Positions 1-64,000 of a stretch of DNA of 64,000 bases are shown one piece after another. How positions within the stretch are numbered: position 1 is the first letter of the stretch; the number at the start of each line of letters is the position of its first letter. The stretch covers positions 1-64,000 of the IMG/VR virus record IMGVR_UViG_3300027509_000001; one strand, 5' to 3'. The DNA comes from a virus. Its lineage: Duplodnaviria; Heunggongvirae; Uroviricota; Caudoviricetes. Position numbers and translations under genes: made by a program. The notes below the pieces were generated by a model. It saw nothing but the letters and a program-made list of their open reading frames with translations, ran no database searches and was not told where the DNA came from.

Positions 1-2
1 CA

Positions 3-119
3 GACAAGGATTTGAACATTGTAGCAAGGGTATTTGAAACTGATTATGTACACCATTCCAATCCAAAGAAAGCAATGGAAAGAGAAGCTGAATTTATTAC
101 GTTTAAATTGAATCGATAA
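3..119 (+). CDS. 3' end of an upstream gene (partial, hypothetical)
   Basis: Frame 3 is open from the window edge to TAA at 117-119 (..FETDYVHHSNPKKAMEREAEFITFKLNR*). Confidence 0.3.
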   Translation, partial: DKDLNIVARVFETDYVHHSNPKKAMEREAEFITFKLNR

Positions 120-129
120 AATAAAAATT

Positions 130-300
130 ATGACAGAAATATTAAAAGATGATTATCCAGTATATGCAGGTTATTTCTATAACTGCGATGGGAAACCTAT
201 TATATCTGATATATCAGGCACCGTCAAAGATCTCAAGAAAGATTTAAGAGAATTCTATAAATTAGAAGCCAAGGAAATAACTAGACATGTTAGTATCTAA
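130..300 (+). CDS. small hypothetical protein (56 aa)
   Basis: ATG at 130 to TAA at 298-300; below the ORF-track size cut-off; tightly packed with neighbouring genes. Confidence 0.3.
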   Translation: MTEILKDDYPVYAGYFYNCDGKPIISDISGTVKDLKKDLREFYKLEAKEITRHVSI

Positions 301-316
301 TTAAAAAGCAATTTAA

Positions 317-622
317 ATGAACCTAAATAAAATTAAAGAAATTGTCGAATTGTCACTTAGTGATTCAGATAAAGAGAGTTTAATCATTTCTGAAATTTCT
401 AAAGGCGAAAATGTAATACCAATTATTTTGAGAATTTTAAACGCTGAACGAAAGCATAAGAATGAATTAGTTAGTAAGATGAATCTACTATTAAGCAAGG
501 CTGATATTGGTTTAAGAAAACCGAGATTAAACGAAGATGGATTCATGCAAAAAGATATCGCCGAATTTTACGACAAGGCAGAAGTTAATCATTGCTTTAA
601 AAATACAAAGAAATTAACATAA
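317..622 (+). CDS. hypothetical protein
   Basis: 101-aa ORF in the + strand early-gene-like block; no recognisable motif. Confidence 0.45.
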   Translation: MNLNKIKEIVELSLSDSDKESLIISEISKGENVIPIILRILNAERKHKNELVSKMNLLLSKADIGLRKPRLNEDGFMQKDIAEFYDKAEVNHCFKNTKKLT

Positions 623-692
623 ATTGCCTATTAGACCTTGCAACTGTGGTAGAAAATGCTTATATTTATAATGTAATTAAAAAGCAATATAA

Positions 693-929
693 ATGACAAC
701 AAGAAAAGAAATATTAGCAGCAATCAAAGGCCTTAAGAAAGGTGACTTTGAAGTTAACGTTAAGATTTATTCAAAAAATGATGCCGGGGAATATCACTGG
801 TTATTTAACTGGGTTGAAGGAGGACACAACGATGTCTGGGCAAAGACAAGAATTGCAGCGATAAGAAAAGTGACTGGAAGTTTAACTCCTGATCCATCTT
901 CGTTTAGAAAATGTGGTTACGCTTTTTAA
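693..929 (+). CDS. hypothetical protein
   Basis: 78-aa ORF, does not overlap its neighbours. Confidence 0.45.
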   Translation: MTTRKEILAAIKGLKKGDFEVNVKIYSKNDAGEYHWLFNWVEGGHNDVWAKTRIAAIRKVTGSLTPDPSSFRKCGYAF

Positions 930-984
930 TACGGGAGTACAAAGCCATTTAATCAAATTTCAAAATTTTAAATTATGCTAACTA

Positions 985-1182
985 ATGGCATATAAAGAAA
1001 ACGACAATTATAACCTATCGCGACATATGGTATATGGAAGTCAAAAATACGCTGAAAAGCTAGCTCGCAGATTTGAACATTCATCGAACTTGTACAAAGA
1101 CGTAAAAGTCGTAAGACAGTACAAAGAAAAACATGCCTTAGGTGAATACTTTGAAATGAGAGAGAAGGACAAATTAAACTAG
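985..1182 (+). CDS. hypothetical protein
   Basis: 65-aa ORF. Confidence 0.4.
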   Translation: MAYKENDNYNLSRHMVYGSQKYAEKLARRFEHSSNLYKDVKVVRQYKEKHALGEYFEMREKDKLN

Positions 1183-1197
1183 CAAAAGAAAGAAATC

Positions 1198-1440
1198 ATG
1201 GCAGTAACAATAGATAGTAGACAATTTCACGACAGCGTCGCAGACATATACTTCGGACCTATATATGATACTGATAGCGAGGGAGAAGGATTCAAAGAAT
1301 GGCTAGTAAAAGATCCAAGAGCATATACTGAAGGGTCTTTAAACGACTTGTTATTACAATATAGGAAGTATAAAGAAGAAATGTTGCAAAGAATTAGATC
1401 TAGAAGGGAATTTAGAAAAAGATTACTTTATACCAATTAA
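1198..1440 (+). CDS. hypothetical protein
   Basis: 80-aa ORF. Confidence 0.4.
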   Translation: MAVTIDSRQFHDSVADIYFGPIYDTDSEGEGFKEWLVKDPRAYTEGSLNDLLLQYRKYKEEMLQRIRSRREFRKRLLYTN

Positions 1441-1480
1441 CCAATAAATCAAATACCCCCTACATAAAAAATTTAAGACA

Positions 1481-1675
1481 ATGAATATTACTAACGATCA
1501 AAGAGAAATATTAGAGCATAAACTATCGGAAGGCATGGAATTTTGCTTCTTAGATTATTCAGGTTGGAACGAAATAGAAGACGAGGAGTTTCATGAGCTG
1601 AGAATAGCATATTTAAGGGCACATGAAGCCTTCAGAACATACTTAGAAAACAATGGCTTAATTGAGTATCAATAA
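1481..1675 (+). CDS. hypothetical acidic protein
   Basis: 64-aa ORF. Confidence 0.4.
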   Translation: MNITNDQREILEHKLSEGMEFCFLDYSGWNEIEDEEFHELRIAYLRAHEAFRTYLENNGLIEYQ

Positions 1676-1757
1676 ATTTTCAAAACTCGGCCGAGGAAAT
1701 CAAATCCTACGTTATAGTCAGCAAAAAAAAATTACTAAAATATTTGGATATTAATTA

Positions 1758-1795
1758 TATTATGCGTATATTGTAATTGAAAGTTAAAAACAACT
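1758..1795 (+). promoter_or_regulatory. promoter-like motif (GTATATT..GTAATT..AAAAACA), + strand copy
   Basis: 'gcgtatattgtaattgaaagttaaaaacaac' resembles the - strand motif found upstream of the genes starting at 22130, 40316 and 12992. Confidence 0.35.
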
Positions 1796-1929
1796 AAAAA
1801 TACAGGTATGAAAGTAACCATGGGGCAACATAATGGAGATTAGCCCAGTTAGTACATTAACTTCCATAGCCCTGAAGCAGCGGTACCCGTTAAAACATCT
1901 TTCTCAGGATTAAGCTTCTTGGATCGACT

Positions 1930-2208
1930 ATGGACATGGTTACGTTTTTAAAAGAAAAGAATATGAAAGACGTAGAACGAATAGTAATAAATGAACATGC
2001 AGGCTTCGAAGTAGGAAACTTAGCCTATCATAGGACATGCCCGTCAATAACATGGGTAATAGTACTAATCGAAGAATTAAAGAAGAATGAAAATTCTGTA
2101 TTTGGAATAACATGTACGAGAGTGGATAGAAACGGCGAGATGCATAGAGAAATGTTTATGCCAATAGAGCTCGAGATTGACAATACTCATGCGAAGAAGA
2201 TAATTTAA
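1930..2208 (+). CDS. hypothetical protein
   Basis: 92-aa ORF. Confidence 0.45.
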   Translation: MDMVTFLKEKNMKDVERIVINEHAGFEVGNLAYHRTCPSITWVIVLIEELKKNENSVFGITCTRVDRNGEMHREMFMPIELEIDNTHAKKII

Positions 2209-2526
2209 CGAAACTTTAACGTGGTGTTAATGATTTATTAAATATTCGGAAATATTTGGATTTGTCAGGAATTGATATGCGGCGATTTAAGCGGTAGAAA
2301 AAAGCAGAGACGGTAAATGGTATTGGGTGGTTTGAGTTTGTACCGTACCGTAAAAAAATTTGCCGTTAGAGTGATAAAAGATGCCTAATAATTCTATTCA
2401 ACGCTCACCGGATTCTACTAAAAAACCATATAAACCATATAACCGTAACAATATAGTTACGAATCTTAATAAACTTATTAACTGCATAAAAACCGTAACT
2501 GAATAGTTACATAAACCATATATAAA

Positions 2527-2781
2527 ATGAAATACCCAATAATTATTCTATTCTTTGCCATACTCATACTTCCGTTCAATGCCTGTTTTGTTCCAAGCGA
2601 TACAAAGAATGAAACCGTTAAAAAAGAAACACCCATTAAAAATATAGAGTTTGAAAGTATTGATTCCGTAGCTAATGTTGGTAGTAGAGCCATATTTGAA
2701 TTCAAATATCAAGGGTGCGAGTACTTACACATTTCATATCATTTCAATCATTTGGGTATTGCCCATAAAAGGAAACTGTAA
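2527..2781 (+). CDS. small secreted/membrane protein, 'GCEY' family
   Basis: N-terminal hydrophobic signal; shares the 'KxxGCEYLxI' motif with the ORF at 5128..5364. Confidence 0.45.
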   Translation: MKYPIIILFFAILILPFNACFVPSDTKNETVKKETPIKNIEFESIDSVANVGSRAIFEFKYQGCEYLHISYHFNHLGIAHKRKL

Positions 2782-2802
2782 AAACCATTAAATAATATCG
2801 TT

Positions 2803-3069
2803 ATGGCAAGTAAACCAAATCATAAAATAGTTAAACGGTATCTTAGCAAGTTCTTTTCTGCCCAATACCTTACTGAAAGAGATGCTGAGTTTAAAAGTCT
2901 CATACGAATATTAAATAAAAAAGATAATCGGCACATCGCTAACTTAATCGAGTTATGTACTTACATTGTCTTAAATACCGCTTCGCTTAGAGAGGATGAG
3001 ATTACTGAAGATATGGAAGCTGAGGTTTTTGCTACTGAGTTATTGGATGAATGGTTAAAAAATAATTAA
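2803..3069 (+). CDS. hypothetical protein
   Basis: 88-aa ORF. Confidence 0.45.
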   Translation: MASKPNHKIVKRYLSKFFSAQYLTERDAEFKSLIRILNKKDNRHIANLIELCTYIVLNTASLREDEITEDMEAEVFATELLDEWLKNN

Positions 3070-3525
3070 ATGAATAAAAAAGCTGAATTACTAAAAAAGA
3101 TCTTAGCTACTGAAGCCACGTTACGTGAGTTAAAGTTCGCATACGATCATTTAAAAGTTGTTAATAATAACCCGTTAGATTCTTATTCTCTCATTAAGAA
3201 GTACCTTCGTGATAATCAGTTAGAATATATAAGGGGTAGTTTTGTTACTAGTACTAGTTCTTACGTATCTGACATTTCTATATCGTTTTCTAATAGAATT
3301 CGTTTATATAATACTTCCATTGCATTAAATCATTTCTATAATGCTGATGAGACTGAATATATATTTGAACTGTATACTAATAATGATGATTATAAGATTA
3401 CTATTACTAGTTGCAGGAACAATCATTATTTTGGCGTACCTATCTTTAATTCTAGGAAAGGGGCTGATCACGCTTTACGTATATTAGGTGAAGAGAATAT
3501 TAAAAATGCATTATATCATGAATAA
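3070..3525 (+). CDS. hypothetical protein, tandem paralog A
   Basis: 151 aa; clearly homologous to the adjacent ORF at 3488..3967 (LDSYS..YLR.N.L.YIR.., ..NTSIAL.H.Y.., ..LRILGEE.IK.AL). Confidence 0.55.
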   Translation: MNKKAELLKKILATEATLRELKFAYDHLKVVNNNPLDSYSLIKKYLRDNQLEYIRGSFVTSTSSYVSDISISFSNRIRLYNTSIALNHFYNADETEYIFELYTNNDDYKITITSCRNNHYFGVPIFNSRKGADHALRILGEENIKNALYHE

Positions 3526-3967
3526 ATCTGAATTACAAAAAGAAATCGTTAAAGCTAGGGCTGCATTAAATGAATTAGAACAGTCGCTACTTAAATTAAA
3601 TACTATTGAAAATGAATTAGATTCTTATAGTAGTATCTGTGCCTATCTACGAAGTAATAAACTTCAGTATATTAGAGATTGGGAAACTAGTGACGGGGTT
3701 TATACTACTCCTCTTGCCGTGTCTTATTCTGCAAAGATGCAACTGGTAAATACATCCATTGCCTTAACTCATTTATATTCTTCTGAAAGTGCTTATAAGT
3801 GGTTATTTGAACTGCACACTAATGCTCAGGATGAAATGAAGGTTTTAATAACTCGTTGCAACGAAAATTATAGTGTTGGGGCCATTACCTTTAACTGTTT
3901 AAAAGGAGCTGAACATTCCTTAAGGATATTAGGAGAAGAAACAATTAAAACTGCATTATTATGGTAA
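3488..3967 (+). CDS. hypothetical protein, tandem paralog B
   Basis: 159 aa; paralog of 3070..3525; the true start is probably the internal Met near 3518. Confidence 0.55.
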   Translation: MKRILKMHYIMNKSELQKEIVKARAALNELEQSLLKLNTIENELDSYSSICAYLRSNKLQYIRDWETSDGVYTTPLAVSYSAKMQLVNTSIALTHLYSSESAYKWLFELHTNAQDEMKVLITRCNENYSVGAITFNCLKGAEHSLRILGEETIKTALLW

Positions 3968-4158
3968 AGTCAAAAGAAGATTGGGTGGACATACAATTAA
4001 ATAATTATTCACGTGATAAGTTAGAAACTATAGAGCATCTATTTATGTCCTTATTACAATCATGTGAACAGTATAGGAATAATAAAGAAAGTAAAGGTGC
4101 TCAGTCTGTGTTTAATAGTGCTATAGATTGCAGTCGGTTATTTATTGATAATATTTAA
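3961..4158 (+). CDS. hypothetical protein
   Basis: 65-aa ORF. Confidence 0.35.
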   Translation: MVKSKEDWVDIQLNNYSRDKLETIEHLFMSLLQSCEQYRNNKESKGAQSVFNSAIDCSRLFIDNI

Positions 4159-4170
4159 ATTATTTTATTT

Positions 4171-4515
4171 ATGATGTCAGAAGAATGGATAGAAACATCT
4201 GAAATAGAAATACCTAAGGATGGAAAAGAATATTTAACTAGGAATGGGCATCAAGGCGCCACATTTGCATTAATTAGATGGAATTCAATACATAACTATT
4301 ATCAGATTAAGGGAGAATATGTTTCTATCGGTAATGTTGGAACACAATGGTTACGTATTCCGGAATACGTTAATAAGGTTGGAATGAGCAGGCCTTTATA
4401 TAGAGATTATATCGATTTAGTAGAAGTACAACCTGGAGTTGTCGTGAATATATTGAAAGATGCTTATATACATGAATTAAATAAATATATTGATCACCTG
4501 GACCAAAAGAGTTAA
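4171..4515 (+). CDS. hypothetical protein
   Basis: 114-aa ORF. Confidence 0.45.
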   Translation: MMSEEWIETSEIEIPKDGKEYLTRNGHQGATFALIRWNSIHNYYQIKGEYVSIGNVGTQWLRIPEYVNKVGMSRPLYRDYIDLVEVQPGVVVNILKDAYIHELNKYIDHLDQKS

Positions 4516-4518
4516 ATT

Positions 4519-4806
4519 ATGATTAATACGAATGACATGAATTATGTTGAGTTTAAGCGGTATTTCTATTCCTCTAAAGCATATACATCTCTTAATATCT
4601 TTTTACGTTGTGCTATTATGCTATATGTTATTCAACTTACTTTTAAAAAGAAACATATAGGTGGATGGAAGCATTATTATAGGGTTAATCCGTATAATCC
4701 GATATCTTATGTATTTGTGGTATTATGTTCTATTTATTTGGTTTGTCTTGGAATCTTTAATACTGTTATTGAATTATTTGGACGTAATCCATTTAAATAT
4801 TCTTAG
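4519..4806 (+). CDS. hypothetical membrane protein
   Basis: 95 aa with two hydrophobic segments. Confidence 0.4.
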   Translation: MINTNDMNYVEFKRYFYSSKAYTSLNIFLRCAIMLYVIQLTFKKKHIGGWKHYYRVNPYNPISYVFVVLCSIYLVCLGIFNTVIELFGRNPFKYS

Positions 4807-4838
4807 TTTTATTTGCATTATCTGAAAATCTAGTAAAC

Positions 4839-4994
4839 ATGAAAATAGACAAAATAAAGCCAACCATAATAGTGGGCGAAGATACTTTTGACGTATTGGC
4901 TGCTTTAGATGTTCGAATTAAAGCTAAGATCGAACAGAACAAGAAACGGCTCTTTAACAGAAAGCGGACAAATCCAAAATATTTTAAAAATTGA
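4839..4994 (+). CDS. small hypothetical protein (51 aa)
   Basis: ATG at 4839 with a plausible N-terminus (MKIDKIKPTIIVGEDTFDV..); overlaps the track ORF at 4909..5124 in another frame, so only one of the two is likely real. Confidence 0.25.
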   Translation: MKIDKIKPTIIVGEDTFDVLAALDVRIKAKIEQNKKRLFNRKRTNPKYFKN

Positions 4995-5124
4995 TAACTT
5001 GAAGAAATTAATAATAACAATTGACACTGAAGCTTCTGTCCAACCAGCTTTTGCAAATACGTTGGAAAGTGATTATGATAAAGAGTTGCGAAAATTTATT
5101 GAATTATTAGAAATAAAGAAATAA
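4909..5124 (+). CDS. hypothetical protein
   Basis: 71-aa track ORF; ambiguous with the overlapping small ORF. Confidence 0.3.
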   Translation: MFELKLRSNRTRNGSLTESGQIQNILKIDNLKKLIITIDTEASVQPAFANTLESDYDKELRKFIELLEIKK

Positions 5125-5127
5125 CGT

Positions 5128-5364
5128 ATGAAAGAAAGACTTTTCAGTGCCACCATCGCCTTATTCGTTTTCATTATGATTGTCATGGCTATATGTTCTT
5201 TTCCAGATAAAGATATACCAGTATCTGTGCCTGTCTTAGATCCTGTCTATAATACCGATTCTATTAAGTCGTATGATCATGTGTTCAAGGGTTGCGAATA
5301 TATATTGTTTGTATATGGCGATAAGATGGCTGCTATTCATAAAGAAAATTGTATTAATCATTAA
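5128..5364 (+). CDS. small membrane protein, 'GCEY' family
   Basis: TM/signal segment and 'VFKGCEYILFV', paralogous to 2527..2781. Confidence 0.45.
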   Translation: MKERLFSATIALFVFIMIVMAICSFPDKDIPVSVPVLDPVYNTDSIKSYDHVFKGCEYILFVYGDKMAAIHKENCINH

Positions 5365-5375
5365 ATAAATTAAAA

Positions 5376-5537
5376 ATGAAAGAATTATATAGTGCCATGC
5401 GCGCCTTAATAATATTAATATTGATTATTAGTATTTTTTCTTCTCCAGATGAAAATAAGGATGCAGTAAGCTTGGATCCTGAAATTAAAGAGTGTATACA
5501 TGATCATGAAGAATGTTGCAAAAAAATTAAATTATGA
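5376..5537 (+). CDS. small membrane protein (53 aa)
   Basis: ATG at 5376; hydrophobic core ALIILILIISIF; stop overlaps the next start (ATGA). Confidence 0.3.
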   Translation: MKELYSAMRALIILILIISIFSSPDENKDAVSLDPEIKECIHDHEECCKKIKL

Positions 5538-5821
5538 AACACAAATTACTTATTTGGTTGCTCAAGCGATTCATTATAACTGGTCTTACTAACATGTTAT
5601 TAAATATTAAAGAATTGGACGTTGGACTTTGTTGGTTAAATTACCAATTGAATTCGGGATTAATCAATTTGGCTGTAAAATACTATTTGCAGACTAATAT
5701 ACCCAAAGATATAAAAATGGATGCATATGGATTTTGGTGGAAACCGGGAGCTAGAGAGCCACGGATGAAATATTTAAATGAACAGTTGCTCAAATTAAAA
5801 CCTTTGAATAAATGGAAATGA
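5534..5821 (+). CDS. hypothetical protein
   Basis: 95-aa ORF. Confidence 0.4.
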   Translation: MKHKLLIWLLKRFIITGLTNMLLNIKELDVGLCWLNYQLNSGLINLAVKYYLQTNIPKDIKMDAYGFWWKPGAREPRMKYLNEQLLKLKPLNKWK

Positions 5822-6009
5822 ACAATGAGAAATTTAAGGCATTTAACAATGAGTTCCTTTCTTTATTAGAATTGCATTGGCCTGAAATAACGCCTCCCTT
5901 TATTAATGAAATAGACGAGTATTTTGTTTTGTCAATGCCTCTTTGGTTAGCTGTTAATCATTATGCTATAGAAAATGGTGGAAAAGCGGTAAAAATTAAT
6001 AAGGATTAA
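5812..6009 (+). CDS. hypothetical protein
   Basis: 65-aa ORF. Confidence 0.35.
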   Translation: MEMNNEKFKAFNNEFLSLLELHWPEITPPFINEIDEYFVLSMPLWLAVNHYAIENGGKAVKINKD

Positions 6010-6051
6010 TATTTTCTTGTAATTGTCAGAAATTATATGTAATTTTAAAAT

Positions 6052-6713
6052 ATGAAGGAAGTTACAGTAAATATCGAAGCAACTAAAGCTAGGGCAGAAA
6101 CTTATTATATAGATAATGCTAATCGCAGACATGCAACAAAAAAAGAAGCTTTAAAGGCTGATAAAGAAATCCTTCTACGTGATCAGGCATTTGTATCAGT
6201 TATTGAGTTGAAATATACTAAATACATCAATGTACAATGGCTATATACATTCCAGATCAATTAATTCGACTAGTCACGAAAGTAGAGATTGGGTACGAGG
6301 ATTGTGGGGAAAGATAAATTGGGAAATACCAAATGACTGGAGAATATGTGGAGAAAACATGTTTGCCAAGCATACTGTACCATATAACCAGTTAAATTCT
6401 TATTTTTTAGCGTTTTCTATTTGGAATTCTGACAATTATTGTTTAAATTGGGAGGAAACCTTAGCGTATTTAGATATTTTAGGACTAGAACATGTACCTG
6501 TTATATACGATGGTATATATGATGAAGGTATATTAAAAGGTTTGGATTGCAATGGAGTTCAGAAAGAAGGATGGGTTATTAGAAACTGCCGAAGAGTTTG
6601 CATTTAAAGACTTTAAAAGAAACGTCGCTAAATTTGTAGGAGAAGGATTTGTTCTGCCTCATGGGCATTGGTTTAATAAAAAAATTATAAAAAATAATTT
6701 AAAATATGATTAA
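6052..6713 (+). pseudogene. three successive +1-shifted ORFs (6052..6264, 6230..6607, 6552..6713); possible frameshifted nucleotidyltransferase/ligase-like gene
   Basis: Each ORF overlaps the next in the +1 frame. The second piece carries 'KEGWVIRN' (ligase motif IV-like EGxVxK) and the third carries 'FKDFKR' (motif V-like) in a different frame. Confidence 0.25.
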
Positions 6714-6975
6714 TACACAAGATGCAACTGGAAATGAAATTGTTATTGGTAAATCTTATGGATATTCCAATGATAAAAATGGCTTTTGTACCGTAACACA
6801 TGGAATTGCAACAAAATCAAATGAAGGAAAAGTTACTTTAAAGGTTTTTCATAAAGTAAGATCATTATATAATGATGTACCAGAACCACAAACCATATCC
6901 AGATCTGTATCAGTTAAGGCATTAAAATTATTTCCATTACTAGAAACAAACAAAAACAATGAGAAGAGCAAATAA
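6706..6975 (+). CDS. hypothetical protein, 'YGYS' N-domain family
   Basis: Shares 'GNxIxxGxxYGYSxDxNG..V..GIA' and 'S.KxxKLFPL' with the - strand ORF at 13537..13995. Confidence 0.45.
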   Translation: MINTQDATGNEIVIGKSYGYSNDKNGFCTVTHGIATKSNEGKVTLKVFHKVRSLYNDVPEPQTISRSVSVKALKLFPLLETNKNNEKSK

Positions 6976-7696
6976 TGACGTCGAAGTATTATACAATGAC
7001 CAAGATCAATTAGCGGGCGTAAACATGGGTTTTGATTTTACTGCTGAGCACGAGTGGGGTATTGCAAGGATGCAAAGAGATTTGGGAGTCCAATTAAAGC
7101 CAACTCGAGATTTAAATGGATACGAATCTAGATTAATTACTAAAAATGAAACTGTTGGTTATTACGAAAAGGATGGAGTATATTATGTGGCATCACATTT
7201 GTTCAATAGATATACTGAAGATGAAAAGAAATGGAAAGATTATCCCCTTCGCATAAACAAAGATAAAGACATTTCAATTGCAAGTCATTGGGACTCTAAT
7301 CAATTTTTATTAGCGCATAATAGTAAAGAGCTTCAAGATCTACTAGTAAATGCCTTCAATAGCCTAAATGCATGTGTATTTATAGGCGCAGGATTGATTA
7401 TATTAGACTACACTAAAATATCTGAACAAGATAAGCAAGAAGCAACAGATTTAGATATGTCTAAAATCAGATTGAAAAATGCAATGCTTAAAACAGGAAT
7501 TAAAGAGCGATTGAAAAAAGCAGATAGAGGATTTCATGCACTATCTCCTAGATGGGCTAATGACGAAGAAACTGAAATAGTGTATTGGCTAAACCCTAGA
7601 CAGCAAGATTTATATAATTCTGCGTGGGTTACTGAAAAGGACCTAGATGATTGGATTGCTGGAAAAGGGAAAATTATTAAACCACGAAAAAAGTAA
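6959..7696 (+). CDS. hypothetical protein (possibly the C-terminal part of one gene with 6706..6975)
   Basis: 245-aa ORF that overlaps the end of the previous ORF. Confidence 0.45.
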   Translation: MRRANNDVEVLYNDQDQLAGVNMGFDFTAEHEWGIARMQRDLGVQLKPTRDLNGYESRLITKNETVGYYEKDGVYYVASHLFNRYTEDEKKWKDYPLRINKDKDISIASHWDSNQFLLAHNSKELQDLLVNAFNSLNACVFIGAGLIILDYTKISEQDKQEATDLDMSKIRLKNAMLKTGIKERLKKADRGFHALSPRWANDEETEIVYWLNPRQQDLYNSAWVTEKDLDDWIAGKGKIIKPRKK

Positions 7697-8282
7697 AATT
7701 ATGCCATGTAGATCAGATTATCAGGATCCTACGCAAAGAGAGTTAGAGTCAATAAAAGTTTTAAACTTTTTAAAGGAATTAGGTAAAGTTAAGAAAGTCA
7801 ATTCTTATGGAGACGTAAAAAATTTAGATAGAGATACGGCTAAATTGTGTAAGTTATGCAGCAAATTGTCCAAATCCTTGCAAATGGAGAAGCAGTCCTT
7901 AGAGCTACAAATTTGGTGGCGTGATCACCAAGCTGCCGATTTAGCTAGAATGATGGAAGAAGAAATAACAGAATTCAATATATTTCAGCCAATGTTATCT
8001 GACCCTAATGTCTTACAATTTGGTAGAAAGGGAATATATCATATACTAGCTATAGAAGGAGATTCTAATTACGCCTCTAAATCCACTTATTATAATGGTA
8101 AAAAGATCTTATTTAAATCCCCTAAAGACAGGAAGTTAGAGTCTGACAAAATGACTAATATAAAATTGCTAGTATTTGATTCGAGCTCCCTATCATTGGA
8201 TTGGAAATGCACTTATCGAAATACCAAGGGAGTCTATTTTAAGAAGCATCGCGATAAATTTTATATTATTAAAAGCAAATAA
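7647..8282 (+). CDS. hypothetical protein
   Basis: 211-aa ORF; the true start is probably the Met near 7701. Confidence 0.45.
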   Translation: MIGLLEKGKLLNHEKSKIMPCRSDYQDPTQRELESIKVLNFLKELGKVKKVNSYGDVKNLDRDTAKLCKLCSKLSKSLQMEKQSLELQIWWRDHQAADLARMMEEEITEFNIFQPMLSDPNVLQFGRKGIYHILAIEGDSNYASKSTYYNGKKILFKSPKDRKLESDKMTNIKLLVFDSSSLSLDWKCTYRNTKGVYFKKHRDKFYIIKSK

Positions 8283-8287
8283 AAACA

Positions 8288-8692
8288 ATGAAATATTTAA
8301 TATTACCGATTCTCCTATTTTTAAGTGCCTGCTATCCCGAACCCCCTGTTATTAATGAGGCGGTGTCATATGTACTTATCGATCAATATAAATCCGTAAA
8401 TGGAGTCGTTAACACAGATATAGGAGAAGTTTGTGGAATAGAAAATAACTTTTTAGTTACCAACGGAATAGATATTGGGTTAATTTCATCTTGTGAATTT
8501 GGGAGTAGATATACTGCAATATTATTTGAAGGTGGTTTTAGGCTTACCGAATCCTATATATTAGGGAATATAGAATTGTTTGTTGGTAATACATCAATAA
8601 AAATCCTATATACAAATTCTTTAACCATGGCACAATTGAAAATACCAATAGCACCAGACGAGTTTTATATATGTACCTATAAAAAAATTTAA
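8288..8692 (+). CDS. putative lipoprotein
   Basis: Signal peptide with lipobox LLFLSAC. Confidence 0.45.
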   Translation: MKYLILPILLFLSACYPEPPVINEAVSYVLIDQYKSVNGVVNTDIGEVCGIENNFLVTNGIDIGLISSCEFGSRYTAILFEGGFRLTESYILGNIELFVGNTSIKILYTNSLTMAQLKIPIAPDEFYICTYKKI

Positions 8693-9058
8693 ATGCCAAC
8701 ATCAACAATAATACCATTATTAGCCTTAAAGAGACCTATTTTAATTAAAACTGGTGGACATGCTGCTATCTACGAGGGTAGTTTACATGGAATTCATAAA
8801 GATTTATTGGATTTGTACACCGCGACATTGTCCAAATCTGACATTGAAAAAATACAAGATGTAGACGAAGATCTTAGTCCATTGATCGGCGCGCCAATGT
8901 TTTTAGGTTTTGCTGGACCTACATTATCAACATTTGACTCTGAAGAAGTTTGGGAATATAATATAAATCCCGATGTTAGAAACTTACATGCAGATTTTAA
9001 GGGAGAGAAAACATATTCAGAAATTATAAATATTTTATCTGAAGGACTATTAACTTGA
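8693..9058 (+). CDS. hypothetical protein
   Basis: 121-aa ORF. Confidence 0.45.
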   Translation: MPTSTIIPLLALKRPILIKTGGHAAIYEGSLHGIHKDLLDLYTATLSKSDIEKIQDVDEDLSPLIGAPMFLGFAGPTLSTFDSEEVWEYNINPDVRNLHADFKGEKTYSEIINILSEGLLT

Positions 9059-9128
9059 CAATATTAATCGTAATCTTTTTCTCATTTTTATTAACAATGT
9101 CATGGCACGTATATAACAAGTATTATAA

Positions 9129-9377
9129 ATGAAATCGAAATTTAATATTAAGGTATTTATGCTTGGGGCATTTGTGGCATGTTCTATAATGGCTGTTTTA
9201 ACTGCAATTGAAATTCATAATAAGCCATTACCATTGCCCATAGAAAGGACTGATTTAGAACAATTGCAATTTGAATATCAGAGACAGCATACTATCATTG
9301 AACACTTGCAAGAATCTTTGCAAAGAGAAACAACTTTATTAGAAGAATATAGAAATGAACTAAAAAAATATAAATAA
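9129..9377 (+). CDS. membrane-anchored coiled-coil protein
   Basis: N-terminal TM segment (VFMLGAFVACSIMAVL) followed by a charged helical region. Confidence 0.4.
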   Translation: MKSKFNIKVFMLGAFVACSIMAVLTAIEIHNKPLPLPIERTDLEQLQFEYQRQHTIIEHLQESLQRETTLLEEYRNELKKYK

Positions 9378-9766
9378 TGGTCTTTGAAAGATATCAAGTA
9401 GTAAAAGATTTTCCCGGTCATAATATTGGCGATGTCATTGAAGTTGCAGACGACAGTCGACCAAAACATGGCGTCTTATGGAACATTTACAATTCCAATG
9501 GAGATATTATTGACGTCGATGTATTTCCTAAATTTGAATTAGGAAGCGAGTTCTTTAAAAGAATGGATAACAATGTTTTGCATTCTGAAATGGTTGGAGA
9601 TCAACAATTGATTATAGAGAAAGATGGAAATGCATATGCGATCTGCATAGTAGGCTCCGAGGGTGGAGAATGGATACAGTTATGCTCAGCCCCATCAAGG
9701 GAATTTGCAATTAAATTTATTCGAGAATATAATATTATATTTAAAAAATACGACGTAAATCATTAA
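9377..9766 (+). CDS. hypothetical protein
   Basis: 129-aa ORF. Confidence 0.45.
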   Translation: MVFERYQVVKDFPGHNIGDVIEVADDSRPKHGVLWNIYNSNGDIIDVDVFPKFELGSEFFKRMDNNVLHSEMVGDQQLIIEKDGNAYAICIVGSEGGEWIQLCSAPSREFAIKFIREYNIIFKKYDVNH

Positions 9767-9768
9767 TT

Positions 9769-10359
9769 ATGAAATGGTTAACTGAAATTGAATTACTGAA
9801 AGGTAGGAACAACCTAGAAGCTGGGTACAAGATTTCAAATCTTATTGACGTCAACTTATTAGTAGGTGATCAAGGCGTTGGCAAATCTACTCTATTAGAT
9901 ATGCTGGGCAATAATGATAAAGACCTCCAGGTGGTACTGTCAGACGAAGCAAAGAAGAATGGTGTTAAAACTTATTTCTTTGACTCTGAAAAGGATAATC
10001 CTAGAACAAAGGATTTGCAAATGTATACAAATATTAACGGGACTCCAAGGGGAATAGGGCTGGGCAGAGCGGCCTCATATAGATGGCGATCTCATGGTGA
10101 ATGCCTAATAGATTTTACAATACGTGGCATTGAAAAAGCAGAAAATTGCATTATAATTTTTGACGAACCAGAGAGTGGATTATCAATAAGAAATCAATTT
10201 AAATTAGCCGAGGCATTTGAACAAGCCATTAAACGGAATTGCCAAGTATTTGTTGCCACACATTGTTTTCCATTAATAGAAGCTCAGGAAATTGTGTATT
10301 CCATGGAACATAACGAATGGATGTCTAGTAAAGATTTTATTAAAACGCAAGAAATATGA
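9769..10359 (+). CDS. minimal ABC-type P-loop ATPase
   Basis: Walker A 'GDQGVGKST', Walker B/D-loop 'IIIFDEPESGLS', H-loop 'VATHCF'; only 196 aa. Confidence 0.5.
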   Translation: MKWLTEIELLKGRNNLEAGYKISNLIDVNLLVGDQGVGKSTLLDMLGNNDKDLQVVLSDEAKKNGVKTYFFDSEKDNPRTKDLQMYTNINGTPRGIGLGRAASYRWRSHGECLIDFTIRGIEKAENCIIIFDEPESGLSIRNQFKLAEAFEQAIKRNCQVFVATHCFPLIEAQEIVYSMEHNEWMSSKDFIKTQEI

Positions 10360-10811
10360 TCAAGATAAAATCAAATCAGTCAGCTTGGAATTTTATATTC
10401 GGTACTGTATATAACTCTAATTCAGGCGAGTTTAGAATACATACCAATAAGAAGGGTATTAAGTTGTACCTCAGTTTCAGTAACAGAATTTATACTGGTT
10501 ATAATTATGAGCATCTGACATACTACGAGCGGACTGACATAGAAAACCGCAGCCGTGAGGTGTATCACCCTGATATTAAGTTTATTACCGATGCTCATTA
10601 CAATAATAGTGTCGTAGGTGCGAACCTCATTGACGCTGTTAATTTACACATAAATAAATTTCCAGGCGATGTTCGCATACCTACATCAACTGAGCTAAAT
10701 TCCCATAAATCAACATTGTCTATAGACGAATTTGTTGCTAACTACATCAAGGAAGATGAGTACGACAACGAATATACTAGAGACGAAATTAAAGAACTAT
10801 TCAACGTATGA
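10356..10811 (+). CDS. hypothetical protein (partner of the ABC-like ATPase)
   Basis: 151-aa ORF whose start overlaps the stop of the ATPase gene. Confidence 0.4.
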   Translation: MIKIKSNQSAWNFIFGTVYNSNSGEFRIHTNKKGIKLYLSFSNRIYTGYNYEHLTYYERTDIENRSREVYHPDIKFITDAHYNNSVVGANLIDAVNLHINKFPGDVRIPTSTELNSHKSTLSIDEFVANYIKEDEYDNEYTRDEIKELFNV

Positions 10812-11058
10812 AATACCTAAAAAATTGAAAAGATACAAAATGGCAGAGACTAAAACGACTAAATTCGACTTTAAAATGATAACGTGGCCAGTCAGAATTG
10901 TACTGCTCATTGCGTTAATAATTTGGGCATTTGCAACCTGGTTACCAGCTAACGAATATCACGACATTAATGCATTTTTCAACCAGTGTGTCACTGATTT
11001 GTCTGTTGGTGAACTCACTGTCATTTTAATCACAATCAATATAATATTTGGAGACTAA
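10732..11058 (+). CDS. membrane protein
   Basis: Two TM segments; the likely start is the Met near 10841 (MAETKTTKFDF). Confidence 0.4.
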   Translation: MLLTTSRKMSTTTNILETKLKNYSTYEIPKKLKRYKMAETKTTKFDFKMITWPVRIVLLIALIIWAFATWLPANEYHDINAFFNQCVTDLSVGELTVILITINIIFGD

Positions 11059-11573
11059 TGAGTAAGCTATTTAAAGACCGCACCACTCTAGGTGTAATAA
11101 TCTCAAGAATGCAGGTGCCATATCTGACAGACTCTCATATTAATATGATTGAGACTGTAAAAGGTAGACACGACAGAGTCCTAATTTTACTAGGTGTTAA
11201 GGATAAAATAGACCTTAAGAACCCATTGGACTTTAATTTGCGTAGGCAAATGATAATGCCATTAATGCGAGTTAATGACATAATTGTACCACTTAAAGAT
11301 ATTCCAGATGACAACCCAGCTTGGGCGAAATCAGTAGATAATTTGGTTTCAGCAGTTAACGGACCTAAGGAATCTGCGATACTTTATGGAGGTAGAGATA
11401 GCTTCATTCCCTACTATAAAGAAGCGAATGGACAATACGAATGCGTCGAGTTATTACCTGAAGATAATGACAGTGGCACCGAGCTTCGTAACATTGCAGC
11501 AACAACCATACCAAAGTATTCTAAGAAAGTTGCAAGTGCAATCATCTACACCACTAATAAACTATTAAATTAA
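11058..11573 (+). CDS. nucleotidyltransferase (NMN adenylyltransferase / cytidylyltransferase-like)
   Basis: Rossmann-like N-terminus 'GVIISRMQVPYLTDSH' (HxGH-like) and C-terminal 'SGTELRNI' (ISSTxxR-like). Confidence 0.4.
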   Translation: MSKLFKDRTTLGVIISRMQVPYLTDSHINMIETVKGRHDRVLILLGVKDKIDLKNPLDFNLRRQMIMPLMRVNDIIVPLKDIPDDNPAWAKSVDNLVSAVNGPKESAILYGGRDSFIPYYKEANGQYECVELLPEDNDSGTELRNIAATTIPKYSKKVASAIIYTTNKLLN

Positions 11574-11578
11574 TTTCA

Positions 11579-11965
11579 ATGTTATTTATGATATGCATTT
11601 TGTCCATCATGGCTATTATTGCCATAGTAAAGGAATTGTTAATTGGATTGGGTTGCTCGGATTTAATGGATGGTAATAGAGATTATTTAGAAAGAAAGAT
11701 ACTAAATAACGAAGCCTCTAAAAAAATGATTTGGAAGTATACTTTTAGTCATTGGACTCAATTAATATTAAAATGGAATTGGTACGTTCTAGTATGCGCA
11801 TTAATAATTGTATTTCCGTACCCTTTGAGCTGGTTTGGCGGGATTTTATTAATATTACATGTAATTGGCTTAAATGTTAATAATAATACATTAAAACAGT
11901 TAATATCGTTTGTATCATTTCTTATGATATGCCATGTTCTTATGTATTTATCTAGTTTTTATTGA
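11579..11965 (+). CDS. multi-pass membrane protein
   Basis: 128 aa with 3-4 hydrophobic segments; last gene of the + strand block. Confidence 0.4.
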   Translation: MLFMICILSIMAIIAIVKELLIGLGCSDLMDGNRDYLERKILNNEASKKMIWKYTFSHWTQLILKWNWYVLVCALIIVFPYPLSWFGGILLILHVIGLNVNNNTLKQLISFVSFLMICHVLMYLSSFY

Positions 11966-11976
11966 ATTAAAATCTT

Positions 11977-12189
11977 TTATAGTTTGTTAGATTTTACTTT
12001 CTTAATCAGATAATTTAATCCAATTATTATGTTCTCTTTTTCCAGCTCAGTTTCTGCCTGATATTCCCAAATCCTTTCTTCTAAATCTTTAAATAGATTT
12101 TTTATTCCACCAATGTTAGATTCAGACCCTGATTTAAATGGCGCAGATTCATTTAATCTTTTCGCTTCATTCCAAATTTTCTTATTCAT
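11977..12189 (-). CDS. hypothetical protein
   Basis: 70-aa ORF; first gene of the - strand block (strand switch near 11970). Confidence 0.4.
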   Translation of the reverse strand: MNKKIWNEAKRLNESAPFKSGSESNIGGIKNLFKDLEERIWEYQAETELEKENIIIGLNYLIKKVKSNKL

Positions 12190-12436
12190 AATTTTCCTTT
12201 TTAATATATAGCTTTGAAATTTTTGAAATCTTGTTAGGAGTAACCAATATATTTTGTAGCCCTAGTTTCTCGTCATATGATAAGTTATAGAAACTATAAT
12301 ATTTGGTAAAGTCCTTTGCAAATACTTGAAATGCTGTCATAATTTTCTTTTTAAAATGCCGGTGTTAATGATACAATTAACCCAATTCCCATTAAGGCGA
12401 AGCCCCATGCAACTATAATAATCCATTTATCTTCTT

Positions 12437-12736
12437 TCATCTTACAATATGATTTGGATAATAATATTCTCTCCACAAATGTTCTGCTTCATGAGGCTTT
12501 GGATCTTTGGTTACAAACTTGAAACCATTATAACAGTCATGGTCCATTAAAGTTGTTTCCAATAGGACTATTAATCCAGCTCTAGATTCCTGTGGAAATT
12601 CTGGGTTTGTTAATTTGCTATTTACCTTATCTATAAGGTATTTAATATCAAGTGTCTTTCTTGCCATAATGTTTAAAATTTTATATTGACATTGAATTAT
12701 AAACTGCTTGTGATTCGTAACGCAATCCATCGCCAT
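12437..12736 (-). CDS. hypothetical protein
   Basis: 99-aa ORF. Confidence 0.4.
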   Translation of the reverse strand: MAMDCVTNHKQFIIQCQYKILNIMARKTLDIKYLIDKVNSKLTNPEFPQESRAGLIVLLETTLMDHDCYNGFKFVTKDPKPHEAEHLWREYYYPNHIVR

Positions 12737-12992
12737 TTCTAAATGGGCCTGTTAGCTTAGTTATCATTGGCGCACCAATTTTCCAATCCCAAACTCTATC
12801 TCTTTTATAACGAGATCCATCAGAAAATTTATAAACTCCATCTTCTGTAAAATATCCTAGTATTTCCATTCCCTTTCTCTTTAACCAAGCATTGAGTTCA
12901 TCTGGATTACTAGTTGTAATGGATCCATTTTTAGTCACTATCTGTATTTCTTTCATTGTATTTGTTTTAATTACAATACAAATATAATACAA
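12681..12992 (-). CDS. hypothetical protein
   Basis: 103-aa ORF; the likely start is the internal MKEIQIV; a promoter-like motif lies just upstream (12961-12990). Confidence 0.4.
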   Translation of the reverse strand: MYYICIVIKTNTMKEIQIVTKNGSITTSNPDELNAWLKRKGMEILGYFTEDGVYKFSDGSRYKRDRVWDWKIGAPMITKLTGPFRNGDGLRYESQAVYNSMSI

Positions 12993-13026
12993 TTATTGGT
13001 GAGATTGTGTTAAGGAAATGTTAATA

Positions 13027-13515
13027 TTAACGAGATCTTAATATTTCTTTCATTTGATTATAATATAAGTAAACGTCCTTTCCAGAATCGTACTGATCTT
13101 GTTGCTCCTGAGTTAAACAGTAGTTCACTCTATCGATGCTCCATAAACGTTTTAAATGAGTGATAGCTGCCTTTGTATCGTTTCTATCTTTTGAGCGATA
13201 ATCACGGTAGCTAAGATCGTCGACATCTGCTTTATGAATCATACCATGAGAAAAGCTAGGTCCTAGGGTAATTTTGTTTGGAATTTGGAAAATGTACATC
13301 CCACATGAGCATGTGGCATTTGTTAGTACAACGTCAATTGATGGGTATCTAGTTAAGCAATCAATCAATATATCCATTATATGTACGAGTCCTCCATCGG
13401 TACTAAAATACAATGTTATATTAAAATCTTCTACTAGTTCTTCTATAGTGTTAATTAGAGTGATTACTGACTCTTGTGTTATTTCTGAATCAAATATTAT
13501 GGTGCGGTGCGCCAT
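13027..13515 (-). CDS. ClpP-family serine protease-like protein
   Basis: 'ITLYFSTDGG' (cf. ClpP IYLYINSPGG), 'NATCSCGMY' (cf. GQAASMG) and 'FSHGMIHKA' (cf. MIHQP). Confidence 0.5.
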   Translation of the reverse strand: MAHRTIIFDSEITQESVITLINTIEELVEDFNITLYFSTDGGLVHIMDILIDCLTRYPSIDVVLTNATCSCGMYIFQIPNKITLGPSFSHGMIHKADVDDLSYRDYRSKDRNDTKAAITHLKRLWSIDRVNYCLTQEQQDQYDSGKDVYLYYNQMKEILRSR

Positions 13516-13536
13516 TCTTGTTCCTTCTGTTTATTG

Positions 13537-13995
13537 TTAAGTATCTTTTAGAGTAGATTTAAGTAATTTAATGTTGTCTCTAATAGCATATGCTTCTTTA
13601 ATTCTACTTGATTTCCATCCATATACTTGGGCAAAACTTGACAATTCTACTAATTCGCAAGTATAGATCCAAATTAAAGAATCTTGCATTTTAGTTAATT
13701 CAGATAAATCCTTTCTCAATGGAAATAATTTTACTGACTTTGCACTTGACAATTTATTGCCAGTAGGAGTAGATCTATTATCTCCATGACCCGAATCAAT
13801 GTTATAATCAAGTTGCAAAGATATCATTCCCTTGGGCGTTTCTCTAAGGGCGATGCCAGCTTTAACTCTAGTAGTACCATTAAAATCAACTGAATAACCA
13901 TATCGATTTCCAAATATTATTGGATTTCCTAATGCATCTTTCTTAGTCGTTGTTGGTTTCACTTCCTGTAATTTCATATTTTTCTTTTGGAACAA
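13537..13995 (-). CDS. hypothetical protein, 'YGYS' family paralog
   Basis: N-terminal domain homologous to 6706..6975. Confidence 0.45.
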   Translation of the reverse strand: MFQKKNMKLQEVKPTTTKKDALGNPIIFGNRYGYSVDFNGTTRVKAGIALRETPKGMISLQLDYNIDSGHGDNRSTPTGNKLSSAKSVKLFPLRKDLSELTKMQDSLIWIYTCELVELSSFAQVYGWKSSRIKEAYAIRDNIKLLKSTLKDT

Positions 13996-14260
13996 CTGCT
14001 TTATTGCTTAACTTTTCAGAAATAATTTTCTTCTCTAGAGAAGCTTCAAAGCATAATTCGTTGTCATTATTAAAATAAAATTTTTGTAATTTACATGGCT
14101 TTTCAAAATTAGGAATCATAATTTCTTTGCCAATAGTAAATTTAGCCCTATCCGATAATCGCTTTACTTCCATTAACCTTTCTATTAATGTTAGAGTAGA
14201 TGGAGAGTAAGGCATTTTAAATGAGACTATTTTGAATTCCTTTCCTAAATCTAATGTCAT
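13943..14260 (-). CDS. hypothetical protein
   Basis: 105-aa ORF. Confidence 0.4.
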   Translation of the reverse strand: MTLDLGKEFKIVSFKMPYSPSTLTLIERLMEVKRLSDRAKFTIGKEIMIPNFEKPCKLQKFYFNNDNELCFEASLEKKIISEKLSNKAVVPKEKYEITGSETNND

Positions 14261-14583
14261 TTGGTTGCGTGTTTATAATAAAAATTATCGTTTAATCTAG
14301 ATTCTTTAAAATATTTTTTCATTCTAGAAATTTTACGTGTTATTTTTTCTTCGTCAAGTTTACTTATGTCAATTCTATGGTGTTCATCTAGATACAAAGA
14401 TAAAAGTTTGAAGCAAGCCATGACATCATGGAATTCGTCAATTAATAACTCTGTGTTCACTTTCCCAGTATGTGGATTTTTACTATCCATTCCAAATCTC
14501 ATACATTTTGACAAGATTTGTGTTAGTTCTGCACATTCTTCCATAAATGTAGTAACAATGTAATTAAAATTCATGTCTTTCAT
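14257..14583 (-). CDS. MazG-like nucleotide pyrophosphohydrolase
   Basis: 'EECAELTQIL..' EExxE motif followed by 'LIDEFHDV'; all-alpha, ~100 aa. Confidence 0.55.
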   Translation of the reverse strand: MKDMNFNYIVTTFMEECAELTQILSKCMRFGMDSKNPHTGKVNTELLIDEFHDVMACFKLLSLYLDEHHRIDISKLDEEKITRKISRMKKYFKESRLNDNFYYKHATK

Positions 14584-14918
14584 TCGTCTTTTATATTTTT
14601 ATTTATAAATTGAAATAAGCATGGGCCAGATTCGTTATAACCAGGTTTAATGTAATTTACTATCCAACCATTAGCTTCGTATAATGACTCAAAATCTAAA
14701 TATCCTTTGTCGAATACATCTCCAGAAGTAAGTTGAATTTGAGATTTTGCTGCCTTATCAAGGATTGCTGACATGACATCTTTTTGACTTATATAAAATT
14801 GAGTTTTTTTATATTTTTGGCAAATTAAATTATTGATTGCAAGGATTACATATTCTGGTAATGATGTGCCTGCTGATTCAGCTGCTTCTTGTGGAGTTAT
14901 AGGTTTAATTTCGTTCAT
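14580..14918 (-). CDS. hypothetical protein
   Basis: 112-aa ORF. Confidence 0.4.
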   Translation of the reverse strand: MNEIKPITPQEAAESAGTSLPEYVILAINNLICQKYKKTQFYISQKDVMSAILDKAAKSQIQLTSGDVFDKGYLDFESLYEANGWIVNYIKPGYNESGPCLFQFINKNIKDE

Positions 14919-15322
14919 GCCATTTCTTTTAAATTATACTTCTTAGCTAATTTTTCTAATCTTTCTTTAGTTACGTTTATAGTAATTTGATGCCAATCTG
15001 GATCATCATATATCCAGCCAATTTCCCCATAATGTAATAACTTTTCTATTTCATATGGAAATTGAACACTTCGATCTATAAATACATTATGATTCTTAGT
15101 GCTGACAGTTTCCAATAAACCCTTAATACTATATTTGGTATCTATAGACCTACCAATTGGGTTTTTGACAGTGCCTTTTGATTCACAGGCAATTAAATGT
15201 GCTTCCATAATTGCATCTGTAAATAATGCTTTTAATTCACTGTTAGAGAGATTAGATAGACTATAAAACCCTGTTTTCATTTTGCAAAATTTTGTCTGCT
15301 TTTTCCCAATTATGTATGTCAA
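14915..15322 (-). CDS. hypothetical protein
   Basis: 135-aa ORF. Confidence 0.4.
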   Translation of the reverse strand: MTYIIGKKQTKFCKMKTGFYSLSNLSNSELKALFTDAIMEAHLIACESKGTVKNPIGRSIDTKYSIKGLLETVSTKNHNVFIDRSVQFPYEIEKLLHYGEIGWIYDDPDWHQITINVTKERLEKLAKKYNLKEMA

Positions 15323-15635
15323 TCATTGGTTGCAGGTTATTAATATTCATTTTACTTCCGCCTTTTGATATGGGATGTATGTGATCAACAGTAAACATTT
15401 TTCCGCACTTAGAATAGAAATTATAATGATATGAAACAGTTCCAGACATATGGTTATTGACGTCAAGTCTAACTTCATATACTTTTAACTTGGTCACTGG
15501 GCATGTCAACTTTTCATTTCTAATTAGTGACAGCCATTGTCTTTTTCTTCTTGACAGCGATCGATTTGCCACCTTTAATTTATGGCAAATGTTTGGGAAT
15601 TCTAAATAATTCCATCTTCTAATTGATACGTACAC
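15261..15635 (-). CDS. HNH endonuclease
   Basis: 'C..YSKCGKMFTVDHIHPISKGG..N.Q.M....N..K' is a canonical HNH motif. Confidence 0.6.
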   Translation of the reverse strand: MYVSIRRWNYLEFPNICHKLKVANRSLSRRKRQWLSLIRNEKLTCPVTKLKVYEVRLDVNNHMSGTVSYHYNFYSKCGKMFTVDHIHPISKGGSKMNINNLQPMIDIHNWEKADKILQNENRVL

Positions 15636-16039
15636 TAATCTGGTTTTTTAAATAAATAATTATTATTCCACATCCACTCTCCTATTAATTCTCCGTTTAT
15701 AAAAGAGCAATTATTAAATATATCCTTGCAATCCATAGCATCTTTATATATTTTCGATGTTGGCTTCCATCTCTTATTTAAATATATTTCAATCTTCCAT
15801 CCTTCTGGAGACATAAATCTTGCCCATTGTTGGGACTTGCCAATCCTAAATCCATCAAACGCCCATCCACTTCTAAATGTTTCAGTGTGAATTCCTTTAA
15901 ATGTCCCTTTCCAATTTCTGAAATTTTCTCCTACTGTTCCTTTACTTTTTAATGGTTTAGCTAAAAAACACATTTTATCTGCATTAATTTTCATTAGCCA
16001 TTCATCGGGATTTAATTTATAAACTGTATCTCTATCCAT
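15635..16039 (-). CDS. hypothetical protein
   Basis: 134-aa ORF. Confidence 0.4.
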   Translation of the reverse strand: MDRDTVYKLNPDEWLMKINADKMCFLAKPLKSKGTVGENFRNWKGTFKGIHTETFRSGWAFDGFRIGKSQQWARFMSPEGWKIEIYLNKRWKPTSKIYKDAMDCKDIFNNCSFINGELIGEWMWNNNYLFKKPD

Positions 16040-16192
16040 TTGATTTTTGATTTTTAGATAACAAATGATAATCTACACATTTTGCCGATAATATTAATTC
16101 TAACCATTTTTCATATGAAAACGGAGGCTGATTAATTTTGTACTGATGCCTTATTTCTGCTACAGAATATGGTTTGTCGTTATCAAAATATT

Positions 16193-17269
16193 TCATAATG
16201 CTAAAGTTAAATTATTCTTTGCCCTAGTGGCTGCGGTATAGAGCCATCGTTTATGATCCCAATTTTTAGTCTGCTCATTAATTACTAGTACATTATTCCA
16301 TTCAGAACCCTGAGACTTGTGGCATGTTATAACATATCCATAATCTACTAAAATCTCTTCTTCATGCAAATTTTCACTGTCATATTTTTCTGCACCAAAT
16401 CCTTGTTTATTTAACCATATTTCACGTTCTCCTTCCATTTCAGTTTCTACAATGGCCTTCCATCTCCAATCAGTTTCTGATAATAGTTTTTTCACAAGTA
16501 CTTGTTGGCCATTAAATATGTTGGCTTTTTTGTTATTATGGACGCAGATTAATCTTTCGCCTTCTTCAATTAAATGTTTATATTTTTTATTAGCTCTAAT
16601 CTTACTATTTAGATTTCGACGAGTCCAATTAAATCCACAAATTATCTGATCGTAATTTCCTTCTTGCACTAAATATTCAGGAGCAACCGTTGAAAATTCA
16701 ACGTTATTATAATTCATTCCAATTGTATCGGCTCTGACATCATGGGCGAAATTAACAATACCCGAATCAGATCCTTGTCTGAATATGTCTGTTAATAGCC
16801 ACCTAGGACTTTTCATAATACCCGGATCTCCTCCTATAGGTGCTAATTGCCCATAATCTCCAATCCATACAACTTGTATTCCAAACTGTAAAATATCGTA
16901 AAACATTTTAGTATTTACCATAGAAGCTTCATCTATAAACATTACTCTTGGCTTCTTTATTACAGCATGTTTTTTCTTCCAAATCATATGCTCTTTGCCC
17001 TCATCATCCTCTCGTTTGCCTTTATAATTGTAGATAGCTGAATGTATGGTGTTTGCCGGAACTCCCTTGTTACGTAAGACATTTGCAGCCTTTCCGGTTG
17101 GTGTTAAAACGACATATTTGATTTTATCTTCTAATTTCTGCAAAATATAATTAACACATGTCGTTTTTCCGGTACCTGCTAATCCACCGATAGAAGTTTG
17201 TGACTTTCCTGCTATGACGTCTCCTACAACTCCACTAATTACTTTCTTTTGATTTTCGCTAAATTTCAT
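16193..17269 (-). CDS. dda: Dda/RecD-like SF1 DNA helicase
   Basis: Walker A 'GLAGTGKTT', 'FIDEASMV', 'ITCHKSQGSEWNNVLVI' (motif VI-like); 358 aa. Confidence 0.7.
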   Translation of the reverse strand: MKFSENQKKVISGVVGDVIAGKSQTSIGGLAGTGKTTCVNYILQKLEDKIKYVVLTPTGKAANVLRNKGVPANTIHSAIYNYKGKREDDEGKEHMIWKKKHAVIKKPRVMFIDEASMVNTKMFYDILQFGIQVVWIGDYGQLAPIGGDPGIMKSPRWLLTDIFRQGSDSGIVNFAHDVRADTIGMNYNNVEFSTVAPEYLVQEGNYDQIICGFNWTRRNLNSKIRANKKYKHLIEEGERLICVHNNKKANIFNGQQVLVKKLLSETDWRWKAIVETEMEGEREIWLNKQGFGAEKYDSENLHEEEILVDYGYVITCHKSQGSEWNNVLVINEQTKNWDHKRWLYTAATRAKNNLTLAL

Positions 17270-17608
17270 TTAATTGTTTATTTCCAAAGTGTCTATTGTT
17301 TCTACTGGCAATGTTGATTTCAATTCAAAGTACATTTCAACAATATTGTAATCTAAATCAACTTGTTTATCAGTTACATACACTTCTTGAAGAGGTTTAT
17401 AACTCATTAATTGGTATGTTCCGCTTTCGAGGACCACTAATTTGCCCAGATGCATTTTTGCTTCTTGTTCTTGTTGTTGCAATTGCGCAGAGACTTCGTT
17501 ACATCCCTTCATCATGATAAAGGTGTATATTAGTAATCCAATTATAAGCATTCCCGATGCTGCTGCAAAGGCTTTTAAGATTTTTGAAAATCCAGTTATT
17601 CGTTTCAT
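17270..17608 (-). CDS. membrane protein
   Basis: N-terminal TM segment (AFAAASGMLIIGLLIYTFIMM). Confidence 0.4.
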   Translation of the reverse strand: MKRITGFSKILKAFAAASGMLIIGLLIYTFIMMKGCNEVSAQLQQQEQEAKMHLGKLVVLESGTYQLMSYKPLQEVYVTDKQVDLDYNIVEMYFELKSTLPVETIDTLEINN

Positions 17609-17646
17609 TGTTTAAATATTTATTAATTAAAAGGTTAAAGGTGTAT

Positions 17647-18828
17647 TTATTTATCATTTCGCAAGCCATAATAACAGGGGAATCTCGGCTTGCCAGTATT
17701 TGTATCGTTATCATGCCATCCAAAATATCTTATTTCAGCTGACTTTCCTATATAGTTTTCTTTATTGCTTAATAAATCTACTCTTTGAGCATGGGTTAAT
17801 TTAGTGTTTGCAGTAAATGTTATCCCATCCATCTCTATTATTGGTCTTCCATGCTCTGGGCGCTTTTCACTTGGTATTACGTCTATAACAGTGCCAACTC
17901 CATCATCAAACACTTTATATTTTAGTAGACTTTTAGATCTTTTATTAGATTCATAACATGACTTATTATTAAGCCTTACCATTAAACCTTCATATCCATC
18001 GTCTATAAACTCTTGATGATGCCTAGCTAAATCTACGTCTAAATTGTTTACTCCAATTTCTATTGTTGGTACTAATGTTACTTTCCACTCCTTTGCATTT
18101 ATAAGACGAGATTTAAATATTTGCCTTAATGTCTCATTCCTTTTAACGTAGGGTTTTTCTAATACCATGTCATATACATTAAACCCAATCCTTTCAGTTT
18201 TGCCAGGGTAATATTTTTTAACATACGACATGTTGGATTGGAAGTTTTCACCATGAACATATAATTCTCCGTCTAACACAAATTTAACTCCTGCCGTATA
18301 ATCTGCAAACATATCTTTTAGTTCAAGTTTCAAATGATCCATATTCTCAATGACTCTGTTTTGCCTAGATCTAAATTCAACTTCAACTCCACTTGTTTTA
18401 ACCTCTATAAATGCCAATGCCCTTTGGCCATCCAATTTAGCTTGTACAAATATACTAGTAAGCGTCTCAGCTTCAATGTCTTTGTTAATATGCTTTTTCC
18501 TATCTTCCCATTTTGCTGCTAGCATTGGCATTGTCAATATATCATTTTTAAATGCAAATCTAGCTTCTTCTTCTGTTGCATAATATCCAACTTTTAAAGC
18601 ATTTTCGTATTTCCTTTGGGCTTGAAGTTTAGCTTGTTCTTCAGCTGATGTATAATTTGCTCTACCTACGTTTTTTGCTTCGCATTGTCTCGGGTCTTGT
18701 TCCATTATTTTACCACCAACAATTCCAGATTTTTGAATTAATTGATCATTGTCTGCGTAAAATTGTTTGATTCTAAGTTTTCCTTTTGAATCAATTTTAA
18801 ATGTAGTATATACGTTATTTTCTATCAT
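17647..18828 (-). CDS. ATP-dependent DNA ligase
   Basis: Motif I 'KLDGQR', 'DGELY', motif IV 'EGLMVR', motif V 'LLKYK'. Confidence 0.75.
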   Translation of the reverse strand: MIENNVYTTFKIDSKGKLRIKQFYADNDQLIQKSGIVGGKIMEQDPRQCEAKNVGRANYTSAEEQAKLQAQRKYENALKVGYYATEEEARFAFKNDILTMPMLAAKWEDRKKHINKDIEAETLTSIFVQAKLDGQRALAFIEVKTSGVEVEFRSRQNRVIENMDHLKLELKDMFADYTAGVKFVLDGELYVHGENFQSNMSYVKKYYPGKTERIGFNVYDMVLEKPYVKRNETLRQIFKSRLINAKEWKVTLVPTIEIGVNNLDVDLARHHQEFIDDGYEGLMVRLNNKSCYESNKRSKSLLKYKVFDDGVGTVIDVIPSEKRPEHGRPIIEMDGITFTANTKLTHAQRVDLLSNKENYIGKSAEIRYFGWHDNDTNTGKPRFPCYYGLRNDK

Positions 18829-19006
18829 CTTGATTATTTATTGCAATTTGCACGGTTTCCGCATTTACTTTTCCGCAAAAAGGTAACCAATATTTATTGT
18901 CTTTGTACGTAAGTTCGCCTTTCTTAATGGAATTAAACCCTTTAAATAGTAAAATCTTTCCTATTAAACTATACAGTTCTTTTCTGTTATAATATTTGAA
19001 CCTCAT
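18815..19006 (-). CDS. hypothetical protein
   Basis: 63-aa ORF. Confidence 0.3.
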   Translation of the reverse strand: MRFKYYNRKELYSLIGKILLFKGFNSIKKGELTYKDNKYWLPFCGKVNAETVQIAINNQDDRK

Positions 19007-19011
19007 TTATT

Positions 19012-19302
19012 TTATTTTATTCTCCAAATTCTTATTTCAGTGTTAATTGTTCTGGCAGTAAATGCCTTATTATATCTTTTTTTGTACCATGAAAATTTAG
19101 AATGAATGTCCTTCATTTTCCATGATTCAACAGGAACTGCAAACGATTCATTAATTTCAAGCTTCTTTAAAGTATTGGTGAATTTAGTACCACCTCGGGT
19201 TCCGCGAATTAGATTATCATAATTAACCTTTGGAATAGGAATATTACTATCGATTTTATAAATTATTTCCATACAGTTGTAATATACGCATAATATATTC
19301 AA
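19012..19302 (-). CDS. hypothetical protein
   Basis: 96-aa ORF. Confidence 0.4.
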   Translation of the reverse strand: MNILCVYYNCMEIIYKIDSNIPIPKVNYDNLIRGTRGGTKFTNTLKKLEINESFAVPVESWKMKDIHSKFSWYKKRYNKAFTARTINTEIRIWRIK

Positions 19303-19421
19303 TATGCAATTATTTTAGGCTATTCATTTTTTTTAATTATAATTCTAGGGAAAACCAATATGTTAATATCATTCCTAATAAATAAACTCCTAAAATTAAT
19401 GTTTCTTTCATTTTGCCAGAT

Positions 19422-20378
19422 TTAATTATTCAATATCCAAATCCCTCCTCTCCTATTAAAAAATATCTTTGTTCCTTCTTCTAACCGATTCATATCTACT
19501 ACATTTCCAAGTAATGAGATATTTAAACTGCGAGAGATTTGTGCGGCATGGGCCATAGATCCTCCCCTATCAACTAAAATACCAGAATGTTTAACCAATA
19601 ACTTTATATCTTCGAAAGTAGTGTCGCGAGTACAATAAATACTATCATTCGAATGATTGTTGATATTCCATGTTATATGTCCTTGGCATGACAAGCTATT
19701 AGCAGGCGTTCCTATTAAATCTGGTTGTGTCCAATGAATGCCTAGCTGATCTACTGGTGTTAATTTTATTTCTCTTGCCTGCAATACCCATATTATCCCG
19801 TTGATGTCAATTGCTATTTCTAATTCAATAGATTTAATATTAAGTATTTTACAGGCACTTTCTAATATTGCAGATAATTCATTTTTAAATTTTGGTAAAA
19901 TATCCTGCCCCTCTGTTTCTCCGTTCATTAGTTCTATTCCAAATTTGTCTTTCGCTAGTTTACCATAAACCTCAGACTGGCCAGTAAGTGGATTAATATT
20001 TGACACAATTCCAGAATATCCAAATTTACAATTAATCATTTCCATAATCATTACGTCACATGTAAAATCTTCCAATGGATAATCTATTACTTCTAAATAG
20101 TCTAGAGTTCTTTTAAATTTCGAAGAATCGTGGACCTTTTTAACTGCTGCCGATAAGTTATTAAATTTAACGTTTAACATCGAATTCATGCGACCTGGCG
20201 TGCTAATATTGCCAGCTGAGCGTACGGCATATAATATATTTTTATCAAGGCCTAATCCATTAATTACTGCCTTTCTGTTTAGTATTTCATCATGCGTAAC
20301 CCAATGAAATTTTGGTACAATTCCAAAGAAATTTGAATTAATTAATGTAAGTAAATTTAATATTTTCTTTCCTTTCAT
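19422..20378 (-). CDS. PEP-utilising-enzyme-family phosphotransferase (PEP synthase / rifampin-phosphotransferase-like)
   Basis: N-terminal 'FGIVPKFHWVT' and 'AVRSAGNISTPG' (PPDK_N-like); C-terminal mobile domain 'VDRGGSMAHAAQISRSLNI' with the phospho-histidine motif. Confidence 0.5.
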   Translation of the reverse strand: MKGKKILNLLTLINSNFFGIVPKFHWVTHDEILNRKAVINGLGLDKNILYAVRSAGNISTPGRMNSMLNVKFNNLSAAVKKVHDSSKFKRTLDYLEVIDYPLEDFTCDVMIMEMINCKFGYSGIVSNINPLTGQSEVYGKLAKDKFGIELMNGETEGQDILPKFKNELSAILESACKILNIKSIELEIAIDINGIIWVLQAREIKLTPVDQLGIHWTQPDLIGTPANSLSCQGHITWNINNHSNDSIYCTRDTTFEDIKLLVKHSGILVDRGGSMAHAAQISRSLNISLLGNVVDMNRLEEGTKIFFNRRGGIWILNN

Positions 20379-21070
20379 AATTCTTCCTTATTATACTCTC
20401 CATTTTCAAAGTTTGTTTTACAATCCTCGTCTATATTGTCAGTTTTGAACCACTTAAAATTAAAAACAAATGTATTTGGATCTCCTTCATTGATAAGTGA
20501 CTTTTTATATTTTTTAATGAATTCAATTTGCTTATCAGTTAGTTTGTTTTCCCGTAGAATATTATATTCTTGAGTTTTAAAATCCCAGTCACTAATTTGG
20601 AATTTAAAATCGAATTCGCAATCACTAAAATATGCAGACGTTAATATTAACCAACCCCAATATTCAATTGCTTTTGAATTCCATTCCGGAGACTTTTTAA
20701 TTAAACTCCTTTCAATTAATTCGGCATCTAAATTATAATGTCCTTCCGGTGGACAGTCATAGAAATTACCGTCGGGATCAATTGCCCCTTGCATAGTATA
20801 ACCAGTGAATTCTGTTGTAGCAAAATTAGTATTGTCATATGTAATAGCATATACATAATCGTATTTCTCTACACTTCTTCGCTTCGATATATTTTTAAGT
20901 TCAAAAGAAGCATCTTCCAATGAAAACTTTTTTGGCATGTCGCTAGTTTCTTCTTCTAAAGTAAACTCAATAGCGGGACTGTCATGATAACTAGTATAAC
21001 AGTAGCCGCGGCGACGATCGATATCTATGTCATGATTTTCATACAAATATGAAATGATTCTATTATGCAT
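20375..21070 (-). CDS. hypothetical protein (middle gene of the PEP-enzyme/MTase cassette)
   Basis: 231 aa; 4-nt overlap with the upstream gene and 8-nt overlap with the downstream gene. Confidence 0.45.
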   Translation of the reverse strand: MHNRIISYLYENHDIDIDRRRGYCYTSYHDSPAIEFTLEEETSDMPKKFSLEDASFELKNISKRRSVEKYDYVYAITYDNTNFATTEFTGYTMQGAIDPDGNFYDCPPEGHYNLDAELIERSLIKKSPEWNSKAIEYWGWLILTSAYFSDCEFDFKFQISDWDFKTQEYNILRENKLTDKQIEFIKKYKKSLINEGDPNTFVFNFKWFKTDNIDEDCKTNFENGEYNKEEL

Positions 21071-21593
21071 CTATTAATATTTTTAATACCTTTTCTCCAT
21101 CGGCTGATGTGCCTAAGTGATTTAATTCTTCGTGCTTCCATTTCTTCTTAACTCTAGGAATTTCTGTTTCGAGATCTATGTTGTAATTCCTAGGCAATCC
21201 AATATATAAATGTTCCGTTTCGGAAGTTCCTAATTCAAATGCCCCGTCAACTAATGCTGGATGGTGGCATGGTCTTGCAAGTACAATGATAAATTTTTCT
21301 GGGTTTTTAGATAACAATGCATCTAATAGATAGTTAACATCTTTACTGTTTACTTCGTAGGGGAAGACATGAAGCGAATTTAAATTATACTCATATCTCA
21401 TTTTCATGAATGCAGTATAATCCATATATGGATCAATACCAATATAATTCTTAACACCAGCTTCAAAAAGTTTTTCAGCTAAATGGCCTGTACCACAACC
21501 AACTTCTATAATTGTTCTGCCAGCTGCATAATCTACTATCCATTCTACCATTTTATTATCTGGATTAAAGAATTTTGTATTTTGTATGTACAT
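21063..21593 (-). CDS. class I SAM-dependent methyltransferase
   Basis: Motif I 'IIEVGCGTGHLAEKL' and 'GIDPYMD'. Confidence 0.6.
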   Translation of the reverse strand: MYIQNTKFFNPDNKMVEWIVDYAAGRTIIEVGCGTGHLAEKLFEAGVKNYIGIDPYMDYTAFMKMRYEYNLNSLHVFPYEVNSKDVNYLLDALLSKNPEKFIIVLARPCHHPALVDGAFELGTSETEHLYIGLPRNYNIDLETEIPRVKKKWKHEELNHLGTSADGEKVLKILIDA

Positions 21594-21596
21594 TTC

Positions 21597-22130
21597 TTAA
21601 GATTTTAGTGTTTTATGAATTCTTACTTTTTGCATTTTCCTAGACATACCAAATATGTCTTCTATTTCTCGATTAGTAAGCGTAGATTTATTTTCACTTG
21701 GTTCTCCAGTTGACTCTTTTAAAAGATTGTTTTTAAGCATAAAAGCATATTTAGCGGTTTTTTTAACATGCTTCATTTCTGTTCGATAGGCTCTCAGCAA
21801 GAGGGTTGCTGCTTCTTTAAACTCTATCCATTTAATTAGAGAGGATTTAATTATAACTTTTCTTTTCTTAGGACGATAGGTCGTAGTATCTGTATTAAAG
21901 ATCTTTGCATTTAATGCGACTAGAATATCTAGTTCAGTGTTATCGTAATATCCAAAAATGTTTTCTTGGATTGCCTCACTTTCCATTATCTCTTCAATGC
22001 TAACGTTATATTTGGCTGCCAATTTGTCTAGCAGCATCTTAGCAGTCATTTTTTCAGATTCTGTGGATCCTCTTACGACTCTAGCATAAACCTTTTTAAG
22101 GGTTTCAATGTTTTTATCTCTTGTTGTCAT
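21597..22130 (-). CDS. hypothetical protein
   Basis: 177 aa; a promoter-like motif lies 10-40 nt upstream. Confidence 0.45.
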   Translation of the reverse strand: MTTRDKNIETLKKVYARVVRGSTESEKMTAKMLLDKLAAKYNVSIEEIMESEAIQENIFGYYDNTELDILVALNAKIFNTDTTTYRPKKRKVIIKSSLIKWIEFKEAATLLLRAYRTEMKHVKKTAKYAFMLKNNLLKESTGEPSENKSTLTNREIEDIFGMSRKMQKVRIHKTLKS

Positions 22131-22140
22131 AAATTGCTGT

Positions 22141-22170
22141 TTTTAATTACAATGTAAATATACACATAAT
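22141..22170 (-). promoter_or_regulatory. promoter-like motif copy (sense: GTGTATATTTACATTGTAATTAAAAACAG)
   Basis: Near-identical 30-mer at 40318-40347; similar copies at 12961-12990 and 1758-1795. Confidence 0.4.
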
Positions 22171-22203
22171 TTATGACAAGAAATGTTAAGAAAATGTTAA
22201 ATA

Positions 22204-22479
22204 TTAATTCTTAAGAATTATTTTAAGAGGACATTGCAAGTCTTTTATGTCTTTGTTAACATATTCAGACATTAATGTTGCGGCTTCATCCAATGAATCG
22301 TGGAGATATAGATTTTGCAAATACGTTTCCATTCTCCTGTTTGTTGGCATTGAGAATATAACGTCTATCTTTTCTCCAATGGAAAACATTTTTGTTACTG
22401 CTGCGGTTCCAACTGTTTTATAGCCAGAATCTTCGCTAGCGTCTTTCCTGTAGACAGGAATTATCGTAGTGTTATACAT
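22204..22479 (-). CDS. hypothetical protein
   Basis: 91-aa ORF. Confidence 0.4.
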   Translation of the reverse strand: MYNTTIIPVYRKDASEDSGYKTVGTAAVTKMFSIGEKIDVIFSMPTNRRMETYLQNLYLHDSLDEAATLMSEYVNKDIKDLQCPLKIILKN

Positions 22480-22496
22480 AGTTAAGTTATTTTGTT

Positions 22497-22688
22497 TTAT
22501 GCTTCGCCGCCTGGTGCCATTGGTATTATGACTTCTTCATCTTGAGGTGGAAGTGGAGTAATAGAACCTACATCATATGCGTCGTATTTTGGATTCAAGG
22601 AATCTAGTACCAATCTAAGCTCTTCAATTCTAATTGGTATAAAGAAATATATTTCTCTAGTATCTTCGTTAATTAAATATTTTGCCAT
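22497..22688 (-). CDS. hypothetical protein
   Basis: 63-aa ORF. Confidence 0.35.
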   Translation of the reverse strand: MAKYLINEDTREIYFFIPIRIEELRLVLDSLNPKYDAYDVGSITPLPPQDEEVIIPMAPGGEA

Positions 22689-22692
22689 TATT

Positions 22693-22995
22693 TTAGTTTG
22701 AATTTAAAGACATTTGAACAGCTTCTAGATAATCTCTTGCTGCAAATTCATGTTGCTGTTCCCATGTCATAGTATCATATCCCGGAATTGACGAACTGAG
22801 CATATTAAATTCATTATAAAACCCACAGCCATTATATCCCGATTTTGCCTTTGCTTCTGTACCATACAATAATATTCTCTTCTTTACTTTTCCACTTTCC
22901 AAATCTTCGATTGATTCCAACTGCCTATTTCTAGTTTGGCCACATGCTATCCATTTCCTATTTTTAGACATGATAGCCCATTGAGTTAACTTCAT
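22693..22995 (-). CDS. hypothetical protein
   Basis: 100-aa ORF. Confidence 0.4.
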   Translation of the reverse strand: MKLTQWAIMSKNRKWIACGQTRNRQLESIEDLESGKVKKRILLYGTEAKAKSGYNGCGFYNEFNMLSSSIPGYDTMTWEQQHEFAARDYLEAVQMSLNSN

Positions 22996-23489
22996 TATTC
23001 TTCCTCTTCGTTATTTAATTTATTTACTGCGGCTTTCTTTTGTTTAATAGTCTCATTTAAATGCCCTATTGCTGTTTCTTCTCCTTCTACTAAAGCCGTT
23101 CTATATATCATTGACCAAAGTATACCCTTATGTTTTTCGTCTTGATTAGGACTTAGCCTAGCAGATTCTGCCCAAAACTCATTAAATGCAATAGCTAATT
23201 TTCCAAACGACAATCTTTTCTTTTCTGCTGCAATTAAATTCTTGATATGCAATAATGCAGTCTTAAATCCTTGTCTGGCATTTATTACTTGAATGCGATT
23301 CACGACATTTGATTTATACGATTTCATTACTACCTTTTCTGGATCTATCATTGGATGGTTAGTGATAGACAGCTGAAGATATGTGGTAATTTTACTTAAT
23401 ATTGACTTAGATAATTTCTTATTATATTTCTTTTGCATGAACTTTATTTTGTAGGAAAATGCAGGCGAATCAACACCTGCAAATTTCAA
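22995..23489 (-). CDS. hypothetical protein
   Basis: 164-aa ORF. Confidence 0.45.
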   Translation of the reverse strand: MKFAGVDSPAFSYKIKFMQKKYNKKLSKSILSKITTYLQLSITNHPMIDPEKVVMKSYKSNVVNRIQVINARQGFKTALLHIKNLIAAEKKRLSFGKLAIAFNEFWAESARLSPNQDEKHKGILWSMIYRTALVEGEETAIGHLNETIKQKKAAVNKLNNEEEE

Positions 23490-23496
23490 TTGGTTT

Positions 23497-23820
23497 CTAG
23501 TCTTCTATTTGAAGTGGAGTCGAAGCTTCTCTTTCAGCCCTTAATTGTTCTTGCATATTTTCATAAGCCCTTTTGCAATTGCCAGCAGTTGAATACCAAT
23601 CACTGGACAATAATATGTGCCCTTGGCTAGAAACAACTTGAATTCGTTGGCCTGATTCTCCTATTTGCAAAGATTTTGTTGATGCCAACATCGCGAATTT
23701 TGCTTTTCTTGCTGCCCTAGATGCATTGCCTTTTGTCGTATAATACATACTTGATAGTAATGGCCTGCCAGATTCAGATCTTAGAGAAAATGTGTTGTTG
23801 TTTTTAACTGTTAATTTCAT
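23497..23820 (-). CDS. YegP/DUF1508-like tandem-repeat protein
   Basis: Two repeats: 'SGRPLLSSMYYTTKGNASRAARKAKF' and 'SGQRIQVVSSQGHILLSSDWYSTAGNCKRAYENMQ'. Confidence 0.5.
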   Translation of the reverse strand: MKLTVKNNNTFSLRSESGRPLLSSMYYTTKGNASRAARKAKFAMLASTKSLQIGESGQRIQVVSSQGHILLSSDWYSTAGNCKRAYENMQEQLRAEREASTPLQIED

Positions 23821-23875
23821 AATTATTTATGTTAAGATTAATGATTTGAACTTGATTTTATAGTTGACAAGTTCT

Positions 23876-24562
23876 TTATTTATTTTTTTGTAGTTTCTTT
23901 TGAATAGAGCATGTTTTAATTGCCAATGATTCATTATCAGTTTCCAATATCCTATTAAACCAATCCATTCGAGTGGCATGATTTGTCGTCCAAAATGTAT
24001 TACCAGCGGCTTTTCCTTGCTGCACCAAATATTTCTTTTCAGTTTCTGGCTGCTCCCATGGAGCATTTTTATGATTTGGAGTAATAAAGATCTTAAATCC
24101 TTCGATGAAAGGATCTATTCTAGTAGATTTAATCCTAGCCTGAGACATATATGATTCAATAGTTTGCCGATTAGAATGCATTGGCATTTGAGATAGTCCA
24201 TAATTCACTCCATTTGCAATAACATATTCAGTAAACATCGTTGTTCGTTGAACATATAACGATTTATCTGTATTCTGTGGATTGATTCTATCATGTACTT
24301 CTAGAAGTGAAATTGTTGGTATATTATCTTCCGAATTTAATATTGGTCGAATATCCTTTATGCTCACGACTCCTTTTATGGATCTTTGAAATTCTATTTC
24401 TACCAATTCATCTTTTTCAAAATCCTTAGAATCATAATAATATTCTTTAACAGGAACCGTTGGATCATCTGTTAAACATCTTAAATTCTTTAATCGAGTG
24501 TTTATAAAAGGCCTAATTGCCGGATCCGTAAACAAACTATCATTAATTCGTACTATTGCCAT
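23876..24562 (-). CDS. hypothetical protein
   Basis: 228 aa; preceded by the 'TTAAATATACGTAAAA' motif. Confidence 0.45.
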   Translation of the reverse strand: MAIVRINDSLFTDPAIRPFINTRLKNLRCLTDDPTVPVKEYYYDSKDFEKDELVEIEFQRSIKGVVSIKDIRPILNSEDNIPTISLLEVHDRINPQNTDKSLYVQRTTMFTEYVIANGVNYGLSQMPMHSNRQTIESYMSQARIKSTRIDPFIEGFKIFITPNHKNAPWEQPETEKKYLVQQGKAAGNTFWTTNHATRMDWFNRILETDNESLAIKTCSIQKKLQKNK

Positions 24563-24572
24563 TTTTATTTTT

Positions 24573-24592
24573 TTAAATATACGTAAAAATAT
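24573..24592 (-). promoter_or_regulatory. promoter-like motif B (sense: ..TTTTACGTATATTTAA..)
   Basis: Identical 18-mer at 56878-56897 upstream of the sliding-clamp gene; shares the core GTATATTTA with motif A. Confidence 0.35.
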
Positions 24593-24606
24593 TGAATTAT
24601 CCTAAT

Positions 24607-24915
24607 TTAATTGGAACTATTTTGATATAAATGCATAACATATTTTTTCTTATTAACGTCAGTAAGTTGCATATATTCTTTTTGAGTTACATAATTTATT
24701 CTTTCTAAATAAACAGGTCCTTTTCTTTGCCTTAAGATCATAGTTCCCATACAATGTAAACGAAAACAATCTGGGCATGGGTTTCGTAACCTAGCATTGT
24801 TTTCACATTTTATGTGGCCGCAAGATTCTCCATTTCTATAGAAAGAGATTATCCGGCCTGTTGCTCCAAATTTAATTAAGTCCGGTCTTTCTACTTTTGG
24901 TTTTTCTTTAGCCAT
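24607..24915 (-). CDS. zinc-finger protein
   Basis: Cys/His cluster 'CGHIKCENN..CPDCFRLHC'. Confidence 0.4.
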   Translation of the reverse strand: MAKEKPKVERPDLIKFGATGRIISFYRNGESCGHIKCENNARLRNPCPDCFRLHCMGTMILRQRKGPVYLERINYVTQKEYMQLTDVNKKKYVMHLYQNSSN

Positions 24916-25261
24916 GAAAGTTTTTTACACGAGTTGTAATATCAAATTTCTTGCAGGCCTTTAATATTGGGGTTAATGGCTTTGAAACATCATTAAATAC
25001 CAGTGCAATGTCTGCATTTAATATCGAATGCAATTTGTCTATTTCTCGGTCAATTGCCATATTCTTTTCCTTTGCGTATAATCTAATCATTGCAGCAGAA
25101 GGATCATCTTCGTGATATAATAATTTTATATACTGCATATCCATATCTCTCATTATTAAATCGCAATAATCAATTAGAGTTTCATACGAAGGTAATATAC
25201 TATTTGATGCAATAAGTACATTAATTTCAATGCTATTTAAAAGTTCTTTAGACTTTTTCAT
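24908..25261 (-). CDS. hypothetical protein
   Basis: 117-aa ORF. Confidence 0.4.
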   Translation of the reverse strand: MKKSKELLNSIEINVLIASNSILPSYETLIDYCDLIMRDMDMQYIKLLYHEDDPSAAMIRLYAKEKNMAIDREIDKLHSILNADIALVFNDVSKPLTPILKACKKFDITTRVKNFHG

Positions 25262-26594
25262 GTTTTTCAGTTATCGATTTATAAATCTTTCGTATGCTTT
25301 CGTTAAATGTATTCGAATTAATGCATACTTGTTCTATTTTTGCCATGCTTAATTTAGGCACTACGGATAACGAAGGTATGCGGTTGGGCATTCCAACTCC
25401 ATCGAAGAAGTGTTTGACGTATTCTATTATTAAATCCCATGATGGTAAATCTACTTGTAAATCCAAATTAATTCTTCCATCTCTATATAGTGCGCCATCT
25501 AATGTCTCAGGCTTATTTGTAGTTAATACAAAAATGACATTTTCTGGGCTATTCATACCATCCATTACTTGCAAGACGGTTGAGAAACTGACAAATGTTT
25601 TATCATTTGCTCCGCCACCTCTGCTTTTAGAATTTCCTAAATAGTCATCAATATCTTCAAACGCAATTATAGTATTAGATGGTATTTCTTTTATATAATT
25701 AACAAATTCACTATCAGTTGAAAAATTTGAAAGATTAATAGGTGCAACATTCATAGAAAATTCATGCGCTAATGCCATTATAATGCTTGTTTTACCTGTT
25801 CCAGGTGGCCCATAAAGCCGTATGCCAGTTTTATGTTTTATACCCTTAGAACGACAATGGTCGCGTTTAGAATTATGTATTTTAACATATTCAATTAACT
25901 CTTGTTTTCTATCAAAGAATAAATCTTTAAACTGTTTATAACATGTTACTTGAGTCGTTTCGATTTTCTCATATGCCGATTTACTTAAATTGTAAATTTT
26001 AATACCAGTTTCAGTTAAAGTTCTAGCATTGACTTCGTTTTTAATTCCTATTAACATTTTATCAATTGCCTTTCTAGCAAAAAATCCAGATATTCGATAT
26101 TCATTATAAAATAAATTTGAAATATTGTTGGCGTTTTCAAGTCGAATTCTATGTTTCCTTACGAATAATATCCTCCAAGATTTTACAATAAAATTAATAT
26201 CTTCTTCTTGATATTTCTCTAAATGATACTTAGTTCTGTTTAAGACTTCATCGTATTTTCCTGGCATGTACATTTGTACTCGCCTATAATTTTCTGGATA
26301 TTTATTTCTATACCAATTATTAAATTCTTCGTATAGCTGACCATCCATCTGCTGATCAATTAATGTTTCGTATATTAGAAATTTTCTAATCCAAGACCAA
26401 AAGGCTAATGGCCAATGCTTTAATTGAAATCCTACCCATGCTAATATAGATAATACCATTCCGCCTTGAAAAAATTCATTATTTTGTAAAGTTTCTATTA
26501 GATATCCTTTAATAGATTCTTTTGAAAGGTCTGGTATTATTTGAGAATTTAATGTATCTACAACTATATCTACTTGGCTACTATCTAACATCAT
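25248..26594 (-). CDS. AAA+ ATPase (BCS1-like architecture)
   Basis: Walker A 'LYGPPGTGKTS', Walker B 'IIAFEDID', sensor region; AAA module with a ~230-aa N-terminal extension. Confidence 0.6.
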   Translation of the reverse strand: MMLDSSQVDIVVDTLNSQIIPDLSKESIKGYLIETLQNNEFFQGGMVLSILAWVGFQLKHWPLAFWSWIRKFLIYETLIDQQMDGQLYEEFNNWYRNKYPENYRRVQMYMPGKYDEVLNRTKYHLEKYQEEDINFIVKSWRILFVRKHRIRLENANNISNLFYNEYRISGFFARKAIDKMLIGIKNEVNARTLTETGIKIYNLSKSAYEKIETTQVTCYKQFKDLFFDRKQELIEYVKIHNSKRDHCRSKGIKHKTGIRLYGPPGTGKTSIIMALAHEFSMNVAPINLSNFSTDSEFVNYIKEIPSNTIIAFEDIDDYLGNSKSRGGGANDKTFVSFSTVLQVMDGMNSPENVIFVLTTNKPETLDGALYRDGRINLDLQVDLPSWDLIIEYVKHFFDGVGMPNRIPSLSVVPKLSMAKIEQVCINSNTFNESIRKIYKSITEKHEKV

Positions 26595-26707
26595 ATCTCT
26601 ATTAAGTTTTCGTTCAAAAGTAAGTTAATAATTAATTCCGGATTTAACGGCTGCTTTACGGGATAAGTACTTAATTAATACCTTGCCTCCTGAATTACAC
26701 GATATCT

Positions 26708-27526
26708 TTACTTAAGGCCCTTGATCACCGACGTTCCGCTGCCAAATACATTATTTTCTCCAAACGGTGAATTTCCATGCTTTAAGAAACCATCCCACAT
26801 TTTATCTTGGATCTCTATTTCCTTCAATTTTAACATGGCAGGCTGTGATAATATTGCCTTTGTCTTAGCAGTATTTTGAGCTGTCTGCAATGCATAATCA
26901 GATTCTGCTAATAACGCCTTTCCAATATTTTCTTTTTCCAGTTTCATTTTTTCAGACAAATTGTTCTTTTCATCCTGAACTTTTGCTGCTATGATTTGTT
27001 GGCTAATCTTGTCTGGTAAATCAACGTCTAGGATCTGAACACGAGTAACATTTACAAACAACGTACTCATGTCTTCCTTTAATCCAGCTAATAGACTACT
27101 TTCAGCTTCTGGTCGTTTTGTTCTATTAAGCTCCAATGCTTGATGTTTTGCTGCTTCAGTTCGAACTGCTGCTTGAAATAGTGGTCCCATTTTGGATTCT
27201 CTATAATCTGGACCCACACCAGTATGAAGTTTGTTTACTGACAATGGCATTGGTTGATAATACATTGTAACTTTCAATTCAGTATCTAATCCATCGTAAT
27301 CTAAGTATTCTCCGGAAATCGTCATGGCTTGCTCTCTTACGTCGTATTCAATAAGGTCTGCACCAAACCACAATGCCGCAGCGAACGCCATTCCTTCGTC
27401 ATATACCTTAGACATGTCTGTTTTTCCTCCCCAATCTACATAAACGCCTTTATGACCAGAGTCTACTCCTTGGCAAGATGTTAATAACGCAACTATAAAT
27501 AATATAAAAATATTCTTGAATTTCAT
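26708..27526 (-). CDS. lipoprotein, possible SPFH/band-7-like
   Basis: Lipobox 'ALLTSCQG'; coiled-coil region rich in A/Q/K. Confidence 0.4.
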   Translation of the reverse strand: MKFKNIFILFIVALLTSCQGVDSGHKGVYVDWGGKTDMSKVYDEGMAFAAALWFGADLIEYDVREQAMTISGEYLDYDGLDTELKVTMYYQPMPLSVNKLHTGVGPDYRESKMGPLFQAAVRTEAAKHQALELNRTKRPEAESSLLAGLKEDMSTLFVNVTRVQILDVDLPDKISQQIIAAKVQDEKNNLSEKMKLEKENIGKALLAESDYALQTAQNTAKTKAILSQPAMLKLKEIEIQDKMWDGFLKHGNSPFGENNVFGSGTSVIKGLK

Positions 27527-27545
27527 TTTTTAAATTTATAAATGT

Positions 27546-27665
27546 CTAGACAAAATTGTCAAAATTGTTTCTTTTGTTTCTTCTATCGCTAACAATCCAT
27601 CTCCAGATTGCTATGGCCGTAAATAATAATACGGCGATTGGTACAAATACTATTAATTTTCCCAT
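27546..27665 (-). CDS. small single-pass membrane protein (39 aa)
   Basis: MGKLIVFVPIAVLLFTAIAIWRWIVSDRRNK..; below the ORF-track size cut-off. Confidence 0.3.
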   Translation of the reverse strand: MGKLIVFVPIAVLLFTAIAIWRWIVSDRRNKRNNFDNFV

Positions 27666-27667
27666 GT

Positions 27668-27805
27668 TTAAAATTTTTGTAATAAAGTTAATAATAAAAT
27701 GGCACATAACAAAATTAAAAGCCATTTATTTTGATTAGGATTTGGTTTAAATGGATTAGGTAAAAATATTGGACTGAATAACTTCTTTCTTTTTAATGTT
27801 AACAT
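27668..27805 (-). CDS. small membrane protein (45 aa)
   Basis: MLTLKRKKLF...WLLILLCAILLLTLLQKF; possible holin-like. Confidence 0.3.
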   Translation of the reverse strand: MLTLKRKKLFSPIFLPNPFKPNPNQNKWLLILLCAILLLTLLQKF

Positions 27806-28236
27806 TAATATATTGGTTTAAAATAAGCCCTTTCAGAATATATCGCTGAAACTACTGACCAAACTTTCCTTGCTATTTCCGAAGAAGTTTTTTCAAATAA
27901 ATCTTCTGGTATATTACTTGCTACCGCGATTGCCAATTGATCTTTTAATTGCATAGTATAATTTGCAGTATCAATTTCTAATAGATGCTCTTCTGATTTT
28001 AATAGTGATGAAGCGTCCTTTTCTATGACATTCGAATTCTTTGTAGTTTCCAATTCCTCCAATAAAGAATGATCTCTATTAAAATCAGATAATGCCATTC
28101 TTTCTTTATGCCCAGAATCTACGTATTCATAATGAATACTAGTAGCAGTTATTTCTAACACCTTCAATTTAGCAATCGAGTTACTGAGCATTTTATGCTG
28201 TTTTACTATATAACTGAAATTTTCTTTAGCTTCCAT
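27805..28236 (-). CDS. hypothetical protein
   Basis: 143-aa ORF. Confidence 0.45.
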   Translation of the reverse strand: MEAKENFSYIVKQHKMLSNSIAKLKVLEITATSIHYEYVDSGHKERMALSDFNRDHSLLEELETTKNSNVIEKDASSLLKSEEHLLEIDTANYTMQLKDQLAIAVASNIPEDLFEKTSSEIARKVWSVVSAIYSERAYFKPIY

Positions 28237-28242
28237 TTTATT

Positions 28243-28848
28243 TTATTTAGCAAATAACAAAGTTGGTGAATTTTTATGAACCGTTGTAGAAAATTGTAAC
28301 CGAAAATTCTGTAAATTAAATGGTTCTGAAATAATATGATATCCATTTTTTGTATAATAATGCCCTAAGATAGAATAATTGTTTGACATTGATTTATGCT
28401 CATAATTTATACAATCTATATGTTCAGCTATTAATTCTTCTTCAGTGCCATATGAATTTTCATCAAAATCAATGTCTACTACCCATCTTTTTACCTCTTG
28501 ATCATTATAACTTCCAACTGTTTTCTGAAATAATACTGGCAGAGAATTATACTGATTGTTAATTAATAATTCTGTTAATTTCTTCATACACCTTAATCCC
28601 ATTTTATCCATTCTCCTCTTATTCAGATTGATATATATTCTAGCATTATGGTCCGAAGCATAAGCAATCCACCTTTCAATATTATCTAATAAATATTGCC
28701 TTGAAGATATATATTTCTCCTTTAATATTGAAGCAGATTTTTTGTTTCCATCCTTTCTCCTTTGAATGATCTGCAAAATATAAAAATCATAAGCGGATGT
28801 AAATTCTAATAATCGAATAATATTTTCAGTGTTATTAATTTCATTCAT
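28243..28848 (-). CDS. hypothetical protein
   Basis: 201-aa ORF. Confidence 0.45.
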   Translation of the reverse strand: MNEINNTENIIRLLEFTSAYDFYILQIIQRRKDGNKKSASILKEKYISSRQYLLDNIERWIAYASDHNARIYINLNKRRMDKMGLRCMKKLTELLINNQYNSLPVLFQKTVGSYNDQEVKRWVVDIDFDENSYGTEEELIAEHIDCINYEHKSMSNNYSILGHYYTKNGYHIISEPFNLQNFRLQFSTTVHKNSPTLLFAK

Positions 28849-29375
28849 AATCCGTAATATTGATGCTTTCCTGTTGTTCCATAATATTCTGCTTTCTTTA
28901 CTAGTCTACGAATCCATCCTGATCCTATTTTACTTGCTAAGGCTTCATTGTGATAGAATAATACATTTGCTGGCAGTTTTGAGCCATTAAGCAATAAATC
29001 CATAGCTACATCTCTGCAATCTTGATCTAATTTACCATAGTTTGGATCTTTCCTTATAACGTATTCAAACATTTTACTTTTAATTCCTGCAAATTGCCGC
29101 TTCTGATATACGACTCCCCACATAGTAGAAGGATAATTAGGATGTGCCATTCGATTTAAAATTACCGATCCTACCCACTGTTTATCTTTAAACGATTCGC
29201 CAATTGATTCTGCACGAATGATCTTGGATAATAAAATTATTTCTTCAGGATCTAATTTACAGTATTCATTTAGGTTTTCATTGCAACATTCAATAGGTGA
29301 CACTTTGGCGTCAATTGATAATGACCAAGTGACTGCAAATAAGACACATGCAAAAGTTAATATTTTAATTTTCAT
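28845..29375 (-). CDS. SleB-like cell-wall hydrolase (Hydrolase_2 family), secreted
   Basis: Signal peptide; 'IIRAESIGE...WVGSVILNRMAHPNYPSTMWGVVYQKRQF'. Confidence 0.6.
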   Translation of the reverse strand: MKIKILTFACVLFAVTWSLSIDAKVSPIECCNENLNEYCKLDPEEIILLSKIIRAESIGESFKDKQWVGSVILNRMAHPNYPSTMWGVVYQKRQFAGIKSKMFEYVIRKDPNYGKLDQDCRDVAMDLLLNGSKLPANVLFYHNEALASKIGSGWIRRLVKKAEYYGTTGKHQYYGL

Positions 29376-29664
29376 AAGTAAGATTTATAAATTCAATTAA
29401 ATCATTCTCTTCTGGGTCCCAGTCTGTCTGCCCATCGATTAATATTTCTCCATGGTCTTCATCTCCAACTGTTATCGTATTATCTTCTATTTCTGCACCA
29501 ATCATGTCTGCTATATCTGTGTAACTAGCTCCATGCTCTTTGTATTCAGTTTGCCCTTCTTCCAGATAAATAACCTTTCCATCTTCATAAAATGCATCTA
29601 TAATATTCATATCTTTATTTTTAATTACATTTATAAAGATATATAAAATATTTATAATATCCAA
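29365..29664 (-). CDS. acidic hypothetical protein
   Basis: 99 aa, D/E-rich. Confidence 0.4.
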   Translation of the reverse strand: MDIINILYIFINVIKNKDMNIIDAFYEDGKVIYLEEGQTEYKEHGASYTDIADMIGAEIEDNTITVGDEDHGEILIDGQTDWDPEENDLIEFINLTYEN

Positions 29665-29667
29665 ATT

Positions 29668-30243
29668 TTAACTAGATATAATTTTAGAAACATTGGAAAT
29701 GAATTCATTTAAAGTTCCATTATTCTTAATAAGAAATTGCCATACTTCTGGAACAACATCGTCTAATGCAGTTTCAGACGAATGATTATCTATTGGTATG
29801 TTATCTCTTTCAATTCTAATTTTGACGACTTCGTACTTGTCTGAAGATAAATAATTGTCAATAAGAAGTTCATTAGGAAATCTACAATCGGTTATTATAA
29901 TATTATTAGCGGTTGATTCTTCTATTTTTCTTACTGCAATTTTAACCCATGCATCTAAATCTATAGTATTTCTAATGCCCTCTGTTCCTAATATTTGTAA
30001 TATGTCTCTGAGCATTAATGGAGATAGATCGTGTCCAAATTTAGTTGGTAACAATTTCTGCGCTTGTGTATAGTCACCATTGACCATTTTAATACCAGTC
30101 AGAATTTCTGCCATTTGCTTTAGTGCGCCGGCAAACATTATGGTTTCTGTTTGACCTCTAAGATGTTGCTTTAAGCTATTAGCCAGAGTGTCTTTACCTG
30201 TTCCTTTTTTACCTGATATTATAAATACTTTAATTTTTTGCAT
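29668..30243 (-). CDS. dNMP kinase-like P-loop kinase (T4 gp1-like)
   Basis: N-terminal 'VFIISGKKGTGKDTLANSL'. Confidence 0.5.
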   Translation of the reverse strand: MQKIKVFIISGKKGTGKDTLANSLKQHLRGQTETIMFAGALKQMAEILTGIKMVNGDYTQAQKLLPTKFGHDLSPLMLRDILQILGTEGIRNTIDLDAWVKIAVRKIEESTANNIIITDCRFPNELLIDNYLSSDKYEVVKIRIERDNIPIDNHSSETALDDVVPEVWQFLIKNNGTLNEFISNVSKIISS

Positions 30244-30721
30244 TCCATTTATTTTTTAGTTCTGTAATATCGTGTATGTCCCATTCAGTAGGAGATTGTT
30301 TTAAATAGGGCGGAACAAATTTTATGCATAATACACCCCCTTCATTTAATTCCTTTACTGTTGAAGGTTTATCATCTATATGATGCGTAATACCATAATC
30401 TCTGCATGATTGTAGTTTGTCATATGAAGCAATTATTGGCTTATCGGGAAATCCTTCTTTCCAAAGATTTATTCTTCTAGCCTCAATCATCTTTTCTGGA
30501 ATAGATGTTAAGTAATAGTCAAAGTCAACATTAATGTCTTTAGGGTTGATCAATGCAGGAATTGTTTCCCAAAACTTCACTTCGTCTTTTATATTTTGAT
30601 ACATTTCCCATACTAAAGGATCTTCCCAATCATTAATAATTTTTGGGCATTCTTTTCCATGCCATTCGTAAGCATGTTTGACGAAATTTAAACAAATTCC
30701 GTCTACGTCAAATGATTTCAT
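30230..30721 (-). CDS. HAD-superfamily 5'(3')-deoxyribonucleotidase
   Basis: 'FDVDGICLNF' DxDG[IV] motif at the N-terminus. Confidence 0.55.
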   Translation of the reverse strand: MKSFDVDGICLNFVKHAYEWHGKECPKIINDWEDPLVWEMYQNIKDEVKFWETIPALINPKDINVDFDYYLTSIPEKMIEARRINLWKEGFPDKPIIASYDKLQSCRDYGITHHIDDKPSTVKELNEGGVLCIKFVPPYLKQSPTEWDIHDITELKNKWNAKN

Positions 30722-30736
30722 TTTTAAAATTTTAAA

Positions 30737-31021
30737 TTAAAATTCACCTAGAATTCTCAAAGTCTTTTCGGCATTTAGACTTAGGATGTTACATGTAAAA
30801 TTATTTTCGAAAACTCCGTCATCTCTAATTTTCATTTCGTATCTATTTCCATTTACATCTTTATCGTAGATTTTAAAATCGTTTTTATCGACAATTTTAC
30901 TTGCGATCAAGTCTTGCAAGTGCCGAATGTCTATTTCTTCTGCATAATATACAGTTCCATTAAATTCTACTTCTACCTTATCTAGATATGGAGTATTAAT
31001 TATTTCTCTAATCGAGTTCAT
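30737..31021 (-). CDS. hypothetical protein
   Basis: 94-aa ORF. Confidence 0.4.
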   Translation of the reverse strand: MNSIREIINTPYLDKVEVEFNGTVYYAEEIDIRHLQDLIASKIVDKNDFKIYDKDVNGNRYEMKIRDDGVFENNFTCNILSLNAEKTLRILGEF

Positions 31022-31025
31022 TGAA

Positions 31026-31715
31026 TTATTTTAAGCGATTTCTTAATTTAAGTTGAAGTGTAATCCATTTCTTAGCAATGGGATTTGTAATAGACGATTC
31101 TGCAAACTTTTTAACTTCTTTCCAAAGTTTATCTAGGCCAGAACTGTTATCTCTAGTACTATTATCTATAATTGATATATTAGATCTTCCAAATAGCGAT
31201 TGAAATTTTCCAAGATTTTGCTGGGCATCATACCATGCTTGTTTTACTATATCTTCCGGAAGTGACCTTTCTCGTTTTTGGTTTCTTTCTAATGCCACTT
31301 CCAAAGAAGTATTGACAAATACCATGTAACAATCATAACCTAACTTCTTTAGATCTGCAACATGACTTTTTATTTTCGAATAATTCTTTCCAGTTCCATC
31401 TACTATAAATCCTAATCTTCCATCAATATAAGCATCATGTTGAGCATTAGCTGTTTTTTTAGCCTTTGGCCTTAAGGCCATTATTTTATCTAGCTGATCT
31501 TTGGGGAACTTTAAAGATAAGCCATGTTTTTTAATAAGCCTTTCAAAGGGCACATCTGAAGCAACTACTTTAAATCCATGACCCATTGTTGATTTATTCA
31601 GTACATATGATTTTCCTGACCCAGGTCCTCCAGCCATAAATATGGTTTTAAATATGGCCCTGTCATATACACCTTCCTTTAATATTTCTTCAATTAATAT
31701 ATCATTTAGTTTCAT
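31026..31715 (-). CDS. P-loop NTPase / kinase
   Basis: Walker A 'MAGGPGSGKSYV'. Confidence 0.45.
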   Translation of the reverse strand: MKLNDILIEEILKEGVYDRAIFKTIFMAGGPGSGKSYVLNKSTMGHGFKVVASDVPFERLIKKHGLSLKFPKDQLDKIMALRPKAKKTANAQHDAYIDGRLGFIVDGTGKNYSKIKSHVADLKKLGYDCYMVFVNTSLEVALERNQKRERSLPEDIVKQAWYDAQQNLGKFQSLFGRSNISIIDNSTRDNSSGLDKLWKEVKKFAESSITNPIAKKWITLQLKLRNRLK

Positions 31716-31732
31716 TTTCTTTTCATTTCCTT

Positions 31733-32305
31733 TTATTTATGCAACTTTGATTCTGGTGGTGCTAATAATATTTTTTCATATTCAGTTCCACCAATTTCTC
31801 TAGTATAATGATATCCATCTTTTGATGGTTTTATTTTCTTTCCAATAATTTTTTCTACTTTATGGGCAGGAACGGGTTTCATTCCTTTATGCAGGGCATA
31901 TTTTTCAGCAGCGCCTGAGAATTCGCCCCATGCCCTATTAAATTTAATATCGTCTTTATAAATTTGCTTGGCCCATTGTTTACCTACTGGAGTCATATCA
32001 TGGGCTCCTCCTATTGCTTTTCGACCATGTTTATCTTTATATACTGCGGCTGCAATAATTTTGCCATTCTTTCTTACTAATTTCATAAACCCAGCTTTAG
32101 ATATCATATGATTGGCATTTTTGGCTCCTTTAAATCCACCTAAGTCTTTATACGTTTTTTGGAATAATCCCCAAACTGCGTCTGCATATTTTTTCATTTC
32201 GACTTTAGTATGCAAATTGACAAAGGTTTCATTAATATAATTTTCTCTAAGAATTCTTTCGTATTCTTTATCTGCTGACTCTTTTATATAGTTTACTAAA
32301 CTCAT
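31733..32305 (-). CDS. hypothetical protein
   Basis: 190-aa ORF. Confidence 0.45.
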   Translation of the reverse strand: MSLVNYIKESADKEYERILRENYINETFVNLHTKVEMKKYADAVWGLFQKTYKDLGGFKGAKNANHMISKAGFMKLVRKNGKIIAAAVYKDKHGRKAIGGAHDMTPVGKQWAKQIYKDDIKFNRAWGEFSGAAEKYALHKGMKPVPAHKVEKIIGKKIKPSKDGYHYTREIGGTEYEKILLAPPESKLHK

Positions 32306-32883
32306 TGCGTATATCCTTCGTTAAATAGAACTAAATCCTCTTTAATATTAGCAATTACTTGACTTATGTCACTATGTCGGTGGTTTTGTTCTGTAACGTG
32401 TATCTTTAATGCAAACCCATTGTCAATAATATCTTGAGACCAACTTTCATAATCTAAAACAGTATCTTTGGACCCTACATAAAATGTCAGTCTATCTATA
32501 ATATGGCGGTGCATAATATTGGGCTTAATCATAGACAAATGACTAATAAAATCTCCTGATACATAAGATTCTTCTCCAGTCTTATAATTTTTAATCTTGG
32601 TTCCTATTAAATATGACAAAGTAGTATCTGGACTAAAGGATGGGTTAATTAAATGTACTTTCAAATATGAAAATTCTATAGCTAATATCATGGCATAAAA
32701 ACCTCCTAAAGAAGTACCAACTACATATTCAATATGATTTGATATAATTATATCCCTTAATACCTCTAGATCTTTCTTAGGATCGTTTACTAATTGTGGA
32801 GAATGTACTTTTACCCCCAATTTTCTAAACTCCTTATCCTTGCCTCCTGGCCCAGAGTTAAATCCATGTATATATAATACCAT
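32302..32883 (-). CDS. alpha/beta-hydrolase esterase (YqiA-like)
   Basis: 'VLYIHGFNSGPG' N-terminus and 'GTSLGG' nucleophile elbow. Confidence 0.5.
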   Translation of the reverse strand: MVLYIHGFNSGPGGKDKEFRKLGVKVHSPQLVNDPKKDLEVLRDIIISNHIEYVVGTSLGGFYAMILAIEFSYLKVHLINPSFSPDTTLSYLIGTKIKNYKTGEESYVSGDFISHLSMIKPNIMHRHIIDRLTFYVGSKDTVLDYESWSQDIIDNGFALKIHVTEQNHRHSDISQVIANIKEDLVLFNEGYTQ

Positions 32884-32922
32884 ATTTATTCTTTATAAAC
32901 AAATATACTTAAATTTTTTGAC

Positions 32923-33438
32923 TTATTCAAATATATTAATATATAGTTTTGCATATTCATTATATATACCTGTTACATTTAAACGATCGATCCAATTATT
33001 AAAATATTCTAACAATTCTTTACTTCTTTCGTGATTTCCATAATGGTGTATCATGAAATCTTTCTTATTTTGAATTTTGTCAACTGATAACATGTCATTT
33101 ACGTCTTTTATTGGAGATAGTTTTATCTCATCTATGGATTCTATTTTTCGCTGAGATAAATAAGACATTGCAATATGCCGATATTCCATTGCCAATAATA
33201 TTACTGGAGATTTGCACTTAAGGCTTATACTTTGCCAATTCTTTGCCAACGCGTCGTCTGGTTGCAACATTGGATGAATGCAAAAGGCTCTTCTAGCTAA
33301 ATTTGAGGCGTTTAACAAATCAAAAATTTCCAATGCATCATCTATATGATCCATATACCTGACTTTCGAACGCTTTGCTATTTGGTTTCCATAGTACTCA
33401 TTGATCAATTGATATTCTATTGACTGCTTAATATTCAT
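32923..33438 (-). CDS. hypothetical protein
   Basis: 171-aa ORF. Confidence 0.45.
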   Translation of the reverse strand: MNIKQSIEYQLINEYYGNQIAKRSKVRYMDHIDDALEIFDLLNASNLARRAFCIHPMLQPDDALAKNWQSISLKCKSPVILLAMEYRHIAMSYLSQRKIESIDEIKLSPIKDVNDMLSVDKIQNKKDFMIHHYGNHERSKELLEYFNNWIDRLNVTGIYNEYAKLYINIFE

Positions 33439-34061
33439 CTCATTAAATATTTTATTGGGTCTATGGCAACATTATTGATTCTAACCTCGTAATGCAGATG
33501 TGGTGCGACAGAATGACCAGTACTGCCCAATGTTCCTATAACTTGATTTTTATGCAGTACATCGCCTCTATTCACGTATATAGTGTCTAAATGGGCATAA
33601 AGAGTGGTATGATTATTACCATGATCTATAATTATGTGATTTCCGTATGCATTTTCCAATTCTAACTTAGTAATCACTATGCCGTTTGATACTGCTTTTA
33701 TTTCAGTTCCTTTTGGCGCAACTAAATCAATGCCAGCATGAAGTTTATGAATTCCACTTATTGGATGAACTCTAAATCCATATGGAGACATTTCTGATAT
33801 TGGCTTATTTAATTTGCAAATTTCTATTGGCATTCCATATGGCATGGATAGGGAATCTTTTATAGCTTCTGCAACAATACTGTCTAATAATAATTGAGTT
33901 TGAATTTTAATGTTGGTTATACTATCTTTAAAAGTTATGATATTTGAATTATATTGAGTTTCTTTTAGAATGGAATTCGAGTTTAGATGTTTGAATGCAA
34001 AAATCATACCAATTAATGTTAAGATTAACGTATATATAATATAATTTTTTAGTCCTTCCAT
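33435..34061 (-). CDS. M23-family peptidase, membrane-anchored
   Basis: N-terminal TM segment; 'HAGIDLVAPKGTEIKAVSNG' and 'GSTGHSVAPHLHYEV'. Confidence 0.65.
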   Translation of the reverse strand: MEGLKNYIIYTLILTLIGMIFAFKHLNSNSILKETQYNSNIITFKDSITNIKIQTQLLLDSIVAEAIKDSLSMPYGMPIEICKLNKPISEMSPYGFRVHPISGIHKLHAGIDLVAPKGTEIKAVSNGIVITKLELENAYGNHIIIDHGNNHTTLYAHLDTIYVNRGDVLHKNQVIGTLGSTGHSVAPHLHYEVRINNVAIDPIKYLMR

Positions 34062-34250
34062 TTTTTATTTAAGTAAGATTTTAATCTTTTTTCTTAAATT
34101 GTCGTTATCCTCAAGTAATTCTGCGATTAGGTCTACATCTATGCTATCTGCTCCATACTCATGAAACATTTTATCGTAAGTTTTTATTCTCTTACGTAAC
34201 TTTTTAAGATGTTGCCTGTAATATCTTGTTTCTTTTGTCATATCTTAATT

Positions 34251-34583
34251 TTAACACCGTGGAACACCTTGTTCAGGGTCATACCAACCATGTACTGAAG
34301 AAAGCTTCCAGCCGGGGTACGGACAAGACCCATGTTTACTAACCATAAAATCAAATTTTTTGCCCAATTCTTTCAAACTTGGTTTTGAGTGTATAGCATT
34401 TAATTTATCTTGATGTTCCTTGTTTCCCATGGACGGATCTATGTCATGTACAAATACCAATGATAAATGCTTTTCAATTTGTTGAATTTGGGAGGAAGTT
34501 AGGCTTTTTTCTTGTGGAGGTATATGGTTAAATCCAACTTCAAAAAAGCCTTGGAGCCAATAACAAAAATCTCTAGTTGTCAT
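34251..34583 (-). CDS. hypothetical protein
   Basis: 110-aa ORF. Confidence 0.4.
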   Translation of the reverse strand: MTTRDFCYWLQGFFEVGFNHIPPQEKSLTSSQIQQIEKHLSLVFVHDIDPSMGNKEHQDKLNAIHSKPSLKELGKKFDFMVSKHGSCPYPGWKLSSVHGWYDPEQGVPRC

Positions 34584-34600
34584 ATTATGTATTTTTTAGG

Positions 34601-34677
34601 TAGTGTAGAAGGGGATCGAACCCTCATGTTACCAATTACTCTTTCTACAAGATATAAGCTTGAGGAGATACTACACT
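34601..34677 (-). tRNA. tRNA (isotype unresolved)
   Basis: Perfect 7-bp acceptor stem AGTGTAG/CTACACT; T-arm GAGGG-TTCGATC-CCCTT; 77 nt. Confidence 0.5.
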
Positions 34678-35313
34678 ATTTTTTATAAGTTGAATTTCAT
34701 TCTTTTTCAATATTATTAAATTATTAACAACTTTCCATTTACATCGATCTCTTTCTCTTTCAAATCCCTTAACCTCAATATATTTATCGTAATCAATTAA
34801 ATAAAAATCTGGAAAATATAAATGTATTTTATTATTCCATTCATATTCAAATGGTTTCATTTCATTTGTCCATTTAATATCATGTTCATCTAACCATTTT
34901 GCTACTTCTAATTCCCAATTTCCTTTTAATTTAAATCCATTATAATTAAAAGTTTTAACTCGACCTGACACATTACTACTCGAATAACTTTCAGGGTTAT
35001 TTTTAACGGCAAGTAACATTGCAGTAGAATGCCGTTTTCTTCTTTCAAGTGACCAAGTCTGATTTTTTCCGGCGATCGAGAGTTTTTGTCTAGTTTCCTT
35101 TGAAATTATAGGTTTAGGTAAACCTAATAATTTTGCTTTAGTATATTGATTTTTAAAATTTTTTTTAATTTTTCCAGCTTTTACTTTTTTATTATAATCT
35201 ACGAATGGACTAATTCTGTTGGGCTTGTTATGCCATCCCATATGGGAATTCAGTCCATTTTGTGATTTGTATTCTTTATTACATTTACTACATTTAAACA
35301 TATCTTTTAACAA
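34645..35313 (-). CDS. zinc-finger + PD-(D/E)xK-like endonuclease (homing-endonuclease-like), paralog A
   Basis: N-terminal 'CSKCNKEYKSQNGLNSHMGWH'; C-terminal 'YFPDFYLIDYDKYIEVKG'; the C-terminal ~110 aa are nearly identical to 39096..39746; the 3' end overlaps a tRNA. Confidence 0.55.
   Translation of the reverse strand: MLKDMFKCSKCNKEYKSQNGLNSHMGWHNKPNRISPFVDYNKKVKAGKIKKNFKNQYTKAKLLGLPKPIISKETRQKLSIAGKNQTWSLERRKRHSTAMLLAVKNNPESYSSSNVSGRVKTFNYNGFKLKGNWELEVAKWLDEHDIKWTNEMKPFEYEWNNKIHLYFPDFYLIDYDKYIEVKGFERERDRCKWKVVNNLIILKKNEIQLIKNSVVSPQAYIL
34690..34990. repeat. ~250-300-bp near-identical repeat, copy 1 (3' part of the HEG-like gene)
   Basis: Nucleotides 34700-34925 are almost identical to 39160-39385. 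Confidence 0.7.
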
Positions 35314-35360
35314 TAAATATGTAAAAATTTTAATAAAAGTAACATGTACTTACCAAAAAG

Positions 35361-35437
35361 CGTTCTATGATTGGATTTGAACCAACTATCTTCACTTTGC
35401 AATGTGATGCTTCTGCCTGAATATAGCTCCTTAGAAC
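35361..35437 (-). tRNA. tRNA-like gene (non-canonical anticodon loop in my hand fold)
   Basis: T-arm GTTGG-TTCAAAT-CCAAT; acceptor GTTCTAA/ATAGAAC; the anticodon arm folds as TCAC-ATTGCAAA-GTGA with an 8-nt loop. Confidence 0.4.
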
Positions 35438-35529
35438 GAATGAGTTTTTGCCACAATGGGCGGTCATCAGAACTCTAACTGTGCCGTTATATACGTTGAA
35501 CGGAAGCCGTTAAAGACCCACACTACGAT

Positions 35530-35551
35530 TCGCTGGCCTAGCGACTTTTTT
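35530..35551 (+). terminator. rho-independent terminator-like hairpin on the + strand inside the tRNA array
   Basis: 'TCGCTggcctAGCGA' followed by 'cTTTTTTc'. Confidence 0.4.
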
Positions 35552-35659
35552 CTTAAAAAATAAAGAGCCACGCAAGACTCTCCAGTCTCGAATCCTTTTT
35601 ATTATTTAATGTGAAGATCAAGATAACTTCATTGCAGTATTTTATAGGACTCTTTATTC

Positions 35660-35745
35660 AGTGGGCGAGGTGGGATTCGAACCCCAATGTTTACAAATTT
35701 CTTCTAATTAAATAGTGTCATGAATTTATCTAATTCAAAATCTGC
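35660..35745 (-). ncRNA. tRNA-like fragment or other small RNA
   Basis: 'GGGATTCGAACCCC' T-arm signature, but I could not find a matching 5' acceptor strand. Confidence 0.25.
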
Positions 35746-35819
35746 TCATTGTTTTACAAAACCTTTTGGGCTACGGATTTACGCGTCCGCTTGATTCACC
35801 GATATCAGCACTCCCATTT

Positions 35820-36362
35820 TTATTTTAAACCTAATTCAAATACCATTTTGTATATATTAGCTAGTTTGTCATATATCATATTAAATATATCTGCCAATAA
35901 ATCTTTTATAACCCATAAAGGAATACTGAATGGCCATAAGCTCATCCATCTAATAGAATCTAGTTTTAACGACTTTAACCAACTTTCTTTTGCGTCTTCT
36001 GAGCTGGTGTTATATATATGCTCGTTATTAGTTTTTTTGGCCAGATCCTTATCTCGCTGTAATAACTTTTGGTACTCCTCTTTCTTTTCTCTAGCAGAAA
36101 AATATGCCCTAATAAACGAATATATAATTCCTATAATTGCATATATTAATATATTTTGCCAAGAAAATAAACTAAATACTGATTCAGTATCTTGATGCCA
36201 ATGTACACCCACAAAAATTGCAAAAGCTGCCATAGCTATCGAACCATTTTCTTTCCAATCAGATAATATAAATAAAAATGCAAGGATAGCAAATGATCCC
36301 CAATAATATTTAGAAGAACCAAATAAGCTTCCAATAGTAAAAAAATCAATTAAAGAATTCAT
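35820..36362 (-). CDS. multi-pass membrane protein
   Basis: 180 aa with about 4 TM segments. Confidence 0.45.
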   Translation of the reverse strand: MNSLIDFFTIGSLFGSSKYYWGSFAILAFLFILSDWKENGSIAMAAFAIFVGVHWHQDTESVFSLFSWQNILIYAIIGIIYSFIRAYFSAREKKEEYQKLLQRDKDLAKKTNNEHIYNTSSEDAKESWLKSLKLDSIRWMSLWPFSIPLWVIKDLLADIFNMIYDKLANIYKMVFELGLK

Positions 36363-36382
36363 ACTAAATAATTTTGTTTTAG

Positions 36383-36451
36383 TTTCGCGAACTGGGTTCG
36401 AACCAGCCTGTTCTCAGATATGAGCCGTGAACGTCTCCTAGGACCCGCGAA
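36383..36451 (-). tRNA. tRNA-like gene (short, 69 nt)
   Basis: Acceptor TTCGCGG/TCGCGAA; T-arm GCTGG-TTCGAAC-CCAGT. Confidence 0.35.
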
Positions 36452-36452
36452 A

Positions 36453-36986
36453 TTATTTATTCTCTGTAAAAAATATACCAGGTATGCCATCTATTGTAGC
36501 CTTTCCAATTCGATAACTAGAGGGTAAATTTTTATCTAAGATTAACTTGTATATTTTCATTTTCTGTGAATCAGAAACAAAATCCCTACCTAATTTATCT
36601 CTTGCTCCAAATACAAATACTGGTAATTTTTCATTCCATTTTCTTGCTTGATCTGTTTCTTTTTTTATTACAACTTTGCATATTTCAACGACCGTTTTTA
36701 AAATTCGAATTAAATATTTATAGTTGCTTTTTCGGAATTGATCATCTTTTCCAGAAATATCGAATCCTATATTATATAGATATCCGCGCTCACCAACAAT
36801 CTTAGGCAATTTTACTTTCATTAAAGATCTAGAACTGATTCGAGTAAAGTCTACATTAACTCGGTCGTCCTTATCAGTAGTAAAAGAAGTGTAATGTCCA
36901 TTAACTGAAAATTTATAGGGTTTAACGTTTTTTAGATCGCCTATTTCATTAATAACCGATTCGCTTAATAAATCTCTTAATTTCAT
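36453..36986 (-). CDS. hypothetical protein
   Basis: 177-aa ORF inside the tRNA array. Confidence 0.45.
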   Translation of the reverse strand: MKLRDLLSESVINEIGDLKNVKPYKFSVNGHYTSFTTDKDDRVNVDFTRISSRSLMKVKLPKIVGERGYLYNIGFDISGKDDQFRKSNYKYLIRILKTVVEICKVVIKKETDQARKWNEKLPVFVFGARDKLGRDFVSDSQKMKIYKLILDKNLPSSYRIGKATIDGIPGIFFTENK

Positions 36987-37192
36987 TTTAATGCTTTTAA
37001 ACCATCTAATAGTTTTCTTTTAATTTTTACTGGAATTTCATCAACTTCAATTGTTTCAGGTTTTGGTTCCCAGTCAGTAGTTGTTTTTTGAACGGCTTTC
37101 TTACCAGTACTGCAAAGAACTTTATAGTTGTTATTTGCCAACGTGCCTATAATAACACAATACCCAGCATATTTTTGTTTTAAGTACTTCAT
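36983..37192 (-). CDS. hypothetical protein (start trimmed to MKYLKQKY)
   Basis: The track ORF 36983..37309 runs into a tRNA gene; the internal Met at 37192 avoids the overlap. Confidence 0.35.
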   Translation of the reverse strand: MKYLKQKYAGYCVIIGTLANNNYKVLCSTGKKAVQKTTTDWEPKPETIEVDEIPVKIKRKLLDGLKALK

Positions 37193-37232
37193 ACTGCAAT
37201 ATATATAATTATTTTGACAATAACAAATGTTT

Positions 37233-37307
37233 GCGACCGATGAAGGACTCGAACCTTCTCCTCTCCCTCCATAGGGGAGTAATGCTACACTTATACACCA
37301 CTCGATC
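37233..37307 (-). tRNA. tRNA-like gene
   Basis: T-arm GAAGG-TTCGAGT-CCTTC; clean anticodon arm CTCCC-CTATGGA-GGGAG; 6/7 acceptor pairs. Confidence 0.45.
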
Positions 37308-37532
37308 AATTAAAAACAGTATTTCCTGAAAAACTTAACTCGAATACTTGATTGCAAATATTCCCTCAACTTTACGAGCGACCACAATGTGGAATTAATG
37401 CCCTAGTTCCCTTCGTTGAACATCATATTATTGGTGACCTACTTCCTTCCTTAAAAGGTATTGAAGTACTCATAAATCAAAATTAAGTGAAAAGAGTTTA
37501 CTGTTCGGTTATTCTCTTTCATTTCTTATTCG

Positions 37533-37607
37533 TCGCGTGACGTGGACTCGAACCACGGACCTACCGGTTAAGTGACCGGCCGCTCTAGCCAACTGAGCTA
37601 CCACGCA
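37533..37607 (-). tRNA. tRNA (canonical D-arm; anticodon loop ambiguous)
   Basis: 'TAGCTCAGTTGGCTAGAGC' D-arm, T-arm CGTGG-TTCGAGT-CCACG, acceptor TGCGTGG/TCACGCG. Confidence 0.5.
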
Positions 37608-37688
37608 AAGAAACTTTCATTTCTCTTTTTGATGCTTATCGCGAAATACATTTAAAGAGGTCTGCAAACAAAAAACAAAAGTTTCTAG

Positions 37689-37779
37689 TGGTAAAGATAG
37701 GATTCGAACCTATCGACCTCCCGGATCAAGTACCTAATTAGTACCATAGCCAGTCGCTCTTCCATCTGAGCTATTCACC
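37689..37779 (-). tRNA. long-variable-arm-type tRNA (91 nt; Ser/Leu/Tyr class?)
   Basis: D-arm 'GCTCAGATGGAAGAGC', T-arm ATAGG-TTCGAAT-CCTAT; the length implies a long extra arm or an insertion. Confidence 0.45.
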
Positions 37780-38042
37780 TTATAATTTTTAAAAATTGAA
37801 CAAAATATCATTCCATATCCTTTATCTATCCATCTTTTATACGCTAATGAACCATTAATGTAAACATATAACTCATTGCCAATTTTTTCTTTATGTATCA
37901 TTTTGTTTATTGTTAAAAAGCACCGGTTTATTAAACTCTCGGAGCACTTTCCGTTTATAAAAGTACCGCTTCGATATTAGTTTTAGCTAATAAGAAGATA
38001 GGCGGTGGCCTTCGAAATGCTTATTAATGAAATAAGACTCTT

Positions 38043-38158
38043 ACATACAGGCCGCATTGGTAGGATTCGAACCTACAATAGTACCATACTTTTTCAGCCG
38101 ACGCTTACTTTCCGGATTCGAACCGTATCTCCCTTTCACAGGCGCTTTACCATTTCGC
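38043..38158 (-). tRNA. tRNA-like gene with a ~40-nt internal insertion (116 nt)
   Basis: 3' half CGCATTG..GTAGG-TTCGAAT-CCTAC-CAATGCG with its 5' acceptor partner ~110 nt away; contains a second internal TTCGAATCC box. Confidence 0.3.
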
Positions 38159-38166
38159 TACAATGC

Positions 38167-38267
38167 GATTTTTTGTGCAGACAATTGGATTCGAACCAAT
38201 GACCTCTGGGCTAATTTATAAATCTGGCCAGATTTTTGTTTTTGCCACTTGCGCTCTGCCACTGAGC
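38167..38267 (-). tRNA. tRNA-like gene with an internal insertion (101 nt)
   Basis: Acceptor GCGGACA/TGTCTGC, canonical D-arm 'TAGCTCAGTGGCAGAGC', T-arm ATTGG-TTCGAAT-CCAAT; ~30 extra nt between the D-arm and the T-arm. Confidence 0.4.
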
Positions 38268-38428
38268 TATGTCCGCTAATTTCTAGTATAAGGTTCGCAC
38301 TTATATTGGCTCCCTCAACGGAGCTATTTTCAAACTACAAGGTGTTTTCGTTGCATCTTTTGATAATAGATCTTTGCTATCTACTTAATGCAGTTACTTT
38401 GCCAAGTCTTAGTTAAATTAACTAGAAG

Positions 38429-38500
38429 TGAAATAGGCAGGATTCGAACCTGCAACCCCCCGCAAACAGGGCGCTCTACGCCATTTGGAGCTACTATTTC
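38429..38500 (-). tRNA. tRNA (possibly Ala-TGC-like; fold imperfect)
   Basis: Perfect acceptor GAAATAG/CTATTTC, D-stem GCTC/GAGC, T-arm GCAGG-TTCGAAT-CCTGC, loop region 'TTTGCGG'. Confidence 0.45.
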
Positions 38501-38513
38501 ATGATTTGCAAAA

Positions 38514-38834
38514 TTATACTAATGTTTCTATGTCTTTGACATGATAAATTTTAATTTCTTCTATACTATGAATTCCGCCATATGGTCCTGAGGGAACATA
38601 TTCGTAAAACCAATCTAATTGTTCTCGTGTACATTCTGGATAAATTTCCGATGGTACCTTTTCACTGTTATTATGAGTTGGCCACGTATGAGCATATCCT
38701 GGTTTCTTTTTCAAGGCTGCAATCGCATTGATTACTGGCATAATTAGTGTTAATGTTTTATCATCAATTTCATTCATTTCCGCCACATAATCGGCGTCAT
38801 TATGATCGCCTTTAATCCATATAAATTTCTTCAT
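38514..38834 (-). CDS. hypothetical protein (start trimmed to MKKFIWIKG)
   Basis: The track ORF's N-terminus overlaps a tRNA-like element; the internal Met avoids it. Confidence 0.4.
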   Translation of the reverse strand: MKKFIWIKGDHNDADYVAEMNEIDDKTLTLIMPVINAIAALKKKPGYAHTWPTHNNSEKVPSEIYPECTREQLDWFYEYVPSGPYGGIHSIEEIKIYHVKDIETLV

Positions 38835-38851
38835 GATTTGAATTTTTGTGG

Positions 38852-38930
38852 AAAGAGCAGGATTCGAACCTACAAAGGTCATCGCTAGCAGACGTCTTTA
38901 CGTTATTGCGTCAAACCTACTACCTACCGG
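38852..38930 (-). ncRNA. tRNA-like element (T-arm GTAGG-TTCGAAT-CCTGC; incomplete cloverleaf)
   Basis: Good T-arm and 3' acceptor 'TCTTTCC-A', but no convincing full-length 5' half. Confidence 0.25.
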
Positions 38931-39027
38931 GTTTCATTACGGATGATTCTTTTGCAACTTCCTCATTTTCACTACTAACCAGCGCGTTTACCATTTTCGC
39001 CATCTTTCCTTTTTTATAACGTCTCAG

Positions 39028-39114
39028 TGGCGAGAGTGGGACTCGAACCCACACGTCCTTACGACTCTGGGTTATGAGCCCAGCCAGGCATACCGTCAGC
39101 CTTGTATTCTCGCT
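39028..39114 (-). tRNA. long tRNA-like gene (87 nt) with candidate anticodon CAT
   Basis: T-arm GTGGG-TTCGAGT-CCCAC; anticodon arm CTGGG-CTCATAA-CCCAG; long extra arm; position 1/72 mismatch. Confidence 0.4.
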
Positions 39115-39746
39115 ATTTTAAATTTATTATCTTTAATAAGTTGTATTTCCTTTTTCTTGATTACAACTAAATTATTAACAACTTTCCATTTACATCGATC
39201 TCTTTCTCTTTCAAATCCCTTAACTTCAATGTATTTATCGTAATCAATTAAATAAAAATCTGGAAAATATAAATGCATTTTATTATTCCATTCATATTCA
39301 AATGGTTTCATTTCATTTGTCCATTTAATACCGTGTTTATCTAACCATTTTGCTACTTCTAATTCCCAACGACCTTTTAACTTAGTACCCTTATATTCGT
39401 ACGTTTTTACTCTACCCGACACATTATTTTTGCTATATGAATCTGGGTTATTAGCAACGACTTCTTTCATTTTTATGGAGTGTAACAATCTTTTTTCTTT
39501 AGTCCAAAACTTAGAATTAAATTCCTTACTCCTCTTCCTCATCTTTGCCCTAGATTCTTCAGACCAATATTGTGGTTTCCGTGACTTATATGGACTTTTT
39601 TCTTGCATTATTTTTGAATGCTGTTGCTTTCTTTCTATAGTCCACTTTTTCCGAATTATTCTATTTTCGTTTGATTTACAGAAAGTTTGATGTCCTGTTA
39701 ATTTCTTTTTATTGTCAACTTCTATATTACAGTATTTACATTTCAT
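39096..39746 (-). CDS. zinc-finger + PD-(D/E)xK-like endonuclease (homing-endonuclease-like), paralog B
   Basis: N-terminal 'CKYCNIEVDNKKKLTGHQTFC'; C-terminus nearly identical to 34645..35313; the 3' end overlaps a tRNA-like gene. Confidence 0.55.
   Translation of the reverse strand: MKCKYCNIEVDNKKKLTGHQTFCKSNENRIIRKKWTIERKQQHSKIMQEKSPYKSRKPQYWSEESRAKMRKRSKEFNSKFWTKEKRLLHSIKMKEVVANNPDSYSKNNVSGRVKTYEYKGTKLKGRWELEVAKWLDKHGIKWTNEMKPFEYEWNNKMHLYFPDFYLIDYDKYIEVKGFERERDRCKWKVVNNLVVIKKKEIQLIKDNKFKIARIQG
39150..39450. repeat. near-identical repeat, copy 2
   Basis: Nucleotides 39160-39385 match 34700-34925. Confidence 0.7.
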
Positions 39747-39790
39747 ACAGTAATATATAGTAGGCTAGGCAGTTACCACAACTTTATCTC

Positions 39791-40069
39791 TTAAAATTCT
39801 ATGTCCAACTTGCTAACTGTGTGACCCATTTTGTGGAGCTTCCATGTCAAGTCTTTAATAGAACTTAATATTTCTTTTTCTAATTTCTTTTTCTCAATAT
39901 CACTTAATTGACTGTCATTATAACTTCCAATTGAATATTTTGTTAATTTGTCTTGCCCAATAAATTTTTTAGCCATAATATCTATGTTTATTTTCGTAAA
40001 GATGTTCTTCTTGATATATAAATAACATATTTTCCGATAATTGGGGTGGAATGTCATTTTTAGACCCAA
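39791..40069 (-). CDS. hypothetical protein
   Basis: 92-aa ORF. Confidence 0.35.
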   Translation of the reverse strand: MGLKMTFHPNYRKICYLYIKKNIFTKINIDIMAKKFIGQDKLTKYSIGSYNDSQLSDIEKKKLEKEILSSIKDLTWKLHKMGHTVSKLDIEF

Positions 40070-40316
40070 CCTTACAAATTAAATTTGGAATTTGCTTCCT
40101 CCAATATGCAATTATCTCTTTAAATTCTTCTAGGCTTTTTATTGGAAAATCTATATATCCGTACTCGTCCTCTGAATAAGTCCCTCTATTTTGAACTACT
40201 CGAACGGCATCATATCTCACTAATTCATTTTTCCATTCCCACTCTATTCGTTCTAGTTCAGTTGCATGTGTGAATTTTAAATTTCCATTTCTTGTTTCTA
40301 TTATATTCATTGTCAA
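39969..40316 (-). CDS. hypothetical protein
   Basis: 115 aa; a promoter-like motif lies immediately upstream. Confidence 0.4.
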   Translation of the reverse strand: MTMNIIETRNGNLKFTHATELERIEWEWKNELVRYDAVRVVQNRGTYSEDEYGYIDFPIKSLEEFKEIIAYWRKQIPNLICKVGSKNDIPPQLSENMLFIYQEEHLYENKHRYYG

Positions 40317-40317
40317 T

Positions 40318-40347
40318 TGTTTTTAATTACAATGTAAATATACAAAT
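40318..40347 (-). promoter_or_regulatory. promoter-like motif copy
   Basis: 'ttttaattacaatgtaaatatacaaatata' is nearly identical to 22141-22170. Confidence 0.4.
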
Positions 40348-40560
40348 ATATATTTTAAAATCCAAATGACTGCCTTTAAAAGATTTGAACTTTTAAACTT
40401 CCAACCTATTGTCTCTTTTTCCAACCTATTAATGTTTTCTTCAAAAGATATCGTTGATCGGTGTGCCCACTACACTATGACAATTGGAACGTTGCAACAT
40501 CCCAGCCCCATAAATAACGCTAATTATTTGTCGGGTCTTTCATTCAAGTTTAGAGTTGTG

Positions 40561-40634
40561 TATCCCGCCCCGGGTTCGAACCGAGAATCTTTGCATAGAA
40601 AGTGCAACGGCTTAGCCAGTTTGCCCAGCGGGAC
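40561..40634 (-). tRNA. tRNA-Glu (anticodon TTC)
   Basis: Hand fold: acceptor GTCCCGC/GCGGGAT; anticodon arm TTGCA-CTTTCTA-TGCAA; T-arm CTCGG-TTCGAAC-CCGGG; 74 nt; the 5' end resembles bacterial tRNA-Glu. Confidence 0.55.
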
Positions 40635-40756
40635 ATCATTAATACCATTAACCTTTAGTTACTGGAACTGCTGGTGCAGGTACTAATTTTGTTCTGATGA
40701 ATTTTCGTTTGAACATAATTTTTACTTTTTAAAGTTGTGTTAATGATTTTATTTCG

Positions 40757-40828
40757 CTCCGAGTACAGGGCTCGAACCTGTGACAAAGACTTACAAGGTC
40801 CCCGTTTTCCCATCTAAACTAACCCGGA
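40757..40828 (-). tRNA. tRNA-Thr (anticodon TGT)
   Basis: Acceptor TCCGGGT/ACTCGGA; anticodon arm GGGAC-CTTGTAA-GTCTT; T-arm ACAGG-TTCGAGC-CCTGT; 72 nt. Confidence 0.5.
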
Positions 40829-40940
40829 ATTTTAACCAACATGTCAATGAACTTAATTTAAGGCATTTAAAGTATATATCCTTTCATAAGTTAAATATAC
40901 AATTAAATTTACTATTTTCCAAATTAATTTGATATTATTT

Positions 40941-41255
40941 TTAATTTAATGTATAATTAATAGTTTTTTCGTAGCTATTTCCAAACAAATCTTGAGACTG
41001 ACTAGTTAATACTTGTATATTGAATAAATTTGCGATGTGTAAATGCATATTTCTAAAATAATGCAGAACTAACTTTGGAGAATTCATTTGCATTGATCTT
41101 ACTATATCATCTTCTCTAACAGATTTAGAGGGATGTACATGTTCAATATAAGATTTTATAAAATTTATATCTCGGTCATTGTATGCATTATTTTGATTTG
41201 ATTGTTCAAGTTTTAACCGATGCATTAAATATTCGTATGCAAATTTAGCTGTCAT
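40941..41255 (-). CDS. hypothetical protein
   Basis: 104-aa ORF. Confidence 0.4.
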   Translation of the reverse strand: MTAKFAYEYLMHRLKLEQSNQNNAYNDRDINFIKSYIEHVHPSKSVREDDIVRSMQMNSPKLVLHYFRNMHLHIANLFNIQVLTSQSQDLFGNSYEKTINYTLN

Positions 41256-41965
41256 TAGTTTAATTGTTTAATTGTTAATTTATTGTGTTCGTATATAACA
41301 TACCAACCATTTTCAATAGAATCTATATTTAAATATTTAGACCCAGTAGCCTTTTCAAAATGCTTTATACATATAGATTGGCTATAAGAATGACCAAAAA
41401 TCTGTATAAAATTCTTCTTTAATATTCCATTTTTGTTTGCCCTCATTAAAGATGGTGGTCTAATCCAAAGTGGGCCTGAAATAGGATCATTTCCAGTTGG
41501 AGAAAATCCAACAAAATCGAATTTATTTGGTCGATACCTATATAAATCATTTATCGAATCTTCTAATGTTTCAATGTCCCACCCCAATAAATTATTATCT
41601 AACCACTTTTCACTAATTCCTGCGTGGCTAATTAACAAATTATCATGAATGTGTGCTATTGACATATTACGTAAATTATCTCGTATAGCAAATTCAAAGT
41701 CCCATCTAAAAGTTGGTTGATATCCCTCATACCGCTGATCTACTAAATAATGGTGGTCATGATTTCCTATTAATAGGATAACTTCTATATCAGAAGTCCT
41801 TTGATATTTGACTATTTCATTGAAATTATTTAACTGATCAACAGCTTTAATATCAAATGAATCAAAATAGTCTCCAACAAAAATGACTTTGTCTGGAGTT
41901 TCTTCTTTGATTATACGTTTCCATACATCTCTTCCATGAGTGTCTCCAAGTAATAAAGTTTTCAT
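41255..41965 (-). CDS. calcineurin-like metallophosphoesterase (Ser/Thr phosphatase-like)
   Basis: 'LLGDTHGR', 'FVGDYFD', 'LIGNHDHHY' are the classic phosphoesterase motifs. Confidence 0.65.
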   Translation of the reverse strand: MKTLLLGDTHGRDVWKRIIKEETPDKVIFVGDYFDSFDIKAVDQLNNFNEIVKYQRTSDIEVILLIGNHDHHYLVDQRYEGYQPTFRWDFEFAIRDNLRNMSIAHIHDNLLISHAGISEKWLDNNLLGWDIETLEDSINDLYRYRPNKFDFVGFSPTGNDPISGPLWIRPPSLMRANKNGILKKNFIQIFGHSYSQSICIKHFEKATGSKYLNIDSIENGWYVIYEHNKLTIKQLN

Positions 41966-42007
41966 TTAAGTAAAGGTAAATAAAATAATTGACAATTTCA
42001 ACTATCC

Positions 42008-42178
42008 ATGCAATAATTTTTTTGCTGAATTTACGGATTCACTTTTACTTTGCCAAGTCTTAAACGTTTCCTGAGAAACTTGGATTTGGGCCCATCCTTC
42101 CCTTCGCGCAAAAGACCACTGATTTGGTGTCTCTTTGGTAACTTGGTCTATTGGTACATATAACGTTATCATAATTTT
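42008..42178 (-). CDS. small hypothetical protein (56 aa)
   Basis: ATG..TAG ORF below the size cut-off; contains the 16-nt repeat 'actttgccaagtctta' also found at 38396. Confidence 0.2.
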
Positions 42179-42322
42179 ATTTGGTTTTGATTAATTTAAT
42201 TTCGCTGATTGCATTTCTACATTCTATTATATTCTGTTCAAGTACTTCTAGTTTCTCTTGAAGGGCCTGATATTCATAATACATTTGTCCATAGGAAGTA
42301 TACAATTCTGTTTCTTTAATAC

Positions 42323-42565
42323 TCATAATTCTTTATTTATTTCTAGTATTTTAGTTAACACGTCGTGATTCTTTTTACAATAAGTATTTTTTATATATAG
42401 TTCATATTGTGCAACTACTCCCATCCATGCCAATTTATAAATTGGATTCGATTCTAAGTTTTCTTTAGATTGCGACAATATCCATTGTTCAATTAATTCT
42501 TTATTATAACTATTTGGTACTGACTTTAAATCTTGCAACTCCTGCCCTATGGTGTATGTCATCAT
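42323..42565 (-). CDS. hypothetical protein
   Basis: 80-aa ORF. Confidence 0.4.
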   Translation of the reverse strand: MMTYTIGQELQDLKSVPNSYNKELIEQWILSQSKENLESNPIYKLAWMGVVAQYELYIKNTYCKKNHDVLTKILEINKEL

Positions 42566-43046
42566 ATTGTAAAAAATAACAATTGAAACACATTAATTCT
42601 AAATTTTCTCGTTTGTGATTAGTTTTGTCTCCATCAATCCAACATAATACTAAAGGAACTTTATAATCAGTTACTCTTCTTTCTTCGAATTTGCAACACG
42701 AACATACCTCTTCTAAAATTGCTTCTCTAATCAACCGATCTTGCAATTTTTTTCGATTATATGCTGGATGCAATCCCTCTAGGATTTCGGTCATTGGTGT
42801 CTTTCTAAATTTGGGATTATTGCCCTTTAAAAATCTTCGAGTGACACCTTTACCAGTAGGATTAGCATGTAAATCCCACAATGTTTTACCAGATTCTTTA
42901 TCGACATATCGTTGAGCGTATGATTTATAGGTTCTTACTTCGCACCCTATGAACCTTGCTGCGCCTGCATTTGACTTTGAATGCAACATTGCATACCTAC
43001 AATCTTGTTCAGTTAAATTTAAAGCCCTATTTTTCCAAAGTGGCAT
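42510..43046 (-). CDS. HNH-like endonuclease
   Basis: 'CSCCKFEE...WIDGDKTNHKRENLELMCFNCY' is a Cys-box/HNH-like motif. Confidence 0.45.
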   Translation of the reverse strand: MPLWKNRALNLTEQDCRYAMLHSKSNAGAARFIGCEVRTYKSYAQRYVDKESGKTLWDLHANPTGKGVTRRFLKGNNPKFRKTPMTEILEGLHPAYNRKKLQDRLIREAILEEVCSCCKFEERRVTDYKVPLVLCWIDGDKTNHKRENLELMCFNCYFLQYDDIHHRAGVARFKVSTK

Positions 43047-43362
43047 ATATAAGTTTCTCCGTTAAAAATACAACTCCAATTGAAAATATCCCATCAATGG
43101 GACCGAAGTTGATATTGTAATAATATAATATTGGACTCCATACGAATATAGATAGCATTAATCCAGTCCAAAATGCAGTACATATCCGGCAATTTAATAA
43201 GTTATACATAAATGCATCTATTTTAAATTTAAAGATGTGCCATTTTTTTGTGTATGAATTAGTTGTATGATTAAAAAATTCTCGAATTGGCATAAATAAA
43301 TACGAACTAACTATTAATTCTACCATTCCAATATTCAATGTTATCCAAAATAATGTTTTCAT
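43027..43362 (-). CDS. membrane protein
   Basis: 111 aa with 3 hydrophobic segments. Confidence 0.4.
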   Translation of the reverse strand: MKTLFWITLNIGMVELIVSSYLFMPIREFFNHTTNSYTKKWHIFKFKIDAFMYNLLNCRICTAFWTGLMLSIFVWSPILYYYNINFGPIDGIFSIGVVFLTEKLIYATLEK

Positions 43363-43649
43363 AATTTTCTTATTTTTGCATAAGATATTCCATGATATAA
43401 TAAATCCCTTAAAATTGGGCTAGCTTCCTGTTCATTTCCAATGTATAATATAGTATATTCTTCTTTTTTATAATGATCTATTAATAATTTAGTATGCATT
43501 GGTGAAGTTCCTATTCCAATCATCCTCATGACGTCATATAAATTATCAGGTTTTTCAGAAGTATTTATATAAACTTCGTACTTCTGATCTTTACAGTTAT
43601 TACAATCAGACTGACTGTTCATCGAATAAGAGGCCGTATTTTTCTGCAT
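43359..43649 (-). CDS. hypothetical protein
   Basis: 96-aa ORF. Confidence 0.4.
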   Translation of the reverse strand: MQKNTASYSMNSQSDCNNCKDQKYEVYINTSEKPDNLYDVMRMIGIGTSPMHTKLLIDHYKKEEYTILYIGNEQEASPILRDLLYHGISYAKIRKL

Positions 43650-43821
43650 TCTCCTTGAAGTATGTTTCTATTTCATCATTAATCAAATTTGTATCTGTAG
43701 GATCTACATGTAATATGAAAGAAGTCAATGACTGTAAATCATCTGTGTCTAATATACCATATACAATTGTTACTAATACAAATTCTTGAAATTTTCTAAC
43801 TCTTGCCGAGACTTGTTTCAT
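43606..43821 (-). CDS. hypothetical protein
   Basis: 71-aa ORF. Confidence 0.35.
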   Translation of the reverse strand: MKQVSARVRKFQEFVLVTIVYGILDTDDLQSLTSFILHVDPTDTNLINDEIETYFKENAEKYGLLFDEQSV

Positions 43822-43868
43822 TCCATTTTCCTAGTTTGCATATACATATATAAAATTATTTCAATCGA

Positions 43869-44120
43869 TTAAATCTGTTTGACTTTGGTTTTATTTTTAA
43901 TCATTAAATCCATAAATTCTTCAGGAGAATAATATTGTCCCTTCTCATTGACAATTTTACAGTTATTTAAATATTCGACATTAGCATCGGATATCATTTT
44001 CATCATTATTTTATATCCAGCCGCAGGCCATAATTGATTAAAGGAGACATCTCCAATTTGATTAACGTCATTAATAGTGTCTTGTTCAGTGTCTCCGGAG
44101 AAAAGAATATAATATTTCAT
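43869..44120 (-). CDS. hypothetical protein
   Basis: 83-aa ORF. Confidence 0.4.
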   Translation of the reverse strand: MKYYILFSGDTEQDTINDVNQIGDVSFNQLWPAAGYKIMMKMISDANVEYLNNCKIVNEKGQYYSPEEFMDLMIKNKTKVKQI

Positions 44121-44126
44121 AATATT

Positions 44127-44399
44127 TTATTTAAGCCATGTAATTGTATCTCCACTAAAGGAGTAGTTTTTATATTTTATTACAAAAATTCTTTTGTTCA
44201 ATCGAACAGTAAAGCCTTCCAAAGTACTATTAATTATTGTAAATGGTTCTTTGGGATATCGTTCTGAGATTCCAATTATAATCGCTGACTGTAAAAGATT
44301 ATTATTGCCAAAAATCACCTTGTCAATGAAAACACATTCCATTGGTGTACCAAACAAACCATTTGCCTGAGGCTTTGCTTTTATTTTGAATTGATTCAT
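44127..44399 (-). CDS. hypothetical protein
   Basis: 90-aa ORF. Confidence 0.4.
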   Translation of the reverse strand: MNQFKIKAKPQANGLFGTPMECVFIDKVIFGNNNLLQSAIIIGISERYPKEPFTIINSTLEGFTVRLNKRIFVIKYKNYSFSGDTITWLK

Positions 44400-44776
44400 T
44401 GGTTAATTTTTTGATTATACTCATTAAGTACCTCGTTATAATAATCAAAGGCTGGTTCGAATTCTTTGAAAGTACTTAATGTATCTCCAGATGTTATAAC
44501 CCGCCACATGTTATTATAATCTAATTCTAATCTAACTTTGCCGTCATGAGATGCATTATAAAACGGATACCATATGAAACCTTCTACGTCAATTTTCTTA
44601 AGTTTAAGATATGGGGGTTTTATTTCGAGATCTGGAATTATTGATGTTCCAAATGATAATAGACCATGCTTCATGCACACATGTATATCTACTTCACGGC
44701 CCAAAAAAACTTCAGTTTCTGATATAACAGTTAATTCATTATCTATTGGATTTTTTCTGTCGTATTCTAATTTCAT
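44396..44776 (-). CDS. hypothetical protein
   Basis: 126-aa ORF. Confidence 0.45.
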   Translation of the reverse strand: MKLEYDRKNPIDNELTVISETEVFLGREVDIHVCMKHGLLSFGTSIIPDLEIKPPYLKLKKIDVEGFIWYPFYNASHDGKVRLELDYNNMWRVITSGDTLSTFKEFEPAFDYYNEVLNEYNQKINQ

Positions 44777-45918
44777 TTCATTGCTGTTTTAATAAATGAT
44801 TTTAACTTGTTAATTGATTTGTTGCCTCGTAATGAATTAAATTTCTTAATATTAACTTCTCCCGAACCACTTAAATAGTTAGTATAATCTTCATATATAC
44901 TTTGCATGGCAACAATGGCATCGTTTGGATCTGGGTAATACCACTTTGCGTGAGGAACGATATATTTGTTTACTACCGAAGCGTCTACTGTTTTTAATTC
45001 TCCAGAAACTAAATAATTACAATGCTTCTTGGCTTTTATAAAATCCTTATGGCCAGACCAATTAGATGCTATGATTGGTTTTCCAGTAGATAAAAATTCA
45101 GCAGTATGTCTACCAAACCCTTCGCCGTGACTTAATGTAATATAGGCTTTAATATTATTATGAAGCATTAAATTTGACATTTGTTCGTATGATAATCTTC
45201 CATGTAATATATTTACTTCTGGTAGTGTGTTTATGCCATCTTGAGATAACATATTTATTCTAATATTATTCATTAGTTCCTTAATCCTAAATGCTTCTAT
45301 TTTAGAAAAAGTTCCCTGATCGGTTTTTAATAATAATGATGGTGGGTTAGGATGATTGGCAAATGCTGCGTAAAACAATTGGACTGTAAAGGGTATGTTT
45401 TTTCTGTCGTTACCCATTGTACCTGGAAGCCATGCTCCCATACATAAAAAATTAAAATCATTTTTTAATTTAAATACAGTTTTATCATTTGTTTGTACAT
45501 TGACCCTTTCAGGTAATACATGAATATTATCATTGGGATTATTAGTACTTAAAATATTTTTAGAATGCGTACTACTAACCAATATCATATCCATTGAATT
45601 CATTGGACGCCACCAGTTAGAAGGATATGTGTCAGTTTCAATGCCAGCCGTTACTCCTATATTATAGTAGGTTGACTTTGGTTTAAATTCATTAGGTACC
45701 GTACATTGAATATAGATAAACTTTTGTTCATTTGGAATCTCACTTATAATATCTACATTTTCAAATTTTGCATTATTTAAGGTTTTCCCCCATTTAGTTG
45801 GATATACACTTACATCTTCACAAAAAGCTTGAATGTCCTGTACTAAAAACCTAAACCTTTCGCCATATCCACTTTGAGAATATAACGGGCCTTCTAATAT
45901 GATAGGAAATTTAATCAT
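44773..45918 (-). CDS. glycosyltransferase (GT4/GT-B-like)
   Basis: C-terminal 'SHGEGFGRHTAEFLSTGKPIIASNWSGHKDFI' (E-X7-E-like). Confidence 0.55.
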   Translation of the reverse strand: MIKFPIILEGPLYSQSGYGERFRFLVQDIQAFCEDVSVYPTKWGKTLNNAKFENVDIISEIPNEQKFIYIQCTVPNEFKPKSTYYNIGVTAGIETDTYPSNWWRPMNSMDMILVSSTHSKNILSTNNPNDNIHVLPERVNVQTNDKTVFKLKNDFNFLCMGAWLPGTMGNDRKNIPFTVQLFYAAFANHPNPPSLLLKTDQGTFSKIEAFRIKELMNNIRINMLSQDGINTLPEVNILHGRLSYEQMSNLMLHNNIKAYITLSHGEGFGRHTAEFLSTGKPIIASNWSGHKDFIKAKKHCNYLVSGELKTVDASVVNKYIVPHAKWYYPDPNDAIVAMQSIYEDYTNYLSGSGEVNIKKFNSLRGNKSINKLKSFIKTAMK

Positions 45919-47194
45919 TTATTGATATTATTTGATATGGTTTAGCAGGTTTCCACGTCTGCAATGTGCTAAGAAGTATTGATTCAATTTTATATGCCAT
46001 TTGATTGGACGTAAATCCATTTTTTATCATTCGTCTTCGAGATTCTTTACTTAACTCTTGCCTTTGTTCAGGAGTAATGTTATATGCCCATTCTAAACCG
46101 TTTGCCACGTCTTCTACGCTGCAATAGTCTTGGTATATATATGGAGTTGCCAATGATCCAGAAAGTACTTTATGTGACGTTTCTACTTTGTATGTTGCTT
46201 CTGTAATTGACTGATCTTTTAAACCACCTGTTTGATGGGTTATTGTTGGACATCCTGCCATTAATGATTCTAAATTCGACAACCCAAATCCTTCCGAATG
46301 AGATATGTTTATACTTGCGGCTGAAATGTTATAATAATAATTTAATAGCTCAGGACTTATTTTTTCTGTACTAAAAATTATGTTACAATCATCAAATAAA
46401 TGTCGCTTAACAGTTAATAAATCGGTTCCAGCTTGAGAGACTATAGAAGTATGCATCACTAGGCATGAATTTTTTAAATATTCTTTATTTCTTCTACAGA
46501 ATACTGCATATGCTCGCATAACATCTGCTGGGCGTTTTCGGCTCATATTAACGTTATTCCAGAAAAATATTTTCTTTGCCCCATGTCTTTGGGAAAATTC
46601 ATCCTTAATTCTAAGCACTTCTTCATATTCAGAATCAGTAGAATTGATTGGATAAAAAATGTCCGGATCTACTCCATGAGGTACATATTGCAATGATGGC
46701 TGATTTTTACATTGCTTAGTTACCTCTTTATGAATTTCATCAGAAAGTTTGCTTATTGAAATTATTACATCTGAAGATTCATATAAAGGATAATTCCATT
46801 TCGGAGCTGGATAATTATCCCATATGGCGTAATAAACAATTGGAATTTTATAATGCTGATGTATTTCATATTCCATGTCGTACATCCACATCCAATATCT
46901 TGGATCTGTTATATGCAATATTGCGTCTGGTTTTTCTTGTTCTATTACAAATCGCAAGTAATCTTGATTACCATAGTCTTTAACTGGATATAATATTACA
47001 TTTGCATCTGATGTCTTTTCTTTGTAATCACTGCTAACATCTATTCTAGTATTTATATCAGTTGTGGATGCTCCAGCAATTTGTATCCAATCAAACGAAT
47101 CAACTGTTCCTTTTACTATGGAATTACCAATTATTCCTACGCCTGTAAATTTGGTTATGTTGTCTCCTAATAATAAGATCTTCTTTTTCTTCAT
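45911..47194 (-). CDS. glycosyltransferase (GT4-like)
   Basis: 'HSEGFGLSNLESLMAGCPTITHQTGGLKDQ'. Confidence 0.55.
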   Translation of the reverse strand: MKKKKILLLGDNITKFTGVGIIGNSIVKGTVDSFDWIQIAGASTTDINTRIDVSSDYKEKTSDANVILYPVKDYGNQDYLRFVIEQEKPDAILHITDPRYWMWMYDMEYEIHQHYKIPIVYYAIWDNYPAPKWNYPLYESSDVIISISKLSDEIHKEVTKQCKNQPSLQYVPHGVDPDIFYPINSTDSEYEEVLRIKDEFSQRHGAKKIFFWNNVNMSRKRPADVMRAYAVFCRRNKEYLKNSCLVMHTSIVSQAGTDLLTVKRHLFDDCNIIFSTEKISPELLNYYYNISAASINISHSEGFGLSNLESLMAGCPTITHQTGGLKDQSITEATYKVETSHKVLSGSLATPYIYQDYCSVEDVANGLEWAYNITPEQRQELSKESRRRMIKNGFTSNQMAYKIESILLSTLQTWKPAKPYQIISIND

Positions 47195-47197
47195 TAT

Positions 47198-48061
47198 TTA
47201 GTTTAAATAGTTCCTGAATTTAATTGCAAATTTTGTTTGAAAATTTAACTGTTCATCTGTAAATCTGTCAACGAAGCAACTATAATTCATATGATTAATA
47301 CAATATTCTAATTTAGAATCTAGTCCCATGTCTACTTTTGTTGAGTCTGGATATTGCCAAGGGTGATCAAGGCCTAACCAATGCCCTATTTCATGGATTA
47401 AGGAAGATCCTACTTCATATTGAAACAGGCCCTCAAATGAAATAGCAATTGCATTATATTCTGGAGAAAATAATGGATATAATTCTGGCTTCTTTAGCGT
47501 TGGCGTAAATCCTAATAAGGTTTGCCCATTCTTTTTGTTAGTTGTCATGACAAATATATTTATAGATGTACTATCACTGTAATCAGCTAATAGTTTTCCA
47601 TAGTATGTTTTAATAGGATTCTTTCCACCGTATAAATAATCGTCGTACATTTCATCTAAACTGTATACAGAATTAAAATAATGTATAGAGTCAATCATAC
47701 TAAAAATTATTGATCCTTTATATGCTTCATTAAGAGAATTGTGAGAAGCGATCAATAACTCTATATCATTTTCGTTTAGTTTGACAGTGTCATTTGAAAC
47801 GCCAATATGATATTTAATATTAAAAATTGGAGATTTGTCAATGCTTATATCCTCATTAATTAAACTGTCGATTATTTCAGGGTTGCATTCGTTTCCTACA
47901 CATTCTAATGGCAATTCCTCAGTTGGCAATTTAGATGTATTATCTGTTTTACATCCAGAGATTATTAATATTAAACATATTATAAATAATTTTTTCATAA
48001 GGTTACTTTTAATTGATGACAACATGTGCCTTTTTAAATTTTTGCAATAAACCATGCGCAT
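47198..48061 (-). CDS. metzincin-type zinc metalloprotease lipoprotein
   Basis: Lipobox 'LIISGCKTD'; 'HEIGHWLGLDHP' = HExxHxxGxxH zinc site. Confidence 0.6.
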   Translation of the reverse strand: MRMVYCKNLKRHMLSSIKSNLMKKLFIICLILIISGCKTDNTSKLPTEELPLECVGNECNPEIIDSLINEDISIDKSPIFNIKYHIGVSNDTVKLNENDIELLIASHNSLNEAYKGSIIFSMIDSIHYFNSVYSLDEMYDDYLYGGKNPIKTYYGKLLADYSDSTSINIFVMTTNKKNGQTLLGFTPTLKKPELYPLFSPEYNAIAISFEGLFQYEVGSSLIHEIGHWLGLDHPWQYPDSTKVDMGLDSKLEYCINHMNYSCFVDRFTDEQLNFQTKFAIKFRNYLN

Positions 48062-48407
48062 ATTTTAATGCCGGTCTGTTATTATAATTACCAAAAATAA
48101 TTACTTTTTCTGCTTTTTTTATTAGTTTTTTATACCTATCGAATTCCTGACTAATATGATACGCCTTTCCATAATAAGAATCTTTTTCAGCCGAATATAG
48201 TTTTCTTCCAGTCCAAGAAGGATTATACTCGACATATGTCATGCCAAAATGCAATGCATATTTTTTAATCACTTCGTCGGGTCCAGTTGCACCTCCCGAT
48301 AATATTGTTACATTTGATTTAAATTTATCATGTAACGACGCCATTGTCTTTATAACTTTAGACTTTTGTATATAATCTGGATCTCCGAATACTCCTACGT
48401 AAAACAT
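48009..48407 (-). CDS. SLOG-domain (LOG/DprA-like) protein
   Basis: 'ILSGGATGPDEV' resembles the GGAxGxD nucleotide-binding motif. Confidence 0.35.
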   Translation of the reverse strand: MFYVGVFGDPDYIQKSKVIKTMASLHDKFKSNVTILSGGATGPDEVIKKYALHFGMTYVEYNPSWTGRKLYSAEKDSYYGKAYHISQEFDRYKKLIKKAEKVIIFGNYNNRPALKYAHGLLQKFKKAHVVIN

Positions 48408-49360
48408 GCCGTTACTCTTTTATTTTTTGGGCAAAGATCTTCTCTATCTTTATATGCGCAAAATGTACAATTATATGAATTTACTCCTTTTATAGCAGGA
48501 TATTCTATGTCTTTATTATATGAACCATCTGGATTAAATGCCTTGTTAATAAACTTTAATAACTTTTTTTCTGATTTATTAACTGATGGTTTCCCTGATG
48601 ATGGCTTGAATTCTTGCACCCTTTTAATTGGCCACATACTGTCTGGATTTATTTTCCTTCTAACAATAAAAAATGACACTTTTATTTTCGCTTCGGGAAC
48701 ACCATATTGAGCAGACATATACCGTTTATACAGTAATATTTGATCTGATTTATCTTTATTCTTTTTGTCTTTTTCTGACCATCCTCGTGTACTTGTCTTA
48801 ATATCGATTATATGATATTCGTCGGCATTTTCATCGTAAAATACGAGATCTAAAAATCCCATAAATTTTAAATTTTCAAATTCTTCTGATGGAGACCACA
48901 TTATTGGTAACTCTATACCAATTAATTGCACCTTTTTTGTCGTGAAATACTTGCCCCGATTTGATTTTATAAATTTAAGTATCTCTACTCCATCGGTATA
49001 AAATTCAGCTAATTGTTCTGGCGTAGAAAAATGCTTTTTATATTTTTTAAAATCATCTAGGTACAGTTCTCGTATCCGTGCCTTAAGCATATCTTCTATT
49101 GGCAATGCCATCGAGGCTTTTACTGTTTTTGTGTACATAATTTTTAGCCACTCTTGAAGTACTTCATGCATTGCATTTCCAAATACTAAATGAATAGATG
49201 GTCCATCAAGTCTTTCCTTTTTAATATATCGAAGCTCCCATTGCTTTGGACAAGTATTATATTTAGATATTTGCGATGCAGATATTACGTTATCTGTTTC
49301 AGATTTGCCGGCAATTCCCAATTTGAAAATACCACTAACCCACGTTTGTTCATTTTTCAA
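48395..49360 (-). CDS. RecB-family PD-(D/E)xK exonuclease with a Cas4-like Cys cluster
   Basis: N-terminal 'CPKQWELRY', 'IIDIKTS' (D..K), C-terminal 'CTFCAYKDREDLCP'. Confidence 0.55.
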   Translation of the reverse strand: MKNEQTWVSGIFKLGIAGKSETDNVISASQISKYNTCPKQWELRYIKKERLDGPSIHLVFGNAMHEVLQEWLKIMYTKTVKASMALPIEDMLKARIRELYLDDFKKYKKHFSTPEQLAEFYTDGVEILKFIKSNRGKYFTTKKVQLIGIELPIMWSPSEEFENLKFMGFLDLVFYDENADEYHIIDIKTSTRGWSEKDKKNKDKSDQILLYKRYMSAQYGVPEAKIKVSFFIVRRKINPDSMWPIKRVQEFKPSSGKPSVNKSEKKLLKFINKAFNPDGSYNKDIEYPAIKGVNSYNCTFCAYKDREDLCPKNKRVTACFT

Positions 49361-49811
49361 TTTTCAATAATTTTTTAATTTCCGAATTAGTTTTTCCATA
49401 TGCAATTAAGTAATCTGAAACTAGGTCTAAACCATTCAATGTTAATAATATATTCATCATATCTATAGCCTCTGTCTTACTAATTTCTTCAGTCCTTGAT
49501 ATCATAGATATTAGATCATCTTTAAATTTAGCAGACTTAGAAGCTTTAATATATTTTGAATAAAATCCTTTTTGTTTTGGTAAAAGATCTAGATATAGTT
49601 TGTATACCATTTCCGGACTTAATGTTTGCATTGTATATGGCTGCAACATGTTGATAAATCCAATTAATTCCATATCCATAGACAAAAATCTATTAACCAT
49701 ATATACAGAAAACGATTTTCTATCTGCTTCGGATAAATCTGACCATTTTACTTTTTTAGTAAACAGATTTCGAATATGATCAAATAATGATTTAGTTTTT
49801 ATTACTCCCAT
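49350..49811 (-). CDS. hypothetical protein (possible gp62-like clamp-loader small subunit)
   Basis: The position between clamp-loader and clamp genes and the size are suggestive; no firm motif. Confidence 0.3.
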   Translation of the reverse strand: MGVIKTKSLFDHIRNLFTKKVKWSDLSEADRKSFSVYMVNRFLSMDMELIGFINMLQPYTMQTLSPEMVYKLYLDLLPKQKGFYSKYIKASKSAKFKDDLISMISRTEEISKTEAIDMMNILLTLNGLDLVSDYLIAYGKTNSEIKKLLKIEK

Positions 49812-50071
49812 TATGATCCTGTTTCTGCTTCCATGTTTATTAAACCATCTATATCTGCTTCCAATGGGGTTTCACATTGATTGCATAAATGTATAGGTAT
49901 TGGTATCATGACATTTCCAGGTTTGTCCATTGGAGTCGCTGACAAAGTTGCTAAGGCGAATTTAGAAATTGTCCTTAGTGCCACAACTTGTTTGAAGAAT
50001 ATACCATCGCACTCTTTACAAGTAACTCCAGTAGATTTAGATAATACTGCTTTATTCAAAGGTCCATCCAT
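49811..50071 (-). CDS. zinc-ribbon protein
   Basis: 'CKECDG...CNQCE'. Confidence 0.4.
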   Translation of the reverse strand: MDGPLNKAVLSKSTGVTCKECDGIFFKQVVALRTISKFALATLSATPMDKPGNVMIPIPIHLCNQCETPLEADIDGLINMEAETGS

Positions 50072-50522
50072 TGTCTAATAATTTGTTTCGTAATCGATTT
50101 AGTTTATATTGTTTATGAGGCATTATATCATCTATTAGATTTCCCATTTCTTCAACTTGGGATAACATAATCATGACATCTGCTAATTCTTCGCATAAAT
50201 TATCGTAAGTTTTGTTATTAGGACTTCTCCTATATTTCCTTATTGCCAATGCCAATTCTATACATTCTTCTTGAACCATATCCAATTGTTGGTCATGCCC
50301 CCATAATTCTACGGCGCCTGCGTATATTTGATCATCTGATATCTTTGTTAGTTTTTTTATTAATTCTTTATCTTTTAAAGCCCGATCAGTATAATCTCTT
50401 TCAATTGAATGGCCACATTTCCAACATGCTTTAAATCCATCTTCTGGTTTTGTTGATTTGCCTGTATCGTGGCCGCAGTTTTTGCAAGGCTGATACCATA
50501 CATCATAATCTCCTAATTTCAT
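50052..50522 (-). CDS. zinc-ribbon + MazG-like pyrophosphatase fusion
   Basis: N-terminal 'CKNCGHD..CWKCGH'; C-terminal 'VQEECIELALAI...LCEELADVMIML' (EExxE/E..D). Confidence 0.5.
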   Translation of the reverse strand: MKLGDYDVWYQPCKNCGHDTGKSTKPEDGFKACWKCGHSIERDYTDRALKDKELIKKLTKISDDQIYAGAVELWGHDQQLDMVQEECIELALAIRKYRRSPNNKTYDNLCEELADVMIMLSQVEEMGNLIDDIMPHKQYKLNRLRNKLLDNGWTFE

Positions 50523-51253
50523 ATTTCCATAATTAATTCGGTTAACAATGCCATTGCATTCAATTCCTTGTCAATGCATAAACTGTCTTGATATGCATAT
50601 TTCCCAATAACTAAAATAACTGGAGCGATTTTATTTGGAGCATATTGGTCTAGATTATTAAATAAGTAGGAATATAATTCATCAAAAGACCTAACTTTAC
50701 TATCTGCAACTATTTGTCTAATAGATTTAAATTTATCTTTTGGATTTTTATTAGATGCCAATTCGGTTACTACTTTTGAAAGATAATTACTTTCCATTCT
50801 AGTGGCTTCTGACAATGCTAGTTTACCACCAATTGAATTTGTTTGCAGTAAATTTATAACCAACCTAATGTCCGGATATCCTTGGTTTACAAGCGTAGCC
50901 AAATCTTGTTTATTGAATTCAACATTTTCTTCTTTAAGTATTTGCACCATTCGCAATGCTACTTCCTTTTTAGATGGAGGTATAACGTTAAAAGAAACAC
51001 ATCTAGATTGCAATGCTTCGATTATTTTCTCTACATAATTACATGTTAATATGAACCTACAATGCTTTGAAAAAGTTTCCATTACATTACGCAATGCCGC
51101 CTGGGCGTTGGGGGTTAGAAAATCACAATTGTGAGTTAACGTTTCATTTTGCCCGATATAGAAGTTATGATTTCCCTCTACAGATATATCGTATACGTGA
51201 CCAGTCTTATTTAATTTCTTTACGCTTTTTATTTTTATTTGTTCCAATTCCAT
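50519..51253 (-). CDS. C-intein segment fused to the C-terminal half of a gp44/RFC-like clamp-loader ATPase
   Basis: N-terminal 'GHVYDISVEGNHNFYIGQNETLTHN|C' (intein blocks F/G plus the +1 Cys), then sensor-1 'FILTCN' and 'SRC' RFC boxes. Confidence 0.65.
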   Translation of the reverse strand: MELEQIKIKSVKKLNKTGHVYDISVEGNHNFYIGQNETLTHNCDFLTPNAQAALRNVMETFSKHCRFILTCNYVEKIIEALQSRCVSFNVIPPSKKEVALRMVQILKEENVEFNKQDLATLVNQGYPDIRLVINLLQTNSIGGKLALSEATRMESNYLSKVVTELASNKNPKDKFKSIRQIVADSKVRSFDELYSYLFNNLDQYAPNKIAPVILVIGKYAYQDSLCIDKELNAMALLTELIMEI

Positions 51254-52235
51254 CGTATAATTTTTGAAGTTGTATTTTATTTTTTTCTAATTTAAAATCT
51301 GTTTCGTCAATATAATCAAGTATATTATATTCATTAACCCATATGAATTTTATATCATTGTCCTTGCAGTAATTTATGACAGATTGCATTTTATGTTTTT
51401 GCTTTTGCCATTGTGATTTTGGTTTTATTTCAAATAGTATATTCTTCTCTAGATCATGAAAATCTGCAATATATGTTCGGGACTTTCCATTTGCATCTAC
51501 ATATGGAATTCTTAATTTTTCATATAGCAAATGCTTATTTGAAGCCCAGAAACATGCCTCCCAAGAACTTCTAAATTTAAATTCGTTACCATCGAAATAT
51601 ATAATAGATGTCCAATGCGTCCAACTATTGCTAATAGGAGGAAAGAATTCTCCGTTTGCAATTTTCCTTTTCATTGTAATGCTATTTTTCAAAGCCACTT
51701 GCTTTAAATTTTCCTGCCCTTTTTCGGTTTTGTAAAATTCAGTCATTTTAATTGAGTTCTTTTTTCCGATCCGTTTAGCTACTTTGTTGCCTTCAGATGT
51801 TTTATAAAAATTCAATTTTGCTTTAGATATCTTATCTTTAGTTTCTTCACTTTGTGGTTTTCTGTTCCATGTTCGATTTTTAACACACTCTTTGCAATAT
51901 TTTCCTGTGAATCTACCTTCTCGATTACAAGAACATTTTTTAATAGTACCATGTTTTTTAACAAGTATTTTACATTCCTTACAGTATTTTGAATTCCAAG
52001 CATTTGCAGTATACCCGTTATTGCAATCTTCGCATATGTGCTCTTTGAAGTATACTACTCCGCCAAAATTATTTCTTTTTGCTGCAATTGACAATTTTCT
52101 TTTATATTCAAAAACTAGTTCATCGTATTGAACTTTACTAATGATTCCTGCCGCTAGTTTTTCTTTCCATATTACAAACGGTGATGTATTTTTTACCTGT
52201 ACTTTCATGTTTAATATATAGTTCTGCTTGAGCAA
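51207..52235 (-). CDS. free-standing homing-endonuclease-like gene between the intein halves
   Basis: Multiple zinc ribbons (CEDC..CKEC..CSC..CKEC), NUMOD-like K-rich repeats, C-terminal 'IADFHDLEKNILFEIKPK' (PD-(D/E)xK-like). Starts at TTG, in frame, 2 codons after the TAATAA that closes the N-intein ORF. Confidence 0.5.
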   Translation of the reverse strand: MLKQNYILNMKVQVKNTSPFVIWKEKLAAGIISKVQYDELVFEYKRKLSIAAKRNNFGGVVYFKEHICEDCNNGYTANAWNSKYCKECKILVKKHGTIKKCSCNREGRFTGKYCKECVKNRTWNRKPQSEETKDKISKAKLNFYKTSEGNKVAKRIGKKNSIKMTEFYKTEKGQENLKQVALKNSITMKRKIANGEFFPPISNSWTHWTSIIYFDGNEFKFRSSWEACFWASNKHLLYEKLRIPYVDANGKSRTYIADFHDLEKNILFEIKPKSQWQKQKHKMQSVINYCKDNDIKFIWVNEYNILDYIDETDFKLEKNKIQLQKLYDGIGTNKNKKRKEIK

Positions 52236-52241
52236 AACTTA

Positions 52242-52877
52242 TTAAATAATCGGTGTACCTGGAGAAATTATTGATTCATACGTATGCAATTCATCGGTCT
52301 TTACAACCTTTATTTCATTGTTCTCATCGTAAACATGCCATTTATGCTCAGCAGTACATTTCACTGTTTCTCCATTTTCTAATTCTATTTCCCATAATTC
52401 TTGTTCTCCTTTATCCCAAAAATAAAATGGTTGCCATTCGATTTGATTTGTTTTGAAGTTGTAACTTTTTACTAAGTCAGTTTCTTCTATTAATTCTTCA
52501 ATTGGAACCTTTATATAATTTCCCTCTCTGAGAATACTTACTAGCGTCCCTTCTAATAAACACTCATCAAGAATTATAACTTTCCAGTCATTAAATCCTA
52601 CATTCGAAGCAAATGTTTTTACCTTATTTCTAATAACTTCTACACTATTTTCATCTGAAGCATTAATATAAATGTGATCGCAATTAATTTCTGATACTAA
52701 AATTTTTGCGAGGGATGTTTTTCCAGTCCCAGAACTTGCATGTAGCAATAAATGTGGCATGTCATTATTATCAATATAATTTGCTATGGCCTTTTTAATA
52801 TCTTCGTTTCCAATATATTCAGACATTGTTTTTGGACGATAGCGTTCCGCCCATAACGAATTAGTTAATTTGTTCAT
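52242..52877 (-). CDS. N-terminal half of a gp44/RFC-like clamp-loader ATPase fused to an N-intein segment
   Basis: RFC box 'WAERYRPKT', Walker A 'ASSGTGKTS', Walker B 'VIILDE', then 'CLLEGTLVSIL' (intein block A) and 'CTAEHKWH' (block B), ending in TAATAA. Confidence 0.65.
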   Translation of the reverse strand: MNKLTNSLWAERYRPKTMSEYIGNEDIKKAIANYIDNNDMPHLLLHASSGTGKTSLAKILVSEINCDHIYINASDENSVEVIRNKVKTFASNVGFNDWKVIILDECLLEGTLVSILREGNYIKVPIEELIEETDLVKSYNFKTNQIEWQPFYFWDKGEQELWEIELENGETVKCTAEHKWHVYDENNEIKVVKTDELHTYESIISPGTPII

Positions 52878-53899
52878 AAGTTAGTTATTAATGAAATGAA
52901 ATTATCTTTAGTATAATGAGGATCAAATTGTTTAAAGATCTTAATTTTATTTTCTTGATAATTTTCTATATATGATTTAATAGTGTTTAAAAATTCCTTT
53001 CGATTTCTAATAAAATTTATAAAAGGAGGTTTTATTAATTTAGGACTACATCCAATATTTATACCCATGTCAATTAATGCCTGAGATTTTATTGTTAATG
53101 GCAATGCCCCTAAACATAATGCATGATAATAGTCACTTGGGTTTAAATTTAATTCTTGCATGTTAATTAATGCCATGGCAGATTTAAGAATATATTTAGT
53201 TTGCAGATAAAAATTATTTTTAATTTGCTGCAAATCTATAAAATTATATTCTGTTAATTCTTTTTGTAAAATGCCTATCATTTTTTGGGATGCATTTTTT
53301 GTATATGGATTTGATTTTACATTAAATGCAATTTCAGAAGTCATTAACTTATCATTACCATATTCTATCTTTAGATATTCGAATGGTAAATTCATTAAGG
53401 TTGCAGGTTTGAATATTTTACCTGTAAAGTCTTTTTGGTGCTTCTGTGTCGTTGTTATATTAATATTGTATATGTTGGCTAAGTGCTTCTCATATCTCAC
53501 GACATACGCTTTCCTAGAACGTTGGAAGCTATTATAATACATTCCAGTTACATTCCAAATTCCGTCATTCCAAATTCCGATTGAAAATATGTCAACAGAG
53601 TTTAACTTTGTATATTCCTGAAGATGCATTGCAATGTCATTTCTTGCATCTGTGAATAATACAATGTCTCCAGATCTAATGTTATCGATCTCTTTAAACA
53701 ATTTTGCCATTAATAGATTATTAAAATTTACTCGATGCAAATAATTGCTATTTGGAATGACTCGATTAACTGATATTAGATTTGTTTTTAGTCCGTATAG
53801 TTGAAGATCTTCCGATAAATGTGGTTGGATAACTCTCCACTCAGAATTTATCCAATTATACGGACATATTGTGTCAATAATGTGTAGAGTCCTACTCAA
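52874..53899 (-). CDS. hypothetical protein
   Basis: 341-aa ORF. Confidence 0.45.
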   Translation of the reverse strand: MSRTLHIIDTICPYNWINSEWRVIQPHLSEDLQLYGLKTNLISVNRVIPNSNYLHRVNFNNLLMAKLFKEIDNIRSGDIVLFTDARNDIAMHLQEYTKLNSVDIFSIGIWNDGIWNVTGMYYNSFQRSRKAYVVRYEKHLANIYNINITTTQKHQKDFTGKIFKPATLMNLPFEYLKIEYGNDKLMTSEIAFNVKSNPYTKNASQKMIGILQKELTEYNFIDLQQIKNNFYLQTKYILKSAMALINMQELNLNPSDYYHALCLGALPLTIKSQALIDMGINIGCSPKLIKPPFINFIRNRKEFLNTIKSYIENYQENKIKIFKQFDPHYTKDNFISLITNL

Positions 53900-54107
53900 T
53901 TATCTTAAGGTATTTAGTCTCTGTAATACTAGTCACAGACCATTCAAATACATCGGTCCTTAGCATCTCTGTAATCTTTGCTTCTGCATCTGTTGGACTG
54001 ACGGCATTGACTAGATAATCTTCATTAGATTTTTTAATCTTTCCAGTATCTGCTTGTTCGACTAGTCTAGTTATTTTAACTTTCCAGTATAAATTTGTTT
54101 TTTTCAT
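53892..54107 (-). CDS. hypothetical protein
   Basis: 71-aa ORF. Confidence 0.35.
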   Translation of the reverse strand: MKKTNLYWKVKITRLVEQADTGKIKKSNEDYLVNAVSPTDAEAKITEMLRTDVFEWSVTSITETKYLKIIE

Positions 54108-54189
54108 AATTTGTATTTAAAAATTTAAAAATTTTTTATGCGCAAAAATTTAACACACAAGGCCTTTTGACCATTCTTATGCGCAGATA

Positions 54190-54648
54190 TTATAAGAAAT
54201 ACGTTGCTGAATTTTTTTCGTGTTCTCTGAATTCACATGAAACTAGTCTCACCCTTCCCCCAGTTTCGGCGTCTACCCAAGCCGCTATGTGATTTCCTAT
54301 AAATTCTGCAAATCTTTCTGCTCCAGTATCTTCTACTATTCTCAATTGAATTATTCCCATGGAATCTAGATCTAGGAATTGCTCTAATGCTGGGTCATCT
54401 TCTGCTATAATCGTAGTATGATCTAGTAACCAACTTAACCATTCGTCTGGGCTTACTCCATCTATCAGGCATTTTGCCCTTTTAAAGCCTCCGAAATCAA
54501 ACACCCAATTTCTAGGATCTAATTGGCCTTGAAATGTAAATTTTACAGAAGTCCCATAACCATGTAAGAAACGACAATGAGTCTTTTCTGCTCTCCATTG
54601 CCTGAAAGTAGTACTATAACCGTCTTTTATTTTTGTTGATTGATACAT
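54190..54648 (-). CDS. QueD / 6-pyruvoyl-tetrahydropterin-synthase-like protein
   Basis: 'FRQWRAEKTHCRFLHGYGTSVKF' resembles the PTPS/QueD 'AAHRL..HKCGRLHGHSF' signature. Confidence 0.4.
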   Translation of the reverse strand: MYQSTKIKDGYSTTFRQWRAEKTHCRFLHGYGTSVKFTFQGQLDPRNWVFDFGGFKRAKCLIDGVSPDEWLSWLLDHTTIIAEDDPALEQFLDLDSMGIIQLRIVEDTGAERFAEFIGNHIAAWVDAETGGRVRLVSCEFREHEKNSATYFL

Positions 54649-55176
54649 TTATATGATATTTATTACTCTTGAATTTCTATTTAAACCATTTAGGTCATCC
54701 ATACCCCATCCCGTGAGCCATTCTCCTTCTTCCACCTCAATTCCAGTGATTATTTCTCTGTAGTAGTCATTTAAAAATGAATGGTCAACTCCTTTCCTTT
54801 TACATAATGCTACAAAATATAAATCATAAGCTCCATTAACATGTTTCGCTAGGCCCTTTGCAGTATTTCCAGAATCTAAAATGTCGTCATAAAAATAAAT
54901 CCTTTTAACACCTTCTGGAATATTAATGTTGTTCATAATTTCTATGAACTCTTCTTGTGTCTTTCCATTATACGAACGGGTTCGAATAAAATCAATGTGA
55001 GTATTAATATCTAAGCTAATTGATTTCATAACATGCGTGAAAAACATGAATCCGCCTCTTAAAACACATATTGATAATATTGGATCTGAATTATCGTATT
55101 CGCATTCTTCAATTTTCTTAGTTATGTTTCTTCTGATTGCATTTTCAATATCATGTTCAAAATATGCTTTTTTCAT
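54649..55176 (-). CDS. type I phosphoribosyltransferase (HPRT-like)
   Basis: PRPP-binding motif 'RIYFYDDILDSGNTAKG'. Confidence 0.55.
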   Translation of the reverse strand: MKKAYFEHDIENAIRRNITKKIEECEYDNSDPILSICVLRGGFMFFTHVMKSISLDINTHIDFIRTRSYNGKTQEEFIEIMNNINIPEGVKRIYFYDDILDSGNTAKGLAKHVNGAYDLYFVALCKRKGVDHSFLNDYYREIITGIEVEEGEWLTGWGMDDLNGLNRNSRVINII

Positions 55177-55394
55177 AAGTTTCTTTTGTCAAGTATTACT
55201 AATTTTTCTACAATATAGAGATTATTTTCGCTTACTAATACGGCATAAAAGGTCTTTCTACTTCGATGTTGGGCGTATATAAAGTTCCTTACCTTTCCTT
55301 CGTATTTTGCTAAAAACCTGTCTCCACGTTTGAATTTTTTCGCCATAATAAAAATAAAAATATTTAATTGAAAAGCCCAACCCGCTGGCGCCAA
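55173..55394 (-). CDS. hypothetical protein
   Basis: 73-aa ORF. Confidence 0.35.
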   Translation of the reverse strand: MAPAGWAFQLNIFIFIMAKKFKRGDRFLAKYEGKVRNFIYAQHRSRKTFYAVLVSENNLYIVEKLVILDKRNL

Positions 55395-55460
55395 ATATAA
55401 TTGTTAATAAAGATGGATGATTTTCTCCACAAATACCTAATAAATGTCGAATTGTTTCTA

Positions 55461-56120
55461 TCATATTTTTTCCATTAAAGAAATTGATTTTGTTTGTGGC
55501 CACCTACTATTGTGGTCTTTTTTACCATAGCCACAGACATACCCATTAACACTTTCATCATCTACTAAAGTTATTGCAGACATTGCAAAGTTTCGATTAT
55601 CGGCTATTACTGCTGGCTTGTTGGGACCTACTAAGTATACTTCCTGTCCTTGAATTTCGGCGCAATAATCCACTATCTGATCTGTTTCTTCATAAGCTAT
55701 GACAACTGAATACCTTTCGTTGTCAACATCGTCTTGCTCAGCTTTGTTGTCATATTGATATTTAGTATAGAATTCAAAATCAAATTCTAAATATGACAAC
55801 AACTTAGATACAAACATGAAAGAGTCTTGCATGTTACATACCACAATATCGATATCCTTACCCCGATACAATAAATTCAATCTTTTAGCTAATTTTTTGA
55901 TCGCCTGAGTGATGTGTTTTCCTTGCAAGATCGTATGGTCTTTATACATTGGCGAAGTTTCTTCATGTTCGTGAACAATGCTTTTAAAAGCTATATCATA
56001 TAATTGTGGCAATAATTCGTAAGGCACATTTGCTTCAAAGCTATTTACCGCACTAATCACTTCATTCCTAATATATAACCCGCTTGCTTCTTCTAATATT
56101 TCTTCTATTGATAATTTCAT
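55461..56120 (-). CDS. hypothetical protein
   Basis: 219-aa ORF. Confidence 0.45.
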   Translation of the reverse strand: MKLSIEEILEEASGLYIRNEVISAVNSFEANVPYELLPQLYDIAFKSIVHEHEETSPMYKDHTILQGKHITQAIKKLAKRLNLLYRGKDIDIVVCNMQDSFMFVSKLLSYLEFDFEFYTKYQYDNKAEQDDVDNERYSVVIAYEETDQIVDYCAEIQGQEVYLVGPNKPAVIADNRNFAMSAITLVDDESVNGYVCGYGKKDHNSRWPQTKSISLMEKI

Positions 56121-56125
56121 TTGAA

Positions 56126-56857
56126 TTATTGTTGTCCAGCTACTAAATAATATTTAGATCTAAAATCTTCTCCAGAAAATGTTGCTATTAACAATCCTTG
56201 AGAACTCAATGAAACCTTTCCTGTTTCTGCGTCTTTATTTGAGTTTAAAACGTCTAAAAATTGATTTCCATCAAATAACAATGTTTCAAAACCAGCAGGT
56301 GCTTCAACGTCTATTGGAATTTTAATGTTGTTTGTATTTGTTTTGGAATAATTAACAACTAACTCAATAGATCCATTGTTATTGGTAAAGGCTATAACAT
56401 CTGATTCAGCGATCGCCTTTTTAGCCTTAATATAGTTATCTGTAAAAATTGAGTTTACTTCAATTGTTACTTCTCCAGTTGGTATATCCTTTAATTCTGG
56501 TGGTGCTTTTATAACATCTAAATCTGACAATACAAATGTTACATTGAATTGATCGTCTTTTAATAGAATGTTAGCTTTTCTTCCTCCAACTTCTTGAACA
56601 GTAATGTTGAATTCATTTTGAAGGATCTTGATCATGTTTTCCAACTTAGTGGTTTCGTAAACACCGAATTCTCCTATTGGAAATTCAACATTCAAAACTT
56701 GGACGAAACCTAATAAACTCTTATCCTCAGTAATAAAAGACGTCGTTAATTTTGTTCCATCTGAAACCATTTTTATAGCATTATCAGGTCTTCCTGAAGC
56801 GTTTGCATCCAGATTATATTTCTGAATGAATTTTAAGATACTCGATTTATTTATCAT
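56126..56857 (-). CDS. sliding clamp (T4 gp45-like)
   Basis: 243 aa, sits next to the polymerase and clamp-loader genes, and resembles gp45 in overall composition; tentative. Confidence 0.4.
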   Translation of the reverse strand: MINKSSILKFIQKYNLDANASGRPDNAIKMVSDGTKLTTSFITEDKSLLGFVQVLNVEFPIGEFGVYETTKLENMIKILQNEFNITVQEVGGRKANILLKDDQFNVTFVLSDLDVIKAPPELKDIPTGEVTIEVNSIFTDNYIKAKKAIAESDVIAFTNNNGSIELVVNYSKTNTNNIKIPIDVEAPAGFETLLFDGNQFLDVLNSNKDAETGKVSLSSQGLLIATFSGEDFRSKYYLVAGQQ

Positions 56858-56877
56858 TTTTTTTAATTTTGAAGTGG

Positions 56878-56897
56878 CTTAAATATACGTAAAATAT
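56878..56897 (-). promoter_or_regulatory. promoter-like motif B copy
   Basis: 'cttaaatatacgtaaaatat' equals 24573-24592. Confidence 0.35.
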
Positions 56898-56929
56898 TTC
56901 ACATATCCAAATTTATCTGCATTTCCATT

Positions 56930-57844
56930 TTATTTTTTAAAATTGAAAAATTTATTAATTAATGCATTGAATTCTATATTACCAAAATCTAATGCATCCC
57001 AATAATTTTGGATTTTGTTTTCTAATCTGCTTTCAAATATTCTAACTCGGTCTGCATATGTTTCCATATATTCTAATATTTCTGGAGGATTGCTTTCTCT
57101 AGATATTGCAAACGAATCAAACTTCCATGGATTATCTATTAGATATGCCCACATAATTTTGTCTCCTTCTTTTATAGGAGGCATCGATGCTATACCTAAT
57201 TTATCCATTAAAGCATTGTGATTCAAAGCTGCTTTATAATGAACTGGCGTTCTTTTTTTAAACTCTCCAAATTTACCAGTTTTCCATTTGTCTAGGCTGT
57301 TAACTCCTACTGGTATTAATATGTCTGATAGCTTTTGTGTTGGCAATGATTGTTTGAAATCTCTTACCATTTCGTTTAATTCCTCTTTCGAAGAGTCATG
57401 TAATATACAATCTAATATCTTTTCAACAAATGATTTAAATTTTAATGGAAAATCTGCCCTGACTGAATCCAATCCCTTTACATCCATTTTGTTTTTAGCT
57501 ACACCTTCTTCGTCTACAATCCATTGAGCATAACGTTTTTTAGCTATCCATAATGCTCTTTTTGCAATTAATTCTTGCTTTATATCCCACCCGTGATCTG
57601 TTACATTATGCAACTTTAAAGCATATGTATCGTAACTTTTATTAATGTAAGATTGGACATCATTGATTATTGGTTTTGATAATGCAATAATTTCTTCATC
57701 AGTATAGTTATCCATAGGTCCATGGCGATGCACAAATAATGGTTCTATTGGTTCGAATATGCTGTCCGTATCAGTATATATACAAAAATTATAATATGTA
57801 TTATGTTGATTATCAGCTAGTTGTGTTATATTTTTAATTTTCAT
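56930..57844 (-). CDS. family-B DNA polymerase, C-terminal part (43B-like)
   Basis: Motif C 'IYTDTDS' (YGDTDS) and the 'KKRYA' KKRY motif. Confidence 0.7.
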   Translation of the reverse strand: MKIKNITQLADNQHNTYYNFCIYTDTDSIFEPIEPLFVHRHGPMDNYTDEEIIALSKPIINDVQSYINKSYDTYALKLHNVTDHGWDIKQELIAKRALWIAKKRYAQWIVDEEGVAKNKMDVKGLDSVRADFPLKFKSFVEKILDCILHDSSKEELNEMVRDFKQSLPTQKLSDILIPVGVNSLDKWKTGKFGEFKKRTPVHYKAALNHNALMDKLGIASMPPIKEGDKIMWAYLIDNPWKFDSFAISRESNPPEILEYMETYADRVRIFESRLENKIQNYWDALDFGNIEFNALINKFFNFKK

Positions 57845-58673
57845 TTTCCAAATAATTTAAACATTTTCTTAGTACCTTTAATGGATTTTCTTTGTAATCT
57901 ATGTAATTTACCCTCAATATAGTAAATCCAAATGAATTTGTTAATTCGTCTCTGAATTTATCTTTTTCTGGGTCGTGCCAGTATTTGCAATCAAATTCTA
58001 TTATCTTGTCTCCCAATAAAAAATCGAATTTGTAATATCTGCCATTTGTTACCAATTTATATTCTCCATAATTTTCTGCAAATAAGGCCTCGTCTTTCTT
58101 TGCCGGGGGCAAAAATTCGTATATATTCCAAAATAACTCCTGAGATATATTGCTATAATTTCCAAACTTATTGGCTTCAATTCGATTTTCATCTTTATAA
58201 TATTCATAATCATCACTTGTCCAGTTATATTCAGACATTATAAATTCCCTAAATGATTTATATTCTGAAATACGCTCATGAGGTTGTTTAATTTTTGGTC
58301 CATTATTAAAATTATTGTTGATACGTGTTTGTCGAAGTGCTTTCTTTATTTTATTTTTATTAAACTGATCAAATTCTTTTTTAGTCATTCCATGTTGCTG
58401 AGACATATATTCAAAGCTATTTGTTTCTGCCTGACGATTACAATAAATTTGCCAACGATGCTGTCCTTTTTCAACACCATATCGCTTTATCATATTTTCA
58501 AGTGTCTGCTTTCTCTTAGCAGTAATTGATGGATGTTCTAAAACTGCGCCTGGGAATTTTGCTGAATACGATTTAAACGTCATATCATGTTTATGTTTCA
58601 GGTGAGTGGTTGATATTCGTTTATACCAATTTAAACATTCTAAGCATTGGATTCTATTTGTGTCATCATTCAT
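57834..58673 (-). CDS. zinc-finger + PD-(D/E)xK-like endonuclease (homing-endonuclease-like) in the polB insertion
   Basis: N-terminal 'CLECLNWYKRISTTHLKHKH' (same finger type as the tRNA-array genes); C-terminal 'KFDFLLGDKIIEFDCKYWHD'. Confidence 0.45.
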   Translation of the reverse strand: MNDDTNRIQCLECLNWYKRISTTHLKHKHDMTFKSYSAKFPGAVLEHPSITAKRKQTLENMIKRYGVEKGQHRWQIYCNRQAETNSFEYMSQQHGMTKKEFDQFNKNKIKKALRQTRINNNFNNGPKIKQPHERISEYKSFREFIMSEYNWTSDDYEYYKDENRIEANKFGNYSNISQELFWNIYEFLPPAKKDEALFAENYGEYKLVTNGRYYKFDFLLGDKIIEFDCKYWHDPEKDKFRDELTNSFGFTILRVNYIDYKENPLKVLRKCLNYLENEN

Positions 58674-58727
58674 TATACTGATACCTTTATATATAAGTAG
58701 TGTCTGTGTATCTTTTTAATAACTTTT

Positions 58728-58982
58728 CTAGTTTAAAACATTACTCAAAAAATACCCTGTTACTGTCCCTAAGGCTGCGCCTGCTGCATATATTACTCTT
58801 TCTAATCTGTTTGCAGCCTTAACGCTGGTAACGTTTAATGTCCAATTATAAGATAATAGAAATGATGATATTGTCATTCCAACTAAGTTAGAATTGGCAA
58901 TATATACGATATTAACAACGACTAGAAGAACTTGAATAAATGCGCCAATAAATAATTTGAAATATGCTTTAGATTTACTCAT
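58728..58982 (-). CDS. small membrane protein
   Basis: 84 aa with two TM segments. Confidence 0.35.
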   Translation of the reverse strand: MSKSKAYFKLFIGAFIQVLLVVVNIVYIANSNLVGMTISSFLLSYNWTLNVTSVKAANRLERVIYAAGAALGTVTGYFLSNVLN

Positions 58983-59137
58983 TCTTTAGATTGACATAAT
59001 TAATAAGTGCTTCTCTTGCTATCAAAGGATCAATCTTAAATAACATATCGGTCGAATCGTAAGTTAATGCATAATCGATAAGATTAGTTGCTATTTTTAA
59101 ATCGTTGATTTCTCCTTCTTTGATATTTCTTAATTGT

Positions 59138-59470
59138 TTAACTGTTAGTCCCATTGTCTTTTATTTTATAGTCATATGATAAATCCTCTTCTTTTATGCT
59201 ACCTGGAATTTCCATGTCATTGTAATTATACATTATTTCAAATAATATTTTTAAATCCCTTTCAGGTTGTTCAAAAAAGTTATGCTGAATTGGTTCAAGT
59301 TTAAAATAATCATTTTCCAATGCATAATAATCTTGAAAATCCATGGCATGTTTGTACTTAAGATGAGTTATTGTTATTTTTTTAAATACTTCTCCGCATA
59401 TTAAACATTCACGATATCGTCTTGAAATATTCGAAAATATATTTTCCTTCATGCTTATCAAATCCATCAT
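59138..59470 (-). CDS. zinc-finger protein (HEG-associated finger only)
   Basis: 'CLICGEVFKKITITHLKYKH'. Confidence 0.4.
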   Translation of the reverse strand: MMDLISMKENIFSNISRRYRECLICGEVFKKITITHLKYKHAMDFQDYYALENDYFKLEPIQHNFFEQPERDLKILFEIMYNYNDMEIPGSIKEEDLSYDYKIKDNGTNS

Positions 59471-60474
59471 GCTAATTTTACTTTTATATTTTTATAATTC
59501 TTATTGAAAATATACATTGATATCGAATGTAGTTCTATATATTCTTTAATTGAATTATAAATCTTACCTGTTTCTAGGCATTTCAACTTGGTATAATTGC
59601 CTCCAGTACCATCTAGATGTCGAAGTTTCATTCTATCAGCTGATATTTTAGCTAAGCGTTTAAGTTCTTTCTTTGATTTATTCTTTTTACTATTACTTAT
59701 CTTTTGTTTATGCCCTTTAGTTAATACCTTTCCCCTAAATGCGTCTCCTATCTTTTTTCTTCGTTTGGATTCGGTAATTGGGTCTACTATTCTATTTAAT
59801 TGAGCTTCTGACATTCGTTGTATTTGTTTTTTTGTGTATACTCCAGTTCTTCCTTTGTTCCATGGAATTTGACCAATATGAGAATCTGATAATTTTTTTC
59901 TGTGTTCGCTGCTTTTCATTTTAGTTAAAAATTTATCGTGCCACCCATCAACGTTATCTTTTCTACTTTGTATTACACTTTTACTGATTTTCTGTCGTGT
60001 TTTTTGTGTCTTTGGCTTATTACAATACCTTTTGAAAGCAGTAGAATTTTTTAAGCTATTGGATATTAATAATTTGGTTTTATTTGATACCTTTCTTCCT
60101 GTACGAACTTCACTTAATAACTGCCTATACTCGATTGAGTTGTACATTGAATTTGGATCTGCCCATAACGCCTTTACCGCTTCACTTATTTTTTTATTTA
60201 CTATGGGCCCTAAATTTCCGCCATTTCCACCAGACGAAATATTATATTCTGGTTTATACAAGTCTATATAAAATATTTCATAATAATCGGCTTCTTCTCG
60301 TGTATCAACATTAATTACTATTTCCTTTTTAAAAGATTCCAGGCCATATTTATGTATCGCCAATTTTATTAATTTACCTGAACCATAATAGTTTATAGAG
60401 TCTTCAGGTGCCTTAGAAGATTGCCCTATATAGATTTTACCATTAATTTTATTTGTTATTTTGTAGATGTACAT
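59467..60474 (-). CDS. GIY-YIG homing endonuclease
   Basis: 'MYIYKITNKINGKIYIGQS' (GIY...YIG) plus a basic NUMOD-like C-terminal DNA-binding region. Confidence 0.7.
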   Translation of the reverse strand: MYIYKITNKINGKIYIGQSSKAPEDSINYYGSGKLIKLAIHKYGLESFKKEIVINVDTREEADYYEIFYIDLYKPEYNISSGGNGGNLGPIVNKKISEAVKALWADPNSMYNSIEYRQLLSEVRTGRKVSNKTKLLISNSLKNSTAFKRYCNKPKTQKTRQKISKSVIQSRKDNVDGWHDKFLTKMKSSEHRKKLSDSHIGQIPWNKGRTGVYTKKQIQRMSEAQLNRIVDPITESKRRKKIGDAFRGKVLTKGHKQKISNSKKNKSKKELKRLAKISADRMKLRHLDGTGGNYTKLKCLETGKIYNSIKEYIELHSISMYIFNKNYKNIKVKLA

Positions 60475-60509
60475 TTTGAGATATTTCCTGTCGTTGTCAT
60501 AAAAACTAA

Positions 60510-62336
60510 TTATATATGCTTGACAAGTTCAAATACATATTTTTGTACACCCTCCACTTCTATTTTATCAAATCCATTTTTTTTCACTTTGCTGCCATCT
60601 TCAAATTCTATTTCATACATGTTATTATATTCTTTTAGCTCTTTATTGTAAAATCGATTCCCCATTCTTGTTGCCCAATTAATTACACTGACTCCGGTAA
60701 GTGTCACGCCTTCGCCATTATCTTTATCGTAAAATCTGAAGCTTGGTAATAACAATACTCCATATAATGAATTCAATAGGATTTTTGTTACCAATTGCTT
60801 CTTGTCATAATATTTTTCTTGTACAGAATCTTTTAACTTACCATATTTCTTTTTAAGATCCTTGTACCCCTTTCTTTCATCAAACCATGCCAATAATACC
60901 GATGGAATTAGTCCCTTTTTATCTAATTTATACATGACACCATTTGATGCAATTGATAAATTATTTTCTGTCAAATACTGATGCACTTCCTTTGAACCAT
61001 CTAGAGTTTTATGAATGTCAGTAGCTTCCGTTTGAGCGAAAAATGCTGTTGGAGATTCGTCATTAAAAAATGTCAGTGTATACATTTTATTTGCGTTTTT
61101 CGCATACTCTTCTTCATCCCAATTTTCAATTTTTCCAAATTTAGTTTCTGGAGATATATTTAGAGATATAATATTGAAAGGGTACAGCGAAGTCAAATCC
61201 AAGTCGTAGACCCATGTATACAATCCTGGTGTTGGTTCTTTAACAAAGGCTCCTTTAGCTTTACCTTTCGATTGACTGACATTTGAACTTGCAACTAAAT
61301 TATTTCTTCGTAAATACGTTAACAATGAACCCTCTAGATACTTGCTCGTATAAATAATATCTTCATATGGAACATGGCCTTTATGGCATATACCCAATGC
61401 AATATCAATATAATCTAATTTTTGATCCATCGACACTAATAATTCTACATCAATAATACCATACGCAATAAATGACATTAAGTCATCTCTAAATAATTGA
61501 TCTAGATTTCCCGAGTATTCAATTTTACCTCTAGATAGTTCCTTTTTGGCAATAGAATCTAATTTATAACTAGACTCTTCTGAATACCCGAATTTCTTAT
61601 ATAACATTAAATAATCAAGTTGAGATACACCTGATATTTTGATTGTTAACCGATTCGAATATTTGTTTGTATTCCTACGAACTTTTCCTATTGGGCTTAA
61701 TAAATTTGCATAATTATAATCTAATATATTAACAGTTCTATTGTATAGGTATGGGATATCATAGTAGTCTAAATTCCACCCGGATATAATAGTTGGGTTT
61801 ATCTTTCTAAATTCCTTTAAAAAATACGCTAGCATTTTCGTTTCATCCGAAAATATTATCAATTCTACATTGCATATTATTTCAGTCTTTGGAATCTTAA
61901 CTTGAACATTTTTTCTTTGTGGAGTCTCTGCTTCGTCAAGAAGTAACATTGTATATTCATTCGATCCCTTTACGCAATATTGTATTCCAAAGATTTCGTT
62001 TGCTGCATCTTCTACGCTTGAATATTTTTCGTTTTTACGGACTTCTATATCCATAAATAATATTGTATTGTCAGCTATGTCATCACTTTCCGAATATAGG
62101 TCTATTAAAGTTCTAGTGGTTGGAGATACATTATGTTCAAACACCATGTTCATTTGCTCGGCAGTTTCGGACCACGAATCAACTTTTGTCACTCGCTGTC
62201 CTTCAATTGTTAATAACTCTCCGTTGGCATCTGGAACATATGCATATGATTCGTATGGAAATTTTTTATAACCAAGTTTATCATCCCACAGGTGAATAAT
62301 TTCGTCGTTTCTATCGTATTGAATGTTAGTATACAA
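60510..62336 (-). CDS. family-B DNA polymerase, N-terminal part (exonuclease and palm up to motif B; 43A-like)
   Basis: Motif B 'KILLNSLYG'; the ORF stops ~85 aa after motif B; motif C is in the downstream ORF at 56930..57844. Confidence 0.7.
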   Translation of the reverse strand: MYTNIQYDRNDEIIHLWDDKLGYKKFPYESYAYVPDANGELLTIEGQRVTKVDSWSETAEQMNMVFEHNVSPTTRTLIDLYSESDDIADNTILFMDIEVRKNEKYSSVEDAANEIFGIQYCVKGSNEYTMLLLDEAETPQRKNVQVKIPKTEIICNVELIIFSDETKMLAYFLKEFRKINPTIISGWNLDYYDIPYLYNRTVNILDYNYANLLSPIGKVRRNTNKYSNRLTIKISGVSQLDYLMLYKKFGYSEESSYKLDSIAKKELSRGKIEYSGNLDQLFRDDLMSFIAYGIIDVELLVSMDQKLDYIDIALGICHKGHVPYEDIIYTSKYLEGSLLTYLRRNNLVASSNVSQSKGKAKGAFVKEPTPGLYTWVYDLDLTSLYPFNIISLNISPETKFGKIENWDEEEYAKNANKMYTLTFFNDESPTAFFAQTEATDIHKTLDGSKEVHQYLTENNLSIASNGVMYKLDKKGLIPSVLLAWFDERKGYKDLKKKYGKLKDSVQEKYYDKKQLVTKILLNSLYGVLLLPSFRFYDKDNGEGVTLTGVSVINWATRMGNRFYNKELKEYNNMYEIEFEDGSKVKKNGFDKIEVEGVQKYVFELVKHI

Positions 62337-62365
62337 ATTTTAAGTTTTATTTTTTTTTAATAGGC

Positions 62366-62521
62366 AGTCCATGTCTTTCCACATGTATCACATTTGTAAA
62401 TACAATTTTTACCACTAGCGAGCAATACGCCCCAGTCAACATGTCCGAAAACACATGGACCATATTTTTGTAGCATCCATCTTCTATATTTCTCTATATA
62501 TTTTCTCATCATCCGAAAAAT
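62366..62521 (-). CDS. small zinc-ribbon protein (51 aa)
   Basis: MMRKYIEKY...CVFGH...CIYKCDTCGK; preceded by 'AATTTTTCGG'. Confidence 0.3.
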
Positions 62522-62523
62522 TT

Positions 62524-62694
62524 TAATAAACGCCAGATTGTGTACAATTGTGATATTTCTTGTTCAGCTTTTGGATTCCATTGTTAGGAAAATATCCATA
62601 ATCCATAAAGGGTAGTTTATAACCATACGACCACTGTATATGATGAATACGATGAATAAATGTTAAATATTGGGCTAGTCTTTTAATTTTCATC
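62524..62694 (-). CDS. small hypothetical protein (56 aa)
   Basis: ATG preceded by the same 'AATTTTTTCGG' leader as its neighbour. Confidence 0.3.
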
Positions 62695-63958
62695 CGAAAA
62701 AATTATGTTCTTTTAATTTGAATTCTTCTCCTACATTATCTAATTTAGTAAACAATTTTAAATTATCTTCGTATATAGATTTTGCACTATCTCCATTCAA
62801 TGGAGCTTTTACCATTTGGTCTATTACCATCATTAATTTATATAAGTCTGGCCCTGTTACTTGTTCTAAAATATATGGATGCAAGTCCATAAAGTTTTCT
62901 ACTTGGTCCATTGCATCTTTAAAAACAAATAAATTATGAGCTTGAATTGCAGCCCAACCTTGAATTGTCCATTCTGCCATATCCTTGCCGGTATATAACC
63001 TTTCTAATGTATCGTCGAACTTAGTTGTCTTTGGCAGTTTGAAAAATTCTCCTGGTTGTAGATTCGACGTTGTATGAATTCCCTTATCATTCTTAACACT
63101 CTTACCAGTAATCTTCGGGATGTGTACAACTTTGAAATTCAATTTCTTCCAGTCCGCTGCGACATAACATGTGCCATATAAAATCGATCTAGATGGCGAT
63201 GAACTATCTGTTGTCACCTGCATAGGAGATCCTATTTCATTCAATGACTTTTGCATCTGCGAGAATACAAAGAAATCTGTAATTTTTGAAGCCCCTAGGA
63301 AATGCAAATAATGGTTTCTATCCATTAACTGTTCTTTGTTCTCAAAGAGTACTGCTAAAGATACCATTATATTACTAATCTTTCCAGCACCTCCAATTCC
63401 CCATCCGTTAAATCCAAAGTCTTTTACTTGTCTGTACCACTCAGCGTATGAAGAATATTCAGAACCCTGTAATACATTTAAAAACTTAGTTGAACCAGAT
63501 TGATTCTCGTCAAAGTACTTAAAGTTAATTAACGATTCGTCAAGTGCTTCTTGAAATTTTCCTTCCCATTGCATTCGAGGTGGTATATCCAAATTCATTG
63601 CAATGTGCGAATTACCTTCTAACCAAGAAAACATTGTTTCTCGTAGCATCTTTTTCTTTTCACCTACATACTTAACGGCTCCTGATGCAATTTGGAATCC
63701 ACCCGAATCGCCTATTGTTAATACGCCAGGTTCTAACAATCCCATTTCTTGCGATATAGTTGGCTTCTTGTAATAATGACCACCAGTAATTAGATAATAT
63801 GGATGCCTATACCCATCTGGATAATTGGCGTCATAAAAACGCATGGTGGATTTCTCCGGGTCGTTCCATGTCTCCTTGCGATGCATTGCTGCTGCTACGT
63901 TTCCGACAGAAAATGATGGAAAGTAGATATATTTTCTATCCTTGTATTGCTGCTTCAA
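62690..63958 (-). CDS. dpdA: tRNA-guanine-transglycosylase-family protein, DpdA-like (DNA 7-deazaguanine transglycosylase)
   Basis: The TGT catalytic motif 'VLTIGDSGGFQIASG' ('DSGGFQ'); TIM-barrel-sized; no C-terminal zinc site seen; the annotated start is TTG, so the true start is uncertain. Confidence 0.55.
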   Translation of the reverse strand: MKQQYKDRKYIYFPSFSVGNVAAAMHRKETWNDPEKSTMRFYDANYPDGYRHPYYLITGGHYYKKPTISQEMGLLEPGVLTIGDSGGFQIASGAVKYVGEKKKMLRETMFSWLEGNSHIAMNLDIPPRMQWEGKFQEALDESLINFKYFDENQSGSTKFLNVLQGSEYSSYAEWYRQVKDFGFNGWGIGGAGKISNIMVSLAVLFENKEQLMDRNHYLHFLGASKITDFFVFSQMQKSLNEIGSPMQVTTDSSSPSRSILYGTCYVAADWKKLNFKVVHIPKITGKSVKNDKGIHTTSNLQPGEFFKLPKTTKFDDTLERLYTGKDMAEWTIQGWAAIQAHNLFVFKDAMDQVENFMDLHPYILEQVTGPDLYKLMMVIDQMVKAPLNGDSAKSIYEDNLKLFTKLDNVGEEFKLKEHNFFG

Positions 63959-64000
63959 TTTCTTTTATTCTTTGTGGAGAGAATTCATTGAACGAATTCA

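Follow-up and report, generated by a model that had tools for sequence, protein, structure and literature searches.

A phage-encoded minimal PPDK-type protein linked to an undescribed partner family and a putative SAM methyltransferase

In this study, we describe three consecutive minus-strand genes of a large T4-like phage, which lie within a stretch of 64,000 nucleotides that was analysed as a whole (the window). The gene furthest upstream, at 21063-21593, encodes a 176-aa predicted SAM methyltransferase; it is followed at 20375-21070 by the gene for a 231-aa protein, here called the partner, and at 19422-20378 by that for a 318-aa protein, here called mini-PPDK. The methyltransferase and partner genes overlap by 8 nt (21063-21070, ATGCATAA) and the partner and mini-PPDK genes by 4 nt (20375-20378, ATGA), exactly as a previous, sequence-only reading of this DNA had placed them. 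That reading also took the three genes to be translationally coupled. The overlaps stand; the coupling had been deduced from them alone, and they are generic in this genome, where a greedy gene call of the window gave 40 overlapping pairs among 114 same-strand neighbours (~35%), with overlaps of 4 nt in 17 of the 40 and of 8 nt in six. Since overlaps are routine here, they prove no cassette by themselves and were rejected as proof of coupling; the case for a cassette is its conservation across genomes. The next gene upstream (21597-22130) is only 3 nt from the methyltransferase gene, yet it does not travel with the cassette at other loci, and a scan for promoters and terminators around the cassette stayed at chance level. 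In the window the cassette is surrounded by genes of replication and nucleotide metabolism (ligase, Dda helicase, dNMP kinase, polymerase and clamp loader), and the phage encodes tRNAs and a metallophosphoesterase away from it.

Its sequence marks the 318-aa protein as a PPDK-type enzyme in minimal form, composed of an ATP-grasp domain and a phospho-histidine swivel domain. Its earlier assignment to the PEP-utilising-enzyme family is borne out by Pfam matches to PF01326 (PPDK_N, E 1.7e-12) and PF00391 (PEP-utilizers mobile domain, E 1.2e-8). The N-terminal domain had been read as PEP/pyruvate-binding; PF01326 is instead the AMP/ATP-binding ATP-grasp domain, located at aa 1-225 (19704-20378, minus strand) by its conserved columns and by alignment with PPDK motifs, and the true PEP/pyruvate-binding C-terminal TIM barrel, PF02896, gave no match to the protein in Pfam. 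Residues K5, R53, S54, E185, E187, Q200 and R202 of the ATP-grasp domain occupy invariant or near-invariant columns (alignments A1, A2 and A6), the conserved residues line up with the PPDK motifs GGKGANL, SVRSG, MDIEF and LQCR, and their codons were verified in the DNA; K5, R53, E185/E187 and Q200/R202 are invariant or nearly so in 24 family sequences. The swivel (mobile) domain covers aa 230-318 (19425-19691, minus strand; alignment with PPDK, PF00391) and contains, at aa 272-285, the motif GGSMAHAAQISRSL that had already been recognised as that of a phospho-histidine mobile domain. Its segment GGSMAHAA aligns to GGMTSHAA of PPDK, and the putative phosphocarrier His277 (codon CAT, 19548-19550) is invariant in 24 family members, so that all the key catalytic His and ATP-grasp residues, whose loss would have undone the original assignment, are kept. 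The protein stops 41 residues past H277, with no further domain there by Pfam, model or profile. An AF2 model (pLDDT 92, pTM 0.89) superposes on the nucleotide-binding and central domains of PPDK, its best Foldseek matches being the Clostridium symbiosum PPDK structures 1kbl/1jde (TM 0.78-0.82, query-normalised). Moreover, the family profile aligns to PPDK with E 2e-62 in three blocks, skipping everything beyond PPDK residue ~485 as well as residues ~117-202, the helical insert of the PPDK nucleotide-binding domain, which mini-PPDK lacks.

PPDK, PEP synthase and rifampin phosphotransferase (RPH) all join an ATP-grasp domain to a phospho-His domain that swivels, and mini-PPDK shares their catalytic residues. 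Cultured-phage homologues are annotated as 'pyruvate phosphate dikinase' or 'kinase' (PMC12038007), and the protein could on that account be taken for an auxiliary metabolic PPDK or PEP synthase, or, given that RPH has the ATP-grasp and swivel logic too, for an RPH-like antibiotic resistance kinase. However, this reading is effectively refuted by the domain content. Members of the PPDK superfamily carry a third, acceptor-binding domain in the same chain, whereas mini-PPDK has none, and its 318 aa are, as had been pointed out, far short of the about 790-880 aa of PPDK and PEP synthase. Because the PEP/pyruvate domain is absent, the protein cannot be a PPDK or a PEP synthase, pyruvate/PEP interconversion being impossible without the TIM barrel; there is no rifampin-binding domain either, and the NCBIfam scores of 33-47.5 bits fall far under every equivalog cut-off (456-843 bits; for example, 47.5 vs 843). 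The predicted enzyme is thus best described as ATP-driven and not PEP-utilising.

A similar reduction has been described in M. tuberculosis, where VadK (Rv1127c), a truncated PPDK, is made up of just the nucleotide-binding and His domains; it undergoes autophosphorylation on a His, and Rv1126c, the small protein encoded in the same operon, improves its solubility and is recovered together with it on purification (PMC13400623). Like VadK, mini-PPDK consists of nucleotide-binding and His domains, has no PEP/pyruvate domain, and is encoded beside a small partner. It is more reduced than VadK, which we take to be a protein of about 490 aa encoded by a chromosomal gene of actinobacteria, and it belongs to a phage-restricted clade. 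Unlike the phage cassette, VadK has no methyltransferase described with it.

The 231-aa partner represents an undescribed protein family. No relative was found in Pfam, PHROG, NCBIfam, PADLOC, PDB or BFVD; in BFVD a protein of Bacillus phage SP-15 was matched weakly (E 0.037). PADLOC gave no match for mini-PPDK either. Fold searches with the partner returned only weak generic alpha+beta matches (tail-terminator-like and flavin-reductase-like, Z <=6.7), no recognisable fold or ligand-binding signature emerged from fold and profile searches, and neither Pfam nor profile comparison found a swivel domain in it. Its conserved core, aa 90-215 (20426-20803, minus strand), was delimited from alignments A4/A5 and from a 14-sequence core alignment that takes in fused forms; G101, C106, H111, L118, W140 and Q181 are invariant in stand-alone, fused and solo forms, the codons of C106 and H111 being at 20753-20755 and 20738-20740. 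Core-only proteins occur as well (P0160, of 137 aa, and a 163-aa protein of locus L042). The preceding aa 1-89 (20804-21070, minus strand; alignment A4 and model secondary structure) make up a variable N-terminal alpha+beta domain, which has weak generic alpha+beta fold matches and is missing or replaced in some relatives. The family is acidic, with pI values of 4.5-5.7.

It is conceivable that the two proteins form a phosphorelay, in which mini-PPDK would be an ATP-driven analogue of Enzyme I and the partner an HPr/EIIB-like phosphocarrier, charged on His111 or Cys106, that hands the phosphoryl group to, or regulates, a protein of the host or the phage. Homology links the swivel domain to the His domain of PTS Enzyme I, which the mini-PPDK family profile also matches (E 1.5e-10). 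The acidity of the partner would suit such a carrier, and a carrier domain could also be fused to its kinase, as the partner core is in the proteins described below. In the invariant Cys-x4-His of the partner, the His stands at the N-terminal end of a predicted helix; the phospho-His of HPr sits at the N-terminal end of a helix. VadK, too, has been proposed to be a regulatory histidine kinase working through protein partners (PMC13400623). However, the His domain is all that mini-PPDK has in common with Enzyme I/HPr, as it lacks the PEP-binding TIM barrel and the HPr-binding helical subdomain; the fold searches showed no similarity of the partner to HPr, EIIA or EIIB, no downstream acceptor is linked to the module, and it is hard to see what the methyltransferase of the cassette would do in a relay. 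We regard a relay as unlikely.

The 176-aa protein is predicted to be an accessory class I SAM-dependent methyltransferase. The original call of a SAM methyltransferase is upheld by Pfam, though the matches are weak: Methyltransf_11 reaches 22.8 bits against a cut-off of 21.2, Methyltransf_23/25 also match weakly, and several related models fall just under their cut-offs. The protein has a Rossmann-type SAM-binding motif I (GxGxG), present as VGCGTG at aa 31-36, and an acidic motif II. When the family profile was compared with the PDB it aligned PRMT, CmoB and KsgA over positions 24-85, that is, over the SAM-binding motifs only, and PADLOC gave a weak mad2-like match (3e-8). An invariant R107-P108-(C/S)109-H110 occupies the place where a DPPY-type motif would stand; the protein contains neither the [DNS]PP[YFW] motif of DNA amino-methyltransferases (N6A/N4C) nor a C5-MTase motif.

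The three genes probably constitute a real functional unit: several phage contigs, very divergent from one another, carry all of them in one order, so that the lack of co-occurrence that would have told against the sequence-only reading was not seen. A partner homologue adjoins a mini-PPDK, or lies <=1.2 kb from one, in seven divergent phage lineages, a small sample in which several lineages are on short contigs; homologues from these loci are just 25-53% identical. The two genes are adjacent, and mostly overlapping, in the window, L002/L003, L004, L032/L033, L037/L038 and L042, and 1.2 kb apart in L034/L035. Of the six lineages that allow an assessment, five have the methyltransferase along with the pair. 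In L002/L003, L037/L038 and L042 its orthologue directly precedes the partner gene, while in L034/L035 one other gene lies between them. It is absent from L032/L033 and is thus not essential to the core function. An all-against-all ORF comparison found just the three cassette genes in common within the loci, and one further weak cross-locus match, to a metallophosphoesterase whose gene in the window is 20 kb away from the cassette. The module, portable and patchy, is found in phage or phage-like contigs only.

Recovery of these loci depended on the search method. Homologues of mini-PPDK required an exhaustive HMMER search, among whose matches roughly 32 are mini forms; a word-indexed search found only the protein itself when started from mini-PPDK and only three proteins when started from a 16-sequence alignment, and a look-up of contigs encoding the window's own mini-PPDK returned none. 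For the locus scans, alignments A1 and A5 were too divergent and the sub-alignments A2, A7 and A9 were effective. Most of the metagenome matches (L005-L030) were ordinary long PPS/PPDK-like genes without partner or methyltransferase and were set aside. At L043 the partner core occurs without a nearby PPDK-like gene. Mini-PPDKs at a greater distance (phage G gp139; L031/P0051) have no detectable partner; both the neighbours of phage G gp139 and the ORF that precedes the L031 mini-PPDK were considered as partners and rejected, as they are not homologues.

The neighbours of the module vary and include a major capsid gene in L002, RtcB in L042 and NAD-salvage genes in L034. This bears firstly on a modification of DNA or nucleotides, one of the roles floated in the sequence-only reading, by which the dikinase would phosphorylate a nucleobase substituent or sugar hydroxyl and the methyltransferase would complete the modification. 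Kinase-activated hypermodification of thymidine is known in phages, by a pathway that uses a P-loop kinase. The replication and nucleotide-metabolism genes around the cassette in the window would fit such a role, as would the N6/N4 DNA MTases encoded ~1.4 kb upstream of the module in L032. However, that context is not conserved, an acidic partner family is unlike a DNA binder, the methyltransferase has generic SAM-binding matches only, and no hydroxymethylase is linked to the module. The acidity of the partner, the want of a DNA-MTase motif and the varying context together suggest that nothing favours DNA modification, which we consider distinctly unlikely.

Secondly, the cassette might serve RNA end-healing of the Pnkp/Hen1 type, the dikinase phosphorylating an RNA end and the methyltransferase 2'-O-methylating it, whereby a repaired tRNA would be shielded from host anticodon nucleases. 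Bacterial Pnkp-Hen1 is a pairing of a kinase with a methyltransferase, which the cassette recalls. Directly after the trio in L042 come an RtcB RNA ligase and a metallophosphoesterase, and the tRNAs and metallophosphoesterase elsewhere in the window phage point the same way. However, RtcB is associated with the module at that one locus only, the partner is acidic, and comparisons with Pfam, NCBIfam and PDB profiles gave no similarity of the cassette to Hen1 or to P-loop polynucleotide kinases. End-healing seems to us very improbable.

The 231-aa protein had been treated as an unrelated unknown. It is in fact linked to the dikinase, apparently as its obligate partner, and in some relatives it is fused to it. 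Four longer proteins carry the partner core N-terminal to the mini-PPDK module (P0064, P0021, P0016 and a 601-aa ORF of L034), and the domain order in these fusions is the gene order of the cassette. In a metagenome-derived library the mini-PPDK module also occurs in proteins of 600-900 aa with a different C-terminal extension, for which no Pfam or PDB match was found. Third domains appear to be exchangeable on the mini-PPDK module, because the same module elsewhere bears this unrelated extension. The candidate third domain of mini-PPDK would be the 231-aa partner in trans, and the same core in cis in the fused relatives.

We propose, with a probability of about 0.55, that the cassette encodes a two-component, sometimes fused, ATP-dependent dikinase together with an accessory SAM methyltransferase. 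The 318-aa protein would bind ATP in its ATP-grasp domain and transfer a phosphoryl group to His277 on the swivel domain. AMP and Pi or PPi would be released in this step, as they are by PPDK, PEP synthase and RPH. The swivel domain would then deliver the phosphoryl group at a site supplied by the partner, presumably within a physical complex of the two proteins. Linkage and fusion point to the partner as the acceptor site, and its core (Cys106, His111, Trp140 and Gln181) may stand in for the TIM barrel of PPDK or the rifampin-binding domain of RPH. The methyltransferase encoded upstream may share this target or may modify the product once it is phosphorylated. A split dikinase is known in HpeHI, of the phenylphosphate synthase type, in which the acceptor site and the ATP site are on different chains (PMC12167813), and the phage dikinase is likewise proposed to be divided between two polypeptides. 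The division is not the same: HpeI is the ATP-grasp domain alone and HpeH has the swivel and substrate-binding domains, whereas in the phage the ATP-grasp and swivel domains share one chain and the candidate acceptor module stands alone. The fold searches showed the partner to be unrelated to the RPH-like substrate domain of HpeHI.

The known acceptors of His-swivel dikinases are pyruvate, water/pyruvate, glucans, rifampin and phenolics. The module is small, patchy and phage-restricted and changes its genomic position, and our best guess for the acceptor of the phage enzyme is therefore not phage DNA but a small molecule or a protein that is specific to the host or to infection. In a more specific and unlikely version, a host immune signal, metabolite or protein would be phosphorylated via the novel acceptor domain and then methylated in the service of counter-defence or host takeover, a methyl ester, for example, capping the phosphate and blocking its removal. 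If true, this would mean that the acceptor domain has a new fold and that phages can neutralise a host molecule in a way not seen before. In the proposed two-component dikinase the catalytic engine is cut to a 318-aa minimum, and an undescribed domain and a methyltransferase are paired with it, either as separate proteins or by fusion. Once known, the acceptor would extend the reactions of this enzyme class by a new one and give the orphan partner family a function, and it could reveal an unrecognised phage strategy to modify a host molecule. With this module, phages may possess a modification or counter-defence chemistry that has so far gone unstudied. In the literature we found no description of the pairing of mini-PPDK, partner and methyltransferase, and an NAD/ADPr virus survey names ATP-grasp and swivel domains in the context of ligases only.

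Neither the partner nor the methyltransferase has a match in cultured-phage records. The sole PPDK-like proteins of cultured phages are those of PHROG 18609 'kinase' (phage G gp139) and of Vibrio, Stenotrophomonas and Rhizobium phages. Phage genes of this type are misleadingly labelled as 'PPDK' or 'PEP-utilising enzyme', since their products cannot use PEP or pyruvate. The 365-aa gp139 of Bacillus phage G, whose gene has no partner or methyltransferase beside it, shows the same two-domain layout as mini-PPDK and is 26% identical to it.

The best-supported reading of the cassette is a two-component, sometimes fused, ATP-dependent dikinase, whose chemistry and complex formation we infer, as we do the part played by the methyltransferase (MTase). 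The cassette consists of three minus-strand ORFs encoding the MTase (21063-21593, 176 aa), a partner protein (20375-21070, 231 aa) and a short PPDK-like protein, mini-PPDK (19422-20378, 318 aa), at exactly the coordinates given in the sequence-only reading. Both junctions are true start/stop overlaps, of 8 nt between MTase and partner (ATGCATAA) and of 4 nt (ATGA) between partner and mini-PPDK. These overlaps alone are not informative, because 40 of the 114 same-strand neighbours in the window overlap in a greedy gene call (by 4 nt in 17 cases and by 8 nt in 6). The gene upstream of the MTase (21597-22130) is separated from it by only 3 nt, yet it lies outside the conserved unit according to the cross-locus ORF comparison. 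Promoter and terminator scans of the cassette surroundings stayed at chance level. A hydrophobic putative ORF of 24 codons (MKETLILGVYLLGMILTYWFSLEL; 19337-19411, minus strand) was noticed in the 149-nt gap directly downstream of mini-PPDK.

Pfam finds both PF01326 and PF00391, the phospho-His mobile domain, in mini-PPDK. The N-terminal domain had been described from sequence as PEP/pyruvate-binding; PF01326 is instead the AMP/ATP-binding ATP-grasp domain. Searched exhaustively with HMMER, 1.84 billion representatives yielded 312 matches at E ≤ 1e-3, and 32 of the best 150 of these are compact forms (≤400 aa) with the same end-to-end layout. K5, R53, E187, Q200, R202 and H277 never vary in a 24-sequence alignment of the family, and S54 and E185 come close to invariance. 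The family profile matches PPDK structures (E 2e-62) in three blocks, with family positions 2-82, 82-237 and 226-321 corresponding to PPDK 18-116, 203-358 and 385-485, and these align the motifs GGK, SVRS, (D/E)xE, LQxR and SHAA; compared with PPDK, the family lacks the helical insert in the nucleotide-binding domain as well as all sequence past the swivel domain. The AF2 model is confident (pLDDT 92, pTM 0.89) and overlays residues ~1-500 of Clostridium symbiosum PPDK (query-normalised TM 0.78-0.82), and the score of mini-PPDK against the NCBIfam equivalogs for PPDK and PEP synthase falls short by an order of magnitude. Together, these results show that mini-PPDK is an ATP-grasp and swivel-His engine with its catalytic residues intact and devoid of an acceptor domain. 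Judged by its domain content, it cannot interconvert pyruvate and PEP, and a metabolic PPDK is among the readings that we consider less likely or excluded.

Searches of Pfam, PHROGs, NCBIfam, PADLOC and 50,697 GenBank phage records returned no match to the partner. Seven relatives were recovered from metagenomes; the family is acidic (pI 4.5-5.7), and its conserved region is the C-terminal ~130 aa, which also occurs as core-only forms of 137 aa (P0160, one of these relatives) and 163 aa (contig locus L042). Moreover, the partner-family HMM finds this core in three independent proteins of 580-589 aa from the exhaustive-search set (P0064, E 6e-10; P0021, E 3e-9; P0016, E 4e-8), each time in the N-terminal half, the C-terminal half being the mini-PPDK module. 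A 601-aa ORF at locus L034 has the same architecture, and the domain order of the fusions is the gene order of the cassette. These fusions are the strongest evidence that the partner may work physically with the dikinase. On the phage contig L034 (region 14016-17122), genes for a TonB-dependent receptor, a PnuC-type NMN transporter and a NadR-like protein were noticed as well, and the gene of an anthrax-lethal-factor-like (ATLF) protein separates the partner from the fused dikinase.

A second group of compact ATP-grasp and swivel modules, including P0032, P0045, P0057 and P0063, consists of proteins of 600-900 aa carrying a different, mutually homologous C-terminal extension of ~280-540 aa, which has no Pfam match and, for the one representative tested (P0032), no PDB match. 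This points to third domains that may be exchanged between compact modules, as would be expected were acceptor specificity determined by the third domain. Vibrio phages LV6 and KarBoss encode separate 'hypothetical proteins' that match portions of this extension.

G101, C106, H111, L118, W140 and Q181 are invariant in the partner, whether it is stand-alone, fused or solo. Two of these residues figure in the main rival explanation, a phosphorelay in which the partner itself would be phosphorylated on His111 or Cys106. In the dikinase that we favour, the grasp domain would bind ATP, His277 would become phosphorylated, the swivel domain would bring the phosphoryl group to a site formed by the conserved core of the partner, and the MTase might act on the same target or product. 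Precedents exist for both the division and the partnership. HpeHI is a dikinase likewise divided over two chains (PMC12167813), although the junction of the split differs from that in the cassette. The truncated PPDK VadK of Mycobacterium tuberculosis autophosphorylates on His and co-purifies with its operonic partner Rv1126c, which is stripped by a 2 M NaCl wash (PMC13400623).

The partner core also exists outside a dikinase context, since no PPDK-like gene was found within 5 kb of a 336-aa ORF with the core motif (GWLSPEGKFYPCGYSEH...GWVRL) at L043 (4263-5273); this ORF lies upstream of an integrase in a part of a Salinibacterium MAG that resembles a prophage. On a 177-kb viral contig (L041, 4935-5471), a short partner-core-like match straddles the start of a 139-aa ORF among aminoacyl-tRNA-synthetase-like genes, which may reflect either a remnant or an error in calling the start.

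The proposed co-occurrence of the three genes is borne out by comparison of loci. The overlapping trio on the 188.5-kb contig of the window recurs, in the same order and overlapping, on two IMG/VR contigs (L002/L003, one of 163 kb; 39/35/31% identity), where the trio is two genes from a T4-type major capsid gene, and as in the window on short ENA contigs (L037/L038; 62/53/48% identity) and on a 12-kb contig binned with a cyanobacterial MAG (L042). In the last of these the trio is followed by RtcB; RNA-end repair belongs to the less likely or excluded readings. On two Logan contigs (L034/L035), a stretch of at most 5 kb contains homologues of the MTase and of the partner (the latter of 373 aa) together with a PPDK-like protein of 601 aa, two ENA contigs (L032/L033) have the partner adjoining a 339-aa mini-PPDK with the MTase absent, and on a 2.1-kb contig (L004) the partner C-terminus lies directly upstream of a mini-PPDK. 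In an all-against-all ORF comparison the only genes common to the loci were those of the cassette, the sole further match being a weak metallophosphoesterase one that pairs L042 with a gene of the window lying 20 kb away from the cassette; therefore, the cassette is a self-contained module that changes genomic position between phages. Among the contigs found, it is restricted to phage or phage-like ones, and a scan of 185,579 species genomes matched only two MAG contigs, one with the trio and one prophage-like.

Because the MTase stands beside the partner and mini-PPDK pair in five of the six lineages with upstream sequence at hand, it is a frequent yet dispensable accessory. It has a standard motif I (VGCGTG), weak Pfam matches to class I SAM-MTases and a family-invariant R-P-(C/S)-H, and its family profile aligns with solved MTases only over the SAM-binding region. 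A DPPY-type motif is absent, and DNA modification likewise ranks as less likely or excluded.

The enzyme superfamily of mini-PPDK is already well known. The novelty lies in a form reduced to a minimum of 318 aa, in its being both paired with and fused to a domain not described before, and in its conserved linkage to a dedicated MTase within a module that is portable; no paper in the literature searched describes this module. Among cultured phages, a PPDK-like gene of any sort occurs in only 14 records, none of them characterised, and there is no match to the partner or MTase. The value of the module hinges on identifying its acceptor.

The window (G+C ~31%), whose proteins trace to the 188.5-kb contig, represents the part of a T4-like myovirus genome devoted to replication and nucleotide metabolism. 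It has zero nucleotide-level matches to GenBank phages, and among cultured relatives the closest by PolB is Microcystis phage Mel-JY01 (41% identity). Near the cassette are an ATP-dependent ligase, a Dda-like helicase, an exonuclease, a dNMP kinase (29668-30243) and a zeta-toxin-like kinase (31026-31715), the two kinases being closer to it than the tandem pair of overlapping PHROG 2170-type glycosyltransferase genes (44773-47194, minus strand). The family-B DNA polymerase (56930-62336) is split into N-terminal (60510-62336) and C-terminal (56930-57844) parts, between which lie a homing-endonuclease ORF (59467-60474) and a second ORF (57834-58673), all on the minus strand. An intein interrupts the gp44-like clamp-loader large subunit (50519-52877, minus strand), which shows up as three ORFs, namely AAA with intein N-part (52242-52877), endonuclease-like (51207-52235) and intein C-part with Gp44 lid (50519-51253); the intein could be intact with frame changes, or degraded. 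According to ARAGORN, five tRNA genes cluster at 37233-40828 (minus strand); one is a tRNA-His whose anticodon, ATG, is unusual, and two of the predictions have anticodon loops that are non-standard. Near ~12 kb of the window, GC and AT skew reverse sign and the coding strand goes from plus to minus.

Follow-up and report, generated by a model that had tools for sequence, protein, structure and literature searches.

In the genome of an uncultivated 188-kb T4-like phage (IMG/VR record IMGVR_UViG_3300027509_000001), nearly identical sequences recur immediately upstream of unrelated genes, which raises the question of what these motifs do and whose transcription machinery reads them. An earlier note on positions 1 to 64,000 of that record (the window hereafter) took them for promoters, likened their core to T4 late promoters, and suggested a phage-specific class. 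The promoter reading stands, as the motifs very probably function as promoters in view of their position, strand, spacing to the ATG, fixed partner at -33/-35, and conservation at the clamp gene, whereas the T4 late part does not. It is likely that they serve host RNA polymerase carrying its primary sigma factor and that the host belongs to Bacteroidota, within which a Flavobacteriia-like organism is the most likely candidate.

Copies of the motifs and their placement in the window

Motif A, GTATATTTACATTGTAATTAAAAACA, is a 26-nt exact repeat on the minus strand, at 22138-22163 and 40318-40343, for which none of 100 shuffles gave any match, in agreement with the near-identity first noticed at 22141-22170 and 40318-40347. 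Each copy ends 7 nt from an ATG (22130 and 40310); of the two gene starts originally named, 22130 holds, whereas 40316 is a TTG and the real start is the ATG at 40310. The diverged copy (12957-12990, TATATTTGTATTGTAATTAAAAC, with an ATG at 12956) and the plus-strand version (1767-1783, TATATTGTAATTGAAAG) were likewise found. Two identical copies of motif B, TTTTACGTATATTTAA, lie at 24573-24588 and 56879-56894, the identity reaching further upstream to ATT(A/T)GGATA, and the gene at 56126-56857, called a sliding clamp from the letters alone, does match phrog_223, DNA polymerase processivity factor (E=1.2e-10). The first reading missed copies at 661-690 (plus strand), 29611-29641, 32900-32907, and 19279-19286 (all minus), and 40892-40899, as well as weaker boxes at 6040, 26622, 38516, and 41978. 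In total, the window contains about 15 related sites, and the 3 kb preceding it (fragment L018) add three. The sites are listed below with their predicted parts, class 2 denoting those with no TTG at -33.

22131..22200, minus strand: motif A copy 1, class 2; TTAACATTTTCTTAACA (22184-22200), 21-nt spacer, -7 box TATATTTA (22155-22162), predicted start G 22150, leader GTAATTAAAAACAGCAATTT, ATG 22130
21597-22130, minus strand: 177-aa ORFan downstream of motif A copy 1, without orthologues
40311..40366, minus strand: motif A copy 2, class 1; TTTGGAT (40360-40366), 17-nt spacer, TATATTTA (40335-40342), predicted start G 40330, ATG 40310
40343-40350, minus strand: TATATTTG overlapping motif A copy 2
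12957..13024, minus strand: motif A copy 3, class 2; TTAACATTTCCTTAACA (13008-13024), 21-nt spacer, TATATTTG (12979-12986), TATTGTAATTAAAAC after the box, ATG 12956 of a 91-aa ORFan
638..692, plus strand: motif A copy 4, class 1; TTGCAA (638-643), 17-nt spacer, TATATTTA (661-668), TAATGTAATTAAAAAG after the box, ATG 693
29611..29665, minus strand: motif A copy 5; TTTGGAT (29659-29665), 17-nt spacer, TATCTTTA (29634-29641), TAAATGTAATTAAAAATAAAGAT after the box, ATG 29610
1743..1795, plus strand: truncated motif A; TTTGGAT (1743-1749), 17-nt spacer, TATATTGT (1767-1774), then AATTGAAAG, about 150 nt without an ORF, and a gene at 1930
24563..24605, minus strand: motif B copy 1; TTAGGAT (24599-24605), 17-nt spacer ending in TTTTACG, TATATTTA (24574-24581), A-rich leader of 11 nt, ATG 24562
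56858..56911, minus strand: motif B copy 2, putative sliding-clamp promoter; TTTGGAT (56905-56911), 17-nt spacer, TATATTTA (56880-56887), ATG 56857
32884..32931, minus strand: putative promoter with a canonical box; TTTGAAT (32925-32931), 17-nt spacer, TATATTTG (32900-32907), ATG 32883
40829..40923, minus strand: putative promoter upstream of tRNA-Thr and tRNA-Glu; TTTGGAA (40917-40923), 17-nt spacer, TATATTTA (40892-40899)
19273..19309, minus strand: leaderless-like site; TTGCAT (19304-19309), 17-nt spacer, TATATTAC (19279-19286), ATG 19272 after 6 nt
6017..6051, plus strand: weaker leaderless-like site; TTGTAA, 17-nt spacer, TAATTTTA (6040-6047), ATG 6052 after 4 nt
41966..42001, minus strand: weaker leaderless-like site; TTGAAA, 17-nt spacer, TACCTTTA (41971-41978), ATG 41965 after 5 nt
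26595..26622, minus strand: canonical -7 box TACTTTTG (26615-26622), 20 nt before ATG 26594 of a 448-aa AAA-type ATPase gene
38501..38516, minus strand: canonical -7 box TAATTTTG (38509-38516), with a tRNA gene (38429-38500) 8 nt downstream
L018:1529, upstream of the window: putative promoter with a true terminator before it

The raw count of the 9-mer core GTATATTTA is in itself unremarkable (five found versus 2.4 expected; 10 of 100 shuffles reach five), but its placement is remarkable: all five copies are intergenic and on the strand of the gene (P=1.5e-7), a compartment that makes up 4.3% of all strand-positions in the window. In the same intergenic sense DNA lie 7 of 24 copies of TGTAATT (P=5e-5), 17 of 158 of TAHHTTTA (P=7e-4), and 8 of 84 of TAHHTTTG (P=0.03), versus 6 of 272 of TAHHTTTY, which is not enriched; both R-ended forms of the box are thus enriched there and the Y-ended forms are not. 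Similarly, TANNTTTG occurs 97 times window-wide against 102 expected, and only its placement relative to genes is informative, while a scan with a generic sigma-70 pattern (113 matches, 105.7 in shuffles) is uninformative at a G+C content of 31%.

The genes downstream of the copies are mostly ORFans and are not paralogues, no significant similarity being found between them; the repeated unit is a regulatory cassette, not a gene.

Anatomy of the sites and their probable kinship with Bacteroidota promoters

Alignment of the 14 strongest sites, 11 of them in the window, gives the anatomy TTTG(GAT)-N17-TATATTT(A/G), followed by a conserved G 5 nt downstream, which is present in all motif A copies, and then by an unstructured leader. 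In 10 of the 14, a TTG, mostly as TTTGGAT, precedes the box at a distance of exactly 17 nt: TTTG-N20-box is found at 40342, 56887, 1767, 29641, 40899, and 32907, TTG without the full TTTG at 661, 19286, and L018:1529, and TTAGGAT at 24581. All intergenic sense matches to TTGNNN-N16-18-TATAWT read TATATT, none TATAAT. Within the box, TA..TTT is kept in 12 of the 14 sites (1767 reads TATATTGT and 19286 reads TATATTAC, with ATATTATGCGTATATT common to the two), and the last position is A in 11 and G in one; A ends the box in 8 of the 11 window sites, including all five copies of GTATATTTA. Boxes ending in G also lie at 32907, 26622, and 38516.

Downstream of the box, the ATG follows after 22-24 nt at six strong sites, which implies a leader of 18-20 nt if transcription starts 4-5 nt past the box, as it does in Flavobacterium johnsoniae (PMC6847099); in Bacteroides thetaiotaomicron the commonest 5' UTR length is 23 nt (PMC7366714). 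The predicted leaders of the five motif A copies in the window have minimum free energies of 0.0 kcal/mol in three cases and of -0.9 and -2.4 kcal/mol in the others, none below the shuffle mean. A structured 5' UTR or riboswitch was considered and rejected, the leaders being unfolded and the Rfam matches being tRNAs only. The leaders carry an A-run at -14..-10 from the ATG, and the same signal marks the phage as a whole: GGAG or GAGG occurs at -22..-4 in only 4 of 127 genes, and the frequency of A upstream of the 127 starts peaks at 58-67% at -13..-9, a profile that matches the A-rich -14..-11 region of F. johnsoniae, which likewise does without Shine-Dalgarno (SD) sequences.

Promoters read by the Bacteroidota primary sigma factor (sigma ABfr type) combine a -33 TTTG with a -7 TAnnTTTG, and in Flavobacterium the -33 element is weak. 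In their box, T-12, A-11, T-8, T-7, T-6, and G-5 are nearly invariant, G-5 specifically in F. johnsoniae (PMC6847099). The phage sites share with these promoters five of the six near-invariant positions (TA..TTT, that is, T-12, A-11, T-8, T-7, and T-6), the TTTG 20 nt upstream, the purine 5 nt downstream, a predicted leader length within the range reported for the phylum, SD-less and A-rich leaders, and a 22-mer almost confined to Bacteroidota genomes. They differ in the last box position, which is mostly A here and a nearly invariant G in F. johnsoniae, in the likeness of the phage copies, which is far greater than that of host promoters among themselves, and in a subset with TTAACA repeats in place of the -33 element. 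The near-identity of the copies and the preference for A over the host-consensus G are phage-flavoured features, and the latter could be a second phage-specific adaptation.

Read in this light, GTATATTTA would hold a -7 element, TATATTT(A/G), matching the consensus TAnnTTTG, and the TTG 17 nt upstream of the box, as TTTG-N20-box, would be the -33 element. The conserved G at 22150, 40330, 12974, and 673 is the predicted transcription start, the rest of motif A (GTAATTAAAAAC...) would make up an unstructured 5' leader of 18-20 nt, and the A-run would coincide in position with the A-rich initiation signal of SD-less mRNAs in Bacteroidota. Motif A would therewith be a compact cassette of promoter, start site, and leader, and the packing of all three into one unit would explain conservation far beyond a -10-like element. 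The flanks are indeed conserved beyond the needs of a -10 element, as had been remarked, which the predicted start site and a short, A-rich, SD-less leader abutting the box would explain. The nearly identical copies would lie before the clamp gene, tRNA genes, and small early genes unrelated to one another, as they do in T4-type phages; selection for a very strong signal probably maintains their likeness, perhaps with a contribution from recombination among them.

The distribution of these sequences points the same way. Among one genome each of 185,579 species, the 22-mer TATATTTRYATTGTAATTAAAA has 41 matches, 35 of them in Bacteroidota of all classes, most within about 45 nt upstream of an unrelated gene start and about half within 15 nt; the last box position in these bacterial matches is G in 29 and A in 12. 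Given that a rough estimate of the chance matches in Bacteroidota promoters runs from about 3 to about 100 with the A/T frequencies assumed, the 35 matches demonstrate phylum specificity, not a special element. Moreover, in 26 other promoters of the fetched bacterial loci only 'yA' is conserved after the TAnnTTTG box, so the rest of motif A is not a universal Bacteroidota consensus. Among phages, Nonlabens phage P12024L carries TTTG-N19-TATATTTGCATTGTAATTAAAAACATAAATT-ATG, identical to motif A at 25 of 26 nt, and Tenacibaculum phage pT24 and Chryseobacterium phage MA9V-1 have TATATTTGTATTA... directly before genes. Matches in IMG/VR number 121, with an ATG within 25 nt in 88 and a TTG at the -33 position in 72; the exact 26-mer of motif A has no match there. 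Box, start region, and leader thus occur at ordinary Bacteroidota genes and in unrelated Flavobacteriia phages, and the proposed phage-specific class is for the most part unsupported.

No near-identical phage is present in the phage collection. Counting against the host-type reading, the nearest PolB there belongs to a Microcystis phage (40.7% identity), and all three lines of host evidence are expression signals. The best related clamp is 68% identical and lies on a 2.6-kb contig. The architecture of the clamp-gene promoter is kept in relatives whose clamps are 68, 55, and 47% identical, in that TTGATA/TTGGTA/TTGGTT-N16-17-TATATT persists while the flanks have diverged; these promoters read TATATTAA/TATATTAT, in which only TATATT is conserved, a pattern that a -10 element of the conventional sigma-70 type would account for too. 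The closer relatives are SD-less as well, and more distant ones are enriched in G at -11..-8.

A comparable strategy is known from T4, whose early 'uber' promoters (UP/-35/TGn/-10) are read by the unmodified host polymerase (PMC2988021). Like these, the present sites would be strong host-type promoters with extra conserved positions, placed before small early and tRNA genes (PMC2988021); unlike them, they follow the consensus of another host phylum and have no TGn.

Class 2 sites and the TTAACA repeats

The class 2 sites (22162, 12986, and two just upstream of the window) comprise four copies of identical geometry, TTAACA-N5-TTAACA-N21-box, with the repeats at -50..-34. It is plausible, if short of probable, that they are activator-dependent middle-type promoters at which a repeat-bound protein, centred near -42, replaces the -33 contact; candidates for the binder are an early protein of the phage, a response regulator of the host, and the polymerase's alpha subunit in an UP-like role. 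Apart from the shared geometry and the missing TTG, this reading draws on a relative that carries the repeats upstream of denV and on spacing: in unbiased scans, the gap separating the repeats from TATATTTG takes almost no values but 20-22 and 30-32 nt, which differ by one helical turn. This strict phasing recurs in phage and Bacteroidota contigs, and the viral and metagenomic contigs that show it number in the hundreds. Many other phages have the element a helical turn farther upstream, alongside a -33 that is intact. It is present at at least 12 promoters of Tenacibaculum phage Larrie, also in pT24, and before genes for a TonB-dependent receptor, a PiT phosphate transporter, and AcpH on higher-GC, bacterial-looking contigs. 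Against the reading, one class 2 promoter (L018 2262-2330) opens a rightward early gene block, where immediate-early and not middle promoters are expected; the window and the other TTAACA-bearing phage fragments, among the fragments compared, have no protein in common, which argues against a common phage factor; and 293 kb of Bacteroidota chromosomal sequence, retrieved for another purpose, contain no copy of the element, which is therefore rare in hosts.

Such an activator would have parallels in MotA, which acts at its box in T4 middle promoters, or in PhoB with its Pho boxes. The MotA box, TGCTT, is centred at -30, and T4 middle promoters need the phage proteins MotA and AsiA; Pho boxes, which precede phosphate-starvation genes, are composed of at least two direct repeats of 11 bp that overlap -35, and the cyanobacterial Pho box reads PyTTAAPyPy(T/A). 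As in those systems, the host box is kept and two direct repeats with an 11-bp period take the place of the -33 element in helical phase, but TTAACA is neither the MotA box nor the Escherichia coli Pho box. In particular, the class 2 sites have no TGCTT at -30, having TTAACA repeats at -50..-34 instead, and neither MotA nor AsiA is among the family matches recorded for the covered parts of the window. The period and position of the class 2 repeats fit a Pho box, and the carriers of the element include a PiT transporter gene and two genes for TonB-dependent receptors; most are phage ORFans. No description of TTAACA in Flavobacteria promoters and no Pho-box consensus for Bacteroidota was found in the literature. 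Tentatively, TTAACA-N5-TTAACA may be regarded as an undescribed Bacteroidota upstream promoter element, either UP-like or bound by an activator of the response-regulator type; phages of Bacteroidota would use this element heavily to drive early genes. If true, it would substitute for the -33 element here, giving two promoter classes that share the -7 box and leader cassette, a Bacteroidota counterpart of the T4 early/middle pair.

Alternative readings and significance

The copies can also be viewed as recombination modules, a possible but rather doubtful proposal that would complement host-type promoters rather than displace them. T4-type phages possess mobile regulatory cassettes termed PeSL and PmSL, in which a promoter, a ribosome-binding site, and a start codon are repeated in hyperplastic regions (PMC4122927), and exchange between such cassettes would shuffle ORFans and homogenise the sequence. 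In both cases a promoter, ribosome-loading signal, and start codon stand before ORFans in plastic regions, and two promoter flavours have a common downstream half (PMC4122927). Here, 26-nt exact and 20-30-nt near-exact copies precede unrelated ORFans in small-gene regions, and the genes at 693 and 22130 share the start ATGACAACAAGA while their proteins are otherwise unrelated. However, PeSL cassettes are defined by a stem-loop ahead of the promoter, and most copies have none: in 21100-41000 no site has a terminator-like hairpin beside it, a weak A/T hairpin occurs only before 40342, and an A-tract takes the place of the Shine-Dalgarno sequence. In addition, near-identical sequences in unrelated phages show that selection alone can give such similarity. 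Gene shuffling is a candidate role here.

It is quite unlikely that the downstream part, ATTGTAATTAAAAA, is an operator for a DNA-binding or RegA-like translational repressor. TTACA-T-TGTAA does form a perfect 5+5 inverted repeat in two identical copies, and the segment would fall in the 5' UTR near the ribosome-binding region, but variant copies (TTGTATTGTAA, TTATAATGTAA, and TTACATTGCAA) do not keep the inverted repeat, which led to rejection of the palindromic operator. Furthermore, the identical 14 nt precede unrelated genes in many Bacteroidota genomes, the position of the A-run fits the general initiation signal of all 127 genes, and no family match is recorded for the small genes that surround those for the clamp and its loader, the place of regA in T4.

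That the phage has a private promoter class, served by a sigma factor that it encodes itself, is very improbable indeed; the model would be the T4 late promoter TATAAATA, which depends on gp55, gp33, and the clamp, has no -35 partner, and precedes virion genes. Both have an A/T-only 8-nt element near -10, superficially similar in composition, and in the phage TATATTTA prevails over TATATTTG, the consensus of the host. Nevertheless, the sequence is different, none of the 19 copies of TATAAATA in the window lies in intergenic sense DNA, most sites have a TTTG/TTG partner at a fixed distance, whereas gp55-type promoters have none, the downstream genes (ORFans, tRNAs, and the clamp) are of early type, and the identical box and leader stand upstream of chromosomal genes in many Bacteroidota and in unrelated phages. 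Lastly, chance similarity of A/T-rich intergenic DNA, with which the 31% G+C, the sigma-70 scan, and the non-significant raw count of GTATATTTA would agree, is refuted by the absence of the 26-nt repeat from all shuffles, the strictly intergenic sense placement, the fixed spacing to both TTG and ATG, and the clamp promoter kept in relatives.

Promoters for the host polymerase thus remain the preferred reading, and what it brings is mostly clarification: the recurrent motif would be the host's standard promoter-leader combination in the form carried by the phage, and no new transcription system. To our knowledge, not many T4-type phages have been described for Bacteroidota; expression signals alone would assign this uncultivated phage and its closer relatives to a host in that phylum. 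The 22-mer spanning promoter and leader can be used as a phylum-specific probe, and the cassettes may offer compact, probably very strong promoter-leader parts for engineering Flavobacteriia and Bacteroides. New biology is most likely to be found in the TTAACA direct-repeat element.

The repeated motif and the genes around it

The promoter-like motifs described ahead of start codons in an earlier note are borne out at their coordinates, and all site coordinates were re-checked. Motif A, a unit made up of a TATATTT(A/G) box (the -7 element), a predicted start G and an A-rich leader, occurs as GTATATTTACATTGTAATTAAAAACA twice with zero mismatches, at 22138-22163 and 40318-40343 (- strand), and is absent from shuffled sequences. 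A diverged copy is present at 12957-12990 and a + strand version at 1767-1783, and the related motif B has identical copies at 24573-24588 and 56879-56894. The core 9-mer is unremarkable in number (5 observed vs 2.4 expected); as for placement, all five copies are intergenic and on the gene strand, a category covering 4.3% of strand-positions (P = 1.5e-7). Through the reading of all intergenic regions and sub-motif searches, the family has grown to about 15 members in the window, with three more within 3 kb upstream, and its reading as promoters is supported. Given that the proteins encoded downstream are mutually unrelated and mostly without homologues, the repeated unit is regarded as regulatory. 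Two motif A copies are followed by genes with the same opening, ATGACAACAAGA (MTTR; 693-704 and 22119-22130), in otherwise unrelated proteins; the shared cassette may reach a few codons into the coding sequence, in keeping with recombination between copies.

When 14 sites were aligned on the box, TTG was found exactly 17 nt upstream, at -33, in ten (class 1), six of which read TTTGGAT, TTTGGAA or TTTGAAT, i.e., TTTG-N20-box. The four class 2 sites, with boxes at 22162 and 12986 in the window and at 2300 (+) and 734 (-) in L018, the 3 kb upstream of the window, lack this TTG and carry TTAACA-N5-TTAACA instead, exactly 21 nt ahead of the box. Intergenic sense matches to TTGNNN-N16-18-TATAWT are all TATATT, never TATAAT. 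After the box, motif A copies read yAWTGyAATTAAAA, with a conserved G 5 nt past the box and an A-run ending 5-10 nt ahead of the ATG; the distance from box end to ATG is 22-24 nt at six strong sites. The box ends 4-6 nt before the ATG in three weaker cases (6040, 41978 and 19286; spans 6040-6054, 41963-41978 and 19270-19286), whose mRNAs are predicted to be leaderless or nearly so, a type reportedly rare in Bacteroides (~3.7% of 5' UTRs <10 nt).

Downstream of the promoter at 1767 (+) lie ~150 nt of ORF-free, G+C-richer DNA (1775-1929), and the next intergenic region (318 nt; 2209-2526, +) holds the short repeats AACCATATAA and CCGTAAC...GTTAC. Each could encode non-coding RNA or contain binding sites; Rfam gave nothing at either. 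Another motif A promoter (box 1522-1529) lies in L018 1440-1620 (-), ~1.5 kb before the window begins. On its upstream side are a strong terminator hairpin and inverted TGTTAA repeats, and ~70 nt downstream, with no intervening ORF, comes a second terminator-like hairpin (AGAGGG...CCCTCT plus T-run); the transcript of this promoter is a candidate small RNA.

The window has a G+C content of 31%, genes on the + strand to ~11970 and on the - strand beyond, T4-type replication genes and numerous small ORFs without known families. Its 64 kb belong to a metagenomic contig of 188.5 kb, recorded both as ENA ERZ27241782 k141_383866 and as JGI 3300009073 Ga0114957_1000029.

Annotated features in the window and just beyond its end
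60510-62336 and 56930-57844 (-): family B DNA polymerase, two ORFs split by endonuclease genes (region 56930-62336)
59467-60474 (-): GIY-YIG/NUMOD3 endonuclease gene, between the two polymerase ORFs
57834-58673 (-): second endonuclease-like gene, between the two polymerase ORFs
Window: Dda-like helicase, ATP-dependent ligase, clamp-loader genes and sliding clamp (phrog_223, E = 1.2e-10)
34584-40850 (-): tRNA cluster, 8 tRNAs by Rfam, 5 by ARAGORN
54190-54648: PTPS/QueD, 7-deazaguanine (queuosine-precursor) pathway
54649-55176: phosphoribosyltransferase-family gene, listed with 7-deazaguanine pathway genes
Within 53892-55176 / L013 1-2922 (L013, the 2.8 kb downstream): DUF4494 gene, listed likewise
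L013 1-2922, just beyond the window end: GTP cyclohydrolase I and QueC

No similar phage was found in the phage collection searched, in which the closest polymerase is that of Microcystis phage Mel-JY01 (40.7% identity). The clamp-loader gene is interrupted as well; it shows intein-splicing matches and a TnsA-like endonuclease at 51207-52235 (region 50519-53899, -). In the tRNA cluster, three Rfam tRNAs are 101-161 nt long (38052-38167, 38176-38276 and 38849-39009, -), implying large insertions or introns, two ARAGORN tRNAs have odd anticodon loops, and additional T-loop-like GGTTCGAATCC sequences are called by neither program. The cluster also contains a pair of paralogous genes of ~220 aa each (34645-35313 and 39096-39746, -), whose relatives (45-50% identity) lie in unrelated viral contigs (L057, L079) and which may be mobile endonuclease-like genes.

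Expression signals of the Bacteroidota type

The -35-like hexamer has TTG alone in common with the sigma-70 consensus TTGACA. The Bacteroidota primary-sigma promoter, composed of TTTG at -33 and TAnnTTTG at -7 with a start 4-5 nt past the box (PMC6847099; PMC7366714), is matched by the entire arrangement of the phage sites; the proposed analogy with T4 late promoters is not supported. Translation signals, a genome scan and other phages, three independent-looking tests, point in the same, Bacteroidota-type direction.

In terms of translation, GGAG or GAGG occurs at -22..-4 in 4 of 127 window genes, and adenine peaks at 58-67% at -13..-9, the same pattern as in the Shine-Dalgarno-less mRNAs of F. 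johnsoniae, where A is enriched at -14..-11. For the genes starting at 22130 and 40310, the A-run of motif A falls at -14..-10; the three remaining window copies have it within -15..-8. It is in the preferred position and is therefore the ordinary initiation signal.

A scan with TATATTTRYATTGTAATTAAAA over one genome per species (185,579 species) gave 41 matches: 35 in Bacteroidota (Bacteroides, Phocaeicola, Prevotella, Alistipes, Tannerella, Paludibacter, Flavobacterium, Tenacibaculum, Polaribacter, Maribacter, Chitinophagales, Saprospiraceae, Cytophagales and others), 5 in low-G+C Bacillota or Mycoplasmatota and 1 in a record without a name. Most lie a short way upstream of unrelated genes, about half ≤15 nt from the start codon, and many have TTG at -33; judged by eye rather than by family search, the genes include glutamine synthetase-like, OsmC-like, outer-membrane, GHMP-kinase-like and mobile-element ones.

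Among isolated phages, the best intergenic BLAST matches of the motif are in Bacteroidota phages. In one of these, the unrelated 36-kb Nonlabens phage P12024L, TTTG-N19-TATATTTGCATTGTAATTAAAAACATAAATT-ATG stands ahead of gene 58 (25/26 nt shared with motif A). In both Tenacibaculum phage pT24 and Chryseobacterium phage MA9V-1, TATATTTGTATTA... lies immediately 5' of genes, and Prevotella Lak phages score too. Degenerate motif A has 121 matches in IMG/VR, with an ATG within 25 nt in 88 and TTG at -33 in 72; one contig holds five copies within 1.6 kb. No proteins are common to the window and the fetched fragments of multi-copy contigs L024, L085 and L031, so the similarity there is put down to host signals held in common or to transferable cassettes, not to common descent. 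With the same signals in Bacteroidota genomes and unrelated phages, a promoter class private to the phage, as had been suggested, finds no support.

The last box position is mostly A at the strong phage sites; in F. johnsoniae, G is nearly invariant there (PMC6847099). The bacterial matches comprise 29 G-variants (27 Bacteroidota) vs 12 A-variants (8 Bacteroidota). Intergenic sense DNA is enriched for boxes ending in A or G but not for those ending in a pyrimidine; hence, the box is read as TAnnTTTR. The 7-deazaguanine genes suggest guanine modification in the phage DNA, and any relation to the A-for-G preference would be pure speculation.

Upstream of each of three relatives of the clamp protein (68, 55 and 47% identity), TTGATA/TTGGTA/TTGGTT-N16-17-TATATT is kept at an unchanged distance from the ATG, with spacer and flanks diverged; these promoters end TATATTAA/TATATTAT and count among the misfits. 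The three are likewise Shine-Dalgarno-poor, whereas in remoter relatives (33-36% identity) G is enriched at -11..-8, so expression signals track the host, not the phage lineage. On expression signals alone, the host would be assigned to Bacteroidota.

TTAACA direct repeats

TTAACA was followed up because two of the originally noted motif A copies carry its repeats.

Occurrences of TTAACA-N5-TTAACA
Window 22184-22200 and 13008-13024 (-): upstream of -7 boxes
L018 756-772 (-), 1567-1583 (+) and 2262-2278 (+): upstream of -7 boxes
L017 (another fetched locus) 653-669: upstream of -7 boxes
Tenacibaculum phage Larrie, 10.9-19.9 kb: upstream of -7 boxes

In IMG/VR, the gaps in TTAACA-N5-TTAACA-N12-42-TATATTTG are nearly all 20-21, 30-32 or 41-42 nt, the last being mostly triple repeats. 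An independent, unbiased scan of JGI metagenome contigs for gaps of 19-33 nt gave 45 unique sites in the 19-22 nt range, 72 in the 30-32 range and 7 across 23-29. The main classes (20-22 and 30-32 nt) differ by one helical turn: in the longer, TTG stands at -33, between repeats and box, in 40/71, and in the shorter the proximal repeat occupies the would-be -33 position. Larrie has the 31-type arrangement at at least 12 consecutive promoters, pT24 has three repeats, N21 and then TATATTTGTACTGTAATTA, and a relative of the window phage has repeats ahead of denV. In most carriers the downstream genes are small (median 98 aa), as in phages; some downstream genes, in contigs of higher G+C, look chromosomal and were assigned by eye to two TonB-dependent receptors, a PiT phosphate transporter and AcpH. 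In Larrie, which is an isolated phage, repeat pairs stand back to back at 16856, 17481, 18706 and 19334 (+). Behind the + members come TTTG-N20-TAnnTTTG boxes but no annotated gene, and these sites may be promoters of antisense transcripts or small RNAs.

No protein is common to the window and the fetched fragments of the other carriers, which makes it more economical to assume that the repeats are read by a host protein or by the polymerase itself. Their 11-bp period and one-turn phasing are typical of both UP elements and response-regulator boxes, e.g., Pho boxes. A literature search found no published description of the element, which is the most novel feature of this analysis and whose function is putative.

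Proposed working of the cassette

Host polymerase with the primary sigma would bind the -7 box, plus TTTG at class 1 sites, and start at the conserved G (22150, 40330, 12974 and 673 in the window). The product would be an 18-20-nt leader, predicted to be unfolded (MFE 0.0 kcal/mol in 3/5 window motif A copies; 0/5 more stable than shuffles), whose A-run would meet the ribosome where it is preferred. Given that 23 nt is the commonest leader length among B. thetaiotaomicron mRNAs (PMC7366714), this length is normal for the phylum. As the earlier note pointed out, the flanks exceed the needs of a -10 element in length and conservation; the sequence suggests as an answer that ~35 nt hold the box together with the start site and the ribosome-loading signal, which leaves hardly any position free to vary. 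T4 early promoters show the same surplus, their conserved positions exceeding the sigma contacts (PMC2988021), and T4-type phages repeat promoter-RBS-start cassettes (PeSLs) ahead of ORFans (PMC4122927), a layout common to the phage copies, although the PeSL stem-loop is missing here. The motifs are most likely Bacteroidota-type host promoters that a T4-like phage has multiplied, together with their leader, in cassette form; the TTAACA repeats are a side lead, and the promoter cassettes themselves are of a known kind.

Follow-up and report, generated by a model that had tools for sequence, protein, structure and literature searches.

Two intact paralogous nuclease genes, here called HEG1 and HEG2, are embedded in an array of 14 minus-strand tRNA-like units within the 64,000-nt stretch of phage DNA that was analyzed as a whole (the window). 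With a probability that we put at roughly two in three, the region represents a cluster of tRNA genes, colonized by free-standing homing endonuclease genes, in an AT-rich phage whose replication module is T4-like. This reading derives from the occurrence of homologs in tRNA arrays, from the CAU/UAU tRNA genes that flank most copies, and from the one related lineage, which lacks both genes. Sequence comparisons support HEG1 and HEG2 as putative free-standing homing endonucleases that are analogous to SegB of phage T4 and are built on a different nuclease fold.

Architecture and distribution of HEG1 and HEG2

The two genes and the segment that they share are as follows.

34645..35313, minus strand: HEG1, C2H2 finger and PD-(D/E)xK nuclease
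39096..39746, minus strand: HEG2, C2HC/C2H2 finger and T7-endonuclease-I-like PD-(D/E)xK nuclease
34719..34928, minus strand: shared core of 210 nt in the nuclease-domain coding region, 96% (201/210) identical to 39170-39379

The encoded proteins are 56% identical, and the likely start of HEG1 is the ATG at 35301. Both carry a C2H2 zinc finger at the N terminus and a T7-endonuclease-I-like PD-(D/E)xK nuclease at the C terminus, along with NUMOD3-like helices; the finger region returned C2H2 matches in profile searches. PHROG 15137 (phrog_15137) matched both ORFs over their full length (E 1e-37 and, for HEG2, 2e-34), and a weak, below-threshold resemblance to Pfam DUF7487 was found. Comparison of the family profile with the PDB identified T7 endonuclease I (E 4e-5), its catalytic E, PD, and ExK lining up with those of the family; for HEG2 against PDB 1m0d, the aligned residues are ELEV..PDF..EVK. 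Residues E134, P168-D169, and E180-V181-K182 are invariant across 35 homologs, and the catalytic residues of the PD-(D/E)xK superfamily and its restriction-endonuclease-like alpha/beta fold are both present. The scores of HEG1 and HEG2 against Pfam PF05367 (Phage_endo_I), 20.3 and 24.2 bits, lie under the cut-off of 29.1, so that by the Pfam threshold the two proteins are related to this family and not members of it. A Pfam scan found no GIY-YIG domain in either protein.

The 3′ end of HEG1 overlaps t14 (34601-34677) by 33 nt, its last 11 codons being encoded by t14, and that of HEG2 overlaps t3 (39028-39114) by 19 nt, with the stop codon inside t3. The preliminary description, which had proposed two zinc-finger/PD-(D/E)xK genes each ending in a tRNA-like gene, is confirmed in both respects. 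It had also reported a near-identical 3′ segment of about 250 bp. The segment is real, with 89% identity over 300 nt (34677-34976 versus 39128-39427) and flanks of the 96% core that are only about 40-70% identical, but the core ends about 75 nt ahead of the stop codon and thus does not occupy the extreme 3′ end. Such a block fits gene conversion between HEG1 and HEG2.

The family is large, with 575 homologs at E ≤ 1e-5, and hardly any of them bears an informative name. At 9 of 10 IMG/VR loci and in 3 further contigs, the gene is located within a tRNA array and on the same strand as the tRNAs. A CAU/UAU tRNA gene is found 65-81 nt upstream of the ORF or is overlapped by its 3′ end in 10 of 12 distinct copies, and 6 of the 12 terminate within a tRNA gene. 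In the one related lineage compared for presence and absence (L128/L141), both genes are missing from the same sites of an otherwise conserved locus. The HEG2 site of L128 holds a different NUMOD3-bearing, HEG-like ORF directly 5′ of the t3 homolog, and in L141 the ortholog of ORF 34251-34583 has a tRNA-Lys upstream of it, with neither HEG1 nor t14 present. At that position, L140 has a GIY-YIG ORF. The C2H2 finger constitutes a separate DNA-binding module outside any intron or intein; the flanking t3 and t14 are complete, and an Rfam search found no intron. The earlier impression that these genes look mobile is supported by their absence from the related lineage and by the 96%-identical block.

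The tRNA-like array

The T-loop motif GGTTCRANYCC has 15 matches in the window, all on the minus strand and all within 34612-40778, compared to 0.15 expected by shuffling; none of 100 shuffles reached 15. About 13 such signatures had been claimed. The 15 motifs correspond to 14 units because the unit at 38052-38167 (t7) contains two T-arms.

t1, 40757..40828, minus strand: canonical tRNA-Thr(UGU); ARAGORN; Rfam 55.4 bits
t2, 40561..40634, minus strand: canonical tRNA-Glu(UUC); ARAGORN; Rfam 49.8 bits
t3, 39028..39114, minus strand: initiator-like tRNA(CAU); Rfam 27.9 bits
t4, 38849..39009, minus strand: 161-nt tRNA-like unit; Rfam 35.3 bits; acceptor pairs 7/7 Watson-Crick
t5, 38429..38500, minus strand: shortened anticodon arm (6-nt loop, or 3-bp stem); ARAGORN "tRNA-??? 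(tt)"; Rfam 43.9 bits
t6, 38176..38276, minus strand: 101-nt tRNA-like unit with 29 extra nt; Rfam 47.7 bits
t7, 38052..38167, minus strand: 116-nt tRNA-like unit; Rfam 38.1 bits; outer acceptor pairs 7/7 Watson-Crick
t8, 37689..37779, minus strand: 91-nt tRNA-like unit whose fold adds a hairpin to the anticodon arm; Rfam 26.3 bits
t9, 37533..37607, minus strand: Ile(GAU) tRNA body with the anticodon arm replaced; Rfam 45.3 bits
t10, 37234..37307, minus strand: tRNA-His-like, anticodon AUG (A34); ARAGORN; Rfam 33.6 bits
t11, 36384..36451, minus strand: 68-nt reduced-D tRNA-like unit, loop CUCAUAU (CAU); acceptor 7/7 pairs, one a G-U wobble
t12, 35659..35821, minus strand: degenerate or split tRNA-like remnant with a T-loop motif
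t13, 35362..35436, minus strand: weak tRNA, 4-bp anticodon stem, UGC; Rfam 29.7 bits
t14, 34601..34677, minus strand: 77-nt non-canonical tRNA(UAU); covariance model 92.9 bits, E 3e-23

The tRNA predictors that had been suggested as a check do recognize the array. ARAGORN at default settings called 5 tRNAs, 2 of them with abnormal anticodon loops, and the Rfam tRNA model gave 9 matches that reach the gathering score and 3 that narrowly miss it (27.9, 27.5, and 26.3 bits); the T-arms at 36394 and 35673 had no Rfam match. The features of a canonical bacterial-type tRNA (7-bp acceptor stem, D arm, 5-bp anticodon stem, 7-nt loop with U33 and purine 37, and 5-bp T stem) are all present in t1 and t2 only. 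The minus-strand array of tRNA genes is therefore genuine, while the figure of about 13 genes was overstated, Thr-UGU and Glu-UUC being the fully canonical ones. Unit t10 is nearly canonical, with A34 and one acceptor mismatch. The codon CAU makes up 84% of the His codons in the phage. The other units, t3-t9 and t11-t14, depart from this structure by carrying insertions, unusual anticodon loops, or a rearranged core. Acceptor stems and T-arms have stayed intact, whereas anticodon regions vary and in several units carry insertions of 26-85 nt.

Several of these units have counterparts in L128. In unit t3, three G-C pairs form the base of the anticodon stem, positions 1:72 are mismatched, the D stem is extended, and the variable arm is long. 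The homolog of t3 (L128 640-728) reveals a compensatory anticodon-stem change (CUGGG/CCCAG versus CCGGG/CCCGG) and retains the 1:72 mismatch. Unit t6 shows no convincing anticodon loop; relative to its homolog (L128 779-879), it has compensatory acceptor changes and an insert conserved in part. The ortholog of t9 (L128 959-1033) is a canonical tRNA-Ile(GAU). In a by-eye comparison, the bodies differ at 4 of 57 positions, whereas the 17-nt anticodon arm, which in t9 has an 8- or 6-nt loop (UCACUUAA), carries about 9 differences and 1 indel. Unit t11, called by neither Rfam nor ARAGORN, occupies the entire intergenic gap and has a homolog at L128 2990-3060.

In t4, about 85 extra nt, including a degenerate second T-arm, lie in the anticodon region; ARAGORN's intron model reads the unit as Thr(AGU) with an 83-nt insert. 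Unit t7 encloses a second, nearly intact T-arm (38114-38124), and for t8 ARAGORN reports a 4-nt "anticodon." In t12, the T stem has 3 bp and the acceptor 5 of 7 pairs; a search for an acceptor partner found none.

A family of 77-nt tRNAs with a nested anticodon arm

Unit t14 belongs to a rearranged 77-nt NAU tRNA family, defined in this analysis by covariance-model match. The model consists of a 7-bp acceptor stem, a T arm, A73, a GUAAUYGGUNACAU segment, and a helix (11-13:37-39) around a 4-bp anticodon stem and the loop C-U-N-A-U-A-N. Pairing of nucleotides 11-13 with 37-39 encloses the anticodon arm within that helix, and a D-loop-like GG segment lies 3′ of it. The anticodons are of the Ile/Met type, the anticodon loop is regular, and A73 is invariant. 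Covariation strongly backs this fold. Of all cells, 96% are paired, and the covariation score reaches 0.72 compared to 0.18 in shuffles; at 12:38 and 13:37, pairing is complete (100%), with four pair types at each. RNAalifold gave the same fold unguided.

The family has 116 matches in viral contigs versus 2 in 185,579 reference genomes, and for 71% of its members a canonical tRNA is encoded on the same strand no more than 300 nt away. It is without annotation in cultured phages, and no description of it was found in the literature. The family resembles D-armless mitochondrial tRNAs and bacterial or phage allo-tRNAs (8/4, 9/3) in departing from the cloverleaf while acceptor stem, T arm, and regular anticodon loop are kept. 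It is set apart from them by its 7/5 acceptor/T geometry, by the nested anticodon arm with the GG segment that follows, and by its almost exclusive occurrence in viral contigs. UAU, the anticodon of t14, is a frequent allo-tRNA anticodon (PMC5389517). According to a 2024 paper (PMC11551756), all known bacterial tRNAs are canonical cloverleaves. In the phage, AUA accounts for 46% of the Ile codons. This codon usage, the regular anticodon loop, the invariant A73, and the proximity to canonical tRNAs lend indirect support to a putative tRNA function with processing, CCA addition, aminoacylation, and decoding.

Strong evidence points to t14 as a real non-canonical tRNA kept by selection. A bolder proposal, possible but doubtful in our view, is that t14-type elements, with more than 100 relatives, would constitute a previously unrecognized and nearly virus-only class of working tRNA(Ile/Met) with a nested anticodon arm, and that the nucleases would spread through attack on ordinary Met/Ile tRNA genes, with a cleavage-immune variant of this kind as their cargo.

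Proposed homing and alternative explanations

Compared to T4 SegB, HEG1 and HEG2 are likewise free-standing nuclease genes in a phage tRNA array, patchy in relatives and tRNA-associated across phages. SegB, which recognizes the T-psi-C motif, drives the inheritance of the tRNA region of T4 (PMC2330249). Segmental amplification of tRNA genes is likewise driven by SegB (PMC13096335), which carries neighboring tRNA genes along (PMC2330249, PMC13096335). The putative nucleases studied here possess a T7-endonuclease-I-type PD-(D/E)xK catalytic domain in place of GIY-YIG and associate specifically with genes for CAU/UAU tRNAs; for segB, no preference for an isotype is reported (PMC13096335). The parallel with segB drawn in the preliminary description consequently stands as one between analogs and not homologs.

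Other PD-(D/E)xK homing endonucleases differ in their setting. I-Ssp6803I, from the group I intron of Synechocystis tRNA-fMet, is intron encoded and has no zinc finger, whereas the tRNA units between which HEG1 and HEG2 lie are complete. I-Bth0305I and the Vsr-like enzymes reside in phage introns, inteins, and "fractured genes," with protein-coding host genes as their niche; HEG1 and HEG2 occupy tRNA arrays and belong to a different sequence family, since their top sequence match is T7 endonuclease I. Compared to the latter (PF05367), they have an added zinc finger and NUMOD-like region, multiple copies, and a patchy distribution. The closest sequence relative being a junction resolvase and not a homing enzyme is an observation that counts against homing.

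Under the homing reading, the nuclease would, in a mixed infection, cut the tRNA-gene DNA of a related phage that lacks the HEG gene, most likely at or beside a Met/Ile (NAU-anticodon) tRNA gene. Recombinational repair would then copy the nuclease gene and the neighboring tRNA gene into the cut genome, as with the GIY-YIG enzyme SegB in T4. Because canonical tRNA-Met genes adjoin the nuclease gene in other phages, targeting of NAU genes would need a site that is disrupted by the insertion itself. More speculatively, as the ORF extends into the downstream tRNA, processing of that tRNA by RNase P might strip the stop codon from the nuclease mRNA and keep expression low. We infer that the aberrant tRNA genes are a mixture of selected non-canonical tRNAs and mosaics or scars. 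A single two-sequence comparison with L128 suggests that t3, t6, and t11 are, like t14, real non-canonical tRNAs kept by selection, and t4, t7, t8, t9, and t12 may have arisen as paralogous tRNA genes were cut repeatedly and repaired ectopically from one another. A pure scar reading cannot cover all aberrant units, since the t6 insert is partly conserved in L128.

The match to T7 endonuclease I, together with one to PHROG 9019 "Holliday junction resolvase" (E 1e-11), could also mean that HEG1 and HEG2 are housekeeping nucleases, either junction resolvases or host-DNA degraders, whose position in the tRNA cluster is incidental. This is unlikely: the genome carries two diverged paralogs, each with a DNA-binding finger; the gene is missing from the same sites in relatives; copies lie within the tRNA arrays of unrelated phages, 10 of 12 next to a NAU tRNA; and the window is rich in other genes of homing type (GIY-YIG, HNH, and an intein-associated ORF). 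Far less likely is a phage-encoded tRNA-splicing or maturation system in which HEG1 and HEG2 are RNA endonucleases that excise the anticodon-region insertions from the array transcript. Removal of 83 nt from t4 does leave a 5-bp stem and a regular 7-nt loop, and insertions recur in several units. However, splicing endonucleases (EndA) use a Tyr-His-Lys catalytic triad, whereas the conserved residues here are the metal-binding E/D/ExK of DNases. Furthermore, no bulge-helix-bulge motif was seen at the insert junctions, the intron that ARAGORN models in t6 lacks conservation in L128, no RNA ligase was found among the approximately 40 window ORFs scanned (Pfam, PHROGs), and homologs elsewhere sit among uninterrupted tRNAs.

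Slightly more probable than the housekeeping explanation, though still improbable, is that the aberrant units are neither scars nor decoders and would instead be functional tRNA-like RNAs. They would mark sites for RNase P/Z processing between ORFs, or would counter tRNA-targeting host defenses as decoys or substitutes, and the nucleases would matter chiefly by amplifying or reshuffling them. The intact acceptor stems and T-arms beside variable anticodon regions, the compensatory acceptor changes in t6, the gap-filling position of t11, and the divergence of t9 from a canonical Ile gene in the anticodon arm alone would all agree with such a role, and SegB-driven amplification of one phage tRNA defeats Septu (PMC13096335). 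Nevertheless, units with no anticodon loop cannot decoy anticodon nucleases, and conservation is judged from one relative.

The preliminary description had further placed two ORFs of the polB insert in a four-member family with HEG1 and HEG2 on the strength of a C2H2-like finger. CxxC...H...H fingers are indeed present in ORFs 59138-59470 and 57834-58673, which share them with each other (50% over 30 aa), but they are of the ROS/MucR type, and hhalign detected no homology to the tRNA-array nuclease family (probability 0.3%); the four-member family is not supported. A GIY-YIG domain is present in ORF 59467-60474. ORF 51207-52235, inside the split-intein clamp-loader gene, aligns with the HEG family over the nuclease domain (hhalign E 7.6e-5) and, judged by this alignment, is a real distant relative of HEG1 and HEG2 within the window.

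tRNA-like units of the array

The array of recurring minus-strand T-arms in the preliminary description is real, and the core interpretation attached to it is sound. In the window, which has a GC content of 31% and includes genes for a family-B DNA polymerase, a gp44-like clamp loader, a DNA ligase, and an M23 peptidase, the T-loop motif GGTTCRANYCC occurs 15 times, always on the minus strand and within 34612-40778. Dinucleotide-preserving shuffles give an expectation of 0.15, and 0 of 100 shuffles reach 15. ARAGORN with default settings predicts just five tRNAs in the array, two of them with abnormal anticodon loops, while the Rfam tRNA model gives nine matches at or above the gathering score plus three slightly under it, and none for the T-arms at 36394 and 35673. 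Four of the Rfam matches are as long as 91-161 nt because the anticodon region holds extra sequence. The units were delimited by looking upstream of each T-arm for a 5′ strand able to pair with the 3′ side of the acceptor stem and then folding the candidates, which gave 14 tRNA-like units (t1 to t14), with two T-arms inside t7.

Features of the array and its surroundings
42510-43046, minus strand: homing-type gene just beyond the array
40757-40828, minus strand: t1
39096-39746, minus strand: HEG2, zinc-finger/PD-(D/E)xK ORF, putative homing endonuclease
39028-39114, minus strand: t3, overlapped by the 3′ end of HEG2
37310-37525, minus strand: ~215-nt block of non-coding DNA separating t9 and t10
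35561-35584, minus strand: terminator-like hairpin with U run between t12 and t13
34645-35313, minus strand: HEG1, zinc-finger/PD-(D/E)xK ORF, putative homing endonuclease
34601-34677, minus strand: t14, overlapped by the 3′ end of HEG1

Units t1 and t2 are canonical tRNAs (Thr-UGU and Glu-UUC), and t10 is a near-canonical tRNA-His with A34. The unit t3 is initiator-like, with a CAU anticodon, three G-C pairs at the base of the anticodon stem, and a 1:72 mismatch, and has an extended D stem and a long variable arm; it is kept in L128, a contig of a related phage, where a change in its anticodon stem is compensatory. Also kept in L128 are t6 and t11. The acceptor changes in t6 are compensatory, its insert is conserved in part, and it has no credible anticodon loop; t11 carries CAU in its loop, and its D region is reduced. 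The body of t9 resembles the canonical tRNA-Ile(GAU) of L128 (4 differences in 57 positions, counted by eye), and its 17-nt anticodon arm shows about nine differences and one indel, giving a loop of 8 or 6 nt. The outer acceptor stems of t4 and t7 are perfect and enclose a second T-arm, degenerate in t4 and nearly intact in t7. The anticodon arms of t5, t8, and t13 are shortened or extended, and t12 is degenerate. We read the aberrant units as partly non-canonical tRNAs that are maintained and partly mosaics produced by recombination.

Introns are another conceivable source of interrupted units. An ARAGORN intron model is available for t4, a Thr(AGU) tRNA interrupted by 83 nt, which is weak evidence because the position and length of the insert are chosen freely, and the corresponding model for t6 is not conserved, as it fails in L128. 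Group I introns can be ruled out, the inserts being just 26-85 nt long and an Rfam intron being absent at E ≤ 10, and inspection by eye revealed no archaeal-type bulge-helix-bulge motif at the insert junctions. Pattern searches for t6 homologs gave five matches, every one a chance occurrence in coding DNA, and scans for t3 homologs gave none in viral contigs and in a metagenome contig collection without the window's own sequence.

Within the array, the hairpin at 35561-35584 is the sole one on the minus strand that looks like a terminator and has a U run, and its position suggests that the t13-HEG1-t14 segment is transcribed apart from the upstream part. The non-coding block at 37310-37525 is strongly conserved in L128 (1855-2105), with long identical runs that include CAGTAAACTCTTTTC and TCGAGTTAAGTTTTTC and with indels whose lengths are not multiples of three. 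It matches nothing in Rfam at E ≤ 10 and could be either a structured RNA of an unknown kind or a regulatory leader. The gene at 42510-43046 matches a PHROG 'HNH endonuclease' (E 1e-12) and adjoins a calcineurin-like phosphoesterase gene (41255-41965).

The nuclease genes and their genomic niche

HEG1 and HEG2, proposed earlier to be paralogs sharing a near-identical segment, are indeed 56% identical in protein sequence and have in common a direct repeat of 300 nt (89% identity) with a core of 210 nt at 96% (34719-34928), the flanks of which are about 40-70% identical. This identity pattern fits possible gene conversion between the paralogs. PHROG 15137 'endonuclease' matches the entire length of each ORF (E 3e-37 and 2e-34), Pfam Phage_endo_I matches both weakly and under the cut-off, and HEG1 has a weak match to C2H2 fingers in Pfam. 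At E ≤ 1e-5, the family has 575 homologs in the protein database, hardly any of which bear an informative name. In a 35-sequence alignment of the family, C8, C11, and H24 of the finger and E134, P168-D169, and E180-V181-K182 of the nuclease domain are invariant. The family profile matches T7 endonuclease I (1m0d; E 4e-5), with the invariant catalytic residues aligned, as well as classical C2H2 fingers (E ~4e-4), and an AlphaFold model has a mean pLDDT of 82.7, with the nuclease domain above 90. Given the PHROG, profile, residue, and AlphaFold evidence, the two ORFs thus show the nuclease-fold similarity that had been anticipated.

Homologs with 28-58% identity were found at 10 IMG/VR loci, 9 of them inside a tRNA array and on the tRNA strand, and three more contigs retrieved via protein matches have the same arrangement. 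Among 12 distinct copies, both window copies included, the immediate neighbor is a CAU- or UAU-anticodon tRNA gene in 10; this tRNA precedes the start codon by 65-81 nt in L001-3, L004, L006, L007/8, L145, and L147 (comparison loci from other phages) and is overlapped by the 3′ end of the ORF in L005, L146, HEG1, and HEG2. As the arrays have about one to three CAU/UAU tRNAs among at least a dozen, such a neighborhood is, by this rough comparison, unlikely to arise by chance. The family has an apparent preference, judged from gene order, for Met/Ile tRNA genes, which supplies a concrete and testable target. In half of the copies (6/12), the 3′ end of the ORF falls within a tRNA gene, in one case a canonical tRNA-Val (L001) and in another a canonical tRNA-Asp (L145). 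A nuclease gene within a tRNA intron, in the style of I-Ssp6803I, was considered as well and is ruled out, since t3 and t14 are complete units.

The window itself appears to derive from contig Ga0079203_1000003 of JGI 3300005647. A megablast search of INPHARED with the 30-45 kb part of the window found no close relatives, and IMG/VR contained no relatives of the flanking metallophosphatase or of ORF 36453-36986; relatives for comparison were obtained from the protein database only. L128 (ENA sample ERZ23487665) carries an ortholog of ORF 36453-36986 (68% identity), and its t3 homolog is preceded by a NUMOD3-motif ORF, not a PD-(D/E)xK gene. L141, a contig from the same sample, has neither HEG1 nor t14 at its ortholog of ORF 34251-34583; this ortholog follows a canonical tRNA-Lys(CUU) and a 270-nt non-coding stretch. 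In a third relative, L140, a GIY-YIG ORF abuts the ortholog of ORF 34251-34583. From these differing occupants it follows, for the one related lineage compared, that the HEG1 and HEG2 sites are variable and draw homing-type genes.

T4 SegB is a free-standing GIY-YIG homing endonuclease encoded within a tRNA cluster; its 27-bp site includes an 11-bp T-psi-C motif, and in T4 × T2L crosses it drives inheritance of the tRNA region of T4 (PMC2330249). SegB homologs co-localize with tRNA genes without isotype preference, and in T6, segmental amplification of tRNA-Tyr by SegB defeats the bacterial Septu defence (PMC13096335). The parallel with segB drawn in the preliminary description, with a different type of endonuclease, holds: HEG1 and HEG2 occupy the same phage tRNA-cluster niche with a catalytic domain unrelated to that of the GIY-YIG enzyme. 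Unlike SegB, their family appears to favor Met/Ile tRNA genes markedly. By inference, HEG1 and HEG2 would work like SegB, though outside the SegB family. T4 SegB is the known case of a homing endonuclease in a phage tRNA cluster; here a second, unrelated nuclease family is seen to fill that niche in many uncultured phages.

Interrupted polymerase and clamp-loader genes
60510-62336, minus strand: part of polB (family-B DNA polymerase)
59467-60474, minus strand: GIY-YIG/NUMOD3 ORF
59138-59470, minus strand: ROS/MucR-type finger ORF
57834-58673, minus strand: ROS/MucR-type finger ORF with a weak DUF559 match (DUF559/Vsr-like end)
56930-57844, minus strand: other part of polB
52242-52877, minus strand: gp44-like clamp-loader ORF ending in an intein N-terminal splicing domain
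51207-52235, minus strand: zinc-finger/NUMOD-like/TnsA-like nuclease ORF
50519-51253, minus strand: ORF opening with the intein C-terminal part

Two of the ORFs between the polB halves (region 56930-62336) had been joined with HEG1 and HEG2 into a four-member family. These two finger ORFs are 50% identical over 30 aa and of the ROS/MucR type, and profile comparison of the polB-insert ORFs with the HEG family gave a probability of 0.3%, so this grouping is unsupported. Real, distant kinship with the family is instead seen in ORF 51207-52235, which aligns over 125 columns of the nuclease domain (hhalign E 7.6e-5) and is located between the intein N- and C-terminal halves of the split clamp-loader gene. 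The 50519-52877 region is, by its predicted ORFs, a split-intein 'fractured gene' arrangement.

A 77-nt family of rearranged tRNA-like elements

The most interesting part of the array is the predicted family of rearranged tRNAs, supported by covariation and almost exclusively viral, that lies beneath the 3′ end of HEG1. The unit t14 is closely like the element overlapped by the HEG homolog in L005; the acceptor stems of the two are wholly different, yet complementary in each. The pattern GTAATYGGTNACATGNGGGTTC matches 116 stretches in IMG/VR and only two among 185,579 species (one genome each), both on MAG contigs, one of which also carries the nuclease gene. The matches comprise 67 distinct 77-mers that align without gaps. 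These elements have no ordinary D arm; instead, positions 11-13 pair with 37-39 in a helix that encloses the anticodon stem-loop, followed by a UAAUYGGUNACAU segment with an invariant D-loop-like GG and then by the T arm. A73 is invariant, and the anticodon loops are CUUAUAC/A/U, CUGAUAA, and CUCAUAA, corresponding to the anticodons UAU (50), GAU (10), and CAU (7).

In the proposed structure, 96% of cells are paired, and the covariation score is 0.72, compared to 0.18 for shuffled alignments and no more than 0.13 when the partners are slid. All 67 sequences form pairs 12:38 and 13:37, each of which shows four pair types, and the otherwise invariant C11-G39 is A-U in Streptomyces phage Targaryen. 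Unguided RNAalifold returns the same structure, and t14 scores 92.9 bits with the covariance model. Standard tRNA finders miss this structured family, ARAGORN detecting 1 of 115 members. A canonical tRNA lies within 300 nt of 82 of the 115, on the same strand in every case. Among cultured phages, Kehishuvirus 'tikkala' has an unannotated element in the gap between tRNA-Trp and tRNA-Met, and the Streptomyces phages Targaryen and Evy also have unannotated elements. In Targaryen (L126 1960-2571), it lies 13 nt past a gene annotated 'nucleotidyltransferase'.

AUA accounts for 46% of the Ile codons of the window phage. Since loci with the 77-nt element also carry 101 canonical CAU/GAU/UAU tRNAs, the rearranged tRNA is often redundant and could have a role other than plain decoding. 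If the family does decode, a non-cloverleaf tRNA would be at work with bacterial ribosomes, and phage tRNA counts, as well as the codon-usage and anti-defence arguments built on them, would be systematically incomplete. According to a 2024 paper (PMC11551756), every bacterial tRNA known is a canonical cloverleaf, and no description of the family was found in the literature searched, which misses most subscription journals.

Other unusual tRNA genes

Long-arm tRNA-Met genes of 87-95 nt that resemble t3 recur in several phage contigs (L003, L007, L008), and their variable arm contains a GUAAU motif that the 77-nt family shares. Directly 5′ of such initiator-like tRNA-Met(CAU) genes, three phages have three different homing-type genes: an HNH gene in Kehishuvirus (L127 4281-4849), the NUMOD3 ORF in L128 (206-728), and the PD-(D/E)xK gene in the window (39028-39746). 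L007 (5659-6324) has three overlong tRNAs (88-95 nt), each with a canonical tRNA of identical anticodon downstream; long and canonical copies are adjacent for Glu and Asn and about 120 nt apart for Met, and the long Glu tRNA encodes its 3′ CCA. A wobble-position A occurs in the phage tRNAs His-AUG (window 37234-37307) and Asn-AUU (L001-3; L001 2237-2309), in agreement with a strong preference for U-ending codons, CAU making up 84% of the His codons in the window. Anticodon loops other than 7 nt occur in several units, namely t9, t13, and a tRNA-like gene in L128 (1197-1271; Rfam score 47.9 bits) whose anticodon stem is 5 bp and whose loop, GCGUAGGG, is 8 nt long.
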